This document shows, in pieces, positions 1 through 64,000 of a DNA stretch of 64,000 nt. Every line of letters begins with the position of its first letter. The stretch's first letter is position 1. The stretch is from Gemmatimonadota bacterium (GTDB lineage: Bacteria > Gemmatimonadota > Gemmatimonadetes > Palauibacterales > Palauibacteraceae), in the NCBI GenBank assembly GCA_022825725.1, contig JAJDWE010000033.1, positions 87,926-151,925 on the forward strand, given 5' to 3'. Under the pieces are notes generated by a model, which was not told where the DNA came from, did no database searches, and saw only the letters and a list, made by a program, of their open reading frames with translations. Made by a program: the position numbers and the translations under genes.

Positions 1-1220
1 ATCTCTTCATCCCCCTCTTCATCGTTGCGCGTCATCGCATCGACGGTCGTGGCGGCGGCCATGTGGCCGATGACGTTCGTCGCCGAGCGGAAGACGTCGG
101 GCACCCGGTCGATCCCGAGCAGGATCCCGAGTCCGGCCAGCGGCACGCCCACGACATCGAGCGCCGGCACCATCGACACGATGCTCGCGCTCGGTACCGG
201 CGCCACCGTCATCGCCGCGAGGAAGATCGCGAGCACCGCCGCGGCGATGAGCCCCGCATCGAGCGGGATCCCGTACATGGCGGCGAGGAAGACCAGCGAC
301 GCGCTCTGGAAGAGGGCGCTCCCCGGGCGGTTGATCGACGCCCCGAGCGGGAGGATCAGGGTGTAGCGGTCTCGCCGGAGCCCCAGCTTCTCCGCCTCCT
401 GCAGCATCATCGGCAGCGTGCCCACCGACGTCGTCGTGGTGAAGCCGACGGTGTACGTACCCACGGTGCCACGGATGAATCGCCCCGCCCGCATGCCGCC
501 GACGAAGCGGACCATGGGCAGCAGGACGAGACCCTTGAGGATGAAGAGGCCGACGACGACCGCGAGGATAAAGACGGCGAGGTTCTGGAGCAGCGCCATC
601 CCCGTGCGCGCGACCACGGGCGCGGCCAGGCCGAACACGCCCACGGGAGCCGTCCACAGAACCCAGTTCATGAGCTTGATGAGGGCATCGCCCGCCGTCT
701 CCGCGAATCCGGTGAGCAACTCCCGCTTCTCCCGCGGCAGCGTCGTCGTAGCCGCCGCGAGAAGGACGATGAAGATGAGGATCGAGAGCAGCGATCCGTC
801 CGCCGCCGCCTGCACCGGGTTCCTCGGCACGAGGTTCACGAGGAAGTCGATCACGCCCGGGTTGGCCGTGTTCAGCTCCGTCGTCGGGGTCGGGGGCGGC
901 ACCGGCGCCGTGAAGGTGAGCGCGAAACCCATCACGCCCATCCCGATGAGGATCGCCGGCAGGGTCGTGACCCAGAAGAACCCGACGGAAAGGCCGCCGA
1001 TCCGCCCCAGCTTGCGGAGGCTCCCGATCCGCGCCACGCCGACGAACACGACCGCGGCCACGAGGGGAATCACGACCATCTGAATCGCGCGCAGGAAGAC
1101 CTGTCCGAGCGGCGCCACGGCCTCTGCCGCGCGCAAAAGCGCCGGAGAGCCGGTAACGGAGGCGGCGACCCCGAGCCCCAGTCCAAGTGCGAGACCGATG
1201 AGAATGGCGCGAGTGTTCAC
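1..1220 (-). CDS. Sodium:dicarboxylate / amino acid:cation symporter (DAACS, GltP/DctA family). N-terminus is present and the C-terminal end runs off the left edge of the window.
   Basis: Own translation of the minus strand from GTG at 1220..1218: VNTRAILIGLALGLGLGVAASVTGSPALLRAAEAVAPLGQVFLRAIQMVVIPLVAAVVFVGVARIGSL... ...TLILPLGASINRPGSALFQSASLVFLAAMYGIPLDAGLIAA... This is typical DAACS topology and motifs. It is missing from the ORF track because it has no stop inside the window. The ATG-start ORFs listed over 19..1316 are Arg-rich out-of-frame artefacts. Confidence 0.8.
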   Translation of the reverse strand, partial: MNTRAILIGLALGLGLGVAASVTGSPALLRAAEAVAPLGQVFLRAIQMVVIPLVAAVVFVGVARIGSLRKLGRIGGLSVGFFWVTTLPAILIGMGVMGFALTFTAPVPPPTPTTELNTANPGVIDFLVNLVPRNPVQAAADGSLLSILIFIVLLAAATTTLPREKRELLTGFAETAGDALIKLMNWVLWTAPVGVFGLAAPVVARTGMALLQNLAVFILAVVVGLFILKGLVLLPMVRFVGGMRAGRFIRGTVGTYTVGFTTTTSVGTLPMMLQEAEKLGLRRDRYTLILPLGASINRPGSALFQSASLVFLAAMYGIPLDAGLIAAAVLAIFLAAMTVAPVPSASIVSMVPALDVVGVPLAGLGILLGIDRVPDVFRSATNVIGHMAAATTVDAMTRNDEEGDEE

Positions 1221-2344
1221 GTCCCTTCACCCCCTCCGGATGTCCCGGCGTTCCCCGTTTCTCGCCGCTTACGGAACGCGAGCCAGGCGCCGACGGTGAG
1301 GACGGGCAGCACGTAGTAGACGATGAACCCCCAGGTGATCGTCCCGTATCCCCGGCTGATGAGGTCGATGAGGCCGAGAGGCGTGAGGGAGAGCGCGATC
1401 CCGAGGAAGACCGCCGCGACCACCGGCCTCGCCCAACCCGGCATCCCCGCGCCCCGCTCGCGCCGCGTGACGGCGAGCCGCTCGTTCACCGCGTGGATCA
1501 TCCCCGTCCCGGTCTCGATGAGCGTGCCGAAGAGGATGACCTGGTAGGCGATCTGGAACGTCCTCGACCCGAGCGCCTCGAGGATGAAGTTCGAGGGGAC
1601 GGTCGCGTCGACGATGGCTGGGTAGTGCGGCACCATGGCGAGGTAGAAGAAGAACGCCGGCAGCATCCCGATGACGCCGGCCAGGAGGCCGGCCCACACG
1701 GCCTGGTTCCGGGTCTGGATGTGGCGCACGGTGAAGAGCGCGACGGCGGCAGCGGAGAGGTTGTAGCCTCCGTACTGGACCCCCTTCACGAGCCAGTCAC
1801 CGTTGAGACTGCTGGCGGCGAAGCTCGGGCCCAGAGTGGACCCGAAGCGCATCAGCGACCACACGACGAGCGCCACGAACACGGCGTAGAGCGCGAACGA
1901 CCAGCCGGCGAAGAAGCGCTCGATCGCGACGCTCCCGTAGAAGAGAAGCAGCGCGACCGCCCCCAGCGCCACGATCACGCCCAGCGCATACGGAAGGCCG
2001 AAGGTCTCGTCCACGATCGAGCCCGCCGCCGCCCCGATGACGGCGAGCACGAGGAGCGTGAGCAGCACGTACGTGACCTCGAACAGGACCCAGGACGGCC
2101 CGAGCAGACGCTTGAAAAAGTTGCGGTATTCGTAGCTGCGGAACTGCCGCGCGAGTTCGAACGTGACGGCGCACACCGCGCTCCAGATCGCGGTCGAAAG
2201 GGCCATGGCCCAGAGGCCCGGCGTGGGGCCGATGGAGAGGAAGAACTCGACGTTCTCCCGCCCCGTGCCGTATCCGCCGGCGATCACGGCCGACTGGAAG
2301 ACGAGCCCCGGCAGCAGATAGCGGCGAAACCAGGGAGCTTTCAC
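1217..2344 (-). CDS. Polytopic membrane protein, YkvI-like putative transporter (APC-superfamily-like).
   Basis: ORF 1217..2437 has about 10 hydrophobic helices and the motif VIAGGYGTGRENVEFF, which is typical of the YkvI membrane protein family. The likely start is GTG at 2344..2342 (VKAPWFRRYLL...), preceded by the purine-rich AGAAAGGGA. Its 4-bp overlap with the downstream symporter start suggests an operon. Confidence 0.55.
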   Translation of the reverse strand: MKAPWFRRYLLPGLVFQSAVIAGGYGTGRENVEFFLSIGPTPGLWAMALSTAIWSAVCAVTFELARQFRSYEYRNFFKRLLGPSWVLFEVTYVLLTLLVLAVIGAAAGSIVDETFGLPYALGVIVALGAVALLLFYGSVAIERFFAGWSFALYAVFVALVVWSLMRFGSTLGPSFAASSLNGDWLVKGVQYGGYNLSAAAVALFTVRHIQTRNQAVWAGLLAGVIGMLPAFFFYLAMVPHYPAIVDATVPSNFILEALGSRTFQIAYQVILFGTLIETGTGMIHAVNERLAVTRRERGAGMPGWARPVVAAVFLGIALSLTPLGLIDLISRGYGTITWGFIVYYVLPVLTVGAWLAFRKRRETGNAGTSGGGEGT

Positions 2345-2465
2345 GCTGGCGTCCCTTTCTCTCGGCCGGCCCCTGCCCCAAGGTTTCGCCCGTCGGCGAG
2401 GGGCGGCTGAACCAGGGCGCCGGGTGCCGGCGGCCACATGCGACCCGCCAAGCTAGAGAGCGGAG

Positions 2466-3821
2466 ATGGAACGAGACAGACGCGAGACGTTCGGTTCACG
2501 CTTCGGGCTCGTGGCCACGATGATCGGCGTCGCCGTCGGTCTCGGGAACGTCTGGCGCTTCCCGTACATGGTCGGCGAGTTCGGCGGGGCTCCCTTCGTG
2601 GCCTTCTACGTCTTGGCCGTGGTGCTGATCGGGGTTCCCGCGCTCATGGCGGAATGGACGCTGGGCCGGCACACCCGCCGCGGCCCGGTCGGCGCGTTCG
2701 AGTCCGGCGGTCTCCCCTTCGGCCGCGCCCTCGGCTGGATCTTCTTCGTCGGCGTCACCGCCGCCACCGGCTACTACTCGAACGCGCTCGGCTGGGTGCT
2801 GTACCATGCCCTGGCCGGGCTGCTCTCCGGCGTCGGGGTCGAGATCGACGCCGCAGCGATCCTGCCCCCGGATGAGGGGTTCTCCCTCCGCTCCTTCCTG
2901 CTGCAGTGCATCTGCACCGGCGCCGTCCTCCTCACCTGCGCCGCCGTGCTGCGGCGCGGGCTGCGGGGCGGGATCGAGAAGGCGAGCCGCTTCATCGTTC
3001 CGGCGCTCCTCGCGGGGCTCGTGATCCTCATCGCTCGCTCGCTCACGCTGCCGGGGGCGGGAGAGGGTCTCCGCTGGTACCTCGGCGCCTTCGATCCCGG
3101 CGCGCTCACGCCGCCCGTCATGCTGGGGGCGCTGGGCCAGGCGATCTTCAGCCTCTCTCTGGGCGGCACCTTCATGGTCGTGTACGGTTCCTACCTGAAC
3201 CGCGACGACCCCCTGCGCGGCAACGCGGTCTTCACCGCGGGAGGCGACCTGTGCGCCGGACTCATGGCGGGGCTCGCCATCTTCCCCGCCGTGTTCGCGT
3301 TCGGACTCGAACCGGCGAGCGGCCCCGGTCTGCTCTTCGTCACGCTGCCCGAGGTGTTCGGCCGGATCCCCGCCGGAGCCGTGTTCGGAACGCTCTTCTT
3401 CCTGGCCCTGTTCGGGGGCGCCTACCTGTCGGATGTGGCGGCGCTGGAAGTACTCGTGGCCGGGGTCACCGACAACACCGGGCTCGGCCGCTCGCGCGCG
3501 GTCACGCTGACGACCGTGGTCGTGTTCGCCTTCGCGCTGCCCCCGATGATCAACATGAACGTCTTCACGCCCTGGGACCTGACCTTCGGATCGGGCTTCC
3601 AGACGCTCGGCGCGCTGCTCTCGGTCGTCGCCGTGGGGTGGGCCCTGGACCGCTCCGAAGTGCTGCGGCAGCTGGCGGCGGGCGGGAACCGGCGCGCGAA
3701 GCGGGGCGTGCCGGCGATCTGGCTCTACTACTGGCTCCGTTTCGTGATCCCCGCCGCGATCCTCGCCGTCGGCGCCTGGTGGCTCCTCACCGACGTGCTC
3801 GGCCTCTTCGCAGGGGCGTGA
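2466..3821 (+). CDS. Neurotransmitter:sodium symporter (NSS/SNF, SLC6-like) family transporter.
   Basis: The N-terminus RETFGSRFGLVATMIGVAVGLGNVWRFPY carries the NSS signature G-N-x-W-R-F-P-Y. It is a 12-TM type protein of 451 aa. Confidence 0.9.
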   Translation: MERDRRETFGSRFGLVATMIGVAVGLGNVWRFPYMVGEFGGAPFVAFYVLAVVLIGVPALMAEWTLGRHTRRGPVGAFESGGLPFGRALGWIFFVGVTAATGYYSNALGWVLYHALAGLLSGVGVEIDAAAILPPDEGFSLRSFLLQCICTGAVLLTCAAVLRRGLRGGIEKASRFIVPALLAGLVILIARSLTLPGAGEGLRWYLGAFDPGALTPPVMLGALGQAIFSLSLGGTFMVVYGSYLNRDDPLRGNAVFTAGGDLCAGLMAGLAIFPAVFAFGLEPASGPGLLFVTLPEVFGRIPAGAVFGTLFFLALFGGAYLSDVAALEVLVAGVTDNTGLGRSRAVTLTTVVVFAFALPPMINMNVFTPWDLTFGSGFQTLGALLSVVAVGWALDRSEVLRQLAAGGNRRAKRGVPAIWLYYWLRFVIPAAILAVGAWWLLTDVLGLFAGA

Positions 3822-3846
3822 CTCCCCGAGGGCGACGGATCCCGGT

Positions 3847-5076
3847 TCAACGTTCGCCTTCCGGAGCCCGTCCCATGGCGCGCAGGAGGTCCCAGTAGTC
3901 GATCCACGCCGCGGATCGCATGGAGAGGGCGCTGAGCCGCGCGCTCCGGAAGGCGTTCGCCGCGTCGAGCAACTCCAGAAGCGACATCTCGTTCTCTCCG
4001 TACGCCGCTGTCGCCGAGGCGAGGAGCGCCTCGGCATCCGCCAACAGGCCGTCGGCTGCCGTTTCGAGACGGGCGCGACTGGAGGCATAGCGGTCCGAGG
4101 CCGTCAGGAGATCGTTCTCCGCCAACCGTCTCTGGAGGTCGAGGCGATGGGCGGCCGCGGCGCTCCGGGCGTCAGCTGCCTGCCGGTTCCCCCCTCCTCG
4201 GTTGAACAACGGCAGCGGGAGATCGAGACCCAGGCTGAGTCCCTGGAATCCGCCCTCCTGCCGTCGATATCCCAGACTGACGGTCGGATCGGGCATCCAG
4301 CCGGACCTCGCAACGGCGAGGTCGGCCTGCGCGGCGTCCAGATCCCGGGCCGCGGCCTCGAGGTCCGGCCGCTCGAGCAGCGCGCCGAGTGCGGCTTCCC
4401 GAGTCACCGGGGGCGGTAGCCCTTCCAGCCCCGCGGACGGTCCGACCTCCTCGATTCCCGTCCCGGGAAAGGTGAGCGCGGCGAGGCGCCGGCGGGCGTC
4501 GCGAGACCGGAGTTCGGCCTCCGCAACAACCTGCTCTGCCTGCACCCGTTCCAGTCGCAGCCGCCGCGTTTCGTAAGCGGAGATGTCTCCCTCCTCCAGG
4601 CGGATCTCCGCATCCTCGGCGACGTCCTGGATCACCGCCACGGCCTGCCGCGCCGTGAGTTCCGCCTCTTCCGCAAACCAGGCGAGCGCCCAGGCCTCGC
4701 GAACCTCGAAGGCGAGCCGGGTCGAGTCGCTGCGGAAACGGGCGGTGCTCGCTTCGATCGTGTGGGCGGCCGCCCGGTAGCGGGCGGCGGTCCGGCCGGG
4801 CCATTCCAGGGGTTGAAAGAGGAGCAGGTTCTCCTCCCAGTACTCGTCGCCATTCCGGTCGAGGTCGTCGCGCCTGGCCGAAAGCGACGGGTTGAACCAG
4901 GCACGAGACTGGCGCGCGACTCCCGCGATCTCGGCGGCCTCGGAGCGCGCGATCCTCAGCGCGAGGCTGTTCTCTGCGAACGCCTCGAGGGCTGCCGCGA
5001 GCGAGACTCGGCGTACGGTTTCCTGACCGAGGGTCGGGCGCGGCAGAAGGAGAAGGGCGACAAGCCCCGGAAGCAT
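3847..5076 (-). CDS. Outer membrane efflux protein (TolC/OprM/CzcC-like outer membrane factor).
   Basis: Signal peptide MLPGLVALLLLPRPTLGQ. Two repeated coiled-coil/beta-barrel halves with the characteristic SLLELLDAANAFRSARLSAL and WMPDPTVSLGY motifs of the OEP family. The start was chosen at the internal ATG that gives a signal peptide. Confidence 0.75.
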   Translation of the reverse strand: MLPGLVALLLLPRPTLGQETVRRVSLAAALEAFAENSLALRIARSEAAEIAGVARQSRAWFNPSLSARRDDLDRNGDEYWEENLLLFQPLEWPGRTAARYRAAAHTIEASTARFRSDSTRLAFEVREAWALAWFAEEAELTARQAVAVIQDVAEDAEIRLEEGDISAYETRRLRLERVQAEQVVAEAELRSRDARRRLAALTFPGTGIEEVGPSAGLEGLPPPVTREAALGALLERPDLEAAARDLDAAQADLAVARSGWMPDPTVSLGYRRQEGGFQGLSLGLDLPLPLFNRGGGNRQAADARSAAAAHRLDLQRRLAENDLLTASDRYASSRARLETAADGLLADAEALLASATAAYGENEMSLLELLDAANAFRSARLSALSMRSAAWIDYWDLLRAMGRAPEGER

Positions 5077-5262
5077 GATGTAGCGGATGTTGGATTCCCT
5101 CGTCGTGATAGCCCGGATCTCAGGGCCAACCTCACGAATCGCCGCGCCGCACAGCAAGGGCGCCCGACGTGACGAGTGACCTCGCGGGTCGGTTCGACGT
5201 CAGTCTATCGTGCCGCCGCATCTGACGTCGGTCACCCGGGCGTGATCGCCCACGCATTCCCG

Positions 5263-6684
5263 TCATCGGTCGGCGGCCTCCTCCAGCATGGCGTCCAGGG
5301 CGGTTCGGTCGAACCATTCGCCCCGCCGCACGACGCCCGCGATGCGTCGCGTGTTGCCGATCGCCTGCAACGGATTGCCCTCCAGCAGCACGAGGTCGGC
5401 CGGACTGCCCGCCACCACCATGCCGGCACCCTCCTCCCGTCCGAGGAAGCGGGCCGGGTTGACCGTGGCGCTACGCAGCGCCTCGTACGGTGAGAGACCC
5501 GCGGAGACGAGTTCCTCAAGTTCCCGATGGAGGGCGAAACCCAACGGCGGCGTGTCCGTGCCGGCCATCACGGAGGCGCCGGCGGCCACAAGGGCGCGGA
5601 TCAGGGAATCCGCCACCGCGAAACCATCCATCGCGGCCTCGAAGTCGCCCGCCGTGAAGTTGCTCATCCACGGGATCGACATGCGCTCGGTGTAGAAGCG
5701 GCGCATGTCATCCGTCATGTGCGATGCCTCTTCCGTGGCGAGATAGGCGTCGACCAGGCGGTCCGGCTTGTGGATCATGCGGACCGAGAGCGTCGGCACG
5801 TTCCACGAACCGGCCTCCAGGGTACGCTGCGCGAGCGCCGGAATTCGCGAGAGGTCCCCGTATGCCCAGGCGAGCGTTCGCGATCGCAGGTCGGGGCCGG
5901 GTTGGGCCGGCGCGTCGTCGGGCACGAGGTGCCAGATGTAGCCACGAAGGTGTTCGATGCTGGCTTGACCGGCCGCGAAGGCGCCATCGAGCCCCACCTC
6001 GAACGGAATGTGCCCGGCCACGGGGATGCCGAGTCCGCGCGCCTCGGCGACGATGCCGCGGTAGGCCGCGGCAGGCACGTTGTTGTAGACCTTGATGAAG
6101 TCGTATCCGGCCGCGTGCTGCTCCCGCACGACACGGGCGCCGTCGAGGCTGTCGCGCACGATTGCGCGCCCTGCCGTGTCGATGACGGCGGCGAACTCCG
6201 GTGGCGGCAACCCCTCGACGATGGGGCCCGCCGTGCGGATGTCCGGTCCGGCCAGTTCGCCGCTGCGGACGCTGTCGCGGAAGTCGAGCGTATGGGGGCC
6301 GCCCGAGAGGATGCGCACGCCGGTCACGCCTGTGGCCAGGAACCTCGCGAGCGCCCATGCCTCCCGGAAGTGGACGTGCATGTCGTTGAGCCCCGGGATG
6401 AGGAAGCGACCGCCGGCATCGACTCGCATGGCGTCCTCGGGGACATTCGCGGCGGCCGACGACTCGACTGCGAGCACGCGTCCGCCGCCGATCAGGACGG
6501 TCATGCCGGGGAGGACGCGCTCGCCGTCCATCGGGATGACCGAGACGTCCTCTATCGCCAGCGTCACCCGCGCGGGAGCCGATCCGGCGTCGGGGCTGCA
6601 GGCCAGGAGCGACGCCAGCACCGGAAACCCCACGGCCAGGGACACGTGGCGGCGGAGCATCATGGCCGCGACCGGAACGCTCAT
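5263..6684 (-). CDS. Amidohydrolase-superfamily metal-dependent hydrolase, lipoprotein.
   Basis: Lipoprotein signal MSVPVAAMMLRRHVSLAVGFPVLASLLAC. DMHVHF (HxH metal ligands), GVTGVR, a later H and the C-terminal VMAGTDTP motif are typical of the amidohydrolase fold. Confidence 0.75.
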   Translation of the reverse strand: MSVPVAAMMLRRHVSLAVGFPVLASLLACSPDAGSAPARVTLAIEDVSVIPMDGERVLPGMTVLIGGGRVLAVESSAAANVPEDAMRVDAGGRFLIPGLNDMHVHFREAWALARFLATGVTGVRILSGGPHTLDFRDSVRSGELAGPDIRTAGPIVEGLPPPEFAAVIDTAGRAIVRDSLDGARVVREQHAAGYDFIKVYNNVPAAAYRGIVAEARGLGIPVAGHIPFEVGLDGAFAAGQASIEHLRGYIWHLVPDDAPAQPGPDLRSRTLAWAYGDLSRIPALAQRTLEAGSWNVPTLSVRMIHKPDRLVDAYLATEEASHMTDDMRRFYTERMSIPWMSNFTAGDFEAAMDGFAVADSLIRALVAAGASVMAGTDTPPLGFALHRELEELVSAGLSPYEALRSATVNPARFLGREEGAGMVVAGSPADLVLLEGNPLQAIGNTRRIAGVVRRGEWFDRTALDAMLEEAADR

Positions 6685-6845
6685 CTGTCTCCATCTGCTG
6701 CTGACGGCCGGAATCGAATGCCGATTCACACTACGTGATGTTCGGAGAGGGGTCACGCCCCGATGAGATGCCGCGCACCTGTCGAGGGCGGCGGCGTTCG
6801 TCCGCCGCTGATGCTCCGCCCGCGGGTCGACGCTAGATTGGACAT

Positions 6846-9260
6846 ATGCACCCGCACGAACTGACGCCCGCACAGCGCGCGGCCGCCGAAGATCCGGACC
6901 GGCTTCCGAGGCTCGCCGACGCCGAGTTCACGGCGCTGGGCCGCCGCGCGCGCCGCGTAGAAGGGCTGCGCAAGTCGACCGGCCGCGAGATCTACACGGA
7001 CGACATCGTCCTGCCGGGGATGCTGCACGGGAAGATCCTCCGCTCCACGGAGGCGCACGCCCGGATCGTGTCCATCGACTCGGCCGAAGCCGAGGCCCTC
7101 GAAGGCGTGCACGGCGTCATCACCGGGCGGGATCTGCCGACGCCGTACGGGATCATCCCATGGACCCGCGACGAGCACGCGCTCTGCGTCGACAAGGTGC
7201 GTTTCATCGGCGACGCGGTGGCGGCGGTGGCGGCCGTCGACGAGGACACGGCGAACACGGCGCTCGAGCGGATTCACGTCGAGTACGCGCCGCTTCCCGT
7301 CTATCTCTCGCCGGAGGAATCGCTGACGCCCGAGGCCGCCGCGGAGCCCATCCACGCGCCTCGCAAGCCGGGGGCGAACGGCAACATCCTCAAGCACGTC
7401 CACCTCGAGTTCGGGGACGTGGACGCGCACATGGCGGAAGCGGACGTCACCATCGAGGGGGAGTACTTCTTCCACGGGACGACGCACACGCCGATCGAAC
7501 CCCACTGCGCGATCTCCCGACTCAACCCGGATGGCGTGCTCGAGGTGTGGTCCTCGACGCAGGTTCCGCACTACCTGCAGCGGGAGCTGGCGCGGGTGCT
7601 CGACCACGACGTGGCGAAGGTGCGGGTCGCGCAGCCGGCCGTGGGCGGGGCCTTCGGCGGCAAGTCCGAGCCATTCGATCTCGAGTTCTGCGTCGCGCTC
7701 CTCGCGATGCGGACGGGCCGTCCGGTGAAGATCCTCTACACGCGCGAAGAACTCTTCTACTCGCACCGCGGCCGCCACCCCATGCGCATGAAGTACCGGC
7801 TCGGCGCCTCGCGCGGCGGGAAGCTTCGGGCGCTCGACGCCCACACGATCCTGGACGGCGGCGCCTATGCCTAGTTCGGCCTCGTGACGACGTACTACTC
7901 GGGACAGCTCCTCACCGCGCCCTGCCATATCGAGTCCTACCGTTTCGACTCGACGCGCGTGTACACGAACGTCGCCCCGTGCGGCCCCAAGCGCGGCCAC
8001 GGTTCCGTGCAGCCGCGCTTCGCGTACGAGATCTCGCTCGACAAGCTGGCCGGGAAGCTCGGCCTCGACCCGTTCGAACTCCGTCGCCGCAACTTCATGG
8101 GCACGGGTCGGACGGTAAACGAGTTCAAGGTCCGGTCGAACGGTTTCCTGGAGTGCCTGGAGGCAGTCGAGCGGGCCAGCGACTGGAAGACACGCTACAG
8201 GCGGCTGCCGACAGGTCGCGGCCTCGGGATGGCCGCCTCCTCCTACATCTCCGGCACGAACTACCCCATCTATCCGAACGAGATGCCCCAGGCCGCGGTG
8301 CAGGTGCAGATCGAGCGCTCCGGCCGGGTGGCGATCCTGCACGGCGCCTCGGAGATCGGGCAGGGTTCCGATTCCACCATGGCCTATATCGCGTGCGAGG
8401 AACTCGGCGTCCCGCTCGAATACGTGCGCGTTTTCTCCGCTGACACGGACCTCACGCCGGTGGACCTGGGGGCCTACTCCTCGCGCGAGACCGTGATGGT
8501 GGGAAACGCCTGTCTCGAGGCCTGCCGCGCGCTTCGAGCGCAGGTGACGGAGGCGGTCGGGGAGGTCTGGGGCGTGGCGGCCGGCCGGGTGCGTCTGGCG
8601 CGGGGCTGGGCCTTCGACGTCGAAACCGCGGAGGACTCCGACCGCCGCATCCCTCTCTCGGAGGCGTTCAACATCGCCGAGGCGAAGTTCGGCCTGCTGG
8701 GCGCGGTCGGCTCCTACGACACGCCGAAGGATGTCCACGGCGAGTACCGCGGCGGCACGATCGGATCGTCGCCCGCCTATTCCTTCACGGCGCACGTGGC
8801 CGAAGTCGAGGTCGAAGAGGACACGGGGGTCGTCGACGTGAAGGACATCTGGGTGGCGCACGACTGCGGCCGCGCGCTCAATCCCGTGCTCGTCGAAGGC
8901 CAGATCGAGGGCTCCGCCTACATGGGATTCGCGGAGGCGATCTTCGAGGAACAGCTCTTCCGCGAGGGAGAGGTGGAGGGAGGGCTGCACACGTCGCCGT
9001 CGCTGCTGGACTACCGGATCCCCACTTCCATGGACTGCCCCGAGTTCGAGGCGCTCATCGTCGAGTCGGTGGATCCGGAAGGCCCCTACGGCGCGAAGGA
9101 GGCGGGGGAGGGCCCGCTCCACCCCTCGCTCCCCGCGATCGCGAACGCGATATACGACGCGGTGGGAGTGAGGATCGACGAGCTCCCGTTCACGCCGCAG
9201 CGCGTGTGGAGGACCCTGCGCGCGCACGCCGCCGCCGCGAGCCGCGAGGACGTGGCCTGA
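6846..9260 (+). pseudogene. Xanthine dehydrogenase / aldehyde oxidase / CoxL-family molybdopterin-binding large subunit, interrupted by a single in-frame TAG at 7872..7874.
   Basis: ORFs 6846..7874 and 7884..9260 are in the same frame (both coordinates mod 3 = 0). Together they make one collinear Mo-hydroxylase large subunit: a/b-hammerhead N-domain, then ...ILDGGAYA*FGLVTTYYSGQ..., then the MoCo domains with GSVQPRFAYE, AEVEVEEDTGVVDVKDIWVAHDCGRALNP and EAGEGPL. No adjacent 2Fe-2S or FAD subunits are present. Confidence 0.8.
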
Positions 9261-9282
9261 ACCCGTCGCGCACCACGCCGGC

Positions 9283-9702
9283 ATGAGGCAGTTCGTCCGA
9301 CAACTCGGCGTCGAGACGCGGGGGAAGGGCCTGTACGAGATCACCCGGCCCGTCCTCGAGTGGGCGGCCGGGCTCGAGATCGAGACGGGCATGCTCACCG
9401 TCTACATCCGCCACACGTCGGCGTCGCTCACGATCCAGGAGAACGCGGACCCGGACGTCCTCCACGACCTCTCGAACTTCTTCGCCCGTCTCGTTCCCGA
9501 AGGCGACCGCCACTACCGGCACACGATGGAGGGGTCGGATGACATGCCGGCGCACATCCGGTCGGCCCTGACCCAGACGCACCTGGCCGTCCCGGTGCTC
9601 GACGGAGCGCCGGCTCTCGGAACCTGGCAGGGGCTCTTCCTCTTCGAGCATCGGACCCGCCCCCACCGGCGAACGGTCGTGCTGCATATCCTCGGGGAAT
9701 AG
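9283..9702 (+). CDS. YjbQ/UPF0047 family protein (secondary thiamine-phosphate synthase-like).
   Basis: 139 aa. GMLTVYIRHTSASLTIQENADPDV...DMPAHIRSAL matches the UPF0047 pattern. Confidence 0.7.
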   Translation: MRQFVRQLGVETRGKGLYEITRPVLEWAAGLEIETGMLTVYIRHTSASLTIQENADPDVLHDLSNFFARLVPEGDRHYRHTMEGSDDMPAHIRSALTQTHLAVPVLDGAPALGTWQGLFLFEHRTRPHRRTVVLHILGE

Positions 9703-9704
9703 AC

Positions 9705-11207
9705 GTGCGTAAGGCAGGGCGGATCGCGCGAAAGCCCGGCTTCCGGGCATTCGCGGCGCTCGCCGTCGCCTCGGCCGCGGCGTGCGGCGACGGGAGCATG
9801 GAACTGCCGCTGACGCGGCCGCCGATGGTCATCGGCGCCGTGGCCGACCTCGACCTGGCCGTGGGGGACACGGCGACGGTGGAGGCCTCCGGCTACTTCC
9901 GCGATCCCGACGGAGACGTTCTCTCTTTCGAGTCGAGGTCGTCAGCCGAGGAGGTCGCGGTCGCCGACGTCTCGGGGAGCACGGTCCGCATCATCGCACT
10001 GGCGCCGGGGACGTCGACGGTGGCGATCACGGCGCGCGACCCGGAAGGGCGAGCCGCCGCGCTGCGCTTCGAGGTTACCGTGCCGAATCGGGCACCCTTG
10101 GCCGTGGGCGCGATCCCGGACCTCAGGTTGGCCGCGGCGGATACGGCACGGGTGGAGGTGTCGGGCTATTTCGCCGATCCGGACGGGGAAGCGCTCGGCT
10201 ATGGCGTGGCCTCTTCGGACAGCGGGGTGGCGGCCGTCGCCGCTCGGGGCGACACGATCGACGTGATCGGCGTCGCTCCGGGAACCGCGACCGTGACGGT
10301 GACGGCGCGCGACGCGGGAGGCCTCTCGGCCGAAAGCTCCTTCACCGTGCGCGTCCGGGCATCAGGGGGCGGCTTCGACATCGTGCTCGACTTCGACACC
10401 ACAGCGACGGCGCCGCGGCGGGCCGCGGTCCTCGCGGCGGCGGAACTCTGGATGTCGGTGCTGGCCGACACGGAGCTGCCGGCCGTGACGGTCGACGACC
10501 ACATCGAATGCTACGGAGCGAACACGACGGAGCCGGTGGGGACCATCGATGATCTGATGGTTCTCGTCGAGTTCCGGGATATCGACGGTCCGGGCCGCAC
10601 GTTCGCCCAGGCCGGCGTGTGCCGTCTGCGCGAAGAATCGATGCTGCCGTTCGCCAGCGTGGCGTTCTTCGACGTGTCGGACTTCGACGGCCTCATCGAC
10701 TCCGGCGATGCGATGGAACTCGCCGTTCACGAAATCGCGCACGCGCTCGGGTTCGGCCTGCTGTGGCGCCCCCTCGGCCTCCTTCGGGATCCTGCCCTGG
10801 GCGTGGGAGCGATCGACGCGCACTTCGTCGGTCCCCTGGCCATCGCCGCCTTTGACGCAGCGGGCGGCACGGCCTACACGGGCGGGGCCAAGGTCCCCGT
10901 CGAGAACCTCGGCGGAGCCGGGAGCGCGAACCTCCATTGGCGGGGGTCCGTCCTTGGCCGCGAACTCCTGAGGCCGCTCAACAGGATCGGCGTGCCGGAG
11001 AGCTTCAGCGCGATCACGATCCAGTCGATGGCCGATCTGGGTTACATTGTCGATGTGAGCCTGGCGGAGCCGTACAGGCTTCCCGGCGCCGACGCCGCGG
11101 ACGCGAAACCCGACCGCGTGGTCGACCTGGGCGACGATGTCCTCAGGGGTCCGGTGCAGGTCTTCGACCCGCGGGGACGCCTGGTGAGGGTGCTGCACAA
11201 TCGCTAA
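9705..11207 (+). CDS. Secreted lipoprotein zinc metalloprotease, leishmanolysin-like (M8-like metzincin), with two N-terminal tandem Ig/cadherin-like domains.
   Basis: GTG start. Lipobox LAVASAAAC. Two repeats of about 90 aa (PxxVGAIxDLxLAxxDTAxVExSGYFxDPDG...). The catalytic region contains HEIAHALGFG (HExxHxxGF), as in leishmanolysin/GP63 peptidases. Confidence 0.65.
   Translation: MRKAGRIARKPGFRAFAALAVASAAACGDGSMELPLTRPPMVIGAVADLDLAVGDTATVEASGYFRDPDGDVLSFESRSSAEEVAVADVSGSTVRIIALAPGTSTVAITARDPEGRAAALRFEVTVPNRAPLAVGAIPDLRLAAADTARVEVSGYFADPDGEALGYGVASSDSGVAAVAARGDTIDVIGVAPGTATVTVTARDAGGLSAESSFTVRVRASGGGFDIVLDFDTTATAPRRAAVLAAAELWMSVLADTELPAVTVDDHIECYGANTTEPVGTIDDLMVLVEFRDIDGPGRTFAQAGVCRLREESMLPFASVAFFDVSDFDGLIDSGDAMELAVHEIAHALGFGLLWRPLGLLRDPALGVGAIDAHFVGPLAIAAFDAAGGTAYTGGAKVPVENLGGAGSANLHWRGSVLGRELLRPLNRIGVPESFSAITIQSMADLGYIVDVSLAEPYRLPGADAADAKPDRVVDLGDDVLRGPVQVFDPRGRLVRVLHNR
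9816..10365. repeat. Tandem intragenic repeat of about 270 bp (two copies) encoding duplicated Ig-like domains of the metalloprotease.
   Basis: Protein-level repeat aa 38-128 versus 129-218, with conserved DL.LA..DTA.VE.SGYF.DPDG and GT.TV.ITARD blocks. Confidence 0.55.
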
Positions 11208-11239
11208 CCCGTTCCGCCGTCGACCGTTTCCCGGGCCCG

Positions 11240-11268
11240 TTGACACCCTGTGTCACGTCTCGGACAAT
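11240..11268 (+). promoter_or_regulatory. Candidate sigma70-type promoter (TTGACA-17 bp-GACAAT) with an overlapping perfect palindrome TGACAC-ccT-GTGTCA (11241..11255), a putative repressor operator upstream of the RND pump operon.
   Basis: Read directly: ...cccgTTGACAccctgtgtcacgtctcgGACAATcaa... lies 55-85 bp upstream of the ATG at 11324, and a GGGGAG RBS sits about 10 nt before the ATG. Confidence 0.35.
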
Positions 11269-11323
11269 CAAATGGATGATGGGCGTTTCCGGTCGCGTCC
11301 GACCTTCAGGGGAGTGAATTATC

Positions 11324-12535
11324 ATGCGCAGTAGAAGTCTCGCCGTAATCGGCGGTATCGTCCTCGGCACCGCGGCGATCGTGGCTCTCCTGCTCGTTCT
11401 GGCGCCGGAGCCGGAAGCCCGGGACCTCCCGCCGCAGATCCCCTTTGCCCAGACGGGCTCCGTGACGGCCGGGTCCGGAGCGATCCCGGTCCATGGATCG
11501 GGCACCGTCCGCCCGAGAGCCGAAATCAACGTCGCACCTCAGGTCGGTGGCCAGGTCGTCTGGGTCAATCCGGGGTTCCAGAGCGGCGGGCGGGTGGAAA
11601 CGGGGCAGACGCTCTTCCGGATCGACGAAACGGACTACCTGTACCGCGTGCAGGAAGCCGAGGCCAATCTCGCGTCGCGCCGCGTGGCCTTCCTGGAGGA
11701 GCAGGAACGATCCGGGATCGCCCTCGACCAGTACAGGCTCTATTCGGAACGGCGGGCGGGAGACGGCTCTTCGACCGACCCGAGTCCGCTGACGCTGCGG
11801 GAGCCTCAACTGGAGGCGGCGCGCGCCGCGCTCAAACGCGATGAGGCCCGCCTTGCCGACGCAAACCTTGCCCTTTCGAGGACCGAGGTTAAGGCGCCGT
11901 TCACCGGATTTGTGCGCGACGAGTCCGTGGCGGTCGGACAGATCGTTTCGCCGGGCGAGCCGGTCGGACGATTGTTCGCAGCCGACGCGGTCGAGGTGAA
12001 CGTGTCCCTGTCTCACGCCGATGCAGTGTTGATTCCCGACCTGTGGGAGCTTCAGGGCGGAGGCGGCGCGTCGCGCGTCGGCGCGCGGGTCGTCGCACGG
12101 TACGGCGAGGCCGGCTACAGCTGGGAAGGTTACGTGGACCGGGGTGAGGTCTCGCTCGACGAGCAGACGCGGACGGTGGACGTGGTCGTGCGTGTCCCGG
12201 ACCCGTTCTCGGCGGGCGTCGCGGTGGAGGGGGGGGACCCGGCCAACGGCCCCCCGCCGCTGCTCGTCGGTGAGTTCGTCGATGTGGAGATCGAGGGCGT
12301 ATCTCCCGATCGTTACTTCCGCGCACCGCGCGCCGCACTCCAACCGGGCAACGAAGTCTGGGCGGTGAACGATGGCGGCGTGGTCAGCATCGTCTCCGTG
12401 CATGTGCTGCAGCGTGCGGACGACGAGGTATTTCTCACCGGCGCTCTGCGGGACGGGCAGGCGGTGATCACCGGCGGAATCCGGTTCGCGACCGAAGGGA
12501 TGCTCGTTCAGACCGGAGCCCAGCCCGCGCGATGA
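11324..12535 (+). CDS. RND efflux membrane fusion protein (periplasmic adaptor, HlyD/AcrA family).
   Basis: N-terminal TM anchor, biotinyl/lipoyl-like hairpin and coiled coil (GQTLFRIDETDYLYRVQEAEANLA...LKRDEARLADANLALSRTEVKAPFTGFV). Immediately followed by the RND pump. Confidence 0.85.
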   Translation: MRSRSLAVIGGIVLGTAAIVALLLVLAPEPEARDLPPQIPFAQTGSVTAGSGAIPVHGSGTVRPRAEINVAPQVGGQVVWVNPGFQSGGRVETGQTLFRIDETDYLYRVQEAEANLASRRVAFLEEQERSGIALDQYRLYSERRAGDGSSTDPSPLTLREPQLEAARAALKRDEARLADANLALSRTEVKAPFTGFVRDESVAVGQIVSPGEPVGRLFAADAVEVNVSLSHADAVLIPDLWELQGGGGASRVGARVVARYGEAGYSWEGYVDRGEVSLDEQTRTVDVVVRVPDPFSAGVAVEGGDPANGPPPLLVGEFVDVEIEGVSPDRYFRAPRAALQPGNEVWAVNDGGVVSIVSVHVLQRADDEVFLTGALRDGQAVITGGIRFATEGMLVQTGAQPAR

Positions 12536-12542
12536 GTCCGGG

Positions 12543-15500
12543 ATGAGCCGCAACGGGGAGTTCCACGGCGAACGTCCCGGCCCGATCGCCTACATGGCGA
12601 GCAACAGCATTGCCGCCAACCTCCTGATGTTCGGGATCCTCGCCGCCGGACTGGTGGCGCTGACCGGCATCGAGCGGGAGGCGTGGCCCACCGTCCCCTT
12701 CTATCACGTCGAAGTCTCGATGGTCTATCCCGGCGCCACCCCGGAAGAGGTGGAGGAATCGATCGTCGTCAAGATCGAGGACCAGGTCAGCGGGCTCGAC
12801 GATGTGAAGGCGGTCAAATCGGTAGCGGCCCCCGGCGTGGCGTCCGTCCGGATCGAGATGGACTCCGGTACGGACATGGCGCGCGCGCTGGATGACGTCG
12901 AATCCGCGGTCAACCGCATTCAGTCGTTTCCGACCGGGGCCGAGCGTCCCCAGTTCCGGGAGATGACGAACCGCCAGAGCATGATGCGGCTCATCGTCCA
13001 TGGCGACGTATCCGAGCGTTCGCTGAAGGAACTGGCGTACCAGATCGAGGACGAACTCACCACGCTGCCAGCCGTGTCCCAGGTCGATGTCAGCGGCGTG
13101 CGGCAATACGAGATCTCCATCGAGATACCGCTCCAGAGGCTGAGGGCCCTCGGACTCACCCTCGCCGATATCGCCAATACGATTCGCCGCAGTTCGCTGG
13201 ACCTGTCGGCCGGCAGCATCGATACCCGGGAGTCCCAGGTACGGGTCAGGACCCTCGGTCAGAGCTACGACCAGCAGGACTTCGAGGAGATCGTCCTCCT
13301 CAGCAACAGCGACGGCACGGTCGTGCGCCTGGGCGATATCGCGAGGGTGCGCGACGAATATCAGGACATCGATCTGATTCTCCGGCACCAGAATCACCCT
13401 GCGGTATTCGTGGAGGTTTACCGGGCCGGCGGCGAGCAGGTGATGGACGTCGCCACAAGCGTGCACGAGCACCTGGCGAACGAGGTGATCCCGTCCCTGC
13501 CCGACGGGGTGGGCGTCACGGTCTGGAATGACGAGTCCCGGGACTACAAGGAACGGGCCGACCTTCTCCTGAAGAACGGGATCCTGGGCCTGTTGCTGGT
13601 GTTGATCGCCCTGAGCCTGTTTCTCCAGATCCGGCTCGCCCTGTGGGTCGCGGTCGGGCTCGCGGTCTCGGGCATCGGCGCGTTGGCCGTCATGCTGGTG
13701 CTCGACTACGCGATCAACACGATCTCACTGTTCTCCTTCGTCCTCGCGATCGGCATCATCGTCGACGATGCGATCGTCGTATCCGAGCAGATCCACCTGG
13801 AACGAATGCGGGGGACCCCGGGGGTGTTGGCGGCGATCCGCGGAACGCGGCGGATCAAGGTGCCGCTGACCTTCGCCGTCCTCACGTCGGTTGCCGCGTT
13901 CATGCCGCTCCTGTTCATCCCCGGAGGCGTCGGCGAGACGTGGTCCGCGTTGCCGGTGATCGTCATCGCCATGCTGATGGTGTCGCTGGTCGAATCGTTG
14001 CTGGTGCTGCCCAATCACCTCTCCCACCTGCCGGGCCCGGAATGGGTGCCGACGAGCGCCGCCGACCGGTTCTTCGCCCGGGTCCAAAATCGCGTGGACA
14101 ACGTGCTGAAGCGGTTCGTACGGGGTCCGCTGGATCACGCGTTGCGCTTCGCGACGCGCGAGCCCGGCGTCACGGTGACAGGAGCGGTCTGCCTGCTCGT
14201 GTTGTGCATCTCCCTGCTGCCGGCAGGCATCGTCCCGACGACGTTCGCCGGCGTGGTGGAGGGGGATTTCGCCACGGCGACTCTGGAAATGCCGGATGGA
14301 ACGACCGCGCAGCGAACGCACGAAGTCGCTCAGGAACTGGAAGCGGCCGGACACAGGGTCATCGAGCGGCTCTCGGCCGACCGGTCCGAGGATGCGCCTC
14401 CGCTGCTGTCGGGGGTCACCGTAATGGTCGGCCAGCGGCCGCGGATTCAGGGCGGAGGGCTGAACCCCGCGCCGACCCTTAATCCGGAAGCCAATATCGC
14501 CACCGTCGAGTTCAAACTTCTCGGAGCGCAGCAGCGACAGGTCTCCACCGGAGAGGTCGCGCAGGCGTGGCGCGAGGAAGTGGGCGTGCTGCCCTATGTG
14601 CGCAGCCTCACGTTCACCGCCGAGATCATCGACTTCGGCAACCCGGTCGAGACCGTTCTGTCCCACTCGGACCCGGAGCGTCTCATCGGCATCGCGGACT
14701 CCGTGGTCATCGGGCTCCGCCGCGTGGGCGGCGTCTTCGACGTACGCTCCGATCACACTCCGGGCGTGCCGGAGGTTCAACTCGAGTTGCGGCCGGGAGC
14801 GCGCACCCTCGGTCTCACGCTGGAGGACCTGGCCGGGCAGGCGCGGGCCGCGTTCTTCGGCGCGGAGGCCATGCGGATCCAGCGCGGCCGGGAGGAGGTG
14901 CGGGTCTACGTGCGCCTGCCGTCCGATGAGCGGGAGTCCGTCACGGACATCGAAGGATATCTGCTTCGTACGCCGAGCGGCGGCGAGGTTCCCCTGACCA
15001 CCGTGGCCTCGTTGAACGCGGGCACTTCGCCCCCCGCGATTCAGCGGAGGGATGGCCAGCGCGTCGTTACCGTCAGTGCGGATGTGGATCCCGTGGTGAT
15101 TTCCGGCGGGGAGGCCAACGACATTCTCGAGAATTCGATCCTGGCGGACCTCACCGCCGCGGACCCGGATCTGACGTACACGCTCGGCGGCGAGCAGCAG
15201 CAGCAGGTCGAGTCCCTGGACTCGCTCTATCGCGGGTTTGCGATCGCCATGCTCCTCATCTTCGCGCTCCTGGCCATTCCCCTGCGTTCCTGGACCAAAC
15301 CGTTCATCATCATGGCCGTCATCCCGTTCGGGTTCATCGGCCTGATCCTCGGTCACCTGATTCTGGGGATCGCCGTGAGCGCGCAGTCCTTCATGGGTTT
15401 CTTCGGTCTCAGCGGCGTGGTCGTGAACGACTCCCTGGTCATGATCGATCTCATCGACAGGAAACTCAGGGACGGCGTGTCCGCGCGGACCGCGATCATC

Positions 15501-15767
15501 GAGGGCGCGAAAGGGCGGTTTCGCCCGATCCTGCTCACGTCCGTGACGACCTTTCTCGGTTTCACGCCCCTCATTCTGGAACGCGCGATTCAGGCGCAGT
15601 TCCTCGTGCCCTTTGCCGCGTCCCTCGGTTTTGGGATCCTTATCACCACCGCTCTGCTGATGCTGATCGTGCCGGCGCTTTCCACGATCCATCTGCGGCT
15701 GATCCCGCCGCGCCGAAGTTCCGGCGTCCGCGAGATACCGGTCCAGCCGCCTTCAGTCGGTGTCTGA
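12543..15767 (+). CDS. RND superfamily efflux transporter (AcrB/CzcA-like, 12 TM, about 1070 aa).
   Basis: 1074 aa. Typical RND architecture, two large periplasmic loops, and conserved blocks (SIAANLLMFGILAAG..., AIGIIVDDAIVVSE, LLAIPLRSWTKPFIIMAVIPFGFIGLILGHL). Confidence 0.9.
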   Translation: MSRNGEFHGERPGPIAYMASNSIAANLLMFGILAAGLVALTGIEREAWPTVPFYHVEVSMVYPGATPEEVEESIVVKIEDQVSGLDDVKAVKSVAAPGVASVRIEMDSGTDMARALDDVESAVNRIQSFPTGAERPQFREMTNRQSMMRLIVHGDVSERSLKELAYQIEDELTTLPAVSQVDVSGVRQYEISIEIPLQRLRALGLTLADIANTIRRSSLDLSAGSIDTRESQVRVRTLGQSYDQQDFEEIVLLSNSDGTVVRLGDIARVRDEYQDIDLILRHQNHPAVFVEVYRAGGEQVMDVATSVHEHLANEVIPSLPDGVGVTVWNDESRDYKERADLLLKNGILGLLLVLIALSLFLQIRLALWVAVGLAVSGIGALAVMLVLDYAINTISLFSFVLAIGIIVDDAIVVSEQIHLERMRGTPGVLAAIRGTRRIKVPLTFAVLTSVAAFMPLLFIPGGVGETWSALPVIVIAMLMVSLVESLLVLPNHLSHLPGPEWVPTSAADRFFARVQNRVDNVLKRFVRGPLDHALRFATREPGVTVTGAVCLLVLCISLLPAGIVPTTFAGVVEGDFATATLEMPDGTTAQRTHEVAQELEAAGHRVIERLSADRSEDAPPLLSGVTVMVGQRPRIQGGGLNPAPTLNPEANIATVEFKLLGAQQRQVSTGEVAQAWREEVGVLPYVRSLTFTAEIIDFGNPVETVLSHSDPERLIGIADSVVIGLRRVGGVFDVRSDHTPGVPEVQLELRPGARTLGLTLEDLAGQARAAFFGAEAMRIQRGREEVRVYVRLPSDERESVTDIEGYLLRTPSGGEVPLTTVASLNAGTSPPAIQRRDGQRVVTVSADVDPVVISGGEANDILENSILADLTAADPDLTYTLGGEQQQQVESLDSLYRGFAIAMLLIFALLAIPLRSWTKPFIIMAVIPFGFIGLILGHLILGIAVSAQSFMGFFGLSGVVVNDSLVMIDLIDRKLRDGVSARTAIIEGAKGRFRPILLTSVTTFLGFTPLILERAIQAQFLVPFAASLGFGILITTALLMLIVPALSTIHLRLIPPRRSSGVREIPVQPPSVGV

Positions 15768-16817
15768 CTGGAGTTCGCCGGTCGTCGACGCCGGATTCGG
15801 ATAGAACTGCCGGCAGTATCGGCGGTACTTTCCTATGGGGCCGTCGGTCCGGCTCAGGCGGGGCGGGGTCCGGTAGCGCTTCTTGTCCCAGATGACGACG
15901 TCCTGCAGGACGAAGCGCTTCTCTTCCCGGATGAAGAAGAGATTCAGCAGCCGATGGCGCAGCGGCACGGGCAGAAAGGCCAGGCCCGCGAAGAACCGGC
16001 CCGGTTTGCGGATCTCCCGCACCTGGCTGACCAGCGTCAATTCCACCGACTCGCCGTCGACCGGCGTCGAGAGCACCCAGAGACGCGCACGCATGCCGAC
16101 GGTCTTCTCGTGGATTTCGACGAAGGAGAAGCCGAGTCCATGGACGTGCGTGATGGCGGAGACGTCGGAGTGGATGTCCAACAGACCCGCGATTCGTCGA
16201 ACCATCTTGAAGTCGAAGCAGCTCTTCAGATAGGCGCCGTCGATCGAAAAGTCGGTCGGCTCGACATCGTGGTACCCGTGTGTGTACTCCAGGTGCTCCA
16301 CGTCCACGGAGTTCTCCGTCGTCTCCTGCGGGTGACCCCGGAACCGCAGGGTGGTGGACCGCAACCCGGTCCATTCCACGCCGGCCGGTGGCTCATCCGG
16401 CAGGCGCCACTGCGCCGGCCTTCCGCCGCTCCCCCACCAGGCGAAGATCATGCCGAGGACCTCGCGGGTCTCGTAGAGCTTCAACCTCGCGGCCTTCGGG
16501 GGTGGGGCATTGGGCGTGGCCACGCACTGGCCGGCGGTGTCGAACTCGAACCCGTGGAAGGGACAGACGAGGCAGCCGTCGCGCACCACGCCGCCGACCG
16601 ACGGTCCCATGTGCGATCCAAGGTGCGGACAGAAGGCGTCCGCCACGCAGATGCGGCCCTCGTCGTCGGCCCAGGCGACGATCTCCTCGCCCAGCCAGGT
16701 CTTCTCGATCAGCCCTTCCCGCACGACCGTTTTTCGGCTCGCGACGAAATACCACCCCTCGGGACACGCCGGCAGCGTACCGCTGTATGTCGAGGTTCGA
16801 TCGCTTCTGGTCGTCAT
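15753..16817 (-). CDS. Rieske [2Fe-2S] non-heme iron oxygenase, alpha-subunit-like (KshA/VanA/PobA type).
   Basis: CPHLGSHM...(17 aa)...CPFHGFEF is a Rieske CxH-X17-CxxH motif. The C-terminal catalytic domain is about 200 aa. Start chosen at MTTRSDRT. It overlaps the end of the RND gene by 15 bp, convergent. Confidence 0.8.
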   Translation of the reverse strand: MTTRSDRTSTYSGTLPACPEGWYFVASRKTVVREGLIEKTWLGEEIVAWADDEGRICVADAFCPHLGSHMGPSVGGVVRDGCLVCPFHGFEFDTAGQCVATPNAPPPKAARLKLYETREVLGMIFAWWGSGGRPAQWRLPDEPPAGVEWTGLRSTTLRFRGHPQETTENSVDVEHLEYTHGYHDVEPTDFSIDGAYLKSCFDFKMVRRIAGLLDIHSDVSAITHVHGLGFSFVEIHEKTVGMRARLWVLSTPVDGESVELTLVSQVREIRKPGRFFAGLAFLPVPLRHRLLNLFFIREEKRFVLQDVVIWDKKRYRTPPRLSRTDGPIGKYRRYCRQFYPNPASTTGELQSDTD

Positions 16818-16867
16818 GAGGCGAACTTCGCTACCGTGACGCTGGCGAGTCAACCAGGATTCAAGGG

Positions 16868-19480
16868 ATGACAATGGCTCTCGACAGTATCCGGGGCGTC
16901 GTGCTCCTTGCGCTCTTCATCGCGATGGCCGCCGGCCTGCCGGCGAACGGTTCCGGCCAGAGCGCGATCGCGGTTCCGCGCTTCGAGATCGCGTCCTCGC
17001 CGATCGAACTCGCCGGACCCGTGCGTCCCGGCGAGTATCTCGGCGTCACCGGGCCCCGGTCCGCGTGGCTGGGGGTCGAGACGGGCGAAGCGGAACTGTG
17101 GGTCCATCCCCTCAAGGTCGGGAACCGTTTCCGGCTCGGCTTCTCGACGCCGGCCTACGGGACGCCGATTCCGGGAGACGAGGTCGCGCGCACCGTGCGG
17201 GTGCGGCCCGAACTCACGACGATCACCTACAGCCACGCGGCCTTCCAGGTGCGCCAGCACATCCTCGCACCGGCCGACCTCCCCGGCCTTCTGCTCCTGC
17301 TCGACGTGGACAGCCCGGAACCGCTCGAGATCATCGCGGAGTTCGAGCCCGTGCTGAACTATATGTGGCCGGGTTCGATCGGCGGGCAGTACGCCTACTG
17401 GGACGCCCCCCGCCGCGTCTTCGTGCTCTCCGAGAGCCTGCAGGAGACGAACGCCGTCGTCGGCTCGCCGTGGGCCGTGAACTCGGTGGAACACCCGGCT
17501 CATCAACTGGGCGAGGCGCCCCGCACCATGGTGATCCCAGTCGACCCGGAGCGCGCGGGGCGGGAGTTCATCCCGATCGCGGTTGCGGGCGGTACGATGC
17601 CCCGCGAGGAGGTCTTCGCCAGCTACGAACGGTTGATCGCCGAGGCGCGCTCGCTCTACGACGCGAAGCGGGCATGGGCCGACTCGGTGCTCGCCTCCAC
17701 CGTCTCCATCGATTCGCCGGATCCGCGGCTCGATCTCGCCCTCGAGTGGGCGAAGATCAACCTGGAGGAGCAGCGCGTCTGCAACCCCGACCTCGGGTGC
17801 GGGTTCGTCGCCGGGTGGGGCCACTCCCGCAACGGAACCCGTCCCGGCTTCGGCTGGTTCTTCGGCGGCGACGCCGCGCAGACCATGTTCGCCATGGAGG
17901 CGCTCGGGCAGTGGGAGCTGGTGGCGGAGGAACTCGCCTTTCTCGCGAGGTACCAGCGCGATGACGGCAAGATCACGCACGAAATCTCCCAGGCGGCCGC
18001 GCGCATCCCGTGGTTCGATGTGTACCCGTACGCCTACTACCACGCCGACACGACGCCCTACTGGATGGTCGCCCTTTACGAGTACTGGCGGGCGAGCGGC
18101 GACGACGACCTCCTGCGTGAACTGTGGCCGGCGTACCGGCGCGCCTGGGCGTGGTGCCTCACCGCCGAAACGGACGGGGACGGGATCATCGAGAACACCG
18201 TGGGTGGGCTCGCGGCGGTCGAGGTCGGCGGCCTCGGGGCCGCGCTCCACCAGGATATCTACCTGGCGGGGATCTGGGTGGCGGCGCTTGAAGGGACGAT
18301 GGCGTTGGCCGAACACATGGGCGACGCCGGGATCGTGGGCCGGGCGCGGGAACTCGCGCCCCGTGCGCGCGCGACCCTGAACGATGCCTACTGGCTGGAC
18401 GACCCGGGACACCATGCCTTCGGGATCCTCGCCGACGGCGGAACCAACGACAACCTCACCGTGTGGCCCGCCACAGCGGCGGCGTTCGGCCTGTTCGACG
18501 AGGCCCGCGCGCGATCGACCCTCGCCCACCTCGCGAGCGACCGGATCTCGTCGGACTGGGGCGCGCACATGCTCTCGACGGAGAGCGAACTGTATCACCC
18601 GCTCCAGTACAACATGGGAACGGTATGGCCCTTCGTGACGGGATACGTGTCGTGGGCGCAGTACCGGTATCGGCGTCCGTGGGCCGGCTTCCATCTCGTG
18701 GACGCTGTGAAGCAGATGACGTTCGACTGGAGTCTGGGCCGACATCCGGAGCTGCTGTCCGGAACGTTCTACGAGCCCCTCGACCAGACCGTCCCCCACC
18801 AGTTCTTCGCGACGTCGGCCCTGGTGACACCGCTGCTGCGCGGCGTCATCGGCTGGGAACCCGATGCGCCGCTGGACCGCGTGCGCCTCGCCCCGCAACT
18901 CCCGCCGGACTGGCCGGCCATGACGGTGAGACGGCTCCGAGCCGGGGAAACGACGACGGACGTGGAGATCCGACAACGGTGGACGGCGGAAGGCGGGGAG
19001 CGACGGACGACGCTCACGACCACGGGGCCTGCGCTGACGTTCGCGTTCGTACCCGACGTGCCGGCGGGCGCGCGGGACGTATCCATCACCGTGAACGGCG
19101 TAACCACCGAACTCACCGAGGATGGAACGGTGGAGATGAGGCTGGGCGAGACCGGCGCTGCGGACGATCGCGCGGAGATCGTCGTGACATGGAATGGCGG
19201 ACTCGCGATCGCACCGCCCCGAATCGACCTCGAACCGGGCCAAAGGAGCAGCGGCCTGCGCATCCTCGACTTCAACGCAGATCCGGATGGCTGGCTTCTC
19301 GAAGTGGAGGGGCTGCCGGGTCGGAGCTACGACCTCGGAATCTTCGGCGCCACGGTCGAAGCTGACGTCGTGCAAGGGGCCGCAACGACAGCCCTGGTTA
19401 ACCCCGCGACCGTACGTATTGCGTTTCCTCCCGACACTGCGAAACGCACGACAGCTGTGGTTCGTTTCACGACCCCGTAA
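16868..19480 (+). CDS. Secreted large glycoside-hydrolase-like protein, (alpha/alpha)6-barrel, glycogen-debranching-enzyme/GH63/GH116-like.
   Basis: Signal peptide MTMALDSIRGVVLLALFIAMAAG. The middle region has FGWFFGGDAAQTMFAMEALGQWEL and later WPFVTGYVSWAQY-type aromatic-rich barrel motifs, as seen in GDE_C/GH63-like barrels. The family assignment is tentative. Confidence 0.5.
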   Translation: MTMALDSIRGVVLLALFIAMAAGLPANGSGQSAIAVPRFEIASSPIELAGPVRPGEYLGVTGPRSAWLGVETGEAELWVHPLKVGNRFRLGFSTPAYGTPIPGDEVARTVRVRPELTTITYSHAAFQVRQHILAPADLPGLLLLLDVDSPEPLEIIAEFEPVLNYMWPGSIGGQYAYWDAPRRVFVLSESLQETNAVVGSPWAVNSVEHPAHQLGEAPRTMVIPVDPERAGREFIPIAVAGGTMPREEVFASYERLIAEARSLYDAKRAWADSVLASTVSIDSPDPRLDLALEWAKINLEEQRVCNPDLGCGFVAGWGHSRNGTRPGFGWFFGGDAAQTMFAMEALGQWELVAEELAFLARYQRDDGKITHEISQAAARIPWFDVYPYAYYHADTTPYWMVALYEYWRASGDDDLLRELWPAYRRAWAWCLTAETDGDGIIENTVGGLAAVEVGGLGAALHQDIYLAGIWVAALEGTMALAEHMGDAGIVGRARELAPRARATLNDAYWLDDPGHHAFGILADGGTNDNLTVWPATAAAFGLFDEARARSTLAHLASDRISSDWGAHMLSTESELYHPLQYNMGTVWPFVTGYVSWAQYRYRRPWAGFHLVDAVKQMTFDWSLGRHPELLSGTFYEPLDQTVPHQFFATSALVTPLLRGVIGWEPDAPLDRVRLAPQLPPDWPAMTVRRLRAGETTTDVEIRQRWTAEGGERRTTLTTTGPALTFAFVPDVPAGARDVSITVNGVTTELTEDGTVEMRLGETGAADDRAEIVVTWNGGLAIAPPRIDLEPGQRSSGLRILDFNADPDGWLLEVEGLPGRSYDLGIFGATVEADVVQGAATTALVNPATVRIAFPPDTAKRTTAVVRFTTP

Positions 19481-19520
19481 GCGAGAGTCTGCTGCCCGCC
19501 GCTCCGCAACGCCTGAATAT

Positions 19521-19543
19521 CGCCAAATTGTCGTCATTTGGCG
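19521..19543. terminator. Perfect 8-bp stem hairpin CGCCAAAT-tgtcgtc-ATTTGGCG in a locally lower-GC convergent intergenic region. A second hairpin GTCGATTC-N10-GAATCGAC lies at 19698..19723.
   Basis: Read directly. It lies between the convergent 3' ends of the GH-like gene (19480) and the lysJ/argD operon (19747). No T-tract follows, so it is an intrinsic-terminator candidate only. Confidence 0.3.
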
Positions 19544-19746
19544 GTTGCCTGTCGCCCCAAAGTCGCATACGATCAGCTATCACATGAGTGCGAGTGGGGA
19601 TTGGGCGGTGTCCACGTGATCGCAAGGCTCGTGGCGACCTCCTCGGCTCGGCATAGCGCCGTCCAGTCCCCTCTCCACACACGAATTCCGGGATCCAGTC
19701 GATTCGGGCATCCGGGAATCGACGATCCGACGGCTCCCGGTCGGCG

Positions 19747-20901
19747 TCAGTCGGCCAGTACTTCCGTCAGCGTATCCGCCACCTCGTCGATCTGTGCTTC
19801 GGTGATCACGAGCGGCGGCAGCAGCCGGATGACCGTGGTGCCGGCCGGGAGGGCGAGGACGCCCCGCTCCGCGAGAGCTCCCAGGTGGGGTCGGCAGCGC
19901 TCGCGGAGTTCGACGCCGATCATGAGGCCCACCTGCCGCACGGCGCGCACGCGAGCCGACTGGCGTCGGGCGAAACGCTCGCTGAAGCGGGCGCCCAGCG
20001 CCTCCGCCCGATCGTCGAGCCGCTCATCCCGCATGAAGCGGATCGCGGCCAGGGCGGCGGCGCTGGCGAGCGGATTGCCGCCGAAGGTCGTGCCGTGCTG
20101 CCCGGGCGGCGGCTGCAGCCGTTCATGCGCCAGGACCGCTCCCAGCGGCACGCCGCCCGCGATCGCCTTCGCGAGGCAGAGCACGTCCGGCGCGACGCCG
20201 TAGCGGTCGCAGGCGAACATGCGGCCGGTGCGGCAGAAGCCCGTCTGGATCTCGTCGAACACGAGGACCGCACCGGCCTCGTCGCAGATGCGGCGCGCCG
20301 CCGACAGATAGTCCTGGCTGGCCGGCCGCACCCCGCCCTCTCCCTGCACCGGTTCGATGATGACCGCCGCCGTGTCCTCGTCCACGGCCGCGCGCAGTTT
20401 CTCGACGTGGTTGAACGGCACGAACGAGAACCCGGGCACGAGGGGCTCGAACGGTTCCCGGTACTGTTTTTTATGCGTCGCGCTCAGCGCACCCAGCGTT
20501 CGCCCGTGGAAGCCGCGCATGGCGGACACGACCCCCGCCCGTCCCGTTGCGAGGCGCGCGAACTTGATCGCCGCCTCCACCGCCTCCGCCCCCGAATTGC
20601 AGAGGAAGGCGCGCGTGAGCCCCGCCGGCGCGATCGAGACGAGTTCGGCCAGCAACCGCGCCCGGACATCGTTGTAGAAGATCCCGGGACAGGACACGAG
20701 GACCCGAGCCTGCTCCGCCAACGCCTCGGCGACGGCCGGGTTGGCGTGGCCGATGCTCGCCACGCCGATGCCGCCGACGCAGTCGATATAGCGGCGACCC
20801 TCGTCGTCCCACACGCACGCGCCCTCGCCCCGCACGACCGCGATGTCGCGCTTCGGGAACACCTCGAGCGCATACTCCCGCTCCGTCTCGCGCGCGTTCA
20901 T
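19747..20901 (-). CDS. argD/lysJ: Class III PLP aminotransferase, acetylornithine / [LysW]-aminoadipate-semialdehyde aminotransferase (ArgD/LysJ).
   Basis: Start MNARETEREYALEVF. Motifs include DCVGGIGVASIGHANP and DEIQTGFCRTG, plus the Lys in CLAKAIAGG. Its 4-bp overlap with the upstream lysZ stop indicates translational coupling. Confidence 0.85.
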   Translation of the reverse strand: MNARETEREYALEVFPKRDIAVVRGEGACVWDDEGRRYIDCVGGIGVASIGHANPAVAEALAEQARVLVSCPGIFYNDVRARLLAELVSIAPAGLTRAFLCNSGAEAVEAAIKFARLATGRAGVVSAMRGFHGRTLGALSATHKKQYREPFEPLVPGFSFVPFNHVEKLRAAVDEDTAAVIIEPVQGEGGVRPASQDYLSAARRICDEAGAVLVFDEIQTGFCRTGRMFACDRYGVAPDVLCLAKAIAGGVPLGAVLAHERLQPPPGQHGTTFGGNPLASAAALAAIRFMRDERLDDRAEALGARFSERFARRQSARVRAVRQVGLMIGVELRERCRPHLGALAERGVLALPAGTTVIRLLPPLVITEAQIDEVADTLTEVLAD

Positions 20902-21710
20902 CCGATGACCGTACCCCGTCCGGCCAGCGCCTCCGTGACCGGATGTTCGACGCACCCGTCCGCGATCACCACGCGCGTCGTGCCGGACTCCGCGACTCGC
21001 CGCAGGGCGAGCAGTTTGCGCTTCATGCGCCCGCGTGCCTCGCTCTCGCGACGCGCCAGCTCCGCGCGCCCGAGCCGTGCGACGACCGACGCCGGATCGT
21101 CAGGGTCCGCCAGGAATCCGGGCGCCTCGATCAGCTGGATCACGCAGTCCGCTCGCAATTCGTCGCTCAGCAGGGTCACGACGTCATCGTTCTCCGAGTT
21201 GATCGCCACGTTGTGCTCGTCGATGAGGGGCACGGTGACCACCGGCGTGAACCCGCCATCGAGGAGCAACGCCAGCAGCTTGCGGTTCACCTCCACCGGT
21301 TTCCCGGACAGGTCCCGTTTGATCAGCGTCTTGCCGCCCTCCCTCACCCGGATGCCCCGGTTGCGGCGACCGCGCACGAGCGCGCCGTCGAGCCCGGTGA
21401 GCCCGACCGCGTTCACGCCCTGGCCCTGCAGCAGTTCCACGATGCGCTTGTTTCGCAGGCCCGCGTAGGCCATGAGCATCACGTCGATCAGGTCGCGGTC
21501 GGAGTGTACACTCTCCTGTCCGGACACGGACGTGAGGATGCGCTTCTCGACCCCGAGCCTCCGAGCCAGCGAATCGCGCAGCGCGTTCGCGCCGTGCACG
21601 ATGACGAACGGACCGGACAAGCCCGCGAGGTCGCGAGCGATCCCCTCGAGATTGATGGATTCTCCGCCGCCGATCTTGACGAGAAGCAGCCCGTCGGATT
21701 CGCCCGGCAT
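20898..21710 (-). CDS. lysZ/argB: Short-form amino acid kinase, [LysW]-aminoadipate / acetylglutamate kinase (LysZ/ArgB).
   Basis: 270 aa. LLLVKIGGGESINLEG...FVIVHGAN...GLTGLDGALV has the AAK-family glycine-rich motifs, and the length is typical of LysZ. Confidence 0.85.
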   Translation of the reverse strand: MPGESDGLLLVKIGGGESINLEGIARDLAGLSGPFVIVHGANALRDSLARRLGVEKRILTSVSGQESVHSDRDLIDVMLMAYAGLRNKRIVELLQGQGVNAVGLTGLDGALVRGRRNRGIRVREGGKTLIKRDLSGKPVEVNRKLLALLLDGGFTPVVTVPLIDEHNVAINSENDDVVTLLSDELRADCVIQLIEAPGFLADPDDPASVVARLGRAELARRESEARGRMKRKLLALRRVAESGTTRVVIADGCVEHPVTEALAGRGTVIG

Positions 21711-21713
21711 CGG

Positions 21714-22370
21714 TCAGAACGTCCCGATGGCGCGGTTGGCCACCGGCGTCCAGGCCCCCCGCCCGTCCGAAGCCGGATAGGGCGCCGAGCACAGAATCCG
21801 CACGCCGTTCCGCCGGGCGGCATGCATCCGGAAGTAGTCCGGGTCCTCGTTGAATCGGGTCGCGAAGTGGACCCGCCGCGACGCGTCGGCGATGATCAGA
21901 TTCATCGCCCGCACGTAACGGGTACGCTTCTCGATCGCATTGAGTCCCCGCTCCAGAGCACGGCCCATGTCTCCATCATCGAAACGCTTGACGAAGTTGA
22001 ACACCTTCTCCGCGCCGATCCGCCCCCGTTCCTTGATCCGCACTCCGTGCAGCTCCCCGTTGAAGATGAACGCGCGTTCCCCGTCGAAGAACGGCATGTT
22101 GTTCTCGATCCGTATCCCCTCTCCGCGATACGCGCTCCTCGCGTGCGCGAGCAGAAGCCTAGTGCGCCCGGGCGGCGCCGCGCCGTCCTCCCACACCGGC
22201 GAGATGTTGCGGTAGACGCGCCACCCGTCGGACCCGTCGGCATCGATCCAGGCGCACCCCCACCCGTCGCCCTGATACTCGGGACTCTCTCGGGCGAGCT
22301 GCGCGAAGGCGGCGAGGTGCGGCTCCATGTCGAAGGGCTCGTCGCTGCGGACGCAGAGGATGCGGCACAC
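21714..22370 (-). CDS. Class II glutamine amidotransferase-like Ntn hydrolase (YafJ/EgtC-like, N-terminal Cys2 nucleophile), embedded in the LysW operon.
   Basis: Begins MCRILCVRS (Met-Cys nucleophile). DGWGCAW, LLLAHARSAYRGEGIRIENNMPFF and FIFNGELHG match the YafJ-type GATase-II pattern. It lies 3 nt from the lysZ start and 25 nt from the lysY stop. Confidence 0.8.
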   Translation of the reverse strand: MCRILCVRSDEPFDMEPHLAAFAQLARESPEYQGDGWGCAWIDADGSDGWRVYRNISPVWEDGAAPPGRTRLLLAHARSAYRGEGIRIENNMPFFDGERAFIFNGELHGVRIKERGRIGAEKVFNFVKRFDDGDMGRALERGLNAIEKRTRYVRAMNLIIADASRRVHFATRFNEDPDYFRMHAARRNGVRILCSAPYPASDGRGAWTPVANRAIGTF

Positions 22371-22395
22371 GAGGATTCAGCTCCGCGTGTCGCGG

Positions 22396-23418
22396 TCAGG
22401 CCGGATGCAGCCCGGGGAACTCGAGGCCCCGCGACTCCGGCAACCCGTGCATCACGTTGAACGCCTGCACCGCCTGTCCCGCCGCTCCCTTCATGAGATT
22501 GTCGATCGCGCTCAGGACGACGACCCGGCTCGAGAGCGGATCGCGCTCGAACCCCACGTCACAGTAGTTCGCGCCCGCCAGGAGGTTGGGGTCGGGATAG
22601 CGGTGGATGCCGCTCCGCTCCTTGACGATGCGTACGAACGGTTCGTCGGCGTACGCGCTCCGATAGATCTTCCACAACGCCTTCTCATCGAGATCCCGGT
22701 TCAGGAATACATGACAGGTGGCGAGGACGCCGCGCACCATTTCAACCGCCGTCGCAGAGAAATGCACGTCGCCGCCGAGCACTGCGGCGATCTCGGCCGC
22801 GTGGCGGTGGCCCGTCGGCCGATACGACCGCATGGCGCCGCTGCGCTCCGGGTGGTGGCTGCCCTCGCTGGCGCGGTTCCCGGCCTCGCTCGATCCCACC
22901 TTCACCTCGATCACGACCGAGTCCGCGACCCCCTCCCGGTACAGCGGCAGAAGCCCGAGGATGGAAGCCGTCGCGTTGCAGCCCGCGCACGCGACGAGAT
23001 CCGCGGCCGCCAGCGCCTCGCGGTTCACCTCCGCGATCCCGTACACGAACGATCCCAGGAGTTCCGGCCGAGGGTGCGGCCGGCCGTAGAAGCGCTCGTA
23101 GTCGGCCCCGTCCTCGAGCCGGAAGTCCGCGCCCAGGTCGACGATCCGCCCCGCCAGAGACCGGAACTCGTCGATGCGGCGGGACGATTCCCCGTGCGGG
23201 AGACAGAGGAAGAGCACGTCGCACTCCGACAGCTCCTCGAGCGCGCTGAAGCGCAGTCGCGTGACGCCGCGCAGGTTGGGATGGACCCGGGGCGCGAACC
23301 GTCCCGCGAAGCGCTCCGATGTGATCTGCCGCACCTCGACGTCGGGATGGCCGAGCAGGAGCCTCAACAGTTCCCCGCCGGCGTAGCCCGAGCCGCCCGC
23401 GATCGACGCGCGGATCAT
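22396..23418 (-). CDS. argC/lysY: N-acetyl-gamma-glutamyl-phosphate / [LysW]-aminoadipyl-phosphate reductase (ArgC/LysY).
   Basis: [21 protein letters not shown] (NAD(P)-binding), active-site Cys in [15 protein letters not shown]-terminal [16 protein letters not shown]. Confidence 0.85.
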
Positions 23419-24263
23419 CGGTCCGCCGCCCGGTCCGGCGAGACGACGTAGGACACGATCCTCTCCGGAATGTTCACGCCGGTCGCCTCGATGCTATTCC
23501 GGAACTCCATCGTGTAGTTCACCTCGTTGACCAGCAGTTCCCCCCCGCTCTCCAGCAGATCCACCGCGACCACGCCCCCGCCCATGGCGGCCGCCGCCCG
23601 CAGGGACAGCTCCGCGATCTCGCTCGTCACCGGACAGTTCGAGGCCGTTCCGCCGCGGGCCGTATTCGTGATCCAGTGCTCGGACGACCGGAAGATGGCC
23701 GCCACGCAGTCGTCTCCGACGACGAACGCGCGGATGTCGCGCCCGCCCTTCTCGACGTACTTCTGCACGAAGAAGATCGAGTGATGATAGCTGCCCAGGA
23801 TCGCCTTGTGTTCGAGGACCGTCTCCGCCGCGTGCCGGTCGTTGATCCTCGACAGCAGGCGGCCCCAGGAGCCGACCGCGGGCTTGAGGACCACGGGATA
23901 ACCGAGTTCCTCAATGGCCTCGAGCGCGGACTCCTCGGTGAACGCGACCCTGGCCTCGGGCTGCGGCACGCCGCATTCCTGGAGCGACGCCGCGGTGAGG
24001 ATCTTGTCTCCGCAGCGGCGCGACACCTCGTAGCGGTTCACGCAATCGAGACCGGCCCCCTCGAAAAGTCGCAACGCGTGCATGGCCCGCGAGTGGTTGA
24101 TGCAGCGCTCGAGAACGACGTCGACGTCCGGGACGTTCCGGAAATCGAACGCGAGTTTGCGGTCGTCCAGAAACACCAGTTCGACGTCGCCGCGCCCGCG
24201 CAACTCCGCGATCAGCAGCTTCTCGTCCTTGCGGATGAGGGAATGAAGAAAGCCGACTCTCAT
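23415..24263 (-). CDS. lysX: RimK-type ATP-grasp ligase LysX/ArgX (ligates substrate to the gamma-carboxyl of the LysW C-terminal Glu).
   Basis: Start [24 protein letters not shown]-grasp motifs ([54 protein letters not shown]). 4-bp ATGA overlaps with lysW upstream and lysY downstream. Confidence 0.85.
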
Positions 24264-24424
24264 TCGCCCCAGTCCTCCTCCGCGTCCGGCGCCTCTCCAA
24301 GGGTGATGGGGTCGAGGGCGAGGATCTCGAGTTCGACGCCGCACTCCTCGCATTCGAGCAACTCACCCTCGACGGGGTCGTCGGAAATCGTCGGTTCCGC
24401 GCCGCATACAGGACATTCCGGCAT
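24260..24424 (-). CDS. lysW: Amino-group carrier protein LysW (54 aa, zinc-finger N-terminus, C-terminal EDWGE).
   Basis: Own translation of the minus strand: [54 protein letters not shown]. It has the CPxCG...CxxCG zinc ribbon and ends in ...EDWGE, the LysW hallmark. It is below the ORF-track size cut-off. GAGG lies about 9 nt upstream of the ATG. Confidence 0.85.
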
Positions 24425-24475
24425 GCCGTCCATCCTCAATCTGGGGTTCTTTGCAGGGGAAGAAACTTGGTACCG

Positions 24476-25180
24476 TCAGTCCGCCGCCGGGTTCCGGAAA
24501 GGAAGCCGCAGCGCCAGGAAAAGCACGATGGCCACGGGTTCCACGAGCAGAATGTACCACGGCCAGCCCGGGAAGACGTCCAGTATCGATGCGGTCGGCG
24601 GCTTGTCGATGAGATACAGGTAGTTGGACCCGAGTACGCGGTTGATGGGATATACCGCGACGGCGTACACGTTCAGCAGCCCGAGCGCCAGCCATGGATC
24701 GCGCGCCTTCGGCCGGTAGTCCTCCACCGTCACCGCCCACACGCCCGCGATGACGGCGATTCCGTGAGACGCCATCGTCTCGTAGAAGGCGAAATGGAGA
24801 ACGCCGTGGGACGCATCGGGTGTCAGCACGGCCTGAACGGCCCCCGCGACGCCGAAGAAGTACATGAGCCGAAGGGTCCAGAGGTGCCGCGTCCACAGCC
24901 CGTACACCGTCAACCAGGCCATCGCCGCGCACAGGTGCAGCGGGAGGTCGTTCTGCAGGGTCCATAGCCCCACCGAGGCTTTCCACGTGTGCCTGAGGGC
25001 GAGGAGGAGCACGATCGCAGCGCCCATGGCGAAGCGTAGGCGGCGGCGCCGATCCTCGTCGCCAGTCATGCCTGCCCGGATCAGACAGACTCCGATCGCG
25101 ACCAGCACGCCCATCGTCACGAGATGGACCGGACCGAAGAGATCCAGCGGTACCGACTCCGTCCCGAAGAACCCGCCCAT
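24476..25180 (-). CDS. Integral membrane protein (YwaF/TIGR02206-like, unknown function).
   Basis: 234 aa, about 7 TM helices, conserved LPLHLC motif. The function is unknown and the family assignment is tentative. Confidence 0.45.
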   Translation of the reverse strand: MGGFFGTESVPLDLFGPVHLVTMGVLVAIGVCLIRAGMTGDEDRRRRLRFAMGAAIVLLLALRHTWKASVGLWTLQNDLPLHLCAAMAWLTVYGLWTRHLWTLRLMYFFGVAGAVQAVLTPDASHGVLHFAFYETMASHGIAVIAGVWAVTVEDYRPKARDPWLALGLLNVYAVAVYPINRVLGSNYLYLIDKPPTASILDVFPGWPWYILLVEPVAIVLFLALRLPFRNPAAD

Positions 25181-25224
25181 GTCAGGCTGTCATGCTGCGC
25201 GGGCCGGCCGGACGCGCCACGGGT

Positions 25225-27138
25225 TCACGCATCCGCGTCCGCGAGGGAGGAGGTGGGGATCTCCGGACCCTCCACCCGCCGTCCATCCCGCAGCGTCACG
25301 TACGCCTCCATGGCGTAGTAGGCCGGCAGGCCCAGAGCGGCGAGCCGGTTGGCGGTATCCCGGTTTCGTTCGACGACGCGCTGCCAGAATTCGCGCGGAT
25401 CCGGACCGGGGAAGGGAGCCAGATCCTTCTGCGTTTCGTGCCGGAAGATCGCCTGGACCTTGCCGCGCAGTTCGCCTTCGGAGAGCGGCACGAGGACGGT
25501 GGCTTCGTCCAGACTCCACTCCTGCCAGGCGCCGCGGTAGAGCCAGAGCCACGGGGGGTCGCCGCGGTAACCGGCGAGCGCCGCATCCACCGTCTCGAGG
25601 CACATGCGGTGCGTGCCGTGCGGATCGGACAGGTCCCCGGCGGCGAACACGATCGTCGGCCGCACCTGCTCCAGCAGCTGCGCGACGATCTCCACGTCCT
25701 CCGACGTGATCGGGTTCTTCTTCACCGCTCCCGTCTGATAGAACGGCTGGTTCAGAAAGCGGGCGCGGTCGGCGGAGAGCCCCAGCGATTCGATCGCGGC
25801 CGTGGCCTCCGTCTCGCGGATGATCCGCTTGAGTTGTTGAACCACGCCGGGATCGACGTCCCCCGGCTCCTTGCGGGCGAGCCGGTCCTCGAGAGACCGC
25901 AGCAGCTCCCCGAGGCTTGCGGCGTCGCCAAGGTCGATGACGCCGGCCGCGCGCCGCAGGAAGTCCAGGTACCGGCGCACCTCGTGGTCGAAGACGGCGA
26001 TGTTCCCGGACGTCTGATATGCCACGGTGACGTGGTTGCCGTTCTCGACGAGCTTGCGCAGCAGGCCGCCCATCGAGATCACATCGTCGTCCGGGTGGGG
26101 CGAGAAGACGACGATGTTCTGGCCGCGCGGCAGCCGGCTCTTGCCCCGGATCTTGGAGATGAGCGCGTTGAAGACCTGTCCGTTGAGCGGTTCGGCCGAA
26201 CCGTGCCGGGAGGTGAGCGGGGCGAGGTGGTTGGCGCGATAGTCGTCGGTCGCGAGGTGCAGGATCGACTTGTCGATGCGTTCGCTCAGCCAGATGACGG
26301 CCGCGGTCTCGCGCTCCGCCGTCCACTCCACATCGCCCACGAGCCACGGCGTGCGGACGCGGGTGAGATCGGAAGCGGCGGCCGGATCGAGATAGACCGT
26401 CGCGGCGGCGTGTTGCTGCAGAAAGGTCGCGGCGACATCCGCGTGGACCTCCCCCTCGACGGCTCGACGCACGATCCCGGCCTTGTGTTCGCCCGTCGCG
26501 AGCAGCACGACTTCCCGCGCTTCGAGAATCGTGGCCACGCCCATCGTGATCGCCTGCGGCGGCACGTTCTCCTCGCCGAAGAAATCGGACGCGGCATCGC
26601 TCCGGGTGACGGTGTCCAGGTAGAGCCGCCGGGTGCGGGAGTCGCGCTCGGACCCCGGCTCGTTGAAGCCGATGTGACCGCTGCGCCCGATCCCGAGAAT
26701 CTGGAAGTCGATCCCGCCCGCCAGCCGGATTCGGCGCTCGTACTCGACGCAGTGCGCCTCGACCTCCGCTTCCGGCACGTCACCTCGAGGGATGTGGCGG
26801 TGTTCCGCCGGGATGTTCACATGGTCGAACAGGTGCTCCCGCATGTAGCGGTGATAACTGTGCAGGCTGCCGGGCCGCATCGGGAAGTACTCATCGAGGT
26901 TGAAGGCGACCGCGTTGGAGAAGTCGAGTCCTTCGTCCCGATGCAGGCGGATGAGTTCCCGATAGACGCCGACGGGCGTGGCGCCGGTTGCGAGGCCGAG
27001 GACGACGGAGCGCCCGTTCTCCGCCCTCTCTCGCAGGAGCGCCGCGATCCGGCCCGCGACTTCGGCGGCGATGCTGTCGTGGTCCGGCATGATCCGGACG
27101 GGCACACGTTCCCTCCGCGCGTGTGCGGCGACGCTCAT
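25225..27138 (-). CDS. Glucosamine-6-phosphate deaminase (NagB) domain fused to a C-terminal LmbE/PIG-L-like deacetylase domain (long NagB-II type).
   Basis: N-half: LGLATGATPVGVYRELI...FNLDEY...GIGRSGHIGFNEPGS (NagB/6-phosphogluconolactonase fold). C-half: VVFSPHPDDDVISMGG (PIG-L/LmbE zinc-deacetylase motif). The start may be a few codons inside the listed ORF. Confidence 0.75.
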   Translation of the reverse strand: MSVAAHARRERVPVRIMPDHDSIAAEVAGRIAALLRERAENGRSVVLGLATGATPVGVYRELIRLHRDEGLDFSNAVAFNLDEYFPMRPGSLHSYHRYMREHLFDHVNIPAEHRHIPRGDVPEAEVEAHCVEYERRIRLAGGIDFQILGIGRSGHIGFNEPGSERDSRTRRLYLDTVTRSDAASDFFGEENVPPQAITMGVATILEAREVVLLATGEHKAGIVRRAVEGEVHADVAATFLQQHAAATVYLDPAAASDLTRVRTPWLVGDVEWTAERETAAVIWLSERIDKSILHLATDDYRANHLAPLTSRHGSAEPLNGQVFNALISKIRGKSRLPRGQNIVVFSPHPDDDVISMGGLLRKLVENGNHVTVAYQTSGNIAVFDHEVRRYLDFLRRAAGVIDLGDAASLGELLRSLEDRLARKEPGDVDPGVVQQLKRIIRETEATAAIESLGLSADRARFLNQPFYQTGAVKKNPITSEDVEIVAQLLEQVRPTIVFAAGDLSDPHGTHRMCLETVDAALAGYRGDPPWLWLYRGAWQEWSLDEATVLVPLSEGELRGKVQAIFRHETQKDLAPFPGPDPREFWQRVVERNRDTANRLAALGLPAYYAMEAYVTLRDGRRVEGPEIPTSSLADADA

Positions 27139-27141
27139 CGA

Positions 27142-29979
27142 CTAGGGGACCTTCGGCTCCGGTAGCAGCACAAACCGGGCGTACTGGTCGGTGCGGAGGT
27201 AACGGACGGCGGCCTGCCGCACCTGCTCCGCGGTCCAGCTCTCGATCCGCTCGTAGCTCGGTATCCCGTTCAGGTCCCGCCCGGCCCGTTCGAAGGAGGC
27301 CAGCTGCGACAGCCAGTACCGGTTCTCCTGCAGGCTCGTCTCCTTCCCGCGGCGCTGCGTCTCACGGACCTTGTCGACGGTCTCCGCGTCCGGTCCCTCC
27401 GCCTTCAGATTTTCGATCTCCTCGAACACGACGGCGGACAACTCCTCCGCCCGTTCCGGGTCCGAGCCGAAGGAGATGCTGAAGCGATACTCCTCGTCGG
27501 GCCGGTAGCTCAGCGACCCGCTGACGCCGACGCCGTAGGTGCCGCCGAGGTCCTCCCGCAGCACCTCCCGGAGGCGGATGTCCAGGACGTCCGCCATGGC
27601 CGAGATCGCGTTCGACTCCTCCAGCGAGTATTCCGCTTCGCCCGCGAAGATGATCTGCGTGCGGCTCTGCGGCTCCAGACCCTTGTAGACGGTCGTTTCG
27701 ATCGTCCCGGCCGGCGGATCGATCCCGATATCCCGCCAGCTCTCGACACGCCCGAGATTCGGAAGCGCCCCGAGATACTGTTCCACGAGCGGCCGGATCG
27801 CCGCGAGATCAAAGGCTCCCGTGAAGTAGAAGGTGAAGTCGCTCGCGTCCGCGAAACGGTCGAGGTAGACGTCGTACGCCGCGTCGAGGTCGGCCAGCTC
27901 CAGGTACTGCGCAAACTGCGAAAACCTGAGTACCCTCGGGTGCCCCTGCGACATCGTGGCCGAGATCGTGTCGGAAAACACGAAACCGGGATTCGCGCCC
28001 GCATTCGCGAGAAACGCCGTTTGCTGGGCCTTCAGCGCCTCGAACATCGTCTCGTCCCTGCGCGGCGAGGAGAAGTACAGGTAGATGAGTTGGAACGCGG
28101 TTTCCACGTCCTGCGGAGACGCCGATCCACTGACCCCCTCCGAGAGCGAACCGACCGAAGCGGTGACGCGCACCGCCTTGCCGGCCAGCTTCTTCGTCAA
28201 CGCCGTCTGGTCGAATTCGCCGACGCCGGACTGGCTCACGACGCCGAGGGCGAACGACACGCGTCGGTACAGGTCATCGGACAGGATCGACGTGCCGCCG
28301 GGGCTCGTCGCCGAGAAGAGGATCTCGTCGTCCTTGAAGTCCGTGGGCTTGAGGACGACCCGGACGCCGTTCTCGAGGGTCCATATCGTGACCCCCACCT
28401 CGTCGAGGACCTCCTCGCTCGCGACGGGCATGCCATCGGGAGCGACGGGAAGGAGCGGGGCATCGGCCGCCTCGTCCTCGTAGGCCTCGACCTCACGTCC
28501 CCCCACCGCGGCGAACACGCTCAGGAGGTCGTCTTCCGTTGGAGGTTCCAGGCCTTCTTTCGTGGGCGCGCTGGCGAGGACGACGCGTCCCTGCTCGGCC
28601 AGCCACGCCTGGGCGACGCCGTTCGTCTCCTCGAGCGTGATCCCGGGGAGGAAGGCGTCCACCAACTCCATCTGCGTCTCGAGATCGGGATAGGCGCTCC
28701 CCTGGAGAAACACCTGTATGTAGCGGCTCGCGAGCGCGCCGGACTCCTGGTTCTCCCGCTCGGCCAGACGGCGTTCGTATCTCCGCCGGGTGTTCGTCTT
28801 TTCGCGATCCAGCTCGCTCTCGGTGAACCCGTTCTGAACGACGCGCTCGGCCTCGGTGAGGAGCGCTTCGAGCCCGCGCTCGATCCCGCCCTCGGCGACG
28901 ACGGCGACGAGTTGGTAAGCATCCACGCCGCGCGCGAACTGCCCCTGACCCGAAAAACCGACCATGAACGGTGGGTCGGCCTGGAGCCGGAGTTCGTTCA
29001 GCCGCGCGTTCAGCATGCCGGAGTAGAGCCCTTCGACCAGCCCGCGGCGGAAGTCGCCGATGGTGCCGCGAGGGGCGGGCGGCTGCTTGTACAGCACGCC
29101 GACCTGGCTTCCCGGCGCCTCGGGGTCGGTCGCGATCGTGACGAGCGGTGGGTGGTCGATCGGGACTTCGACCGCGATCCGGGGACGCGGCTCCTCGGGC
29201 CCGGTCAGCCCCGCGAACCGCTCGCGGATCATCGCTTCCATATCGGCGCCATCGAAATCGCCGACAGCGACGATCGCCATCAGGTCCGGCCGGTACCAGT
29301 CTTCGTAGAAGCTGCGAAGCCGCTCGACGGGGGCCGTCTCGAGGAGTTCCGGCTTCCCGATCGGGAGTCGTTCCGCGTACAGCGACCCCTGGAACAGGAC
29401 CGGGAACTGCTGATCCTGTATCCGCGCTCCGGCTCCTCGACGGCCGCGCCATTCCTCGATCACAACCCCGCGCTCCTTGTCGACTTCCTCCGGGTCGAAG
29501 AGCACGCCCTGGGCCCAGTCTTCGAGGATCTGGAACGCCGTCGCGAGTGTCTCCGGGTCGTCCATCGGCACCTGGAGCATGTAGACCGTCTCGTCGAAGC
29601 TCGTGTACGCGTTGATATCGGGGCCGAACTGCATCCCGATCGACTCGAGATAGTCGACGAGCGCCTGCTTCTCGAAATTCTCCGTGCCGTTGAACGCCAT
29701 GTGCTCGACGAAGTGCGCGAACCCGAGCTGGTCCTCGTCCTCGAGGATGGAGCCCGCGTTCACGACGAGGCGCAGTTCCGCCCGGTTCTCCGGCTGATCG
29801 TTCTCGTGCACGAAGTAGCGCAGGCCGTTGTCCAGCGTCCCCGTGATGACGGCCGGATCCGGTGGAATCGGATCCGTCGGGGCCGCGGTCTGCGCCGCCG
29901 CTCCGGGAGCGGAGAGCGACGAGAGGAGGATGACGGCGATTGAAACGAAAGCGAAGCCGGACAAGCGGGGGATCTTCAT
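27142..29979 (-). CDS. Secreted M16-family zinc peptidase (pitrilysin/insulinase-like, active and inactive halves fused, 945 aa).
   Basis: Signal peptide MKIPRLSGFAFVSIAVILLSSLSAPGAAAQ. The inverted zincin motif HFVEHMAF (HxxEH) is near the N-terminus, and the second half is duplicated. Confidence 0.85.
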   Translation of the reverse strand: MKIPRLSGFAFVSIAVILLSSLSAPGAAAQTAAPTDPIPPDPAVITGTLDNGLRYFVHENDQPENRAELRLVVNAGSILEDEDQLGFAHFVEHMAFNGTENFEKQALVDYLESIGMQFGPDINAYTSFDETVYMLQVPMDDPETLATAFQILEDWAQGVLFDPEEVDKERGVVIEEWRGRRGAGARIQDQQFPVLFQGSLYAERLPIGKPELLETAPVERLRSFYEDWYRPDLMAIVAVGDFDGADMEAMIRERFAGLTGPEEPRPRIAVEVPIDHPPLVTIATDPEAPGSQVGVLYKQPPAPRGTIGDFRRGLVEGLYSGMLNARLNELRLQADPPFMVGFSGQGQFARGVDAYQLVAVVAEGGIERGLEALLTEAERVVQNGFTESELDREKTNTRRRYERRLAERENQESGALASRYIQVFLQGSAYPDLETQMELVDAFLPGITLEETNGVAQAWLAEQGRVVLASAPTKEGLEPPTEDDLLSVFAAVGGREVEAYEDEAADAPLLPVAPDGMPVASEEVLDEVGVTIWTLENGVRVVLKPTDFKDDEILFSATSPGGTSILSDDLYRRVSFALGVVSQSGVGEFDQTALTKKLAGKAVRVTASVGSLSEGVSGSASPQDVETAFQLIYLYFSSPRRDETMFEALKAQQTAFLANAGANPGFVFSDTISATMSQGHPRVLRFSQFAQYLELADLDAAYDVYLDRFADASDFTFYFTGAFDLAAIRPLVEQYLGALPNLGRVESWRDIGIDPPAGTIETTVYKGLEPQSRTQIIFAGEAEYSLEESNAISAMADVLDIRLREVLREDLGGTYGVGVSGSLSYRPDEEYRFSISFGSDPERAEELSAVVFEEIENLKAEGPDAETVDKVRETQRRGKETSLQENRYWLSQLASFERAGRDLNGIPSYERIESWTAEQVRQAAVRYLRTDQYARFVLLPEPKVP

Positions 29980-30191
29980 CTATGACTCTCGGCAGAGGGA
30001 GCGGCCTTCAGTGTCGAAGCCCGGCAAGATAGCCGACCTTCCCTGGGAGCGCATACAGCGGCGCGAGGGGGGCATGCGGGTCTGGCCGGACTCGAGCGCC
30101 GGATGCGACACTGGTGGACGTTGGGTGATCTGGTCCGAAAGAACGGGAAGAGGGAAGGGGAGGAACGAGTCGTGCTCAACCTCGGTTCGAC

Positions 30192-31178
30192 ATGAGATGG
30201 CGCAGCGTCTTCACGCTGGCGAAAGTCGTCGGCTGTATCCTTGCCACCGTCGCCGTCATCGCGGCACTCGCCTGGTCGCAGGCCCAGCCCTCCACCTCGA
30301 CCGTGGTTGACGAGACGGGCGGCATCGGCACGGAATCTGCCGCGCCTTCGGACGGAACCGCCTGGGCCTCGGACGACTGGGCGATCTTCGAGGAGAGAGT
30401 GCGGTTTGCCGCGGAGCGCGGGCTCGCGGAGATGGAGCTGGGCGAGGCCATCGTGCAGCTTGCCGAGACCTTCGTCGGGACGACGTACGAACCCGGCACG
30501 CTCGAAGTCCCCGGACCCGAGCGCCTCGTGATCAACTTCCGCGAACTCGACTGCGTGACGCTCGTCGAGACCGTCCTCGCCCTGACGCGGTTCGTCCGCG
30601 AGGAGGGCGTCGAGGCCCTTTCGGATCCGCCCGGCGCGCAGGCCCGTTACGAGGCCCACCTGACGGCGCTCCGATACCGCGGGGGCCGGCTCGACGGGTA
30701 CCCGAGCCGCCTGCACTACTTCTCGGAGTGGCTCGCGGACAACGAAGCCCGGGGGATCGTGCGCATCGCGACCGGGGAACTGGACCCCGCCATCGATCCG
30801 GAGCCCGTGAACTTCATGTCCCGGCACCCCGAAGCGTATCGGCAACTCTCGGAGCCCGGCGTGCTCCAGGCCATCGCGGCCACCGAGGCGCGGCTCGACG
30901 AGGGGCCCGGCCGCGAATACGTGCCGCAGGATCGGATCGCGCAGGTGGCGGACCGGATCCGCAACGGCGACGTGATCGCGGCCACTTCGACCGTCGAAGG
31001 GCTGGACGTCGCCCACACCGGATTCGCCGTGTGGCGCGACGGGGCGCTTCACCTCCTCCACGCTCCCCTCGTCGGAAGGTCCGTGGAGATTTCGGAGCGG
31101 CCGCTGGCGGAACGGATCCTCTCCATCGACGCGCAGGACGGCATCATGGTCGCCCGCCCCGTCGAGCCGCCTCGCTAG
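30192..31178 (+). CDS. DUF1460 domain protein (secreted/anchored, unknown function).
   Basis: N-terminal TM/signal. TFVGTTYEPGTLE...ELDCVTLVETVLAL is the DUF1460 signature region. Confidence 0.55.
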   Translation: MRWRSVFTLAKVVGCILATVAVIAALAWSQAQPSTSTVVDETGGIGTESAAPSDGTAWASDDWAIFEERVRFAAERGLAEMELGEAIVQLAETFVGTTYEPGTLEVPGPERLVINFRELDCVTLVETVLALTRFVREEGVEALSDPPGAQARYEAHLTALRYRGGRLDGYPSRLHYFSEWLADNEARGIVRIATGELDPAIDPEPVNFMSRHPEAYRQLSEPGVLQAIAATEARLDEGPGREYVPQDRIAQVADRIRNGDVIAATSTVEGLDVAHTGFAVWRDGALHLLHAPLVGRSVEISERPLAERILSIDAQDGIMVARPVEPPR

Positions 31179-34100
31179 TTGATCGTGTAGGTCATGCCGG
31201 CCTTGATCCGCCGTCCCTTGGGATCGTGCGTGAGGCCGTCGTACGACCCCTCCTGATTCACGAGGGGGGGCGCCGAATCGAACAGGTTGAAGCCCGTCAC
31301 GAAGGCGTCGATGTTGTCCGTCAGCCTCATCATCAGCGTGGCATCGAAGGTGCCGAAGGCGTCGATCACGCGGTGGGCGTACGCCGGATCGCCCGCGTTG
31401 AGGTCGTCCTCGTAGGAGGAGATGTAGTTGACGTTGCCGATGGCCGAGTAGCGGGCGCCGTGGTATCCGACCGATGCCGACCACTTCCACCGGGGCAGCG
31501 GCCAGGCGAGCGGATTGAAACGGTTGAGCTTCCCGGCCCCCTCCGTCCCGCTCACCAGCTCCACGTTGTTGTACTGGAGCGCCTTGATGTCGTAGGTGCG
31601 CGTGTAGGTGCCGTCGATTCCGAGCGAAAGCTCGCCGTTTCCGAGCGTGCGGCGCGTGGACAGACTCCAGTCGAAGCCCGAGGTCTGCATGCCGGGCCAG
31701 TTGACCAGGTCGATCCGGATGCGCTCGATGAGGGCCGAGTCGCAGGTCCCCGTGTTCCACCCGTCCGGGCACTTCACGAACTCCTGCACGGCGGCGCGGC
31801 TCGCCCCGCCCTCGTGATAGAGGCGCGTGATGCTCGAATGGGGAATCACGTTGATCACGTCCCTGAAGTCGTACGTCCAGTAATCGAACGTCGCCTGCAG
31901 GCGGCTCGGGAAGTGGAAGAAGATGAGTCCCACGTTGCCGGTCGTTGCCCGCTCCGGCTCGAGGTCGGGGTTTCCGAAGGTGTCCACCGCCTTGTAGACG
32001 TCGACCTCCTGCACGTACTCGAGCGCCGTGATCTGGTCCGTGTTCACGTCATCCACCGACGGGACGCGGAAAGTGGACTGGAGCGAACCGCGCAGGGACA
32101 GCTGGTGATCGCCCGATTCGGACAGTCTCAGCCGAAGGGACATCTTCGGGTCGAAGCTGCTTGCGACATCGTGGAACTCGTAGTTGGCGGCCACCTGTAC
32201 ATCGAACCGGTCCCCGAAACTGAGCGGAATCTCGCCGTAGAAGCGGTGCAACGTCTGCCCGTCTTCATACGGGAAATACCCCGTTGTGAAGGTGAACGGC
32301 CCCGCCTGCTCGAGGCAGGTCCGATCTCCGGGCACCTGGCAGGGGTTGATCGCCTGGTTGCCCGGGTCGTTGGGGGTCCCCGTTACGTCGAAGCGGCGGA
32401 ACTGATAGCCGAGGGCGTAGCCGAGCGTCTCCGTGAACTGGCCGGTGAAGGTGGCCTCCGCCACGAACAGGTCGGCGGTGTTGAAGAGATCGACTTCCTC
32501 ATTGATCCAGTCTATGAGCTCCGCGGAGTTGGCCCCGCCGGCCACGTAGCCCGGGTTGTCGGCGCCGGTGTAGCGCGTCCCCGGCTGCTCGGCGCGCTGG
32601 ATCGCGTTGCTGAACGGGTTGTAGAACATGCAGTTGCCCTGTCCGGCCACGGCGCCGCCCGTCGGGCCGAGCGACATGCCGGAGGGCGATGTCGGATCCA
32701 CAACCACGTCGACGCCGCAGTTCGGGCCCCCGAAGCCGCGGAAGGCGAGGTGTTTCCGGTAGGCGTACTCGGCGGGCTGGTTGACGTTGCCCGACGCCCG
32801 CGAATAGCTGACCGAGAGGTCCAGGTGGCCCCCGGTCGCCTCGAAGTAACGGTCCAGCGAGGCCGCGATCCTCTGGGTGCGCGACGACCGGTGCAGCGTG
32901 CGTCCGGGGCCGCTGTTCCCCACCATCCGCCCGTAGAAGTACCAGTCATCCTCCAGGCAGTCGGCGGCGGAAGCGAACCCGGCGTGGGCCGCGTTGGCGG
33001 CGCAGAACGCCTGGCGTCCCGGGTTCGCGGACGGCACGATCTGGTTCCCGTCGTACAGTGAGATCGGCGGGAACGAGGGCGTCGTGAGCCAGTCGGGGAT
33101 CGTGGCCTCGGACCACAGGCCCTCGAGATGGAGCGTCGTGCCCGTGCCCAGTTCGGTGTTGATCTCGCCGAAGGCCCGTATGTGGTTCTGCTTGTCGATC
33201 AGGTTGTCGTACGGCTGGTAGCGGAACCGGCACGTGACGCCTTCGTTCACGCCGCCGAAGTTCTCGCACTCCGGATCCACGAACAGGTTCGGGTTGGCGC
33301 CGAACTGCGAATCGATGAGCGCGCTCACGAACTGCGCGGGGGTCTCGTTCCCGGTCAGCGTGGGCATCAGGAACGCGCCGGGGTTCCCGTAATAGGACCA
33401 GCCGCCCCCGCCGGGTCCCGGATAGGGCCGCAGACCCCAATCACGCTCCTGGGGCCTGAGTTCCCGCCGCGCCGCCCATTCGGCGGAGAGGACGATGTTC
33501 GTCGACCCCATGCGTCCGCCCCATATCGCGGCCGCGTTCGAGTCTCCCGCCCCGCTGAAGTAGTCGTGCGCCGCGGTGACCTCGAAGCCCTCGAAATCCC
33601 GTCGCGTGACGAAGTTCGCCACGCCGGCCACCGCGTCGGAGCCGTAGATCGCGGAGGCTCCCTCCTTCAGCACTTCGATCCGGTCCAGCGCGATGGAGGG
33701 AAAGGCGTTCACGTCCACGAACCGACCGCCGGGAAGCCGCGACGGCGTGTACACCTGGCGGCGTCCGTTGAGCAGCACCAGCGTGCGCGAAGCCCCGAGA
33801 CCCCTGAGGTTGACGCTGGCCACGCTCTCGGGGATCAGCGCACCGCTGCGGTTGTACCAGCTGTTCCGTTCCCCGAGGGACCCGTGGTTGGCCCCGAGCC
33901 GCTTGAAGAAGTCCACGACCAGCGGCGATCCCTCCTCCTGCATCTCCTCGCGGGTCGACACGTCCACCGCGTACGGAAGATTGATCGGCGGTGCCTCGAA
34001 GTGCGTGCCCGTCACGACCGCCGTCAGTTCCGCGAGCGTCACGGTTCGCAGGGAGACGAGTTCCACGTCGACGACGGTTCGTGCGCCGGCCGTCACCGCG

Positions 34101-34399
34101 ACGCCCGCCCGTGTCTCGAGCGAGAAGCCGGGATAGACGAACCGCAGCGTATAGCTCCCCGTGGGGAGCCCGGTAAGGGCGTAGACCCCCTCCGCGGAGG
34201 TGAGCGCCGTGCGCGACTCGTCGCCGAGCGCCGGGCCCGTGGCCGTCACGCTCACCGTGGGCAGGCCGAGGCCGCTCTCGTCCGCGACGGTCCCGCCGAT
34301 GGCGCCTTCCTGCGCGGGGGCGGCCGCCGGCGATGCAAGCGCAAGAGCGGTAGCGAGGGTGACTCTGAGCATGCTCTTTCTCTCGATCTTCATGGTCAT
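31175..34399 (-). CDS. TonB-dependent outer membrane receptor with N-terminal carboxypeptidase-regulatory-like domain.
   Basis: Signal peptide, then GTVADESGLGLPTVSVTATGP...GVYALTGLPTGSYTLRF (CarbopepD_reg-like), a plug domain (IEVLKEGASAIYGSDAVAGVANFVTR) and a beta-barrel ending in an aromatic C-terminus (...AGMTYTIN). Confidence 0.85.
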   Translation of the reverse strand: MTMKIERKSMLRVTLATALALASPAAAPAQEGAIGGTVADESGLGLPTVSVTATGPALGDESRTALTSAEGVYALTGLPTGSYTLRFVYPGFSLETRAGVAVTAGARTVVDVELVSLRTVTLAELTAVVTGTHFEAPPINLPYAVDVSTREEMQEEGSPLVVDFFKRLGANHGSLGERNSWYNRSGALIPESVASVNLRGLGASRTLVLLNGRRQVYTPSRLPGGRFVDVNAFPSIALDRIEVLKEGASAIYGSDAVAGVANFVTRRDFEGFEVTAAHDYFSGAGDSNAAAIWGGRMGSTNIVLSAEWAARRELRPQERDWGLRPYPGPGGGGWSYYGNPGAFLMPTLTGNETPAQFVSALIDSQFGANPNLFVDPECENFGGVNEGVTCRFRYQPYDNLIDKQNHIRAFGEINTELGTGTTLHLEGLWSEATIPDWLTTPSFPPISLYDGNQIVPSANPGRQAFCAANAAHAGFASAADCLEDDWYFYGRMVGNSGPGRTLHRSSRTQRIAASLDRYFEATGGHLDLSVSYSRASGNVNQPAEYAYRKHLAFRGFGGPNCGVDVVVDPTSPSGMSLGPTGGAVAGQGNCMFYNPFSNAIQRAEQPGTRYTGADNPGYVAGGANSAELIDWINEEVDLFNTADLFVAEATFTGQFTETLGYALGYQFRRFDVTGTPNDPGNQAINPCQVPGDRTCLEQAGPFTFTTGYFPYEDGQTLHRFYGEIPLSFGDRFDVQVAANYEFHDVASSFDPKMSLRLRLSESGDHQLSLRGSLQSTFRVPSVDDVNTDQITALEYVQEVDVYKAVDTFGNPDLEPERATTGNVGLIFFHFPSRLQATFDYWTYDFRDVINVIPHSSITRLYHEGGASRAAVQEFVKCPDGWNTGTCDSALIERIRIDLVNWPGMQTSGFDWSLSTRRTLGNGELSLGIDGTYTRTYDIKALQYNNVELVSGTEGAGKLNRFNPLAWPLPRWKWSASVGYHGARYSAIGNVNYISSYEDDLNAGDPAYAHRVIDAFGTFDATLMMRLTDNIDAFVTGFNLFDSAPPLVNQEGSYDGLTHDPKGRRIKAGMTYTIN

Positions 34400-36033
34400 C
34401 GCATCTCCGGGAAACCGTCCGGGGGACGGCGGTGTCGTGTCGCATGTTCGTATCCGTACGCGAGCCGGAAGAGAAGCCCTTCGTCGTACGGCCGGGCAAG
34501 AATCTGCAGTCCCGCCGGAAGCTCTCCGTAAGTGTACCCCATCGGGACCGTGATCGCGGGCATCCCGGTGGCGGGAGCCACGCGCTGGCTGTTGTCGCCG
34601 CAGTATTCCTCATCCCCCCTGTCGATAGGGGCGGGCACGCAGAGCCACGACGGATAAAGGATCGCGTCCAGGCGTTCGTCATCCATCGCTTCCACGAGGC
34701 TCGCCAGGTACGCCTGGCGGCCCTCGTTCTCCGCGTAGTCCGGGCACGGCTCGTCCCACTCGGACGGATGTACGTCGAGCGGGGCTCCCTCGTTCCGCCG
34801 CAACGACGCCTGCGCGTAGTCGGAGTATCGTCCGTCCTCCAGCACCTCCAGGACATCCGTCATCGGCGCCGCCGGGCCCAGCGACCGCAGATAGACCCAC
34901 ATGTCGTAGCGGAAGCGGCGGCAGAACATCCCCTCCCGCCCCAGCTCCGCCGCGACGTCGAACTCGAAGGGGTCCACGATCTCGGCTCCCAGCGCCGCGA
35001 AGTCGACGAGGGCCGCTTCGAAGAGCGCGAGAATCTCCCCATCGGTCTCCTCCGGATCCGCCAGCGCGCGCAGGACGCCGATCCTCGCGCCCCGCGCCCC
35101 GTCGGCGTCCAGGAAGGCCGTGTAGTCCTCCTCCGCGCGGCCGCGTCCCGCTTCCGTGTACGGATCTGCGGAATCGTACCCGGCCACGACATTGAAAACG
35201 CGCGCGACGTCCTCCACGGTCCGGCCCATCGGGCCCGCGATATCGCGGTCGAAGGAGAGGGGGATGACGCCATCGCGGCTCGTGAGGCCGATCGTCGAAC
35301 GGATCCCGACCAGGGCGAGGTGGGAGCTGGGTCCGCGGATCGAGTTGCCCGTGTCGCTGCCCAGCCCGATGACGCCGAACGAGGCGGCGACCCCGGAGGC
35401 CGTTCCCCCGCTGGACCCGGCCGGGACGCGGTCGAGGGCGTAGGCGTTGCGCGTCGTGTCGAAGGAGGAACTGACGGACTGACGCGGACTGAACGCCCAT
35501 TCCGCCATGTTGGTCTTGGCGATCACGATCGCGTCCGCCTCGCGGATCTTCCGCACCATGAAGGCGTCGTCGGGCGGAAGGTTCTCCGCGAGCGCGATGG
35601 ACCCTCCCGTCGTGACCATGTCGTGCGTGTCGAAGTTGTCCTTGACGAGCATCGGGACACAGAAGAGCGGTCCCATCGTCTCGCCGGCGGCCTGCGCCGC
35701 GTCGAGCCGATCCGCGCGTTCGAGAGCCCGGGGGTTGAGCACGGTGATCGCGTTGATCGCGTCTTCGTAGGCCGCGACCCGGTCGAGATGCCGCTGCACG
35801 ACCGCGCGGCAGGTCGTCGTCCCGTCGCGGATCGCCGCCTGCACGTCGCCGATCGTCGCCTCCACAACCTCGAAGACCGAGTCGGCGTCGGCGCGGGGTT
35901 GGGGAGTGCACGCAACCCACCCCATCCCGAGCGCAGCGGACAGTAAGGCCGGGATTGAGCGGTGCTTCCGCTGGACACCGTTGACGGTCCACAGACGGCA
36001 AGGTGTCCCGGGTGCGTTGCTCCTCGGTCGCAT
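34396..36033 (-). CDS. Amidase-signature family amidase (secreted).
   Basis: GGSSGGTASGVAASFGVIGLGSDTGNSIRGPSS is the AS-family Gly/Ser-rich signature, with Ser-cisSer-Lys. The start is uncertain (ATG at 36033 or GTG at 36057). It overlaps the TonB receptor start by 4 bp. Confidence 0.8.
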   Translation of the reverse strand: MRPRSNAPGTPCRLWTVNGVQRKHRSIPALLSAALGMGWVACTPQPRADADSVFEVVEATIGDVQAAIRDGTTTCRAVVQRHLDRVAAYEDAINAITVLNPRALERADRLDAAQAAGETMGPLFCVPMLVKDNFDTHDMVTTGGSIALAENLPPDDAFMVRKIREADAIVIAKTNMAEWAFSPRQSVSSSFDTTRNAYALDRVPAGSSGGTASGVAASFGVIGLGSDTGNSIRGPSSHLALVGIRSTIGLTSRDGVIPLSFDRDIAGPMGRTVEDVARVFNVVAGYDSADPYTEAGRGRAEEDYTAFLDADGARGARIGVLRALADPEETDGEILALFEAALVDFAALGAEIVDPFEFDVAAELGREGMFCRRFRYDMWVYLRSLGPAAPMTDVLEVLEDGRYSDYAQASLRRNEGAPLDVHPSEWDEPCPDYAENEGRQAYLASLVEAMDDERLDAILYPSWLCVPAPIDRGDEEYCGDNSQRVAPATGMPAITVPMGYTYGELPAGLQILARPYDEGLLFRLAYGYEHATRHRRPPDGFPEMR

Positions 36034-36093
36034 ACAACTAAACTTGCCAAATCGCACCGATATGCCAAGCGCCGGAACCGCGAGGTGTCGCCG

Positions 36094-37302
36094 ATGAAGC
36101 GGAGAATCGAGACCGCCCTCTTCACCCGTCGAGATTTTGTTCGTGCCGCCAGCGCGGGACCCGCCGCGGCCTGGCTCGCCGCCTGCGGCCGCGCGGAAGA
36201 CGCGGGGTCATCGACGGACGCCGAAGCCGCCATCGCCTCCCGCGGGGAGCGGCCGCCCCGGTGGGCGAAGGATCCAGCGCCCTTCATCCAGCGCACCCTG
36301 AATCTCGAAACGCGGCTCGAACTCGTCGACGGGTTCATCACGCCGAACGAGCTGTTCTTCGTCCGAAACCATTCGCCCACGCCGGCGATCGATCCGGAGG
36401 GCTACTCGCTTCGCGTGGAGGGGGACGGCGCCGAGACCGAACTGCGGCTCGACCTGTCCACCCTCGAGTCGCTGCCGCAGCACACGATCACCGCTTACCT
36501 GGAGTGCGCCGGCAACTGGCGGGGTCTGTATCCGGAACTCACCGGCACCCGCGCGAGCGGCGGCCAGTGGACGACCGGAGCCGTGGGGTGCGCGGAGTGG
36601 TCGGGGCCGTCGCTCGCCACGGTGCTCGACCTGGCCGGCGTGCGGCCGGAAACGGTCGATGTGAATCTCGTGGGGCTGGACAGCACCGGATTCGAGCGCG
36701 CCATGCCGCTCGCGAAGGCGCGGGATCCCGACACCATCATCGCGCTGCGCATGAACGGCGAGCCGCTTCCCGCGGATCACGGGTTCCCGGCGCGATCCGT
36801 CGTTCCCGGATGGTCGGGGTCCAGCAGCATCAAGTGGCTGGGGTCCATCCAGCTCTCCACCGAGCAGGTGTGGAACGCGAACAACACGTCGTCCTACGTC
36901 CTCATCGGCGACGAGTGGCCGGCGGAGGAGCATGCGCCCGCGCAGGGGGCGGTGATCACGGAACTCGTCGTGAAGAGTGCGCTGGCCCTTCCGAGGCCTG
37001 CGCAACTGGCTCCGGGATCCCATGTCCTCCACGGGTTCGCGCACGCGCCGGCGGGACCGGTATCCGCCGTCGAATGGAGTCCGGATGGCGGAACGACGTG
37101 GATGGAGGCAGAGATCGTGGATCCGATTCTGCCCCTCGCGTGGCAACGCTTCGAGTTCGAGTGGGACGCGACCCCGGGGGCGCACACGCTGGCCACCCGA
37201 GCCACGGACGCGGCGGGGAATACGCAGCCGGACGAGCCTCTGATGAACGAAAAGGGCTACCTGCTGAACGTCCCGCTCCCGCACCCCGTGCAGGTGGAGT
37301 GA
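36094..37302 (+). CDS. Sulfite-oxidase-family molybdopterin oxidoreductase (Tat-exported, SorA/SO-like with dimerisation domain).
   Basis: Tat motif RRDFVRAASAG. Mo-domain blocks (FFVRNHSPTPAID, ITAYLECAGNWRG with the Mo-ligand Cys, HGFPARSVVPGWSGSSSIKWL), followed by an Ig-like C-terminal domain. Confidence 0.8.
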   Translation: MKRRIETALFTRRDFVRAASAGPAAAWLAACGRAEDAGSSTDAEAAIASRGERPPRWAKDPAPFIQRTLNLETRLELVDGFITPNELFFVRNHSPTPAIDPEGYSLRVEGDGAETELRLDLSTLESLPQHTITAYLECAGNWRGLYPELTGTRASGGQWTTGAVGCAEWSGPSLATVLDLAGVRPETVDVNLVGLDSTGFERAMPLAKARDPDTIIALRMNGEPLPADHGFPARSVVPGWSGSSSIKWLGSIQLSTEQVWNANNTSSYVLIGDEWPAEEHAPAQGAVITELVVKSALALPRPAQLAPGSHVLHGFAHAPAGPVSAVEWSPDGGTTWMEAEIVDPILPLAWQRFEFEWDATPGAHTLATRATDAAGNTQPDEPLMNEKGYLLNVPLPHPVQVE

Positions 37303-37338
37303 AGCGGCCCCGGACGCGCTGACGGAGCCCGAATCGCC

Positions 37339-37719
37339 GTGCTGTACCGGTTGCTCGCGGACCTCGTCCTCATCGTCCACCTGCTCTTCATCGCGTTCGT
37401 CGTCGCCGGCGGGTTCGCGGCGATCCGGTGGCCGAGGCTCGCCTGGGCGCACGTGCCCTGTTTCGTGTGGGGGGCGCTGATCGAGTTCGCCGGCTGGATC
37501 TGCCCGCTCACGCCGCTGGAGGTCAGGCTCCGGATCGCGAGCGGTCAGGCCGGTTACTCCGGCGGCTTCATCGAGCGCTACCTGCTGCCGGTCATCTATC
37601 CCGGCGCGCTCAACCGGGAGATCCAGATCTGGCTCGGGCTGTCCGTGTTGGCGCTCAACGCCGTGGCGTACGCCTGGCTTCTGCGCCGACTACGCCGGCA
37701 CGCCCGAAGCGTTCGCTGA
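37339..37719 (+). CDS. DUF2784 family small membrane protein.
   Basis: MLYRLLADLVLIVHLLFIAFVVAGGF...CPLTPLE matches the DUF2784 N-terminal consensus. It has 3-4 TM helices. Confidence 0.6.
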   Translation: MLYRLLADLVLIVHLLFIAFVVAGGFAAIRWPRLAWAHVPCFVWGALIEFAGWICPLTPLEVRLRIASGQAGYSGGFIERYLLPVIYPGALNREIQIWLGLSVLALNAVAYAWLLRRLRRHARSVR

Positions 37720-37757
37720 GCCGCGGCCCCCGCTCGCGAGCCGGCGGGGGGGGACGG

Positions 37758-38918
37758 TCAGTCGATGACGACGTTACGGGTGAGCTGTCCGTTGCTCTCC
37801 CAGTACGTCCGCTTGTTCACGAGCATCGGGTCGTCCGCCGCCGGCTGGACGTTGCCGTCCGCGTCGATCGCCCTCGAGACGATCGCGTGCCGACCCGGCG
37901 CGGCGTCCCAGTCCATGCGCCAGAACGTCCACGTGTACGGGTCGCCCCGGCCTTCGCCCAGCGTCGCCGCCTGCCACGGTCCTTCGTCCACGCGGACCTC
38001 GACCGAGGCGATGTCCGCGCCCCACGCCGCCCCGTGGATCGTGTATCCGTCCCCGTTCCGCGTGACCTTCGCGGGGACGGAGTTGATGTTCACGCGCCCC
38101 ACCGAGGTCTCCGTCCACACGGTCTCGCCGTCGCGCTCCTCCGCTCGCAGCGTCACGTAGTCGCGGGCCATGAACTTGCCCATGAAGCGGCGGTCGCGGA
38201 GTTCGATCCGCGTGAGCCATTTCACGTTGGCGATGCCGTACCAGCCGGGGGCGATGACCCGCAGCGGGAATCCGTGCTCAGTCGGCAGCGGCTCGCCGTT
38301 CACCTCGTACGCGAGGATGATGTCCGGATTCATCGCGTCCTCGAGCGAAAGGCTGCGGGCGAAGTTCTGCGTCACCGTGTTGCCCCGGATCTCCTCCTCG
38401 CCTTCATCCGCCCCGAAGAAGACGACCTCGATTCCGTCCTCCTGAACGCCGGCCTCCGCAAGAACATCGGCGAGCCGCGTCCCGGACCAGCGCGCGTTGT
38501 GGACGCCGCCGATGAACGAGGGACGGCCGCGGTTCCCGGAGCACTCCAGCGTGAACACGACCTCCTGGCGGGGCCGCGCCCTCAGGTCGGCAAGACTGAA
38601 CGTCCGTGGCTGGTCGACGAGTCCGCCGATGTCGAGATTCCAGTCGCTCTCCGCGATGACCGGCAACCCGTAGTGCCCCACGCGGAACATCTGACTGACC
38701 GGCGTGATCCAGGAATCCAGCTCTTCCCAGTTCAGGATGTTCATCCGCTCCGTCAGCCCGGGGTGGGGCCGCTGAACCCACGGGATCACCGCCTCCTGAT
38801 CGAACCCGGCGAGCCAGCCGCGGAAGATGTCCGTCGGCAGGACCGCGAGGCCGGCGGCCGCCGCGCCGCCCTGGATCAGCACCTGTCGTCGTGGAATCGG
38901 GTTTCGCTGGCTCATCAT
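37758..38918 (-). CDS. Second sulfite-oxidase-family molybdopterin oxidoreductase (Tat-exported paralog).
   Basis: Tat motif RRQVLIQGGAAAAGLAV. FTLECSGNRGRP (Mo-ligand Cys), HGFPLRVIAPGWYGIANVKWL, and an Ig-like C-terminal domain. Confidence 0.8.
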   Translation of the reverse strand: MMSQRNPIPRRQVLIQGGAAAAGLAVLPTDIFRGWLAGFDQEAVIPWVQRPHPGLTERMNILNWEELDSWITPVSQMFRVGHYGLPVIAESDWNLDIGGLVDQPRTFSLADLRARPRQEVVFTLECSGNRGRPSFIGGVHNARWSGTRLADVLAEAGVQEDGIEVVFFGADEGEEEIRGNTVTQNFARSLSLEDAMNPDIILAYEVNGEPLPTEHGFPLRVIAPGWYGIANVKWLTRIELRDRRFMGKFMARDYVTLRAEERDGETVWTETSVGRVNINSVPAKVTRNGDGYTIHGAAWGADIASVEVRVDEGPWQAATLGEGRGDPYTWTFWRMDWDAAPGRHAIVSRAIDADGNVQPAADDPMLVNKRTYWESNGQLTRNVVID

Positions 38919-39026
38919 GTCAGACCTCGCCTCCGGTGGATCGCGTGGCTCGTCGTCTTCTCCCGCCCACGCTCAAGCTCGGGTCCGATCACGCGTCGGA
39001 GCAAGACGTCATCGCAACGGCGCCTC

Positions 39027-40487
39027 TCAGCGAGCGGGTCTCCACGCGGACTCCTCCGAGGCATCCGCGGGCCCGATCCTGCCCTCCGCCGTCGCGAGCA
39101 GCTCGTCCGGCGAATGAAGACGTCCCCTGGCGAAGACGAACCAGACATCGCGGGCGGCCCGGACATCCTCCAGCGGGTTCTCCCGCACGATCACGAGGTC
39201 CGCGAGCTTCCCTTCCTCGATGCTGCCGAGTTCGTCATCGAGGCCCATCGCGCGCGCCGAATTGAGGGTCGCGATGCGGAACACGTCTGCGGGCGGGACC
39301 CCGGCGCGCGCGAACGCGAGGAGTTCGCGGTGTATGGCGAACGGCGACCAGTACCGCCCCCAGCTCGGGAGGTCCGTGCCGAGCGTGATGAGGTCGCGTC
39401 CACCGCCGTCATGGAACGCCTTCAGCGTCCGGCGCTTGATCGGCGACATCTTCGCGAACGACTCGTTCACGGGCCGGGGCGGCCGGGCCTCGATGATCTC
39501 CCGCATGTACGGCGTCAGGAAGCGGAGTTCGTCCGTCCAGTACTCCGTCATCTCCGGGTCGTGCGGACCCCAGTACCCGTAGATGGAGAGCGTGGCGTCG
39601 AAGTACACGCCGCGGTCGACGTAGAGGTCGATGATGTCGCGGAGCGCGTCCCCCTCGAAATCGTCGAACTCCTGCAGCGAAGCGTAGGCCGAGCGGTCGG
39701 CCGGCATCATGTCGCCCCCGAGGAAGTGCTCGACGCGATCGATGCCCATGAGGATCGCGTCGCGGGGGTTCACGGTGTTCCCGAACCCGGAGTCGAGGTG
39801 GGCGGTGACGGTGAGTCCGTGCTCGTGCGCCTGTTCGATGAGCACGGAGAGCTGCTCCGGCCCGGCCCCCTTTGCCTTGAAACCGGCCGTGCCCTGCGCC
39901 GCCCAGTAATCCACCTCGCGGCGGATCGAGTCGGCGGTCATCACGCCGTCGTCCCAGCCCCGCCGCCAGGATCCGAAATAGGGGCCCGAGTTGAGGAGCC
40001 GGGGACCCCTGCGCTCGCCGCGCTCGATCGCAAGCCGCAGCTCACGCATGCGGACCGGATCCAGCTCGCCGGCCGGGAAGGTCGTCGTCACGCCGTTGGC
40101 GAGGAATAGTTCCGGATAGGCAGCCGTCTCATCGACGCGGCCATCGCCGAACAGATCCACCGCGTAGTGAGCGTGCAGGTCGAAGAACCCCGGAAGGATC
40201 GTCGCTTCCCGGTCGAGGTCGATCGTAATCGTGACGTCGGCCCTGTCCGCCGGAGGGCCGATGGAGACGATCCGCCCGTCGCGAATCGTGATGCCCTCGT
40301 TCTCGACGAGCGTGCCGGTGTGCACGTCCAGCCAGTGTCCCCCCGTGACCACGTAGGTCGCGTTCTCATCCACGAGATCGACGAGGTCCATCACGACCCC
40401 CTCGCATCCGGCAAGGGTCAGGACCAGGCCGCCGATTCCCGCGGCGAGGAACGACCGCCTCCGCTGCATCCGCTGTCTCCGAACCAT
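39027..40487 (-). CDS. Amidohydrolase-superfamily lipoprotein.
   Basis: Signal/lipobox MQRRRSFLAAGIGGLVLTLAGC. DLHAHY (HxH), a later H/D, and LITLGTDLPSW. Start set at an internal ATG; MQRRR at 40469 is equally possible. Confidence 0.7.
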   Translation of the reverse strand: MVRRQRMQRRRSFLAAGIGGLVLTLAGCEGVVMDLVDLVDENATYVVTGGHWLDVHTGTLVENEGITIRDGRIVSIGPPADRADVTITIDLDREATILPGFFDLHAHYAVDLFGDGRVDETAAYPELFLANGVTTTFPAGELDPVRMRELRLAIERGERRGPRLLNSGPYFGSWRRGWDDGVMTADSIRREVDYWAAQGTAGFKAKGAGPEQLSVLIEQAHEHGLTVTAHLDSGFGNTVNPRDAILMGIDRVEHFLGGDMMPADRSAYASLQEFDDFEGDALRDIIDLYVDRGVYFDATLSIYGYWGPHDPEMTEYWTDELRFLTPYMREIIEARPPRPVNESFAKMSPIKRRTLKAFHDGGGRDLITLGTDLPSWGRYWSPFAIHRELLAFARAGVPPADVFRIATLNSARAMGLDDELGSIEEGKLADLVIVRENPLEDVRAARDVWFVFARGRLHSPDELLATAEGRIGPADASEESAWRPAR

Positions 40488-40709
40488 CGATGACCCCTCG
40501 TGGCACACGTGTCGGCCTCGCGTTCACCCGAAACGCGGACGGCCGGAACGTTCAACATAGATGCGCGCGCGTCCCTCCACGACGGACTCGATCCTGTTAC
40601 TGTGAGCCGTCGGCACGCGGCTGCCATCCGAACGGAATCGGAGTTCACACTGCACGAACCGAGCGCGGCGCTCGCCAATCCTCCCAGCGGCCTCTCGGGA
40701 CGCACGTCG

Positions 40710-41870
40710 ATGCGCCCGGCGGCGGTCGTGGCGCTCATCGTCGTCTCGCACACGACGATCGATGCGTACACCGCGTTCCTGCCGCCGCTGCTGCCGCGGA
40801 TCATGGACAACCTCGGCCTCTCGATCACGCTGGCCGCGACGCTGTCGACCGTACTCTCCATTTCGACCGCGCTCCCGCAGCCGGCTTTCGGCTACCTCGC
40901 CGACCGCTTCGGGAGGCGCGCCTTCCTCGCCGCGGGGCCGATCGTGGGGGGCGTGTTCATCTCGCTGCTGGGGATGGCGCCCAGCTACTTCGTCCTCCTC
41001 CTGTTGCTCACGGTGGGAGGACTGGGGTCGGCCGCCTTTCACCCGCCGGGGGCCTCGCTCGTCGCGCGCGCCGGGGAAGGTCGTGGAAGCGGCGTGCGCA
41101 TGTCCATCTTCTCCTTCGGGGGGGCGGCGGGCTTCGCGCTGGGGCCGATCAGCGCGGTCGCCATCGTGGGCCTGTTCGGCCTCTCCGGCCTGTGGATCGC
41201 GATGATCCCGGGGGTCGTGCTCGGGGTCGCTCTCTGGTTCGTCGCGAAGGGTCGGACCCGAGTGGGGCCGGGGACCCCGCCGCCTCCCCCGCTCGAGGTG
41301 CTCCGCAAGCTCAGGGGGCCGCTCGGTCTCGTGTTCGGGATCTCGGTCGTCGGATCCTTCGCGCAGAAGGCGATCCTCACCTTCATCCCGATCATCGCCC
41401 ACCGCGCGGGACAGAGCGAGACGGCGGGCGCCATCGTGCTCAGCGTCTATCTCGGCGCCCAGGGCCTGGGGACGCTCGCCTCCGGCTTCCTCACCGACCG
41501 GCTCAACCGGCAGCACCTCCTGGCCGCGATCAGCGTGCTCGCCGTGCCCACGCACATCCTCGCGTTCACGCTGGCGCCGGCCAGCCCCGCCGCCATCGTG
41601 ATGGCCGTGTTCGCGGGTTTCCTGAACATGGCACTGCTGCCTCCGATCGTCGTCGTGGCGCAGGAGATCCTCCCCTCGGGGACGGCGGTGAGTTCGGGCA
41701 TCGTCATGGGGCTCGCGTGGGCCGTGGGGACGCTGGCGATTCCCGTCGTGGGCGGGTTCGCGGACGCGTTCGGGCCCGTCGCCGCGACCGCGTGGTCGAT
41801 GCCGCTCCTGCTGCTCGGCGCGCTCTTCGCAATGCAGCCCTCGCTTCGCCCATACTGCAGGGCTCAGTGA
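40710..41870 (+). CDS. MFS transporter.
   Basis: 12-TM protein with an MFS motif-A-like ADRFGRR loop. The upstream part of the listed ORF is not hydrophobic, so the start was set at MRPAAVVALIVV. Confidence 0.8.
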   Translation: MRPAAVVALIVVSHTTIDAYTAFLPPLLPRIMDNLGLSITLAATLSTVLSISTALPQPAFGYLADRFGRRAFLAAGPIVGGVFISLLGMAPSYFVLLLLLTVGGLGSAAFHPPGASLVARAGEGRGSGVRMSIFSFGGAAGFALGPISAVAIVGLFGLSGLWIAMIPGVVLGVALWFVAKGRTRVGPGTPPPPPLEVLRKLRGPLGLVFGISVVGSFAQKAILTFIPIIAHRAGQSETAGAIVLSVYLGAQGLGTLASGFLTDRLNRQHLLAAISVLAVPTHILAFTLAPASPAAIVMAVFAGFLNMALLPPIVVVAQEILPSGTAVSSGIVMGLAWAVGTLAIPVVGGFADAFGPVAATAWSMPLLLLGALFAMQPSLRPYCRAQ

Positions 41871-43648
41871 TGAACCGACCGAACCCATCCGTCGTCGTGC
41901 TGGCCAGCGCCGTTGTCGCGTTGGCCGGCACCGTCCTTGCTGCCTGCGGAGGATCGCCGCCGGCCGATCCGGCCGACCTGATCCTCGTGGACGGACGCGT
42001 GATCACGCTCGACGCGGAGAGCCGCGTCGCCGAAGCCGTGGCGGTGCGCGGCGAACATGTCGTGGCCGTCGGCGCGACAGCTGAGATCGAGGTGCTCGCG
42101 GGCCCGGAGACCCGCCGCATCGACCTCGCGGGACGCGCGGTGACGCCGGGGCTCATGGACGCGCACGTCCACTTCGCGAACGGCGGCGCGAACCGCCTGT
42201 ACCGCCTCGACCTCAGCTATCCGAACGTGGAGAACATCGCGGACGTGCAGGGCATGGTCGCGGAGCAGGCCGGACGGCTGTCCGAGGGCGAGTGGGTGCG
42301 CGGCGGCGGCTGGGACGAAGGGAAGCTCGAGGAACTGCGCTACATTTACGCCTCCGACCTGGACGCCGTCGCCGCGGGGCAGCCCGTGTGGCTGGCGCAT
42401 ACGATGGGCCACTACGGCGTGGCCAACTCCCTCGCCCTCGACATGGCGGGCATCACGGCGGACACGCCCGATCCGCCCGGCGGTACGATCGACCGCGATG
42501 CCGCCGGGCAGCCGACCGGCGTCCTCAAGGAGTCCGCCATGGGTCTCGTGACCCGCCTCATCCCGCCGCCCGGACCCGGCGCGCGGCGCGAGGGGATTCG
42601 CGCGCTCGCCGACGCCTTCAACGCCGAGTGCATGACCGGCGGCAAGGACCCCGGGATCGGCCGCCGCACGTGGGAGGCCTATCGGGACGTCCTCGCCGAC
42701 GGCGACCTGACGGTGCGGATCTTCGCCCTGTGGGACGCCCGAGACGGGACGCTGGACGAGGTCCGCGCCTACGCAGACAGCCTCGCGATCTTCACGCGAC
42801 CCTACGAGTCGACCGGGGACGACCGCCTCATCCCCGGCGGCGTCAAGCTGTACAGCGACGGCAGCGGCGGCGCCCGCACGGCCTGGCTGTACCAGGACTG
42901 GAACCGGGAGCGCACCGGGACCGACACGGGCAACCGTGGCTATCCGACGATGGACCCGGACGAACTGCGCCGCCGCTTCCGGGCCTATCACGACGCCGGC
43001 CTCCACGTCTCGATCCACTCCATCGGCGACCGCGCGATCGACTGGACCGTCGACAGCTTCATCGAGGCGCTCGAGGCCACCCCCACCCGCGGGCTCCGGC
43101 ACGGGATCATCCACGCGAACATCCCCACGGATCGGGCCCTCGACGCGATGGCCGAACTCCAGCGGGAATGGCAGGCCGGCTACCCGGAGCCGTCCCCCAC
43201 CTTCACGTGGTGGATCGGCGACACCTACGCCGGAAACTTCGGGCCCGAGCGAACGCTGCGGCTGAATCCGTTCCGCTCCTACCGGGACCGGGGCATGATC
43301 TGGGCGAGCGGATCCGACTTCTTCGTCACCCCCTACCCGGCGCGCTACGGCGTCTGGGCCTCCGTCGCCCGCCAGCCGCTGCTCGGCGTCTACGGGAGCG
43401 ATCCGTACGGCGCCGCCGAGTCCGTCGACGTCGAGACGGCGCTGCGCTCGTTCACGACCTGGGCCGCGCACCAGATGTTCCTCGAAGAGAAAGTCGGGGC
43501 GATCGAACCCGGCAAGTACGCGGATCTGGCGGTCTGGGACCGCGACCCGCTCACCGTCCCGACGATCGAACTGCGGGACATGTCGTGCGAGATGACGGTC
43601 TTCAACGGTGAAGTCGTTTTCGACCGCGCGAGCGTCCCCACACCATGA
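41870..43648 (+). CDS. Amidohydrolase-3 (YtcJ-like) family metal-dependent hydrolase, lipoprotein.
   Basis: Start ATG overlaps the MFS stop (GTGATGA). Lipobox LAGTVLAAC. DAHVHF, HSIGDRAIDW, GSDFFVTPY. It is the C-terminal part of the 1052-aa track ORF, whose N-terminal 460 aa are an out-of-frame artefact over the MFS gene. Confidence 0.8.
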   Translation: MNRPNPSVVVLASAVVALAGTVLAACGGSPPADPADLILVDGRVITLDAESRVAEAVAVRGEHVVAVGATAEIEVLAGPETRRIDLAGRAVTPGLMDAHVHFANGGANRLYRLDLSYPNVENIADVQGMVAEQAGRLSEGEWVRGGGWDEGKLEELRYIYASDLDAVAAGQPVWLAHTMGHYGVANSLALDMAGITADTPDPPGGTIDRDAAGQPTGVLKESAMGLVTRLIPPPGPGARREGIRALADAFNAECMTGGKDPGIGRRTWEAYRDVLADGDLTVRIFALWDARDGTLDEVRAYADSLAIFTRPYESTGDDRLIPGGVKLYSDGSGGARTAWLYQDWNRERTGTDTGNRGYPTMDPDELRRRFRAYHDAGLHVSIHSIGDRAIDWTVDSFIEALEATPTRGLRHGIIHANIPTDRALDAMAELQREWQAGYPEPSPTFTWWIGDTYAGNFGPERTLRLNPFRSYRDRGMIWASGSDFFVTPYPARYGVWASVARQPLLGVYGSDPYGAAESVDVETALRSFTTWAAHQMFLEEKVGAIEPGKYADLAVWDRDPLTVPTIELRDMSCEMTVFNGEVVFDRASVPTP

Positions 43649-43695
43649 GGCGCCCCGGCCGCCGCCGTGTTCTCCCGCCGCGGAAAGGATAACGA

Positions 43696-44229
43696 ATGCA
43701 ACCTCGACCCCTCGCGACGGAACGTCCCATCCCGGAGAGTTGGGAGCCGGACCTCAATGCGACCCTCCTCTACATCGTGCGGGGAGGCGAAATCCTCCTC
43801 ATTCACAAGAAGCGCGGCCTCGGCGCCGGCAAGCTGAACGGGGCCGGGGGCAAGGTCGAACCCGGCGAGAGCACGATCGAGGCCGCGATGCGGGAGTTTC
43901 AGGAGGAACTGCGTGCGCGGCCCGTGGCGCCCCGGAAGGTCGGCGAAGTGGGATTCGAGGTGTTGAGCGGCATGTCCATCCTGATCCACGTCTTCCGGTC
44001 GGACGCGCTGGAGGGAGAGCCGGTCGAGACGAGCGAGGCGACCCCCGTCTGGGCGCCCGTCGACGACATCCCGTACGATCGGATGTGGGAGGACGACCGC
44101 CACTGGCTGCCGCACCTCATCGAGGACCGCCGGTTCGAGGCGTACGCCCGTTTCGAGGGCGATGACATGGTGCACTGCCAAGTGGTCTGTCTCTCCGACA
44201 CCGACAGCTTGCGCCCGGAGTCCCTCTGA
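43696..44229 (+). CDS. NUDIX hydrolase (MutT-like).
   Basis: Nudix box GGKVEPGESTIEAAMREFQEELR. Confidence 0.8.
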   Translation: MQPRPLATERPIPESWEPDLNATLLYIVRGGEILLIHKKRGLGAGKLNGAGGKVEPGESTIEAAMREFQEELRARPVAPRKVGEVGFEVLSGMSILIHVFRSDALEGEPVETSEATPVWAPVDDIPYDRMWEDDRHWLPHLIEDRRFEAYARFEGDDMVHCQVVCLSDTDSLRPESL

Positions 44230-44283
44230 AGCACCCGCGGCTTCCGACCGCCGAGTTTCTTCGCGGCTGAACCGTCCCGCCGC

Positions 44284-45126
44284 TTACTCCCGGCCGGCGG
44301 CCTGGGCTCTCAGGGCGGCGACCCGCTCCTCCGTGGGTGGGTGGGTCGTGAAGAGGGACGTGAGACCGCGACGTCGCCCCGCGAAGGGGTTCACGATCGC
44401 GAGCGAAGCGCCGGCCGGGTTCACCTCCATCGGGATTCGGCGGGCGCCGGATTCGAGGCGCTTCAAGGCGCCGGCCAGACCCATGGGATCGCCTGTGATT
44501 TCGCCCCCGGTGCAGTCCGCCTGAAACTCGTTGCGGCGGCTGATCGCCATCTGGATGATGACGGCCGCCAACGGGGCGACGATGGCCATGACCAGCATGC
44601 CGAGCGGGTTGTCGCCGTCATCGCGTCCGCCGCCGAAGATGAACCCCCAGCGGGCGATGGAGGCGATCATCGCGATGGCGCCCGCCATCGTCGCGGCGAC
44701 GGTGCCGACGAGCATGTGCCGGTGCTTGATGTGGGCAAGTTCGTGCGCGATCACACCGTCCAGTTCGCGGGGTGGGAGCGCGCGCAGGATCCCCTGCGTG
44801 AAGCAGACCACGGCGTGTTCCGGGTTGCGTCCCGTCGCGAAGGCGTTCGGCTGCGGCTGAGGCGAAACGGCCACGACCGGTGCCGGCAGGCCCGCCCGCT
44901 TCCGCAGACGCTCCACCCGGTCGTAGAGGTCCGGCGCCTGCGCCCGGTCGACGATCTGCGCCCGGTACATGCGCAGGACGACCCGGTCGCTGAACCAGTA
45001 CATCCCGAAGTTCATCGCCCCCGAAAGCACGAGGAACAGGATCGCGCCCTGCTGTCCGAACAACATCTGGCCGGCGAACACCAGAAGGAGCGTCAGGCCC
45101 GTCATGAGGCCGAATACCTTGAACAT
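44284..45126 (-). CDS. htpX: Zinc metalloprotease HtpX (M48 family).
   Basis: Four TM helices. HELAHIKHRH (HExxH) and a later NEFQAD Glu ligand. Its length and topology match HtpX. Confidence 0.85.
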   Translation of the reverse strand: MFKVFGLMTGLTLLLVFAGQMLFGQQGAILFLVLSGAMNFGMYWFSDRVVLRMYRAQIVDRAQAPDLYDRVERLRKRAGLPAPVVAVSPQPQPNAFATGRNPEHAVVCFTQGILRALPPRELDGVIAHELAHIKHRHMLVGTVAATMAGAIAMIASIARWGFIFGGGRDDGDNPLGMLVMAIVAPLAAVIIQMAISRRNEFQADCTGGEITGDPMGLAGALKRLESGARRIPMEVNPAGASLAIVNPFAGRRRGLTSLFTTHPPTEERVAALRAQAAGRE

Positions 45127-45169
45127 CCTCTTTATCCCTCCGAGATCCCTCTACGTCTCTCTTGTCGGT

Positions 45170-45889
45170 CTACCGCCCGACCGCCACGCTCCGCGCCTCG
45201 GCGATGTCCGCATCCTCCGCCTGCAGGTCGCAGAACACGAACCCGTCCCGTTCCACGACCTCGCCCCGCCGGACCGGGATCGGCCGGGACAGGATCGGAC
45301 CGTCCCACACGAAGGTATGGAACTCCCCGTTCTCCCCGCATGGATCCACGCCCTCCGGTAGGTCGGCGACGAAAGATGCGTCGAACGAGCGGCCCGCGAA
45401 GGAGGCGTCCAGCACCGCCGGGTTGATGCACACCGCGATGGCCTCGAACCCGTCCCGGATGAAGGAACGCGCAAGCGCCGCCGTGGCTTGCTTCCAGATC
45501 GGAAAGAGACACTCCAGCCCCGAGGCGGCGAGTTGCCGCTCGCGGTACTCGCGGAGGTCCTCCAGGAAGATGTCTCCGAAGGCCACGCGGCGGATTCCGT
45601 CCTCGTAAAGCCGGTCGAAGGCCTCTCCCATCGCCCGTTCATAGATTTCATTCGAGGACTGCGGCGGGACGACGACCTCGACCAGCGGGATGCCGGTCGC
45701 CGCCGCCTGGTCGCGCACGAGCGCGCGCCGCACGCCGTGCATGCTCACCCGGTCGTAGGCGTCGGTCACCGTCGTGATCAGGGTCTCGACCCGCCAGGCT
45801 CCGGACTGCTGAAGCGCGTGCAGGGCCAGCGCGCTGTCCTTGCCGCCGCTGAAGCACATCGCGATGCGTTCGCTCACTCCAGCGCTCAC
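45170..45889 (-). CDS. PP-loop ATP pyrophosphatase of the Dph6/MJ0570 (diphthine-ammonia ligase-like, COG2102) family.
   Basis: CFSGGKDS PP-loop (SGGxDS) at the N-terminus, about 240 aa. ATGA overlap with the upstream gene. Confidence 0.75.
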   Translation of the reverse strand: MSAGVSERIAMCFSGGKDSALALHALQQSGAWRVETLITTVTDAYDRVSMHGVRRALVRDQAAATGIPLVEVVVPPQSSNEIYERAMGEAFDRLYEDGIRRVAFGDIFLEDLREYRERQLAASGLECLFPIWKQATAALARSFIRDGFEAIAVCINPAVLDASFAGRSFDASFVADLPEGVDPCGENGEFHTFVWDGPILSRPIPVRRGEVVERDGFVFCDLQAEDADIAEARSVAVGR

Positions 45890-47391
45890 TCCATGACCGT
45901 CGCCTGGAACGCCCCCGTGAGGACGCGGCCCGCCCGCTTGACCTGCACCCAGATCGTGTACTCGCCCGGCTGCGGGAATGCGAACGGGAACTCGACGACG
46001 CCGGCGGGGGAGGCCGCATCGGTGGGGGACGCCGCGCCGCCGCCGGCCATCGGCGACCCTTCAGGCGCGAGCACCGAGAGCGAGCCCATGGAAATCGTGC
46101 CCGCGGGATGCAGGTGCACGAACACCGCCCCGTCATCCCTCGTGAGCGCGGCGTGGCTCCGCATCCCCATGTAGGGTTCCAGGTCGGCCGGCTTCTCGTC
46201 GGGATCCCAGACCCTGAACGACAGCACCGTCTCCTCGTCGACCCGGAGATCCCGGTCGCCCTGCCACTCGAGGATCGAACCGTCGGCCAGCGGCGCCTCG
46301 GAGCGCGGCCCGGCGAGCGCCATCGGGAGACCCGTCCACGCCGAGTCGTCGGGGTCCGGCAAGAGGCCCGCGCCCTCGCCGACCTCCCCGGGGACCGCGA
46401 GCGCCGCCGCGTCGACGGTCACCGTGTCGACGACCGTCTGCGCGAAGCCGGACTCCTGGACGATGTCGCCGTAGATGCGGTACTCGCCCGGCGGCAGGTC
46501 CGGCCACGGGACGCGGAAGGTGGACGGGTCCACGGGGACGGGGTGCACGTGGGCGAATGCGTCCATGCCCGGCGCCCCGACCACGAACATGTGCATGAGC
46601 TTGCCGTGGTCCGGCACCAGCGGGCTCCAGTCCCGGCCCCGCCACGCGGGATCGGTGATCGCGATCTCCAAGGCGGGCGTCCCTCCGTCGCGCACGATCG
46701 CGCCCTCCACGGCGAGGCGCTCGAAGATCCCGCTGCGGACATCCCGGTCCACCGCCTCCCACCAGGCGTTCCCCAGGTAGAGGAGGCCCGCGACTCCCAC
46801 CGCGGTGAGGGCCATGGCGATCCGGGCGCGGCGACGCCGCCCGTGACCCGCCGCCTCCCCCGCCGGAATCTGGCTCTCCCGCACCGCGGCCCCCGTGATC
46901 GAAACCACGCCTGCGACCAGGAGCAGCGCGAGCGCGGCCAGGATCCAGCCGAGACCCGGCGGCAGGTCGCGCACTCCGAGCATGACCGAGGTCACGGGGA
47001 CCGAGACCTCGCCGCTCCCCCGAGCCCCCTCCACCGCGACCTCGACCCGGTACGCGCCCACCGTCATGAGCCACAGCTCCGCGGCGTACAGTTCGGGATC
47101 GCCCGCCACGGGCACGGCGACGTCGGGGGGCGGCGCGCCGCCCTCCGGGGCCGCGTCCCAGCGCACGGGGCGCACGGTCACGCGGTCCGCGCCGCCGCCC
47201 GACACGCGGACGGAGACCTCCGCCAGTCCAGGGATGACCTCCGGCGGACGGATGACGACGGAGACGGGGTACGGCCCCGCCTCGCCGCTGAAGAAGACGT
47301 TCTTGCTCCCGACGTGCCCCGTCGCCACGACGTACAGCCCGGCCACGAACGCGGCTGTCCGCGCGAGGCGGGCGGCCCGGCCGGGCCTCAC
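45886..47391 (-). CDS. Hypothetical membrane-anchored protein with two tandem His/Met-rich beta-sandwich (YtkA/FixH-like) domains, possibly metal-binding.
   Basis: The likely start is GTG at 47391, overlapping the stop of the upstream gene (GTGA). The Arg-rich 81 aa upstream in the track ORF overlap the previous gene and were rejected. Three TM segments. The repeated pattern M.M...F.H.HP...PGEY.I is seen in KLMHMFVVGAPGMDAFAHVHP...PGEYRIYG and YMGMRSHAALTRDDGAVFVHLHPAG...PGEYTIWV. Confidence 0.5.
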   Translation of the reverse strand: MRPGRAARLARTAAFVAGLYVVATGHVGSKNVFFSGEAGPYPVSVVIRPPEVIPGLAEVSVRVSGGGADRVTVRPVRWDAAPEGGAPPPDVAVPVAGDPELYAAELWLMTVGAYRVEVAVEGARGSGEVSVPVTSVMLGVRDLPPGLGWILAALALLLVAGVVSITGAAVRESQIPAGEAAGHGRRRRARIAMALTAVGVAGLLYLGNAWWEAVDRDVRSGIFERLAVEGAIVRDGGTPALEIAITDPAWRGRDWSPLVPDHGKLMHMFVVGAPGMDAFAHVHPVPVDPSTFRVPWPDLPPGEYRIYGDIVQESGFAQTVVDTVTVDAAALAVPGEVGEGAGLLPDPDDSAWTGLPMALAGPRSEAPLADGSILEWQGDRDLRVDEETVLSFRVWDPDEKPADLEPYMGMRSHAALTRDDGAVFVHLHPAGTISMGSLSVLAPEGSPMAGGGAASPTDAASPAGVVEFPFAFPQPGEYTIWVQVKRAGRVLTGAFQATVME

Positions 47392-48611
47392 CGGCGGACG
47401 CGCAGCCACCAGTTCCCCAGCCACAGGCCCGAGCGGGCCGAGACGAACGCGATCGGCAGCGCCCACCACGCCGCGGCGACAAACCGCGATGCGGAGAACT
47501 CGCCTGCGAGGTACGGGCCGCCGTGCCAGAACACGTTCTGCCAGGCGCCGGGCGCCGCCGTGTAGCCCCACGTGTCGCCCTGGAAGAAGTAGTTCCGTGC
47601 CCCCTCGGAGAGCATGAAGTCGGCGAAAACCCACTGGATCGCGCCGAAGAGGGCCACGAAGGCGACGCCCCCCACGGCCGCGATCCGCCAGTCCGCCGAT
47701 CTCCGCTCAGGCGCCTCGCCCGGCGCCGAATGTCGCCGCAGCAGGAGGTCGATCACGATCGCCGGCGCGAACAGGAGGAGCGGGAACTCGGGCGCCACCA
47801 TGTGGGTGACCGGACGCAGGATCGGCGCGAGCATCGGCTCCGCCGGGAAGAGCGGCAACACCCACATCATCGCGAGCGAGACGCCGGTATAGACGAGCGC
47901 CGCGCACGTCGCCGGCCACCGCATCTGCCCGGCCCTCCCGATGGCGAAGAGGAGGACGGGAAAGACCGCCGCCATGATGAGGTGGAACGTCGCCCCGTGC
48001 ATCTGGTTCGGGAACGTGTACTCCAGCAGCAGCACGGAAAGCGACAGGATCAGCATCGCGGCGCTGAACACGTAGGCCCCCGCGAGCTTGCGCCGGCCCG
48101 CCTCCGAGGCCCGGTTGTGCCACGACAGCGCCATCAGCAGAGCGCCCACCTGGATCGCATAGATCCCAAGCGCCAGGACCACGTGGGGCGGGCTCAGGAT
48201 CTCGACGTCGAGCCCGTACGCGTTGTGCCACCAGTCGTCGAGCGGCGCGGACGTGAGCATGGCGATCGCGCCCCAGATCGCCACCCAGGCCCCGAGCGGC
48301 GCCCGGAAACCCCACATGCGGACGGAGCGTCCGACCTCCGCATCCGTCCCCGAGAACGTCGTCTTCAGCGCGAGCCATCCGCACGACAGCCCCGCCGCCA
48401 GCCCGCCCGCGTAGACGAGCAGGTGGGCGGGCGTGAAGAGGGTGTCCCGCCCGATCGTCCGGTGCCACGAGATGTCCCAGGTGATGCCCACGATCACGGC
48501 CGCCGAGGCGAAGAGGATCGCGGTCAGAGGCCACGGGATGCTGTCCGCCGACTCCGCCGCGCCCTCGCGCCTCGCGAGGACAGAGGCAGGTGCTGCTGTC
48601 GATTCCATCGC
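47388..48611 (-). CDS. Hypothetical polytopic integral membrane protein (about 10 TM, Trp-rich).
   Basis: Start chosen at MESTAAPASVL, before the first TM (PWPLTAILFASAAVIVGITW). There are several conserved-looking W/H residues in the loops (WHRT, DDWWHNAYG). No family is recognised. Confidence 0.5.
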   Translation of the reverse strand, partial: AMESTAAPASVLARREGAAESADSIPWPLTAILFASAAVIVGITWDISWHRTIGRDTLFTPAHLLVYAGGLAAGLSCGWLALKTTFSGTDAEVGRSVRMWGFRAPLGAWVAIWGAIAMLTSAPLDDWWHNAYGLDVEILSPPHVVLALGIYAIQVGALLMALSWHNRASEAGRRKLAGAYVFSAAMLILSLSVLLLEYTFPNQMHGATFHLIMAAVFPVLLFAIGRAGQMRWPATCAALVYTGVSLAMMWVLPLFPAEPMLAPILRPVTHMVAPEFPLLLFAPAIVIDLLLRRHSAPGEAPERRSADWRIAAVGGVAFVALFGAIQWVFADFMLSEGARNYFFQGDTWGYTAAPGAWQNVFWHGGPYLAGEFSASRFVAAAWWALPIAFVSARSGLWLGNWWLRVRR

Positions 48612-48727
48612 TTTCCCCCGAAATCCTTCCTCCCGCAGCCGGCTACTCAATGGGCTGCGGGCTATCGACACATCCGATCCACCGCCCGAAGATAGGTCTG
48701 GTTCAACCGAGATGCAGGAGATTCGAC

Positions 48728-50227
48728 GTGAGACCAGAGAGATTCCGGCACCCGCGCCCGGGGTGGCCCGCGAGCGCGGTCGCCGCAGCGGCCCTCGCCC
48801 TTGGCATCGTCGGCTGCGCCGGGCCGGACCCGACATCGGACCCCGCCGCCTCCGACTCGTCCCCTGCCTCGCTTACGGCGGAGCAGATCGACGCGATTCA
48901 CGCCATCGCCGCGTCCCCGATCGAGGCGGGTCGCGCCGCGGGCATGTCGATCGCCGTCGTGCGCGGGACGGACACGCTCCTGATCGAGGAGTTCGGTCAC
49001 GCCGACCTCGAACTCGGCGTGCTCACGCCCCCGGACGCCGTCTACGAGGTCGGGTCCGTGACCAAGCAGTTCACCGCGGCCGCCGTTCTCCTCCTGCGGG
49101 AGGAAGGGAAGCTCTCCCTCGACGACCCGCTCACGAGGTGGCTGCCCGACTACCCCGTCGGGGACCGGACCGTCACCGTCCGGCAACTCCTGGACCACAC
49201 CTCGGGCATCAAGGGCTACACCGAGATGGAGCATCTCTGGGCGGAACTCGCTCCCCTCGAACTCCCGCGGGACACGCTCGTCACGCTCTTCTCCGCCGAG
49301 CCCTTCGATTTCGAACCCGGCACGGCGATGACCTACAACAACTCGGGCTACTTCCTCGCCGGACTCGTCATCGAGGCGGCGAGCGGGATGAGCTACGAGG
49401 ACTTCGTCGAGGGGCGCCTCTTCGGCGAGGCCGGGATGGAGAACTCCCGCTACTGCCACAAGGACGAACTCACCCCGAACCGCGCGAAGGGGTACGAGCC
49501 GGGCGACGACGGGCTGCACCCGGCGCCCTACCTCGACCACCAGTGGCCCTACGCCGCGGGATCGCTCTGCTCCACGGTGCGCGACCTCGTCGCCTGGAAT
49601 CAGGCCCTCCACGGGGATGGGGAGGGCGGCGAGATCCTGACTCCCGAGAGCTATCGCCTGATGATCACGCCCGAGCCCCTGCTGGACGGCACGGATCTGC
49701 GCTACGCGAAGGGTCTCGCGATCACGGATCGGGATGGGACCCCGCGGATCGGACATGGCGGCGGGATCTTCGGCTACGTCACCGACCTCCGCTACGTCCC
49801 ATCCGAGGATCTGTCCATCGCGGTGCTCATCAACACAGCCGGAGGCGCCTCGCCCGGGGGGATCGCGGGAGAGATCGAAGACGTGGTGCTCGGCGCGCCG
49901 GCGGAGCCCGTCGCGGTGCCTTTCGAAGGCGATCCCTCACCCTACGCGGGCCGCTACGAGGGTCCCGCCCGCGGCCAGCGGATCACCGCGACGGTGGCGG
50001 CCGAGGACGGACAACTGACGATCGACACGGGAGGCGGCGAGCCGGCCACCCTCTCGTGGCTTGGCGGCGACGAATTCGCGGATGGGCGAACCCTTTATCG
50101 GTCCATCCGCGGAGGAGATGCCGGAGGCGCCGAAGCCGCCGGAGGTGCCGGCGCTGCCGCCCCCTTCAGTGAACTTCGGATGGACGTCGTTTCGGGACAC
50201 TTCGTCCTGCGGAGGATGACCCCATGA
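48728..50227 (+). CDS. Class C beta-lactamase / penicillin-binding-protein-like serine hydrolase, lipoprotein.
   Basis: GTG start giving VRPERFRHPRPGWPASAVAAAALALGIVGC (lipobox). The SVTKQF (SxxK) active-site motif and YNNSGY (YxN) are present. Confidence 0.8.
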   Translation: MRPERFRHPRPGWPASAVAAAALALGIVGCAGPDPTSDPAASDSSPASLTAEQIDAIHAIAASPIEAGRAAGMSIAVVRGTDTLLIEEFGHADLELGVLTPPDAVYEVGSVTKQFTAAAVLLLREEGKLSLDDPLTRWLPDYPVGDRTVTVRQLLDHTSGIKGYTEMEHLWAELAPLELPRDTLVTLFSAEPFDFEPGTAMTYNNSGYFLAGLVIEAASGMSYEDFVEGRLFGEAGMENSRYCHKDELTPNRAKGYEPGDDGLHPAPYLDHQWPYAAGSLCSTVRDLVAWNQALHGDGEGGEILTPESYRLMITPEPLLDGTDLRYAKGLAITDRDGTPRIGHGGGIFGYVTDLRYVPSEDLSIAVLINTAGGASPGGIAGEIEDVVLGAPAEPVAVPFEGDPSPYAGRYEGPARGQRITATVAAEDGQLTIDTGGGEPATLSWLGGDEFADGRTLYRSIRGGDAGGAEAAGGAGAAAPFSELRMDVVSGHFVLRRMTP

Positions 50228-52062
50228 CCACGCATCGAACCCCTGCTCGCCGCGCTCGCAGCGTGTTCCCCGCGGGGCTGGTCCCGGCCGTCACGGCCCT
50301 TGCCGCCGCGTCGGCCACATCCGCCGCTCCCGCGTCCGCCCAGGAGGTCGCGGGGCTCGTCGGGGCGGAATCGAGCGAACTCGCACCGGTCGTGGAGCGC
50401 TACTCCGCGGACCGCGTCGCCCTCGGCCGCCGCTGGACCGTCTCCTACTCTCCCGAGCGCAACGCGCGCTTCAACGAGTTCTTCTCCGGCTGGCAGCGGG
50501 AGATCGACGCGCTTGATTTTGAGGCGCTGAGTCTCGAGGGACGCGTGGACTACGTCCTCCTCCTCAACGAACTGCGCTACCAGCTGGACCTGCTGACGCG
50601 CGAGGCGGGGCTCGCCGCCGAGATGGACGGATTCATCTCCTTCACCTCGCTCATCGTGGAACTGGAGGAGCGCCGCCGGCGTCGCGAGCCGGTGGAGTCG
50701 GAGGCGGCCGCCGCCCGCCTCGCGGAGCTCCCCGCCGAGATCGAGGCCGTCCGAGGCGAAGTCGAGGCCCGGCTCGAGGGCGGGGAAGACGTCTCGCGGA
50801 TCGTCGCGCTGCGGGCGGTGACGGCGCTCGCCGAGCGCACGCGGCTCCTCGAAGACTGGTACGAGCATTACGCCGGCTACGATCCCGTCTTCACCTGGTG
50901 GAACGAGGACCCGTACGCCCGCGCCAGGGCCGCGCTCGACGGCTACGCGACCTTCCTGCGCGAGTCGGTCATCGGCTACCGCGAGGGCGAGGACGAACCC
51001 ATCGTCGGCGACCCGATCGGCGCGGAGGGTCTCGCCGCGGACCTGCGCCGCGAGATGATCCCCTACAGCCCTGCGGAGCTCATCGCGATCGCCGAGCGCG
51101 AGTACGCGTGGTGCGAGGAGCGGATGATCGAGGCCTCCCGCGAACTCGGCTACGGGGACGACTGGCGGGCGGCCCTCGAGTACGTGAAGACGCTGCACCG
51201 TGACCCCGGCGACCAGCCGCAGATGATCCGCGAACTCGCCGACGAGGCGCTCGCATTCGTCACGGAGCGCGACCTCGTCACCGTCCCCCCGCTCGCCGAC
51301 GAGATCTGGCGCATCGAGATGATGTCGCCCGAGCGGCAGAAAGTGTCGCCCTTCTTCCTCGGCGGAGAGGTGATCCAGGTCTCCTTCCCCACCGACGGGA
51401 TGGAGCACGAGTACAAGCTCATGAGCATGCGGGGGAACAACGAACACTTCTCCCGCGCGACGGTTCACCACGAACTCATTCCGGGACACCACCTGCAGGG
51501 GTTCATGACGAGCCGCTTCAACTCCCACCGGCGCGCGTTCTCCACCCCGTTCTGGGGCGAGGGGTGGGCGCTCTACTGGGAGATGCTGCTCTGGGATCTC
51601 GACTTCCCGTCCACCCCCGAGGATCGCATCGGCATGCTCTTCTGGCGCATGCACCGCACGGCCCGGATCATCTTCTCCCTCTCCTTCCACCTCGAGCGCA
51701 TGACCCCGCAGGAGGCGATCGATTTCCTCGTCGAGCGCGTGGGGCACGAGCGCGCGAACGCCGAGGCGGAGGTGCGGCGGAGCTTCAACGGCTCCTACTC
51801 CCCGCTGTACCAGGTCGCCTACATGATCGGCGGGCTCCAGTTCCGGGCCCTGCACGAACAACTCGTGCAGTCGGGGGAGATAACGAACCGCGCCTTCCAC
51901 GACGCGATCCTCAAGGGCGGCCGGATGCCGGTCGAGATGGTGCGCGCGCGCCTGCTCGGCGAGGCGCCGGCGAGGGACTTCGAATCGGCGTGGCGCTTCC
52001 AGGGCGACCCGCTGCGCCGTACGACGTCCGAGGAACCGGCCGTGCCGGAGACCGCACACTGA
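50224..52062 (+). CDS. DUF885 family protein (putative secreted metallopeptidase-like).
   Basis: Signal peptide. HHELIPGHHLQ (HExxPGHH) is the DUF885 hallmark. Confidence 0.75.
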   Translation: MTTHRTPARRARSVFPAGLVPAVTALAAASATSAAPASAQEVAGLVGAESSELAPVVERYSADRVALGRRWTVSYSPERNARFNEFFSGWQREIDALDFEALSLEGRVDYVLLLNELRYQLDLLTREAGLAAEMDGFISFTSLIVELEERRRRREPVESEAAAARLAELPAEIEAVRGEVEARLEGGEDVSRIVALRAVTALAERTRLLEDWYEHYAGYDPVFTWWNEDPYARARAALDGYATFLRESVIGYREGEDEPIVGDPIGAEGLAADLRREMIPYSPAELIAIAEREYAWCEERMIEASRELGYGDDWRAALEYVKTLHRDPGDQPQMIRELADEALAFVTERDLVTVPPLADEIWRIEMMSPERQKVSPFFLGGEVIQVSFPTDGMEHEYKLMSMRGNNEHFSRATVHHELIPGHHLQGFMTSRFNSHRRAFSTPFWGEGWALYWEMLLWDLDFPSTPEDRIGMLFWRMHRTARIIFSLSFHLERMTPQEAIDFLVERVGHERANAEAEVRRSFNGSYSPLYQVAYMIGGLQFRALHEQLVQSGEITNRAFHDAILKGGRMPVEMVRARLLGEAPARDFESAWRFQGDPLRRTTSEEPAVPETAH

Positions 52063-52081
52063 CGCGCTGAAAGGAAGACAC

Positions 52082-53998
52082 ATGGCTCGCGACCCGCAGT
52101 TGACGGCGATCACCGGTATCATCCTCGCTCTGGGCGCCGCGGCTGGCGGCGGGAGCGAGCTTCACGCGCAGAACAGCGGCGAGGACGGCGTCCTCTCGGT
52201 CGACCAGCTCCTCTCCATCGAGTCCGTCGTCGGAGGCGCACCCGCCTGGTCCCCGGACGGCTCCGCGATCCTGTTCGAGTCCGGGCTCTCGGGCGGTCTC
52301 ATGACCCTGCCTCCCGAGGGCGGCTTCCCCACGCGCGTGCCCGTGGACATGGGCAGCTCCGGCCACTTCCTCTCCTCCCAGATGCCGGGCTGGTCCCCGT
52401 CCGGGACGTGGATCTCCTACGTGTCGGACAAGAGCGGCGCCCCCGAGATCTGGCTCTGGTCGACGCGGGACGGGGTCGACGTCCAGCTCACCGACCTCGG
52501 CGCGCGCATAAACTCCATGCGCTGGTCCCCTGACGAACGCTCCATCGTCTTCGCCGGAGACCGCTACGGGAACTACGACATCTGGAAGGTGGACGTCGCC
52601 ACCCGCCGCGTGGACCGTCTCACCGAGGACAAGCGCTACGAGGTCTTCCCGACCTGGACGCCGGACTCACGCCACATCCTCTACGTCCGCCTCGACGAGG
52701 CGTGGGAGGACCACGACGTGATCGAGGTCGATGCCGCCGGCGACAGCCCGCGGACGGTGATCGAGGACCGCGACTTCTTCGACTACGGGGCGGGCGCCAC
52801 GTTCGGGTATCCGAGCGTATCCCCGGACGGCAGCCAGATCCTCTTCCGCTCCCACCGGAGCGGCTGGATCAACTATTGGCTCGCGCCCCGGGATGGAGGC
52901 GACCCCCGCCCGGTCGCCCCAGCGGAGGCCGACCAGAGCGCTGCGGCGTGGTCCCCCGATGGACGCTGGATCGCCTACACCGAGAACCATAACGGGCACC
53001 ACGACCTGCGCGTCGTGTCGGCGGACGGCGGCGAGCCGCGGGTGCTCGTGTCGCCGAAAGGCGGCGTCGCGTCGAGCCCCTCGTGGTCTCCGGACGGCCA
53101 GGCGATCGCGTACCTGCAGGAAGACCTGCTGAGCCCGCGCGACCTCCACGTCGTCTCACGCGAGAACGGGAGCAGCCGGCGGCTCACCTCCTCCATGCCC
53201 GCCGGCAACTTCGGCGCCCGGCTCGTCGCGCCGGAGAAGATCCATTACGAAAGCACGGATGGATACTCGATCCCCGCCTACCTCTACCGGCCGCCGGGGG
53301 CCGCGGCCGGCGACGACCTGCCCGGCGTGATGTGGATCCACGGGGGTCCCACGTCGCAGTTCCACGACACCTTCCAGCAGCACGTGCAGTTCTTCGTCCA
53401 GAGGGGATACGTCGTCCTCCTGCCCAACATCCGCGGGAGTTCGGGCTACGGGAAGGCGTTCGCCGACGCGAACAACGGCTGCTGGGGGCACTGCGACCTG
53501 GAGGATGTCGTCGCGGGGGCGGACTACCTGCGGGCGCTCCCAGGGGTCGACCCGGAGCGGATCGGGATCACGGGGACGAGCTACGGCGGCGTGATGAGCA
53601 TGTACGCGGTGGCTTTCGCGCCGGACGCCTTCCGCGCGGCGATCCCGGGATCGGGATACACGGATTGGGTCCACTTCCAGCACGGCGAGAACGAACTCCG
53701 GCACATCAAGCTGCTCGACCACGAACTCGGCCCGTTCGAGACGAGCGAGGACGTGTGGAGCCACAGTTCGTCGATCTCGCACGTCGCCGACGTCTCGACG
53801 CCGATCCTCCTCGTGCATGGCGTCGGCCGCTATCCGGGCTCGGACCAGTCCGAGATCTTCGCGCGGGCGCTGGAGAACTACTACAAGCCCTTCCAGTACA
53901 AGACGTACCCGAACGAGAACTACTACGTGTACGGGAAGGCGAACCGCCGGCAGATGCTCCTCGACATGCTCGACTTCTTCGAGCAGTTCCTGAAGTGA
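52082..53998 (+). CDS. S9 family serine peptidase (prolyl oligopeptidase / acylaminoacyl-peptidase-like) with N-terminal TolB-like beta-propeller.
   Basis: WSPDG repeats in the N-terminal half. The C-terminal alpha/beta hydrolase carries GTSYGG (GxSxGG nucleophile), and the Asp/His region is DWVHFQHG...LLVHG. Confidence 0.85.
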   Translation: MARDPQLTAITGIILALGAAAGGGSELHAQNSGEDGVLSVDQLLSIESVVGGAPAWSPDGSAILFESGLSGGLMTLPPEGGFPTRVPVDMGSSGHFLSSQMPGWSPSGTWISYVSDKSGAPEIWLWSTRDGVDVQLTDLGARINSMRWSPDERSIVFAGDRYGNYDIWKVDVATRRVDRLTEDKRYEVFPTWTPDSRHILYVRLDEAWEDHDVIEVDAAGDSPRTVIEDRDFFDYGAGATFGYPSVSPDGSQILFRSHRSGWINYWLAPRDGGDPRPVAPAEADQSAAAWSPDGRWIAYTENHNGHHDLRVVSADGGEPRVLVSPKGGVASSPSWSPDGQAIAYLQEDLLSPRDLHVVSRENGSSRRLTSSMPAGNFGARLVAPEKIHYESTDGYSIPAYLYRPPGAAAGDDLPGVMWIHGGPTSQFHDTFQQHVQFFVQRGYVVLLPNIRGSSGYGKAFADANNGCWGHCDLEDVVAGADYLRALPGVDPERIGITGTSYGGVMSMYAVAFAPDAFRAAIPGSGYTDWVHFQHGENELRHIKLLDHELGPFETSEDVWSHSSSISHVADVSTPILLVHGVGRYPGSDQSEIFARALENYYKPFQYKTYPNENYYVYGKANRRQMLLDMLDFFEQFLK

Positions 53999-54666
53999 CG
54001 GTCGCGGGGCACGCCGCGCGTTTCCTCGCGGCGACTCTCATCCTCGTGGGCTGCGAGCGCGTCGAGCCCGTCCCATCCTCCGATGTCGGGGCGGAGGCCA
54101 TCGCTCTCCGCGCCGCGACGGAGGCCGGCCCGGTGGAAGTGGCCGTGGAGACGAGCCAGGGGGAGTTCGTCATCGCCGTCCACCGCGAGTGGGCGCCGCT
54201 GGGGGCCGAGCGGTTTCTCACTCTCGTCGAATCCGGCTATTACGACGACGCCCGTTTCCACCGCGTCGTCCCCGACTTCATCGTGCAGTGGGGACTCGCC
54301 GGCGACCCCGCCCTCACCGCCGAGTGGATGAACGCCTACATCCCCGACGACCCCGTCGCCGCCTCCAACACCCGCGGCCGCATCGCCTTCGCCTTCACCG
54401 ACCCCGGGACCCGCGCGACCCAGGTGTATATCAGCCTCGTGGACAACGTGCGCCTCGACTCGACGGGATTCGCCCCCTTCGGCGAGATCGTGAGCGGGAT
54501 GGACGTCGTGGATGCGCTGTACTCGGGCTACGGAGAGAACTCGGGCGGCGGCCTGCGGCGAGGCGACCAGAGCCGCATCGTCACCGAGGGCAACAGCTAC
54601 CTCGACCGCGAATACCCGCTCCTGGATCGCCTCATCAGAGCTGCTCCTCGCGGCGCCCCGAAGTAG
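53995..54666 (+). CDS. Cyclophilin-type peptidyl-prolyl cis-trans isomerase (lipoprotein/secreted).
   Basis: GTG start overlapping the S9 stop. Lipobox LILVGC. FHRVVPDFIVQWG and MNAYIPDD...FAPFGEIVSGMDVVD are cyclophilin motifs. Confidence 0.8.
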   Translation: MTVAGHAARFLAATLILVGCERVEPVPSSDVGAEAIALRAATEAGPVEVAVETSQGEFVIAVHREWAPLGAERFLTLVESGYYDDARFHRVVPDFIVQWGLAGDPALTAEWMNAYIPDDPVAASNTRGRIAFAFTDPGTRATQVYISLVDNVRLDSTGFAPFGEIVSGMDVVDALYSGYGENSGGGLRRGDQSRIVTEGNSYLDREYPLLDRLIRAAPRGAPK

Positions 54667-55483
54667 ACCGTTCCTGCTCGGCCTCCTGCCTCGCTCTGTC
54701 ACGGTCGTACAGTTCCTCGCGAGTCAGGTTGTCCGACATTCGCAGTCCCACCCCGCGGGCATCGAAATCCTCGAATACCAACTGTGACCTCTGCAGGCGG
54801 ATCAGTTCGTCGGCGCCTGCTGCCCCCAACGCGAGTAGCTCGTCCAACTCGTCGCGCGTGAAAGGCGCGCCCTCCGCCGTTCCTTGCACCTCGACCAGGC
54901 GTCCGTCCTCGAGGTGGACGAAATTGAAGTCGACGTCCGCCGCGGCGTCCTCCACGTACTCCAGGTCGAGCCTCGCCTCGCCGTCCACCATGCCGGCGCT
55001 GATCGCGGCGACCCACTGGCGGAGCGGGCTGGCCTGGAGAACACCGTCCGACACCAGGCGCTGGAAGGCCATCTCGAGTGCCACACAGGCCCCCGTGATC
55101 GAGGCCGTGCGGGTGCCGCCGTCGGCGACGAGGACGTCGCAGTCCACCGTCACGGTTCGTTCGCCGAGCGCCGTGAGGTCGACCGCGGCCCGTAGCGAGC
55201 GGCCGATGAGGCGCTGGATTTCCTGGGTGCGGCCTCTCGCGCCGCGCCGCTCCCGGCGGGTGCGCTCGGCCGTGGCCCGGGGCAGCATGGCGTACTCGCC
55301 CGTGACCCAGCCGCCGCGGCCCTCGCGCCACGGCGGGACGCTTTCGTCGACGGAGGCCGTGCAAAGCACGCGCGTCATCCCCATCGTGATCGTGCAGGAT
55401 CCCTCGGCGAAGGGGGCCGTTCCCGTCTCCAGGGTCGTGGGTCGCAGGGCGTCCAGCGCCCGGCCGTGTGGACGTGCCGGCAT
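54635..55483 (-). CDS. rph: Ribonuclease PH.
   Basis: Collinear with E. coli Rph (GTAPFAEGSCTITMGMTRVLCTASV...TQEIQRLIGRSLRAAVDL...DCDVLVADGGTRTASITGACVAL), plus a charged C-terminal extension of about 40 aa. Confidence 0.9.
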   Translation of the reverse strand: MPARPHGRALDALRPTTLETGTAPFAEGSCTITMGMTRVLCTASVDESVPPWREGRGGWVTGEYAMLPRATAERTRRERRGARGRTQEIQRLIGRSLRAAVDLTALGERTVTVDCDVLVADGGTRTASITGACVALEMAFQRLVSDGVLQASPLRQWVAAISAGMVDGEARLDLEYVEDAAADVDFNFVHLEDGRLVEVQGTAEGAPFTRDELDELLALGAAGADELIRLQRSQLVFEDFDARGVGLRMSDNLTREELYDRDRARQEAEQERSTSGRREEQL

Positions 55484-55521
55484 GGGGCAGCCTCGGTCGA
55501 AGGTCGAAAAGGGAAAAACCG

Positions 55522-57198
55522 ATGAACGTCGAGCGCGTTGAGAGTATGCCGGCCGCGACCCCGCTGCGATGGCGGATCCCTGCCGCGTGTCTGGTGCTGG
55601 CGGGCGTGACGGCGGCCTGCGCGCCGGGCGACGCCCCGGAGGCGGAAGCGGAGATCGTCCCGACGAGCGTGCTGTTCACCGGCGCGACGGTGATCGACGG
55701 ATCGGGAGAGGCCTCGTTCACGGCCGACGTGGCGGTGGAGGGCGACCGGATCACCTTCGTCGGCGACGCTGCGGAGAGCGAGGCGGCGCCCGCCACGCAG
55801 GACACGATCCCGCTCGACGGCCTCCTGCTCACGCCCGGCTTCATCGACATGCACAGCCACATCAGCGTCATCACCGTCGGCGAGGCGTACGGCCTCCCCG
55901 CGGTCGAATTCCTCACGCAAGGGATCACGACGGGCGTGATCGGGGTCGACGGCGCGAGCAGCACGGACCTCGCCGCGCTCTACGCGGACCTCGAGGCGTC
56001 GGGCGTCGGAAAGAACATCATCTCCTATATCGGACACGGCTCCGTCCGGGGGACGGTCATGGGCATGGACGGCCGCGCCCCGACCCCGGGCGAACTCGAC
56101 GAGATGAGGGCCCTCGTCCGGAAGGGGATGGAGGACGGCGCCTTCGGGCTTTCGACGGGACTCTTCTATACGCCCGGCTACTACGCGGAGGCCGACGAGG
56201 TCATCGAACTCGGCCGGGTGGCGGCGGAGTATCCCATCGGCGGCGAGCACGCCCCGGTCTACGACACCCACGACCGGGATCTCGGGGCGGCGTATCAGGG
56301 CATCGGTTACCACAACTCGATCCGTGAGGCCATCCACATCGGAGCGGAATCCGGGCTCCGCACGATTTTCAGCCACTTCAACGCGCAGGGGGCCGCGCTC
56401 TACGGGCGGGCCTCGGAGGGCGCGGCGATCATCGACTCGGCGCGCGCCGAGGGCATCGAGGTGGCGGGCGCCCAGCACGTCTACACGTCCACGATGTCGA
56501 GCCTGCGCGCCTACACGATCCCGCGCTGGGCGCAGGCCGGCGGTCCGGAGCAGATGGTGCGCCGCTTCGCCAACCCGGATACGGCCCGGATCCTCGACGT
56601 GCAGACGATGGAGATGCTCGAGATCCGAGGCGGGGCGGAGAAGATCGTGTTCGCCGACGCGCGGCCCGAGTTCAACGGCAAGACGCTGGCCGACGTGGCG
56701 GCCGAGCGCGGACTGCCCGTACCCGAGGCCGTGCGCGAGATCATGTCCGAGTCGAACCCGTGGGTGATGAACCGCGATCTCTACGACGTCGAGAACACGC
56801 GCTACCTCGCCACGATGCCGTGGATGATGACGTGCACCGACGGCGCGACGCCCGCCCCGGGCGCCGAGATCGTGCACCCCCGCGTGTACGGGACCTTCCC
56901 GAAGAAGATCAAGGACTTCGTGGACCGGGACGGCGCGATCGGGCTGCCGTTCGCGATCCGGGGCATGTCGGGCCTCGCCGCGGACTTCCTGCGTCTCGAT
57001 GACCGCGGTTATGTGCGCGAGGGGATGGTGGCCGACATCGCGGTCATCGATCTCGACCGGTTCACGGACCGCGCGACGTACGACGACCCGCACCAGTTGT
57101 CCGAGGGTGTCGTTCACCTGCTCGTGAACGGCCGCTTCGCGATCCGCGACGACGAGGTGACCGGCGAACTCGCCGGCCGTCCGTTGCGGCGACCTTGA
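55522..57198 (+). CDS. Amidohydrolase-superfamily N-acyl-D-amino-acid deacylase (D-aminoacylase)-like lipoprotein.
   Basis: Signal/lipobox LVLAGVTAAC. PGFIDMHSH, and a domain organisation typical of D-aminoacylases (small beta-domain plus TIM barrel, C-terminal ADIAVIDLD). Confidence 0.75.
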   Translation: MNVERVESMPAATPLRWRIPAACLVLAGVTAACAPGDAPEAEAEIVPTSVLFTGATVIDGSGEASFTADVAVEGDRITFVGDAAESEAAPATQDTIPLDGLLLTPGFIDMHSHISVITVGEAYGLPAVEFLTQGITTGVIGVDGASSTDLAALYADLEASGVGKNIISYIGHGSVRGTVMGMDGRAPTPGELDEMRALVRKGMEDGAFGLSTGLFYTPGYYAEADEVIELGRVAAEYPIGGEHAPVYDTHDRDLGAAYQGIGYHNSIREAIHIGAESGLRTIFSHFNAQGAALYGRASEGAAIIDSARAEGIEVAGAQHVYTSTMSSLRAYTIPRWAQAGGPEQMVRRFANPDTARILDVQTMEMLEIRGGAEKIVFADARPEFNGKTLADVAAERGLPVPEAVREIMSESNPWVMNRDLYDVENTRYLATMPWMMTCTDGATPAPGAEIVHPRVYGTFPKKIKDFVDRDGAIGLPFAIRGMSGLAADFLRLDDRGYVREGMVADIAVIDLDRFTDRATYDDPHQLSEGVVHLLVNGRFAIRDDEVTGELAGRPLRRP

Positions 57199-57247
57199 CA
57201 GCCGCGGAAGATCAGCGGCCACGTATCGACAGATCGGGAGCCAACCC

Positions 57248-59140
57248 ATGATTCCGTCCCGCCTGGCAGCGCCCGCAGCGGCCCTTCTCGCCTTCGCCTT
57301 TCTTCCGGCGGCGGCCGCCGCCCAGACAGGGATCGTCATCGAGGACGGGCAGGCGCAGATCGTCCCGGCCTTCGCGGATTCGTCCACCTGGATCCGCCAC
57401 GATCTGTGGGTCGAGACCGGGTTCGACTCCGACGGCGACGGCCGCCCGGACCGCGTCCACGTGGATGTGACCCGTCCGGCGCAGACCGAGAGCGAAGAGA
57501 TCACGGTCCCGGTCATCTACGAGACGAGTCCGTACTACTCGGGCGTAGCCGGCATCGACTTCGCGCACTTCTGGGACCTGCGCCAGGAGGTGGGCGGCGA
57601 GCCGCGGCCGCGCGATCCCTTCCCGCCCACGATCCGCCACATCCCGAACCAGCCGCGGATCTCGAATTCACACGTGGTGACCTGGGTGCCCCGGGGGTTC
57701 GCGGTCGTCCACTCGCAGTCGCCCGGGACGGGCCAGTCACAGGGGTGTCCGACGGTGGGCGGCGCGAACGAGTCGCTGGCGCCCAAGGCGGTCATCGACT
57801 GGCTCAACGGCCGGGCCCGCGGCTTCACGAGCGTGGACGGAGACGAGGAAGTCGAGGCCTGGTGGGCGACCGGACGAGTCGGGATGACGGGCACCTCCTA
57901 CAACGGGACGCTGCCCCTCGCGGCCGCGACGACCGGGGTCGAGGGCCTCGAGGCGATCATTCCTGTCGCGCCCAACACCTCCTACTACCACTACTACCGC
58001 TCCAACGGGCTCGTGAGGGCGCCGGGCGGATACCCAGGCGAGGACATCGACGTCCTCTTCGACTTCATCTTCAGCGGATTCCCCGAGGTCCGCGACTACT
58101 GCCTCGCCAACGTCCGCGACGAGATGACGGCGCAGCTGGACCGGGTGACCGGCGACTACAGCGATTTCTGGGCCGGGCGGGACTACCTGAACCACATCGA
58201 CGGCGTGCGCGCCGCCACCCTCATGAGCCACGGTTTCAACGACTGGAACGTCATGCCCGAGCACAGCTACCGCATCTCGATGGCGCTGCGGGAACGGGGC
58301 GTGCCGCTGCAGATCTTCTATCACCAGGGCGGGCACGGGGGGCCGCCGCCGCTCGAACTCATGAACCGGTGGTTCACCCGCTACGTGGCCGGCGTGGAGA
58401 ACGGAGTGGAAGACGACCCCGAGGCGTGGATCGTACGAGAGGGAGACGGCCCGCGGGAGCCCACGCCCTATCCGAGCTACCCGCACCCCGAGGCCGAGGG
58501 CGTGTCGCTTCAGCCGGGAGGCGACGGGCACTGGACGGGCACCCTCTCCCTCGACGATTCGGAGGGCGGCGACGCATCGGGGGCTGCCCCCGGCGCGGGG
58601 GCGGGAACCGGGACGGTCGTCGACAACTTCGCGTTCGCGGGGGACGAACTCGCCGCGGCGGAGTGGTCGAACCACCGCCTGCTGTACGCGACCCCCGAAC
58701 TGCGCGAGGACGTCCATCTCTCGGGCGTCGCCACCGTCCGCGTACGGGTGTCGGCGGACGCGCCTGCGGCCAACCTGTCCGTGTGGCTGGTGTCGCTGCC
58801 CTGGGCCGGGGGCGGGGAGATCAACGACAACCTCATCACGAAGGGCTGGGCCGATCCGTCCAACGCGGGCGCCGACGATGTCGCGTCGCCCCGCACCGGC
58901 ACGCCGCTTAGGCCGGGAGAGTTCGTCGAGATGGAGTTCGCGCTGCAGCCCGACGACCAGGTGATCCCCGCCGGCGCCCGCATCGGCCTGATAATCTTCT
59001 CCAGCGACCAATCGTTCACGCTTCACCCCGACCCCGGCACGACCCTGACCGTCGACCTCGGCAACACGAGCATCTCGCTTCCCGTCGTAGGAGGGAACGC
59101 GGCTCTGCGCCGCGCCCTGGGAGTGCCCGCCTCCCAGTAG
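57248..59140 (+). CDS. Xaa-Pro dipeptidyl-peptidase / CocE-NonD family (S15) hydrolase.
   Basis: Signal peptide. GTSYNG nucleophile elbow, and a C-terminal beta-sandwich domain typical of S15/CocE. Confidence 0.8.
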   Translation: MIPSRLAAPAAALLAFAFLPAAAAAQTGIVIEDGQAQIVPAFADSSTWIRHDLWVETGFDSDGDGRPDRVHVDVTRPAQTESEEITVPVIYETSPYYSGVAGIDFAHFWDLRQEVGGEPRPRDPFPPTIRHIPNQPRISNSHVVTWVPRGFAVVHSQSPGTGQSQGCPTVGGANESLAPKAVIDWLNGRARGFTSVDGDEEVEAWWATGRVGMTGTSYNGTLPLAAATTGVEGLEAIIPVAPNTSYYHYYRSNGLVRAPGGYPGEDIDVLFDFIFSGFPEVRDYCLANVRDEMTAQLDRVTGDYSDFWAGRDYLNHIDGVRAATLMSHGFNDWNVMPEHSYRISMALRERGVPLQIFYHQGGHGGPPPLELMNRWFTRYVAGVENGVEDDPEAWIVREGDGPREPTPYPSYPHPEAEGVSLQPGGDGHWTGTLSLDDSEGGDASGAAPGAGAGTGTVVDNFAFAGDELAAAEWSNHRLLYATPELREDVHLSGVATVRVRVSADAPAANLSVWLVSLPWAGGGEINDNLITKGWADPSNAGADDVASPRTGTPLRPGEFVEMEFALQPDDQVIPAGARIGLIIFSSDQSFTLHPDPGTTLTVDLGNTSISLPVVGGNAALRRALGVPASQ

Positions 59141-59239
59141 CGCCCGGCGGATGCAACCCCGGGGCCACCCATCAGCATCTACCGACGTGAGGCCGTTGCC
59201 TGCGGGCACGGTTCGTGAACGCCGAGGAACCAAACCGGG

Positions 59240-60433
59240 GTGGAATCCATGGGCCGACTCCTCTTCGCCGGACTCCTGTGCACGAGCCTGGCCTGTGCCG
59301 AGCCCGGTTCCGAGGGGGACGCCGCGACCCCGCGAGGGGTTCTGGTCTCCGATTCGGCGGGCGTCAGGAACGTGGATCTTGGCGCGGTCGAGGAACTGGC
59401 GCCCCCCGGCCTGACGCCAACCCTCGTCTTCTCCACCCGGGATCTCGGGATCGAGTTGTTCTGGGTCGGCGATGCCGTCCTGCTCGGAAACGGCGGCCTC
59501 GCGCTGGCCAACACCGGTTCGAGCGAGGTGCTGCTCTTCTCCGGCGATGGTTCGACGACGGCCCGGATCGGGGGGCAGGGTGAGGGGCCCGGGGAATTCA
59601 GCAGCGTCAGCACACTCCTCGCCACGGACGAAGGGTTCCTGGCCTACGACGCGCGCCTGGCCCGCCTCAGCGAGTTCTCGGAGAGCGGGAAGTTCCTCAC
59701 GTCATCGCCTCTCTCCCCCCAGAGCGCCATCGTGTCCCTGAAACCGCTGGCGAGAGACGCGGCCGGGCGCATGCTGGCGATCCTGGGAGAACAGCGCTTC
59801 TTCCTCCCGGAGGGGATGAAGAGGGATACGACCCCAATCCTTTCGTTCACGGATTCCGGGGCGGAGCCCGACACGCTCGGCATGCTGCCCGCCCAGGAAT
59901 GGGCCTACGGCGGCATGCCCGGCGGCGGGATGACGCGCACCGAACCGGCGTTCGGGCGGAACATCGCGGCTGGCGGCTTCCGCGACCGGGCCCTGATCGG
60001 CGACAACGACGTACTGAACCTCTCCGTCTACGGGGCCGACGGGCGGCTGACGCGTCTGATTCGGGGCTCGGGCGGCGGGTGGACGGTCACGGCCGATGAA
60101 ATCGAGGCATGGAGAGCGGCGCGGCTCGCCCGCAGGGGTCCCGACGTCCCCGAATATTACGTGGAATTCGTCCGGAATGCCCCCTGGCGCGAGACCCATC
60201 CGGCCTTCCACTCCGCGGTCCTGGGACCCGACGAGATGGTGTGGATCGGGCTCGCGACCCGGGCGGGCGACGAAACGCGATGCTGGCTCGTCCTCGGCCC
60301 CGACGGGCAGCCGCGCGGACAGCTTGACCTTCCTAAGGAAGCGAGGGTGCTGGCGATCGATGCCGACCGCTTCGTCCTCCTACAGACGAACGCCCTCGAC
60401 GAGGAGGAGATCCGGCTCTACCGCTACCGGTAG
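59240..60433 (+). CDS. Hypothetical lipoprotein, predicted beta-propeller-like.
   Basis: Lipobox LLCTSLAC. Repetitive Gly/Asp-rich beta-strand blocks. No catalytic motif recognised. Confidence 0.45.
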   Translation: MESMGRLLFAGLLCTSLACAEPGSEGDAATPRGVLVSDSAGVRNVDLGAVEELAPPGLTPTLVFSTRDLGIELFWVGDAVLLGNGGLALANTGSSEVLLFSGDGSTTARIGGQGEGPGEFSSVSTLLATDEGFLAYDARLARLSEFSESGKFLTSSPLSPQSAIVSLKPLARDAAGRMLAILGEQRFFLPEGMKRDTTPILSFTDSGAEPDTLGMLPAQEWAYGGMPGGGMTRTEPAFGRNIAAGGFRDRALIGDNDVLNLSVYGADGRLTRLIRGSGGGWTVTADEIEAWRAARLARRGPDVPEYYVEFVRNAPWRETHPAFHSAVLGPDEMVWIGLATRAGDETRCWLVLGPDGQPRGQLDLPKEARVLAIDADRFVLLQTNALDEEEIRLYRYR

Positions 60434-60478
60434 CCCCGCTGGCCGGACCCCGCCCACCACCCGCGAAACCGTCGGCGA

Positions 60479-60508
60479 TTGAATTCGGTACGGTTCTCCC
60501 GGTATGCT
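60479..60508 (+). promoter_or_regulatory. Candidate sigma70-like promoter TTGAAT-18 bp-TATGCT upstream of the DUF305 gene.
   Basis: Read directly: gcgaTTGAATtcggtacggttctcccggTATGCTgatcc, about 70 bp upstream of the ATG at 60580. Confidence 0.3.
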
Positions 60509-60579
60509 GATCCGTCGTTCCGGGTCGTGACCCGCCCGCGAACGAGGGACCCCGGACAAACGGTACCAAACGGCGAAGC

Positions 60580-61251
60580 ATGAGGACCCAGCGCAGGCTT
60601 CTCATCCTCCTCACAGGACTTCTCGCGGCCGGCCAGGCGTGCGCGAGTGCGGGGCGCGGTCCGTCCGACGAGGCCGTCAGACCGGATGCGGCGCGCGTGG
60701 CGGAACTCGAGGCGATCTACCGGGCGCGCGCGGAAGCGGCCCTCGAGGGTGCGCACGAGGCCGACATCCGCTTCATGACGCACATGATTCCGCACCATGC
60801 CCAGGCGCTCGTCATGGCGGGATTCGCGCCGGACAACGGTGCCAGCCCCTCGATCCGGACCCTCTGCGCCAGGATCATCAACGCCCAGACCGATGAGATC
60901 GGCGTCATGAGCCGCTGGCTCTCCGACCGCGGTCTCCCCGTGCCCGAGACCGGAGACATGCGGGGCCACGGGGACGGGGCCATGCTCATGGCCGGGATGC
61001 TGACCCCGGAACAACTCGCGGAACTCGAGGCTGCGCGCGGCCCCGACTTCGACCGCCTCTTCCTCGAATACATGATCCAGCACCACAAGGGCGCCGTCAC
61101 GATGGTGCGGGAGTTGTTCGCGACGGATGGCGCCGCGCAGGATGACTTCGTCTTCAAGCTGGCCTCCGACATCCATGTCGATCAGGCCACGGAAATCGCC
61201 CGCATGGAAATCATGCTCGAGGCGCTCGCCGCGCCGGAGCCGGGCGGCTGA
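60580..61251 (+). CDS. DUF305 family secreted four-helix-bundle protein.
   Basis: Signal peptide/lipobox LLAAGQAC. Duplicated histidine motifs MIPHHAQA and MIQHHKGAV are typical of DUF305. Confidence 0.75.
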   Translation: MRTQRRLLILLTGLLAAGQACASAGRGPSDEAVRPDAARVAELEAIYRARAEAALEGAHEADIRFMTHMIPHHAQALVMAGFAPDNGASPSIRTLCARIINAQTDEIGVMSRWLSDRGLPVPETGDMRGHGDGAMLMAGMLTPEQLAELEAARGPDFDRLFLEYMIQHHKGAVTMVRELFATDGAAQDDFVFKLASDIHVDQATEIARMEIMLEALAAPEPGG

Positions 61252-61284
61252 TTCGTGCAGTTCACCCCTATCGAAGGATCCGAC

Positions 61285-63216
61285 ATGTCCGCAGTGACGA
61301 AGAAACGCGACGACACCCGTTTCACCGCGCGCCTCGCGACGGTGCTCGCCGGCGCGATCGCCGTGGGAGGGTTGGCCGGCTGTGCATACCAGTCGGCGCA
61401 GACCGGCATGGCCACCGCTCCGGTGGCCGCGGCGGCCGCGCCCATGGGGCTTCAGGTCAATCCGCCCACGCCGGACCCGCGCGTCGGGCTCGCGCCCGGC
61501 ATGTTCGATGCGGGCGAGGCGATCTGGAATCTCGATCTCGTGTCCGCCACGCCCCCGCCGGACCCGTTCGTGGGCAAGACGAACTCCGACCTCGCCTTCT
61601 CCGGTCCCTACGCGATCCAGGGGAACTACGACGGCATTCAGATCTGGGACATCTCCGATCCCGCCAATCCGCAGACCGTCGTGACGTACGTCTGTCCCGC
61701 CTCGCAGAGCGACGTCTCGGTGTACGAGAACCTCCTGTTCGTCTCGGGCGAGGGGTTCGGCGGGCGGCTGGACTGCGGCGACCAGGGAATCGAGGAGGCC
61801 GTGAGCCACGACCGGCTCCGCGGCATCCGGATCTTCGACATCTCCGACATCACGGCGCCGGAGTACGTCGCGAACGTGCAGACCTGCCGCGGCTCCCACA
61901 CGCACACGCTGCTGGAACACCCCGGGGATGACGAGAACGTCTACGTCTACGTGTCAGGCTCCGCGCCGGTGCGTCCCGCCGAGGAACTCGCCGGCTGCTC
62001 GGCCGCGCCGCCCGCCGAGGATCCGAACTCCGCCCTCTTCCGCATCGAGGTCATCCGCGTGCCGCTCGCGGACCCCGCGAGCGCCGAGATCGTGAGTTCG
62101 CCCCGCATCTTCGAGGACCTCGTTGCACCCCCGACGCACGGCCCGGCCCCCGACGACATCGCCGCGCTCGAGGCGGCCCGGGAGCGCGGCGCCTTCATCA
62201 TCGAGGTGATGGGGGAGGAAATGGTGCTACCCGACCAGTCCGCCGCCGCGATGCTCGGGCAGTTCGTGGCCCAGCGCGGAGGCGAAGGTCCGCCGACCGC
62301 CGCCGACAGCGCGGCGCTGCGGGAGGCGCTGCCCATGATCATCGCGCAGGCGATGGGAGGGCAGGGAGATGGAGACGGCCCCGCACCCGGCCCGACCCAG
62401 TGCCACGACATCACGGTCTACCCCGCCATCGGCCTCGCCGGCGGCGCGTGCGAGGGCTACGGCATGCTGATCGACATCCGCGACCCGGCGAATCCGGTGC
62501 GGCTCTCCGCGGTGGCCGACTCCAATTTCTCCTACTGGCATTCGGCCACCTTCAACAACGACGGCACCGCCATCCTGTTCACGGACGAATGGGGCGGGGG
62601 CGGGGCGCCGAAGTGCCGGGCCTCGGACCCGATGGAGTGGGGCGCGAACGCGATCTTCACCATCGAGGGCACGGAGATGGAGTTCCAGAGCTACTTCAAG
62701 CTGCCCGCGCCGCAGACCCCGGAGGAGAACTGCGTGGCCCACAACGGATCGCTGATCCCGATCCCGGGCCGCGACATCATGATCCAGGGCTGGTACCAGG
62801 GCGGCGTCTCGCTCATCGACTGGACCGATCCGACGAACCCGGCCGAGATCGCCTACTTCGACCGCGGGCCGGTAAACGCCGAGGTGATGGAGAACGGCGG
62901 CAGCTGGTCCGTCTACTGGTACAACGGCGTCATCGTCAATTCCGAGATCGCCCGCGGTCTCGACATTCTCGAGCTGGTCCCGAGCGAGGCGCTCACGCAG
63001 AACGAGATCGATGCAGCCAACTCCGTCGAGTTGACGCACCTGAACTCGCAGGGTCAGCCGATCTTCGAATGGCCCGCGACCTTCGCGCTGGCGAGGGCCT
63101 ACCTCGACCAGTTGGAGCGGCACGGCGGACTCTCCGCCGACCGGATCGGCGCGATCCGCGCTGAACTCTCCGGCGCCGAGGGGATGTCCGGATCCGGCCG
63201 GGCCGGCGCGCTGTGA
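61285..63216 (+). CDS. LVIVD-repeat beta-propeller lipoprotein, Cys-rich, with a helical C-terminal tail.
   Basis: Lipobox VGGLAGC. Repeated ...IQIWDISDPANP..., GIRIFDISDITAPE, MLIDIRDPANPVRL and VSLIDWTDPTNPAEI blocks (LVIVD-type blades). There are eight spaced Cys. Start set at MSAVTKKRDD. Confidence 0.65.
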   Translation: MSAVTKKRDDTRFTARLATVLAGAIAVGGLAGCAYQSAQTGMATAPVAAAAAPMGLQVNPPTPDPRVGLAPGMFDAGEAIWNLDLVSATPPPDPFVGKTNSDLAFSGPYAIQGNYDGIQIWDISDPANPQTVVTYVCPASQSDVSVYENLLFVSGEGFGGRLDCGDQGIEEAVSHDRLRGIRIFDISDITAPEYVANVQTCRGSHTHTLLEHPGDDENVYVYVSGSAPVRPAEELAGCSAAPPAEDPNSALFRIEVIRVPLADPASAEIVSSPRIFEDLVAPPTHGPAPDDIAALEAARERGAFIIEVMGEEMVLPDQSAAAMLGQFVAQRGGEGPPTAADSAALREALPMIIAQAMGGQGDGDGPAPGPTQCHDITVYPAIGLAGGACEGYGMLIDIRDPANPVRLSAVADSNFSYWHSATFNNDGTAILFTDEWGGGGAPKCRASDPMEWGANAIFTIEGTEMEFQSYFKLPAPQTPEENCVAHNGSLIPIPGRDIMIQGWYQGGVSLIDWTDPTNPAEIAYFDRGPVNAEVMENGGSWSVYWYNGVIVNSEIARGLDILELVPSEALTQNEIDAANSVELTHLNSQGQPIFEWPATFALARAYLDQLERHGGLSADRIGAIRAELSGAEGMSGSGRAGAL

Positions 63217-63352
63217 TCGCTGGCCGACTCCGTGTCCGGTGACGCCGCCGGGGCGGGAGACGCCGCGAAGGTCCGCATGCTGGCCGACGCGGTCCGGGCC
63301 CTCGCGAACGCGGGGATGTAGGGACAGCGGGCGGACACCGGGCCCAGTCCCG

Positions 63353-63718
63353 GACATGCCCGTTCTGATCGAAGCCCCGGCCGTCATCGAGGCGGCCGGG
63401 AACAAGCCCAAGCGCATCGAGGAGTACGCCGGCCGCGTCCGAACGGGGCACGACGGCGTCAGCGTGGCGCGGATGGTGGCGCCCTCCGGGTGGGTCGAAC
63501 CGGGTCAGCGTCCCGAGTTCGAGGAGATCACCGTCGTGCTGCGCGGATCACTCCACGTAGAGCACGAAGGCGGCGCCCTGGACGTGGAGGCGGGCCAGGC
63601 GGTCGTCACACATGCCGGCGAATGGGTCCGCTACAGCACGCCGGGCCCGGAAGGCGCCGAGTACATCGCCATCTGCCTCCCCGCCTTCTCCCCCGACACC
63701 GTCCACCGCGACCCTTAG
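63353..63718 (+). CDS. Cupin-domain small protein.
   Basis: About 120 aa from MPVLIEAP. A two-beta-sheet cupin-like pattern (VARMVAPSGW...EITVVLRGSLHVEHEG...AVVTHAGEWVRY). The upstream part of the track ORF is Arg/Pro-rich and was rejected. Confidence 0.5.
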   Translation, partial: DMPVLIEAPAVIEAAGNKPKRIEEYAGRVRTGHDGVSVARMVAPSGWVEPGQRPEFEEITVVLRGSLHVEHEGGALDVEAGQAVVTHAGEWVRYSTPGPEGAEYIAICLPAFSPDTVHRDP

Positions 63719-64000
63719 TCCGGGAGCCCTTCCCAGCGAACGTCGGGTACGTCCCGGAATCGTTCTGCCATCACCTCGAGCGCTTCGGGGTTGTCGTCCA
63801 CGAGGAGGAAGTCGCGCCCCAGTTCGTGGGCGGCCATGCCGGTCGTGCCGCTGCCGGCGAAGAAATCCAGGACGAGGTCGCCCGGGTTGGACGACGCGGT
63901 GATGATGCGGCGCAGGATGCCCAGCGGCTTCTGGGTCGGATATCCCGTCCGCTCCGCGCCGCTCGTGGGGACGATCGTGTGCCACCACGTGTCCGTGGGC
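63715..64000 (-). CDS. DNA methyltransferase (N6-adenine/N4-cytosine, PF01555-type) C-terminal fragment. The gene continues beyond the right edge of the window.
   Basis: Own translation of the minus strand: ...TGYPTQKPLGILRRIITASSNPGDLVLDFFAGSGTTGMAAHELGRDFLLVDDNPEALEVMAERFRDVPDVRWEGLPD*. TQKP...SNPGDLVLDPFAGSGTT is the classic AdoMet-binding block of beta-class DNA MTases. Confidence 0.75.
   Translation of the reverse strand, partial: PTDTWWHTIVPTSGAERTGYPTQKPLGILRRIITASSNPGDLVLDFFAGSGTTGMAAHELGRDFLLVDDNPEALEVMAERFRDVPDVRWEGLPD

Follow-up and report, generated by a model that had tools for sequence, protein, structure and literature searches.

We identified a two-gene module, g1–g2, on the minus strand of the window, the analysed stretch of 64,000 nucleotides from a Gemmatimonadota genome. 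Its products most likely constitute a periplasm-facing copper membrane complex. Judged by sequence comparison of helices TM1–4, the core of g1 is very probably remotely homologous to the metal-binding core of the CuMMO subunit C (PmoC/AmoC). The complete explanation that we propose includes copper binding by a g1–g2 complex, copper transfer from g2 to g1 and an oxidation reaction performed by g1, and we estimate its probability at about 0.45.

Gene content and conservation of the g1–g2 locus

The locus contains four minus-strand genes, g1, g2, g3 and htpX, all of which are genuine open reading frames with high GC3. The g1 gene (47388..48608, minus strand) encodes a membrane protein of 406 aa with ten TM helices, as supported by the reading frame, the sequence and an AF2 model. 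The number of helices agrees with the initial annotation, which placed the gene start at 48611; the ATG codon occupies positions 48608-48606. The g2 gene (45886..47391, minus strand) encodes an exported partner protein of 501 aa and starts with GTG at 47391, forming a GTGA overlap with the g1 stop codon. The g3 gene (45170..45889, minus strand) encodes a Dph6-related PP-loop ATP pyrophosphatase with an SGGKDS motif. A GTG at 45889 is a possible start, with a GTGA overlap with the g2 stop codon; the relatives of g3 mostly start 4–10 codons further downstream. Of the three overlapping genes described initially, all are retained as genes, the g1/g2 overlap stands, and the g2/g3 overlap is a possible one. 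The htpX gene (44284..45126, minus strand), encoding an M48 zinc metalloprotease with a HELAH motif, does follow g3, at a distance of 43 nt from its stop codon and not 44 bp as first given.

At 50% identity the g1 family falls into 2536 clusters, and its members are present in at least 586 species-level genomes. In 86 of 87 loci, which belong to at least four phyla (Gemmatimonadota, Acidobacteriota, Eisenbacteria and Methylomirabilota), g1 and g2 lie side by side in the same orientation, and divergent members of the g1 family are still paired with g2. No third conserved neighbour of g1–g2 was found: no Pfam family is present in more than 6 of the 115 nearest neighbours, and none of the neighbours is conserved in a way that would indicate a substrate or a pathway. 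The two genes almost certainly form a functional unit.

Similarity of g1 to PmoC and AmoC

The AF2 model of g1 (pLDDT 80.8, pTM 0.85) has 10 TM helices. TM1–4 make up a PmoC/AmoC-like four-helix core, and no sequence relatives of known function were found for TM5–10. According to current models, the active site of the particulate methane monooxygenase and of ammonia monooxygenase is likely to be located in PmoC.

The initial annotation assigned g1 to no recognisable family. Sequence and profile searches revealed weak matches that are reproducible and exclusive to AmoC/PmoC. A phmmer search of PDB with g1 retrieved three AmoC chains (E from 3e-5 to 7e-5), the sole other match being PsaJ (E 0.2), and a search with the divergent family member P0349 retrieved 11 PmoC/AmoC sequences, including 7s4h_C (E 6.8e-5), and nothing else. 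Two independent queries from the family thus lead to PmoC/AmoC chains of PDB (E from 3e-5 to 1e-4), and the alignments of both are in register with the C subunits over ~100 residues, with nine shared invariant polar residues. Comparison of the g1 family with five real CuMMO C subunits by hhalign yielded E 3e-5 and a probability of 73% over 107 columns spanning both metal sites. An HMM of real C subunits placed 192 g1 relatives at the top of 2707 sequences, the first unrelated sequence having E 0.65, and the family was perfectly separated from non-family proteins. The only families matched by g1 are Pfam AmoC and TIGR03078. All sequence links between g1 and PmoC score under the curated family cut-offs (17.6 bits against 26.7 for PF04896, 18.6 against 280.6 for TIGR03078 and 16.5 against 319 for NF041641), and the match to the C-subunit family model covers profile positions 125–214 only.

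Two putative metal-ligand triads are located at the predicted periplasmic ends of the g1 helices. The CuC-like triad (48423..48479, minus strand; g1 residues 44–62, WDISWHRTIGRDTLFTPAH) is formed by D45, H49 and H62 in the pattern Asp-x3-His-x12-His and is accompanied by R54. The CuD-like triad (48183..48245, minus strand; g1 residues 122–142, PLDDWWHNAYGLDVEILSPPH) is formed by D124, H128 and H142 in the pattern Asp-x3-His-x13-His. In PmoC, CuC is coordinated by Asp156, His160 and His173, and CuD by Asn227, His231 and His245 (PMC12576850). The g1 residues D45, H49, R54 and H62 align with PmoC D156, H160, R165 and H173 with identical spacing, and D124, H128 and H142 align with N227, H231 and H245 with the same +4/+14 spacing. 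Judged by this alignment, the CuC/CuD ligand set expected of a CuMMO appears to be present in g1 with an Asn to Asp replacement. The ligand residues are 95–100% conserved in ~230–265 relatives. In the CuC-like site, D45 is found in 226/226, H49 in 215/226 and H62 in 228/228 relatives (R54 in 215/228); in the CuD-like site, the counts are 256/260 for D124, 247/260 for H128 and 255/265 for H142. Some subfamilies carry the replacements H49E/Q, H128Q or H142Q and keep the sites of the partner g2.

In addition to the four-helix core with two adjacent triads at its periplasmic end, g1 shares with PmoC/AmoC (PF04896; 7s4h_C, 9leg_C) the motif WH..I.RDT.FTP.H, the second-shell Arg (g1 R54, PmoC Arg165) and the acidic residue that follows the first CuD ligand. 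Retention of the Arg and the acidic residue suggests that the chemistry of the site is retained. Downstream of g1, as of pmoC or amoC, follows a gene whose periplasmic product contains a TM hairpin. In contrast to PmoC, g1 has no counterpart of the PmoC N-terminal helices, contains six additional TM helices without relatives, has Asp in place of Asn227, and scores below the family cut-off.

Domain organization of g2

The g2 protein consists of a signal peptide, a β-sandwich (domain 1), a TM hairpin and two further β-sandwiches (domains 2 and 3), and all three domains are predicted to be periplasmic (AF2 model, pLDDT 77.5). It was initially described as membrane-anchored. TM segments are indeed present, but they form an internal hairpin between domains 1 and 2 of a protein with a signal peptide and not a simple anchor.

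The signal peptide (47314..47391, minus strand; aa 1–25, ending with VVATG) is followed by His26 in the motif HVG[ST]xNVFF. His26 is present in 117/117 relatives, position −1 is always G or A, and the junction resembles a signal peptidase site, A/T-x-G/A. His26 is the predicted N-terminal residue of mature g2; the cleavage and a role of this residue in copper binding are suggested by these sequence patterns.

Domain 1 (46987..47313, minus strand; aa 27–135) is a YtkA/CtaK-like β-sandwich with invariant W107 and M109. Domains of the YtkA/CtaK type act as copper chaperones in the assembly of CuA (PMC13344008). The region aa 44–118 matches Pfam YtkA (PF13115) with 17.1 bits, below the gathering cut-off of 25.9 (E 0.0089). 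YtkA matches were obtained for 12 of 25 g2 relatives, the strongest with E 2.3e-6, and a precomputed PF13115 match exists for the relative P0195. Foldseek matches of g2 are Ig-like sandwiches and Helicobacter pylori CrdA; domain 1 resembles CrdA (9ll2_A) in fold with TMt 0.64 (hmmsearch E 0.13).

The TM hairpin (46762..46959, minus strand; aa ~145–210) has an Arg-rich cytoplasmic loop, read from the sequence as RRRRAR, between AF2 helices 145–172 and 183–221.

Domains 2 and 3 are two copies of a repeat, in agreement with the twin repeat noticed initially (hhalign E 1e-4 between the domains; invariant H...HxHP...PGxY motifs). Domain 2 (46402..46719, minus strand; aa 225–330) has invariant D261, H262, H267, H281-x-H283-P and E313, each of its four His being present in 121/121 relatives. 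In domain 3 (45889..46359, minus strand; aa 345–501), E405, Y407, M408, M410, H413 and H426-x-H428-P are retained in 118–119 of 119 relatives; two of the invariant Met are extra to this last domain. Neither repeat belongs to a Pfam family; the repeats were initially likened to YtkA/FixH-like domains, but the Pfam YtkA match of g2 falls in domain 1 and not in the repeats. Conserved Cys are absent from g2 in the relatives compared, and g2 is hence not expected to have a site for electron transfer of the type-1 or CuA kind. Taken together with the g1 triads, the g2 motifs support the earlier suggestion of an envelope module with metal-binding-like features. The His/Met sandwiches of g2 are closer to copper-trafficking proteins than to enzymes, an observation that counts against an enzymatic role.

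In its predicted architecture, g2 resembles PmoB, which likewise has a signal peptide, a periplasmic sandwich, a TM hairpin and a second periplasmic sandwich. The CuB site of PmoB/AmoB is formed by the amine and side chain of His33 together with His137 and His139, and the HxHP motif supplies CuB ligands. In both proteins the predicted cleavage would leave His at the N-terminus (A|HGE in PmoB, G/A|HVG in g2), and both contain HxHP. Unlike PmoB, g2 has three domains, these are Ig/YtkA-like and not demonstrably cupredoxins, and the HxHP and the N-terminal His reside in different domains. Comparison of g2 with three real CuMMO B subunits by hhalign gave a probability of 0.3%; domain-wise comparisons were not significant, with only HxHP aligned. 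The resemblance of g2 to PmoB is an analogy and not family membership.

Functional interpretation of the g1–g2 module

Copper is probably the metal of the g1–g2 sites. The g1 and g2 proteins would form one membrane complex with copper bound on its periplasmic face. Copper may be captured by g2 through a His-brace-like site at its N-terminus and its His/Met sites, and handed, perhaps with electrons, to the PmoC-type site of g1. There g1 would most likely oxidise a membrane-soluble substrate in an O2-dependent reaction with quinol-derived electrons, as in pMMO. The assignment of an enzymatic function is tentative, and a copper relay is the closest competing interpretation.

Such a relay would serve copper acquisition or delivery without catalysis, like CopC/CopD, YcnI/YcnJ and CtaK, and we regard it as quite conceivable although short of probable. 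The N-terminal His of g2 and its His/Met sandwiches would catch periplasmic Cu(II)/Cu(I) and hand it over to the Asp/His sites at the entrance of g1, which would either import copper or insert it into heme-copper oxidases, NosZ or other membrane cuproenzymes. The family and fold links of g2 lead only to YtkA/CtaK, CopC and CrdA, all of them proteins of copper trafficking or copper resistance. An N-terminal His and Met/His clusters without Cys are typical of periplasmic copper carriers (CopC, YcnI, PCuAC, CusF), and g2 fits this description; in CopC and YcnI the N-terminal His is a copper ligand, with the predicted N-terminal His26 as its g2 counterpart. Bacillus subtilis YcnJ (CopC-CopD-YtkA) and YcnI offer a similar arrangement of a tethered extracytoplasmic β-sandwich, with putative copper binding in the case of g2, beside a polytopic membrane protein. 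A stand-alone module without metabolic neighbours would suit a housekeeping role, and an invariant Asp287 is located mid-membrane in TM8 of g1. On the other hand, g1 has a catalytic subunit as its single detectable relative, with the second-shell residues of PmoC kept, whereas profile searches gave no match to CopD or any transporter family. The membrane partner of g2 is thus PmoC-like, in contrast to YcnJ/CopD systems, and g2 has two extra His-rich domains. The g1 TM helices contain no chain of conserved Met, Cys or His that could form a copper path. No synteny of g1–g2 with cta, sco, nos or cop genes was observed in 83 loci, and no ycnK-like regulator or cta/sco genes were found nearby.

A more specific form of the enzymatic interpretation is unlikely. 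It holds that g1–g2 is a membrane-bound copper oxygenase or oxidase made of two subunits, from a sister or ancestral lineage to CuMMOs. In this case PmoA-like helices would follow a PmoC-type catalytic core within g1, in the C-then-A order of pmoCAB, and g2 would take the role of PmoB via its YtkA-type domains. No PmoA homologue, and hence no A subunit, was detectable (hhalign probability 0.8%). We considered and rejected the assignment of g1–g2 to the CuMMOs themselves: g1–g2 is not a CuMMO because neither a PmoA nor a PmoB homologue is detectable, the locus has two genes in 86/87 cases and not the three-gene xmoCAB/ABC operon seen in the real CuMMO operons used for comparison (L089, L091, L092), and g1 is under the curated C-subunit cut-offs. 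To our knowledge, Gemmatimonadota and Acidobacteriota are not known as methane or ammonia oxidisers.

It is improbable that the likeness to PmoC is convergent or too weak to be meaningful, with g1–g2 binding Zn, Fe, Mn or no metal and having a structural, sensing or transport role. Apart from the scores under the curated cut-offs and the subfamilies with Glu or Gln in place of ligand His, this possibility draws on the g1 family profile, which in PDB reached just E 0.0074 with the first motif only, and on the structure searches, which did not return PmoC. Zinc reportedly once occupied the PmoC site in a crystal structure. Against convergence are the in-register matches of two independent queries to C subunits only, the perfect split of family and non-family by the C-subunit HMM, and the fact that the relatives of the g2 domains are copper proteins.

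The g3 and htpX genes

The g3 protein belongs to the PP-loop ATP pyrophosphatases: it matches PF01902 (Diphthami_syn_2; E 8.5e-34, 117.4 bits, cut-off 23.2), contains the SGGKDS motif at aa 13–18 and a PF28410 domain, and has 3rjz as its best PDB match (E 1.7e-15). These features it shares with the N-type ATP pyrophosphatases Dph6, MJ0570 and PF0828, and its UniRef name is 'Dph6-related ATP pyrophosphatase'. The initial assignment to the Dph6/MJ0570 family is correct as a relationship and does not extend to equivalence. The identification of g3 as a Dph6 equivalog (diphthine-ammonia ligase) was rejected, as this bacterial protein scores 86.2 bits with TIGR03679, far under the cut-off of 197.3. 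We know of no diphthamide in bacteria. The htpX product has a Peptidase_M48 domain (PF01435, E 2.4e-33) with the HExxH-type motif HELAH and matches NF002826 (E 2.2e-98) with 328.9 bits, under the equivalog cut-off of 369.

The initial annotation suggested that the ATPase is coupled to the envelope module. The g3 and htpX genes follow g1–g2 only in six Candidatus Palauibacter loci, in which g1 is at least 81% identical. The next relatives (Longimicrobiales, 69–74% identical) do not have this arrangement, nor do the remaining 70+ loci, which is the lack of conservation named in advance as a refutation. Homologues of g3 with 69–72% identity from other phyla are found in unrelated neighbourhoods; the linkage of a Dph6-like protein to g1–g2 is confined to one genus. 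A single system of g1, g2, the ATPase and perhaps HtpX, with ATP-dependent amidation or adenylation coupled to the envelope, is very improbable: the overlapping or near-overlapping codons of g1-g2-g3, the short gap before htpX and the gene order kept in six loci are outweighed by its absence outside the genus, the unrelated g3 neighbourhoods elsewhere and the cytoplasmic location of g3, as opposed to the predicted periplasmic metal sites of g1 and g2. The g3 and htpX genes are local Palauibacter neighbours outside the conserved module, presumably co-transcribed passengers. A misleading connection of bacterial Dph6-like ATPases to the metal biology of the envelope is thereby removed.

Implications for copper enzymes and their evolution

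The g1–g2 pair is a widespread, unstudied module. In the literature searched, we found no description of the g1 family and no PmoC relative described outside CuMMO operons. The g1 family retains both putative triads together with the second-shell Arg, in an architecture of two genes that differs from that of the CuMMOs, and provides a natural comparison set for CuC/CuD function and a candidate evolutionary source of CuMMOs. For soil and sponge-associated phyla, which are abundant and poorly studied, the module may represent a new copper enzyme or a new route of copper handling. If the oxygenase interpretation were true, g1–g2 would constitute a new class of membrane copper enzymes with a wide distribution among Gemmatimonadota and Acidobacteriota of soil and marine habitats, and would give insight into the origin of methane and ammonia monooxygenases.

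Gene layout and conservation of the g1-g2 pair

All four genes are located on the minus strand in DNA of about 70% G+C. The gene g1, encoding a membrane protein of 406 amino acids, occupies positions 47388..48608, and its ATG start codon (48608-48606) is preceded by a GGAGGAAGGA stretch. The gene g2 (45886..47391), encoding an exported partner of 501 amino acids, begins with a GTG codon at 47391 within the GTGA that closes g1. A second GTGA overlap leads into g3, which has a possible GTG start at 45889 and ends at 45170; in relatives of g3 the start is mostly a few codons later. The protease gene htpX (44284..45126) starts 43 nt 3' of g3. The four-gene layout of the initial annotation is borne out by these ORFs, apart from the g1 start, which shifts by 3 nt to 48608. 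The longest mechanical ORFs, 47388..48836 (482 aa) and 45886..47634 (582 aa), run past the true gene starts owing to the scarcity of stop codons at 70% G+C, and the numerous long antisense ORFs of the region, with low GC3, are artefacts of the same kind. An Rfam scan of the window (1..64000) gave no family at gathering score. Within 44000-49000, no sigma-70-like promoter was found, and the single terminator-like site is located within htpX.

The synteny sample comprised 80 genome loci to which g1 aligned and seven obtained by exact-protein look-ups; all four proteins were placed in these 87 loci by tblastn. The g1 and g2 genes are adjacent on the same strand, mostly overlapping, in 86 of the 87, and the contig of the sole remaining locus stops just past g1. 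The pair was found in Gemmatimonadota (Palauibacter, Longimicrobiales and Gemmatimonadales), Acidobacteriota (Vicinamibacterales, Thermoanaerobaculia and Blastocatellia), Eisenbacteria and Methylomirabilota. The g3 and htpX genes follow it only in six Candidatus Palauibacter loci with g1 identity of at least 81%, and are absent from the next-closest loci (69-74% identity). The flanking ORFs were clustered, and the 115 nearest neighbours were classified by Pfam, in search of a third conserved gene, and none was found; the commonest Pfam family accounts for at most six of these neighbours, and neither copper-related nor metabolic genes are conserved among them. Since the g1/g2 pair is widely kept, g3 and htpX are confined to Palauibacter, and no third conserved gene was found, the functional unit is a two-gene module of g1 and g2.

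The initial annotation had proposed g1, g2 and g3 as a single system, to be given up if relatives did not keep the arrangement. In the sampled loci outside Palauibacter they do not, and the neighbourhoods of g3 homologues likewise argue against a three-gene operon acting as one system, a reading that was rejected: where other phyla have a g3 (COG2102) homologue of 69-72% identity, the surrounding genes are unrelated. The g3 product, with domains PF01902 and PF28410, belongs to a very large family strongly conserved in bacteria (more than 8000 matches, "Dph6-related ATP pyrophosphatase") and is an ordinary bacterial Dph6-related PP-loop protein; htpX encodes an ordinary, standard M48 protease.

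Several neighbours were observed in individual genomes. In the window, the flanks (37758..43648 and 48590..57198) contain miscellaneous genes, none of them copper-related: a molybdopterin oxidoreductase of the sulfite-oxidase type, three amidohydrolases, an MFS transporter, a NUDIX hydrolase, a beta-lactamase-fold lipoprotein divergent from g1, a DUF885 protein, an S9 peptidase and RNase PH. In three Vicinamibacterales-like loci (L004-L006:8823-10053) a ZIP-family transporter gene is convergent with g2, and in one locus (L007:734-1456) a Cu-oxidase_4 (YfiH-type) gene is found 5 kb upstream of the pair; both are sporadic and neither is kept across loci. At L097:1-8268, P0351 and its 515-aa partner form a divergent version of the g1-g2 pair, surrounded by a polyketide synthase module, an S41 peptidase and a phosphopantetheinyl transferase.

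Remote similarity of g1 to the C subunit of copper membrane monooxygenases

The AlphaFold2 (AF2) model of g1, with ten transmembrane helices, is predicted with confidence (pLDDT 80.8, pTM 0.85). The protein had been described as lacking a recognisable family, a view contradicted by weak, reproducible matches to the C subunits of copper membrane monooxygenases (CuMMO) alone. In Pfam and NCBIfam, only AmoC/PmoC models matched, each below threshold (E 0.0026, 0.001 and 0.0039). A phmmer search of all PDB sequences retrieved three AmoC chains (E 3.2e-5 to 7e-5), the rest being noise. The divergent member P0349 matched eleven distinct PmoC/AmoC sequences and no others, including Methylococcus capsulatus PmoC (7s4h/7ev9 chain C, E 6.8e-5). 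For comparison, five real C subunits were taken from plasmid records of Nitrosomonas, Methylomagnum, Methylocystis, Rhodococcus and Mycolicibacterium; hhalign aligned the g1 family with them over 107 columns (E 3e-5, probability 73%). When an HMM of these five was run against 2707 local sequences, 192 g1-family members outranked the first unrelated sequence (E 0.65). The g1 family profile itself gave a weaker match to PDB than single-sequence queries did (E 0.0074, first motif only). From these sequence comparisons, g1 is best regarded as a remote homologue of PmoC/AmoC.

The plasmid records contain genuine CuMMO genes (L088:4099-4914, L090:4120-4893 and L089:2070-4881), among them orphan amoC/pmoC copies on a conjugative Nitrosomonas plasmid and on Methylocystis plasmids. 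The Methylomagnum plasmid carries a CuMMO operon in A-B-C order, which we take to be pXMO-like.

Residues 45-162 of g1 align with AmoC 136-257, a segment that includes both PmoC copper sites. The PmoC ligands are Asp156, His160 and His173 for CuC and Asn227, His231 and His245 for CuD, with Arg165 in the second shell (PMC12576850). In the alignment these correspond to g1 D45, H49 and H62, to D124, H128 and H142, and to R54, respectively. The ligand spacing is the same in both proteins (+4/+13 for CuC and +4/+14 for CuD), the acidic residue following the first CuD ligand is retained, and the register is confirmed by 1yew_C numbering in the P0349 search. The CuC, CuD and second-shell positions are 95-100% conserved in about 230-265 relatives. 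The AF2 model places the ligands at the ends of TM1-TM4, which the distribution of positive residues predicts to be periplasmic. The metal sites of PmoC are on the periplasmic side.

The C-terminal half of g1 has no such counterpart: a profile of residues 167-406 found nothing relevant in PDB and Pfam, and hhalign of the C-terminal 240 residues against real PmoA gave a probability of 0.8%, so that identity of this half with PmoA was rejected at the sequence level. A structural hint of a fused "C then A" protein may serve as a lead only; the Foldseek search with the g1 model gave no match at E <= 0.001.

Domain organization of g2

The AF2 model of g2 (pLDDT 77.5) consists of a signal peptide, a beta-sandwich D1 (aa 26-135), a transmembrane hairpin with an Arg-rich cytoplasmic loop, and two further beta-sandwiches, D2 and D3. 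His26 is present in all 117 relatives and should be the N-terminal residue of the mature protein, because position -1 is always G or A. Pfam YtkA recognises D1 in 12 of 25 relatives (best E 2.3e-6), and D1 also resembles in fold the Helicobacter pylori copper-resistance protein CrdA (TMt 0.64), in a Foldseek list otherwise composed mostly of generic multi-Ig proteins. YtkA, renamed CtaK, acts as a copper chaperone domain in the assembly of CuA and occurs in the importer YcnJ as well (PMC13344008). The twin repeat reported in the initial annotation proved to be a true tandem, D2 aligning with D3 at an hhalign E of 1e-4. The invariant residues are D261, H262, H267, H281-x-H283-P and E313 in D2, and E405, Y407, M408, M410, H413 and H426-x-H428-P in D3.

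The PmoB subunit has the same membrane topology as g2; its real sequences start A|HGE, comparable with the predicted N-terminal His of g2, and it uses an HxHP motif for CuB, a motif also present in g2. Alignment of g2 with PmoB by hhalign, both whole and domain by domain, was not significant, the HxHP motif alone being aligned. Homology with PmoB was rejected on this ground, and the resemblance is one of analogy.

Some g1 subfamilies carry correlated ligand substitutions (P0288, P0314, P0322 and P0335, and P0302, P0313, P0338 and P0350), following the patterns D-E-x-H / D-x-Q-Q (H49E, H128Q, H142Q) or D-Q-Q-H (H49Q, R54Q). In a locus with such a variant (L099:213-3022), the partner keeps the N-terminal His and all repeat His and Met residues, and in the co-loss test of the H49E/H128Q/H142Q variant the His and Met residues of the partner are all intact. 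The predicted sites of g1 and g2 are thus shown not to be obligatorily co-lost.

Possible function of the g1-g2 module

The pair stands outside CuMMO as currently delimited: family scores fall below the cut-offs, the A and B subunits are absent, and only two genes are present against the usual three. By sequence, g1 nevertheless shares with subunit C its hallmark metal site. All listed homologues with a source name are "hypothetical protein", and none listed has a precomputed Pfam domain except the g2 relative P0195 (PF13115). The g1 family is large, with 2536 clusters at 50% identity, and occurs in at least 586 species-level genomes; no PmoC relative encoded apart from a CuMMO operon was described in the literature searched.

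A conserved pair thus combines a double ligand site of the PmoC type, on the periplasmic side of g1, with three periplasmic His/Met-rich beta-sandwiches of g2, tethered by a transmembrane hairpin. We propose that g1 and g2 would form one copper-binding complex, in which g2 would deliver copper, and possibly electrons too, to the g1 site. Such a complex could be a copper relay or insertion system, which is almost as likely as an enzyme: the relatives of g2 are all copper carriers, g2 lacks a Cys-based electron-transfer site, and metabolic neighbours are not conserved. We slightly favour an O2-dependent membrane oxidase or monooxygenase because g1 has no detectable relative other than a catalytic subunit, because first- and second-shell residues are both retained, and because such an enzyme would require quinol as its only partner. 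An Fe-containing alcohol dehydrogenase gene (PF00465) lies upstream of g1 in seven Thermoanaerobaculia/Acidobacteriota loci (L025, L029, L034, L036, L047, L057 and L072), divergent in six of them; it is suggestive of a monooxygenase product, yet restricted to one clade, Thermoanaerobaculia. On evidence that is computational throughout, we rate the g1-g2 module as probably belonging with the copper-site membrane complexes.
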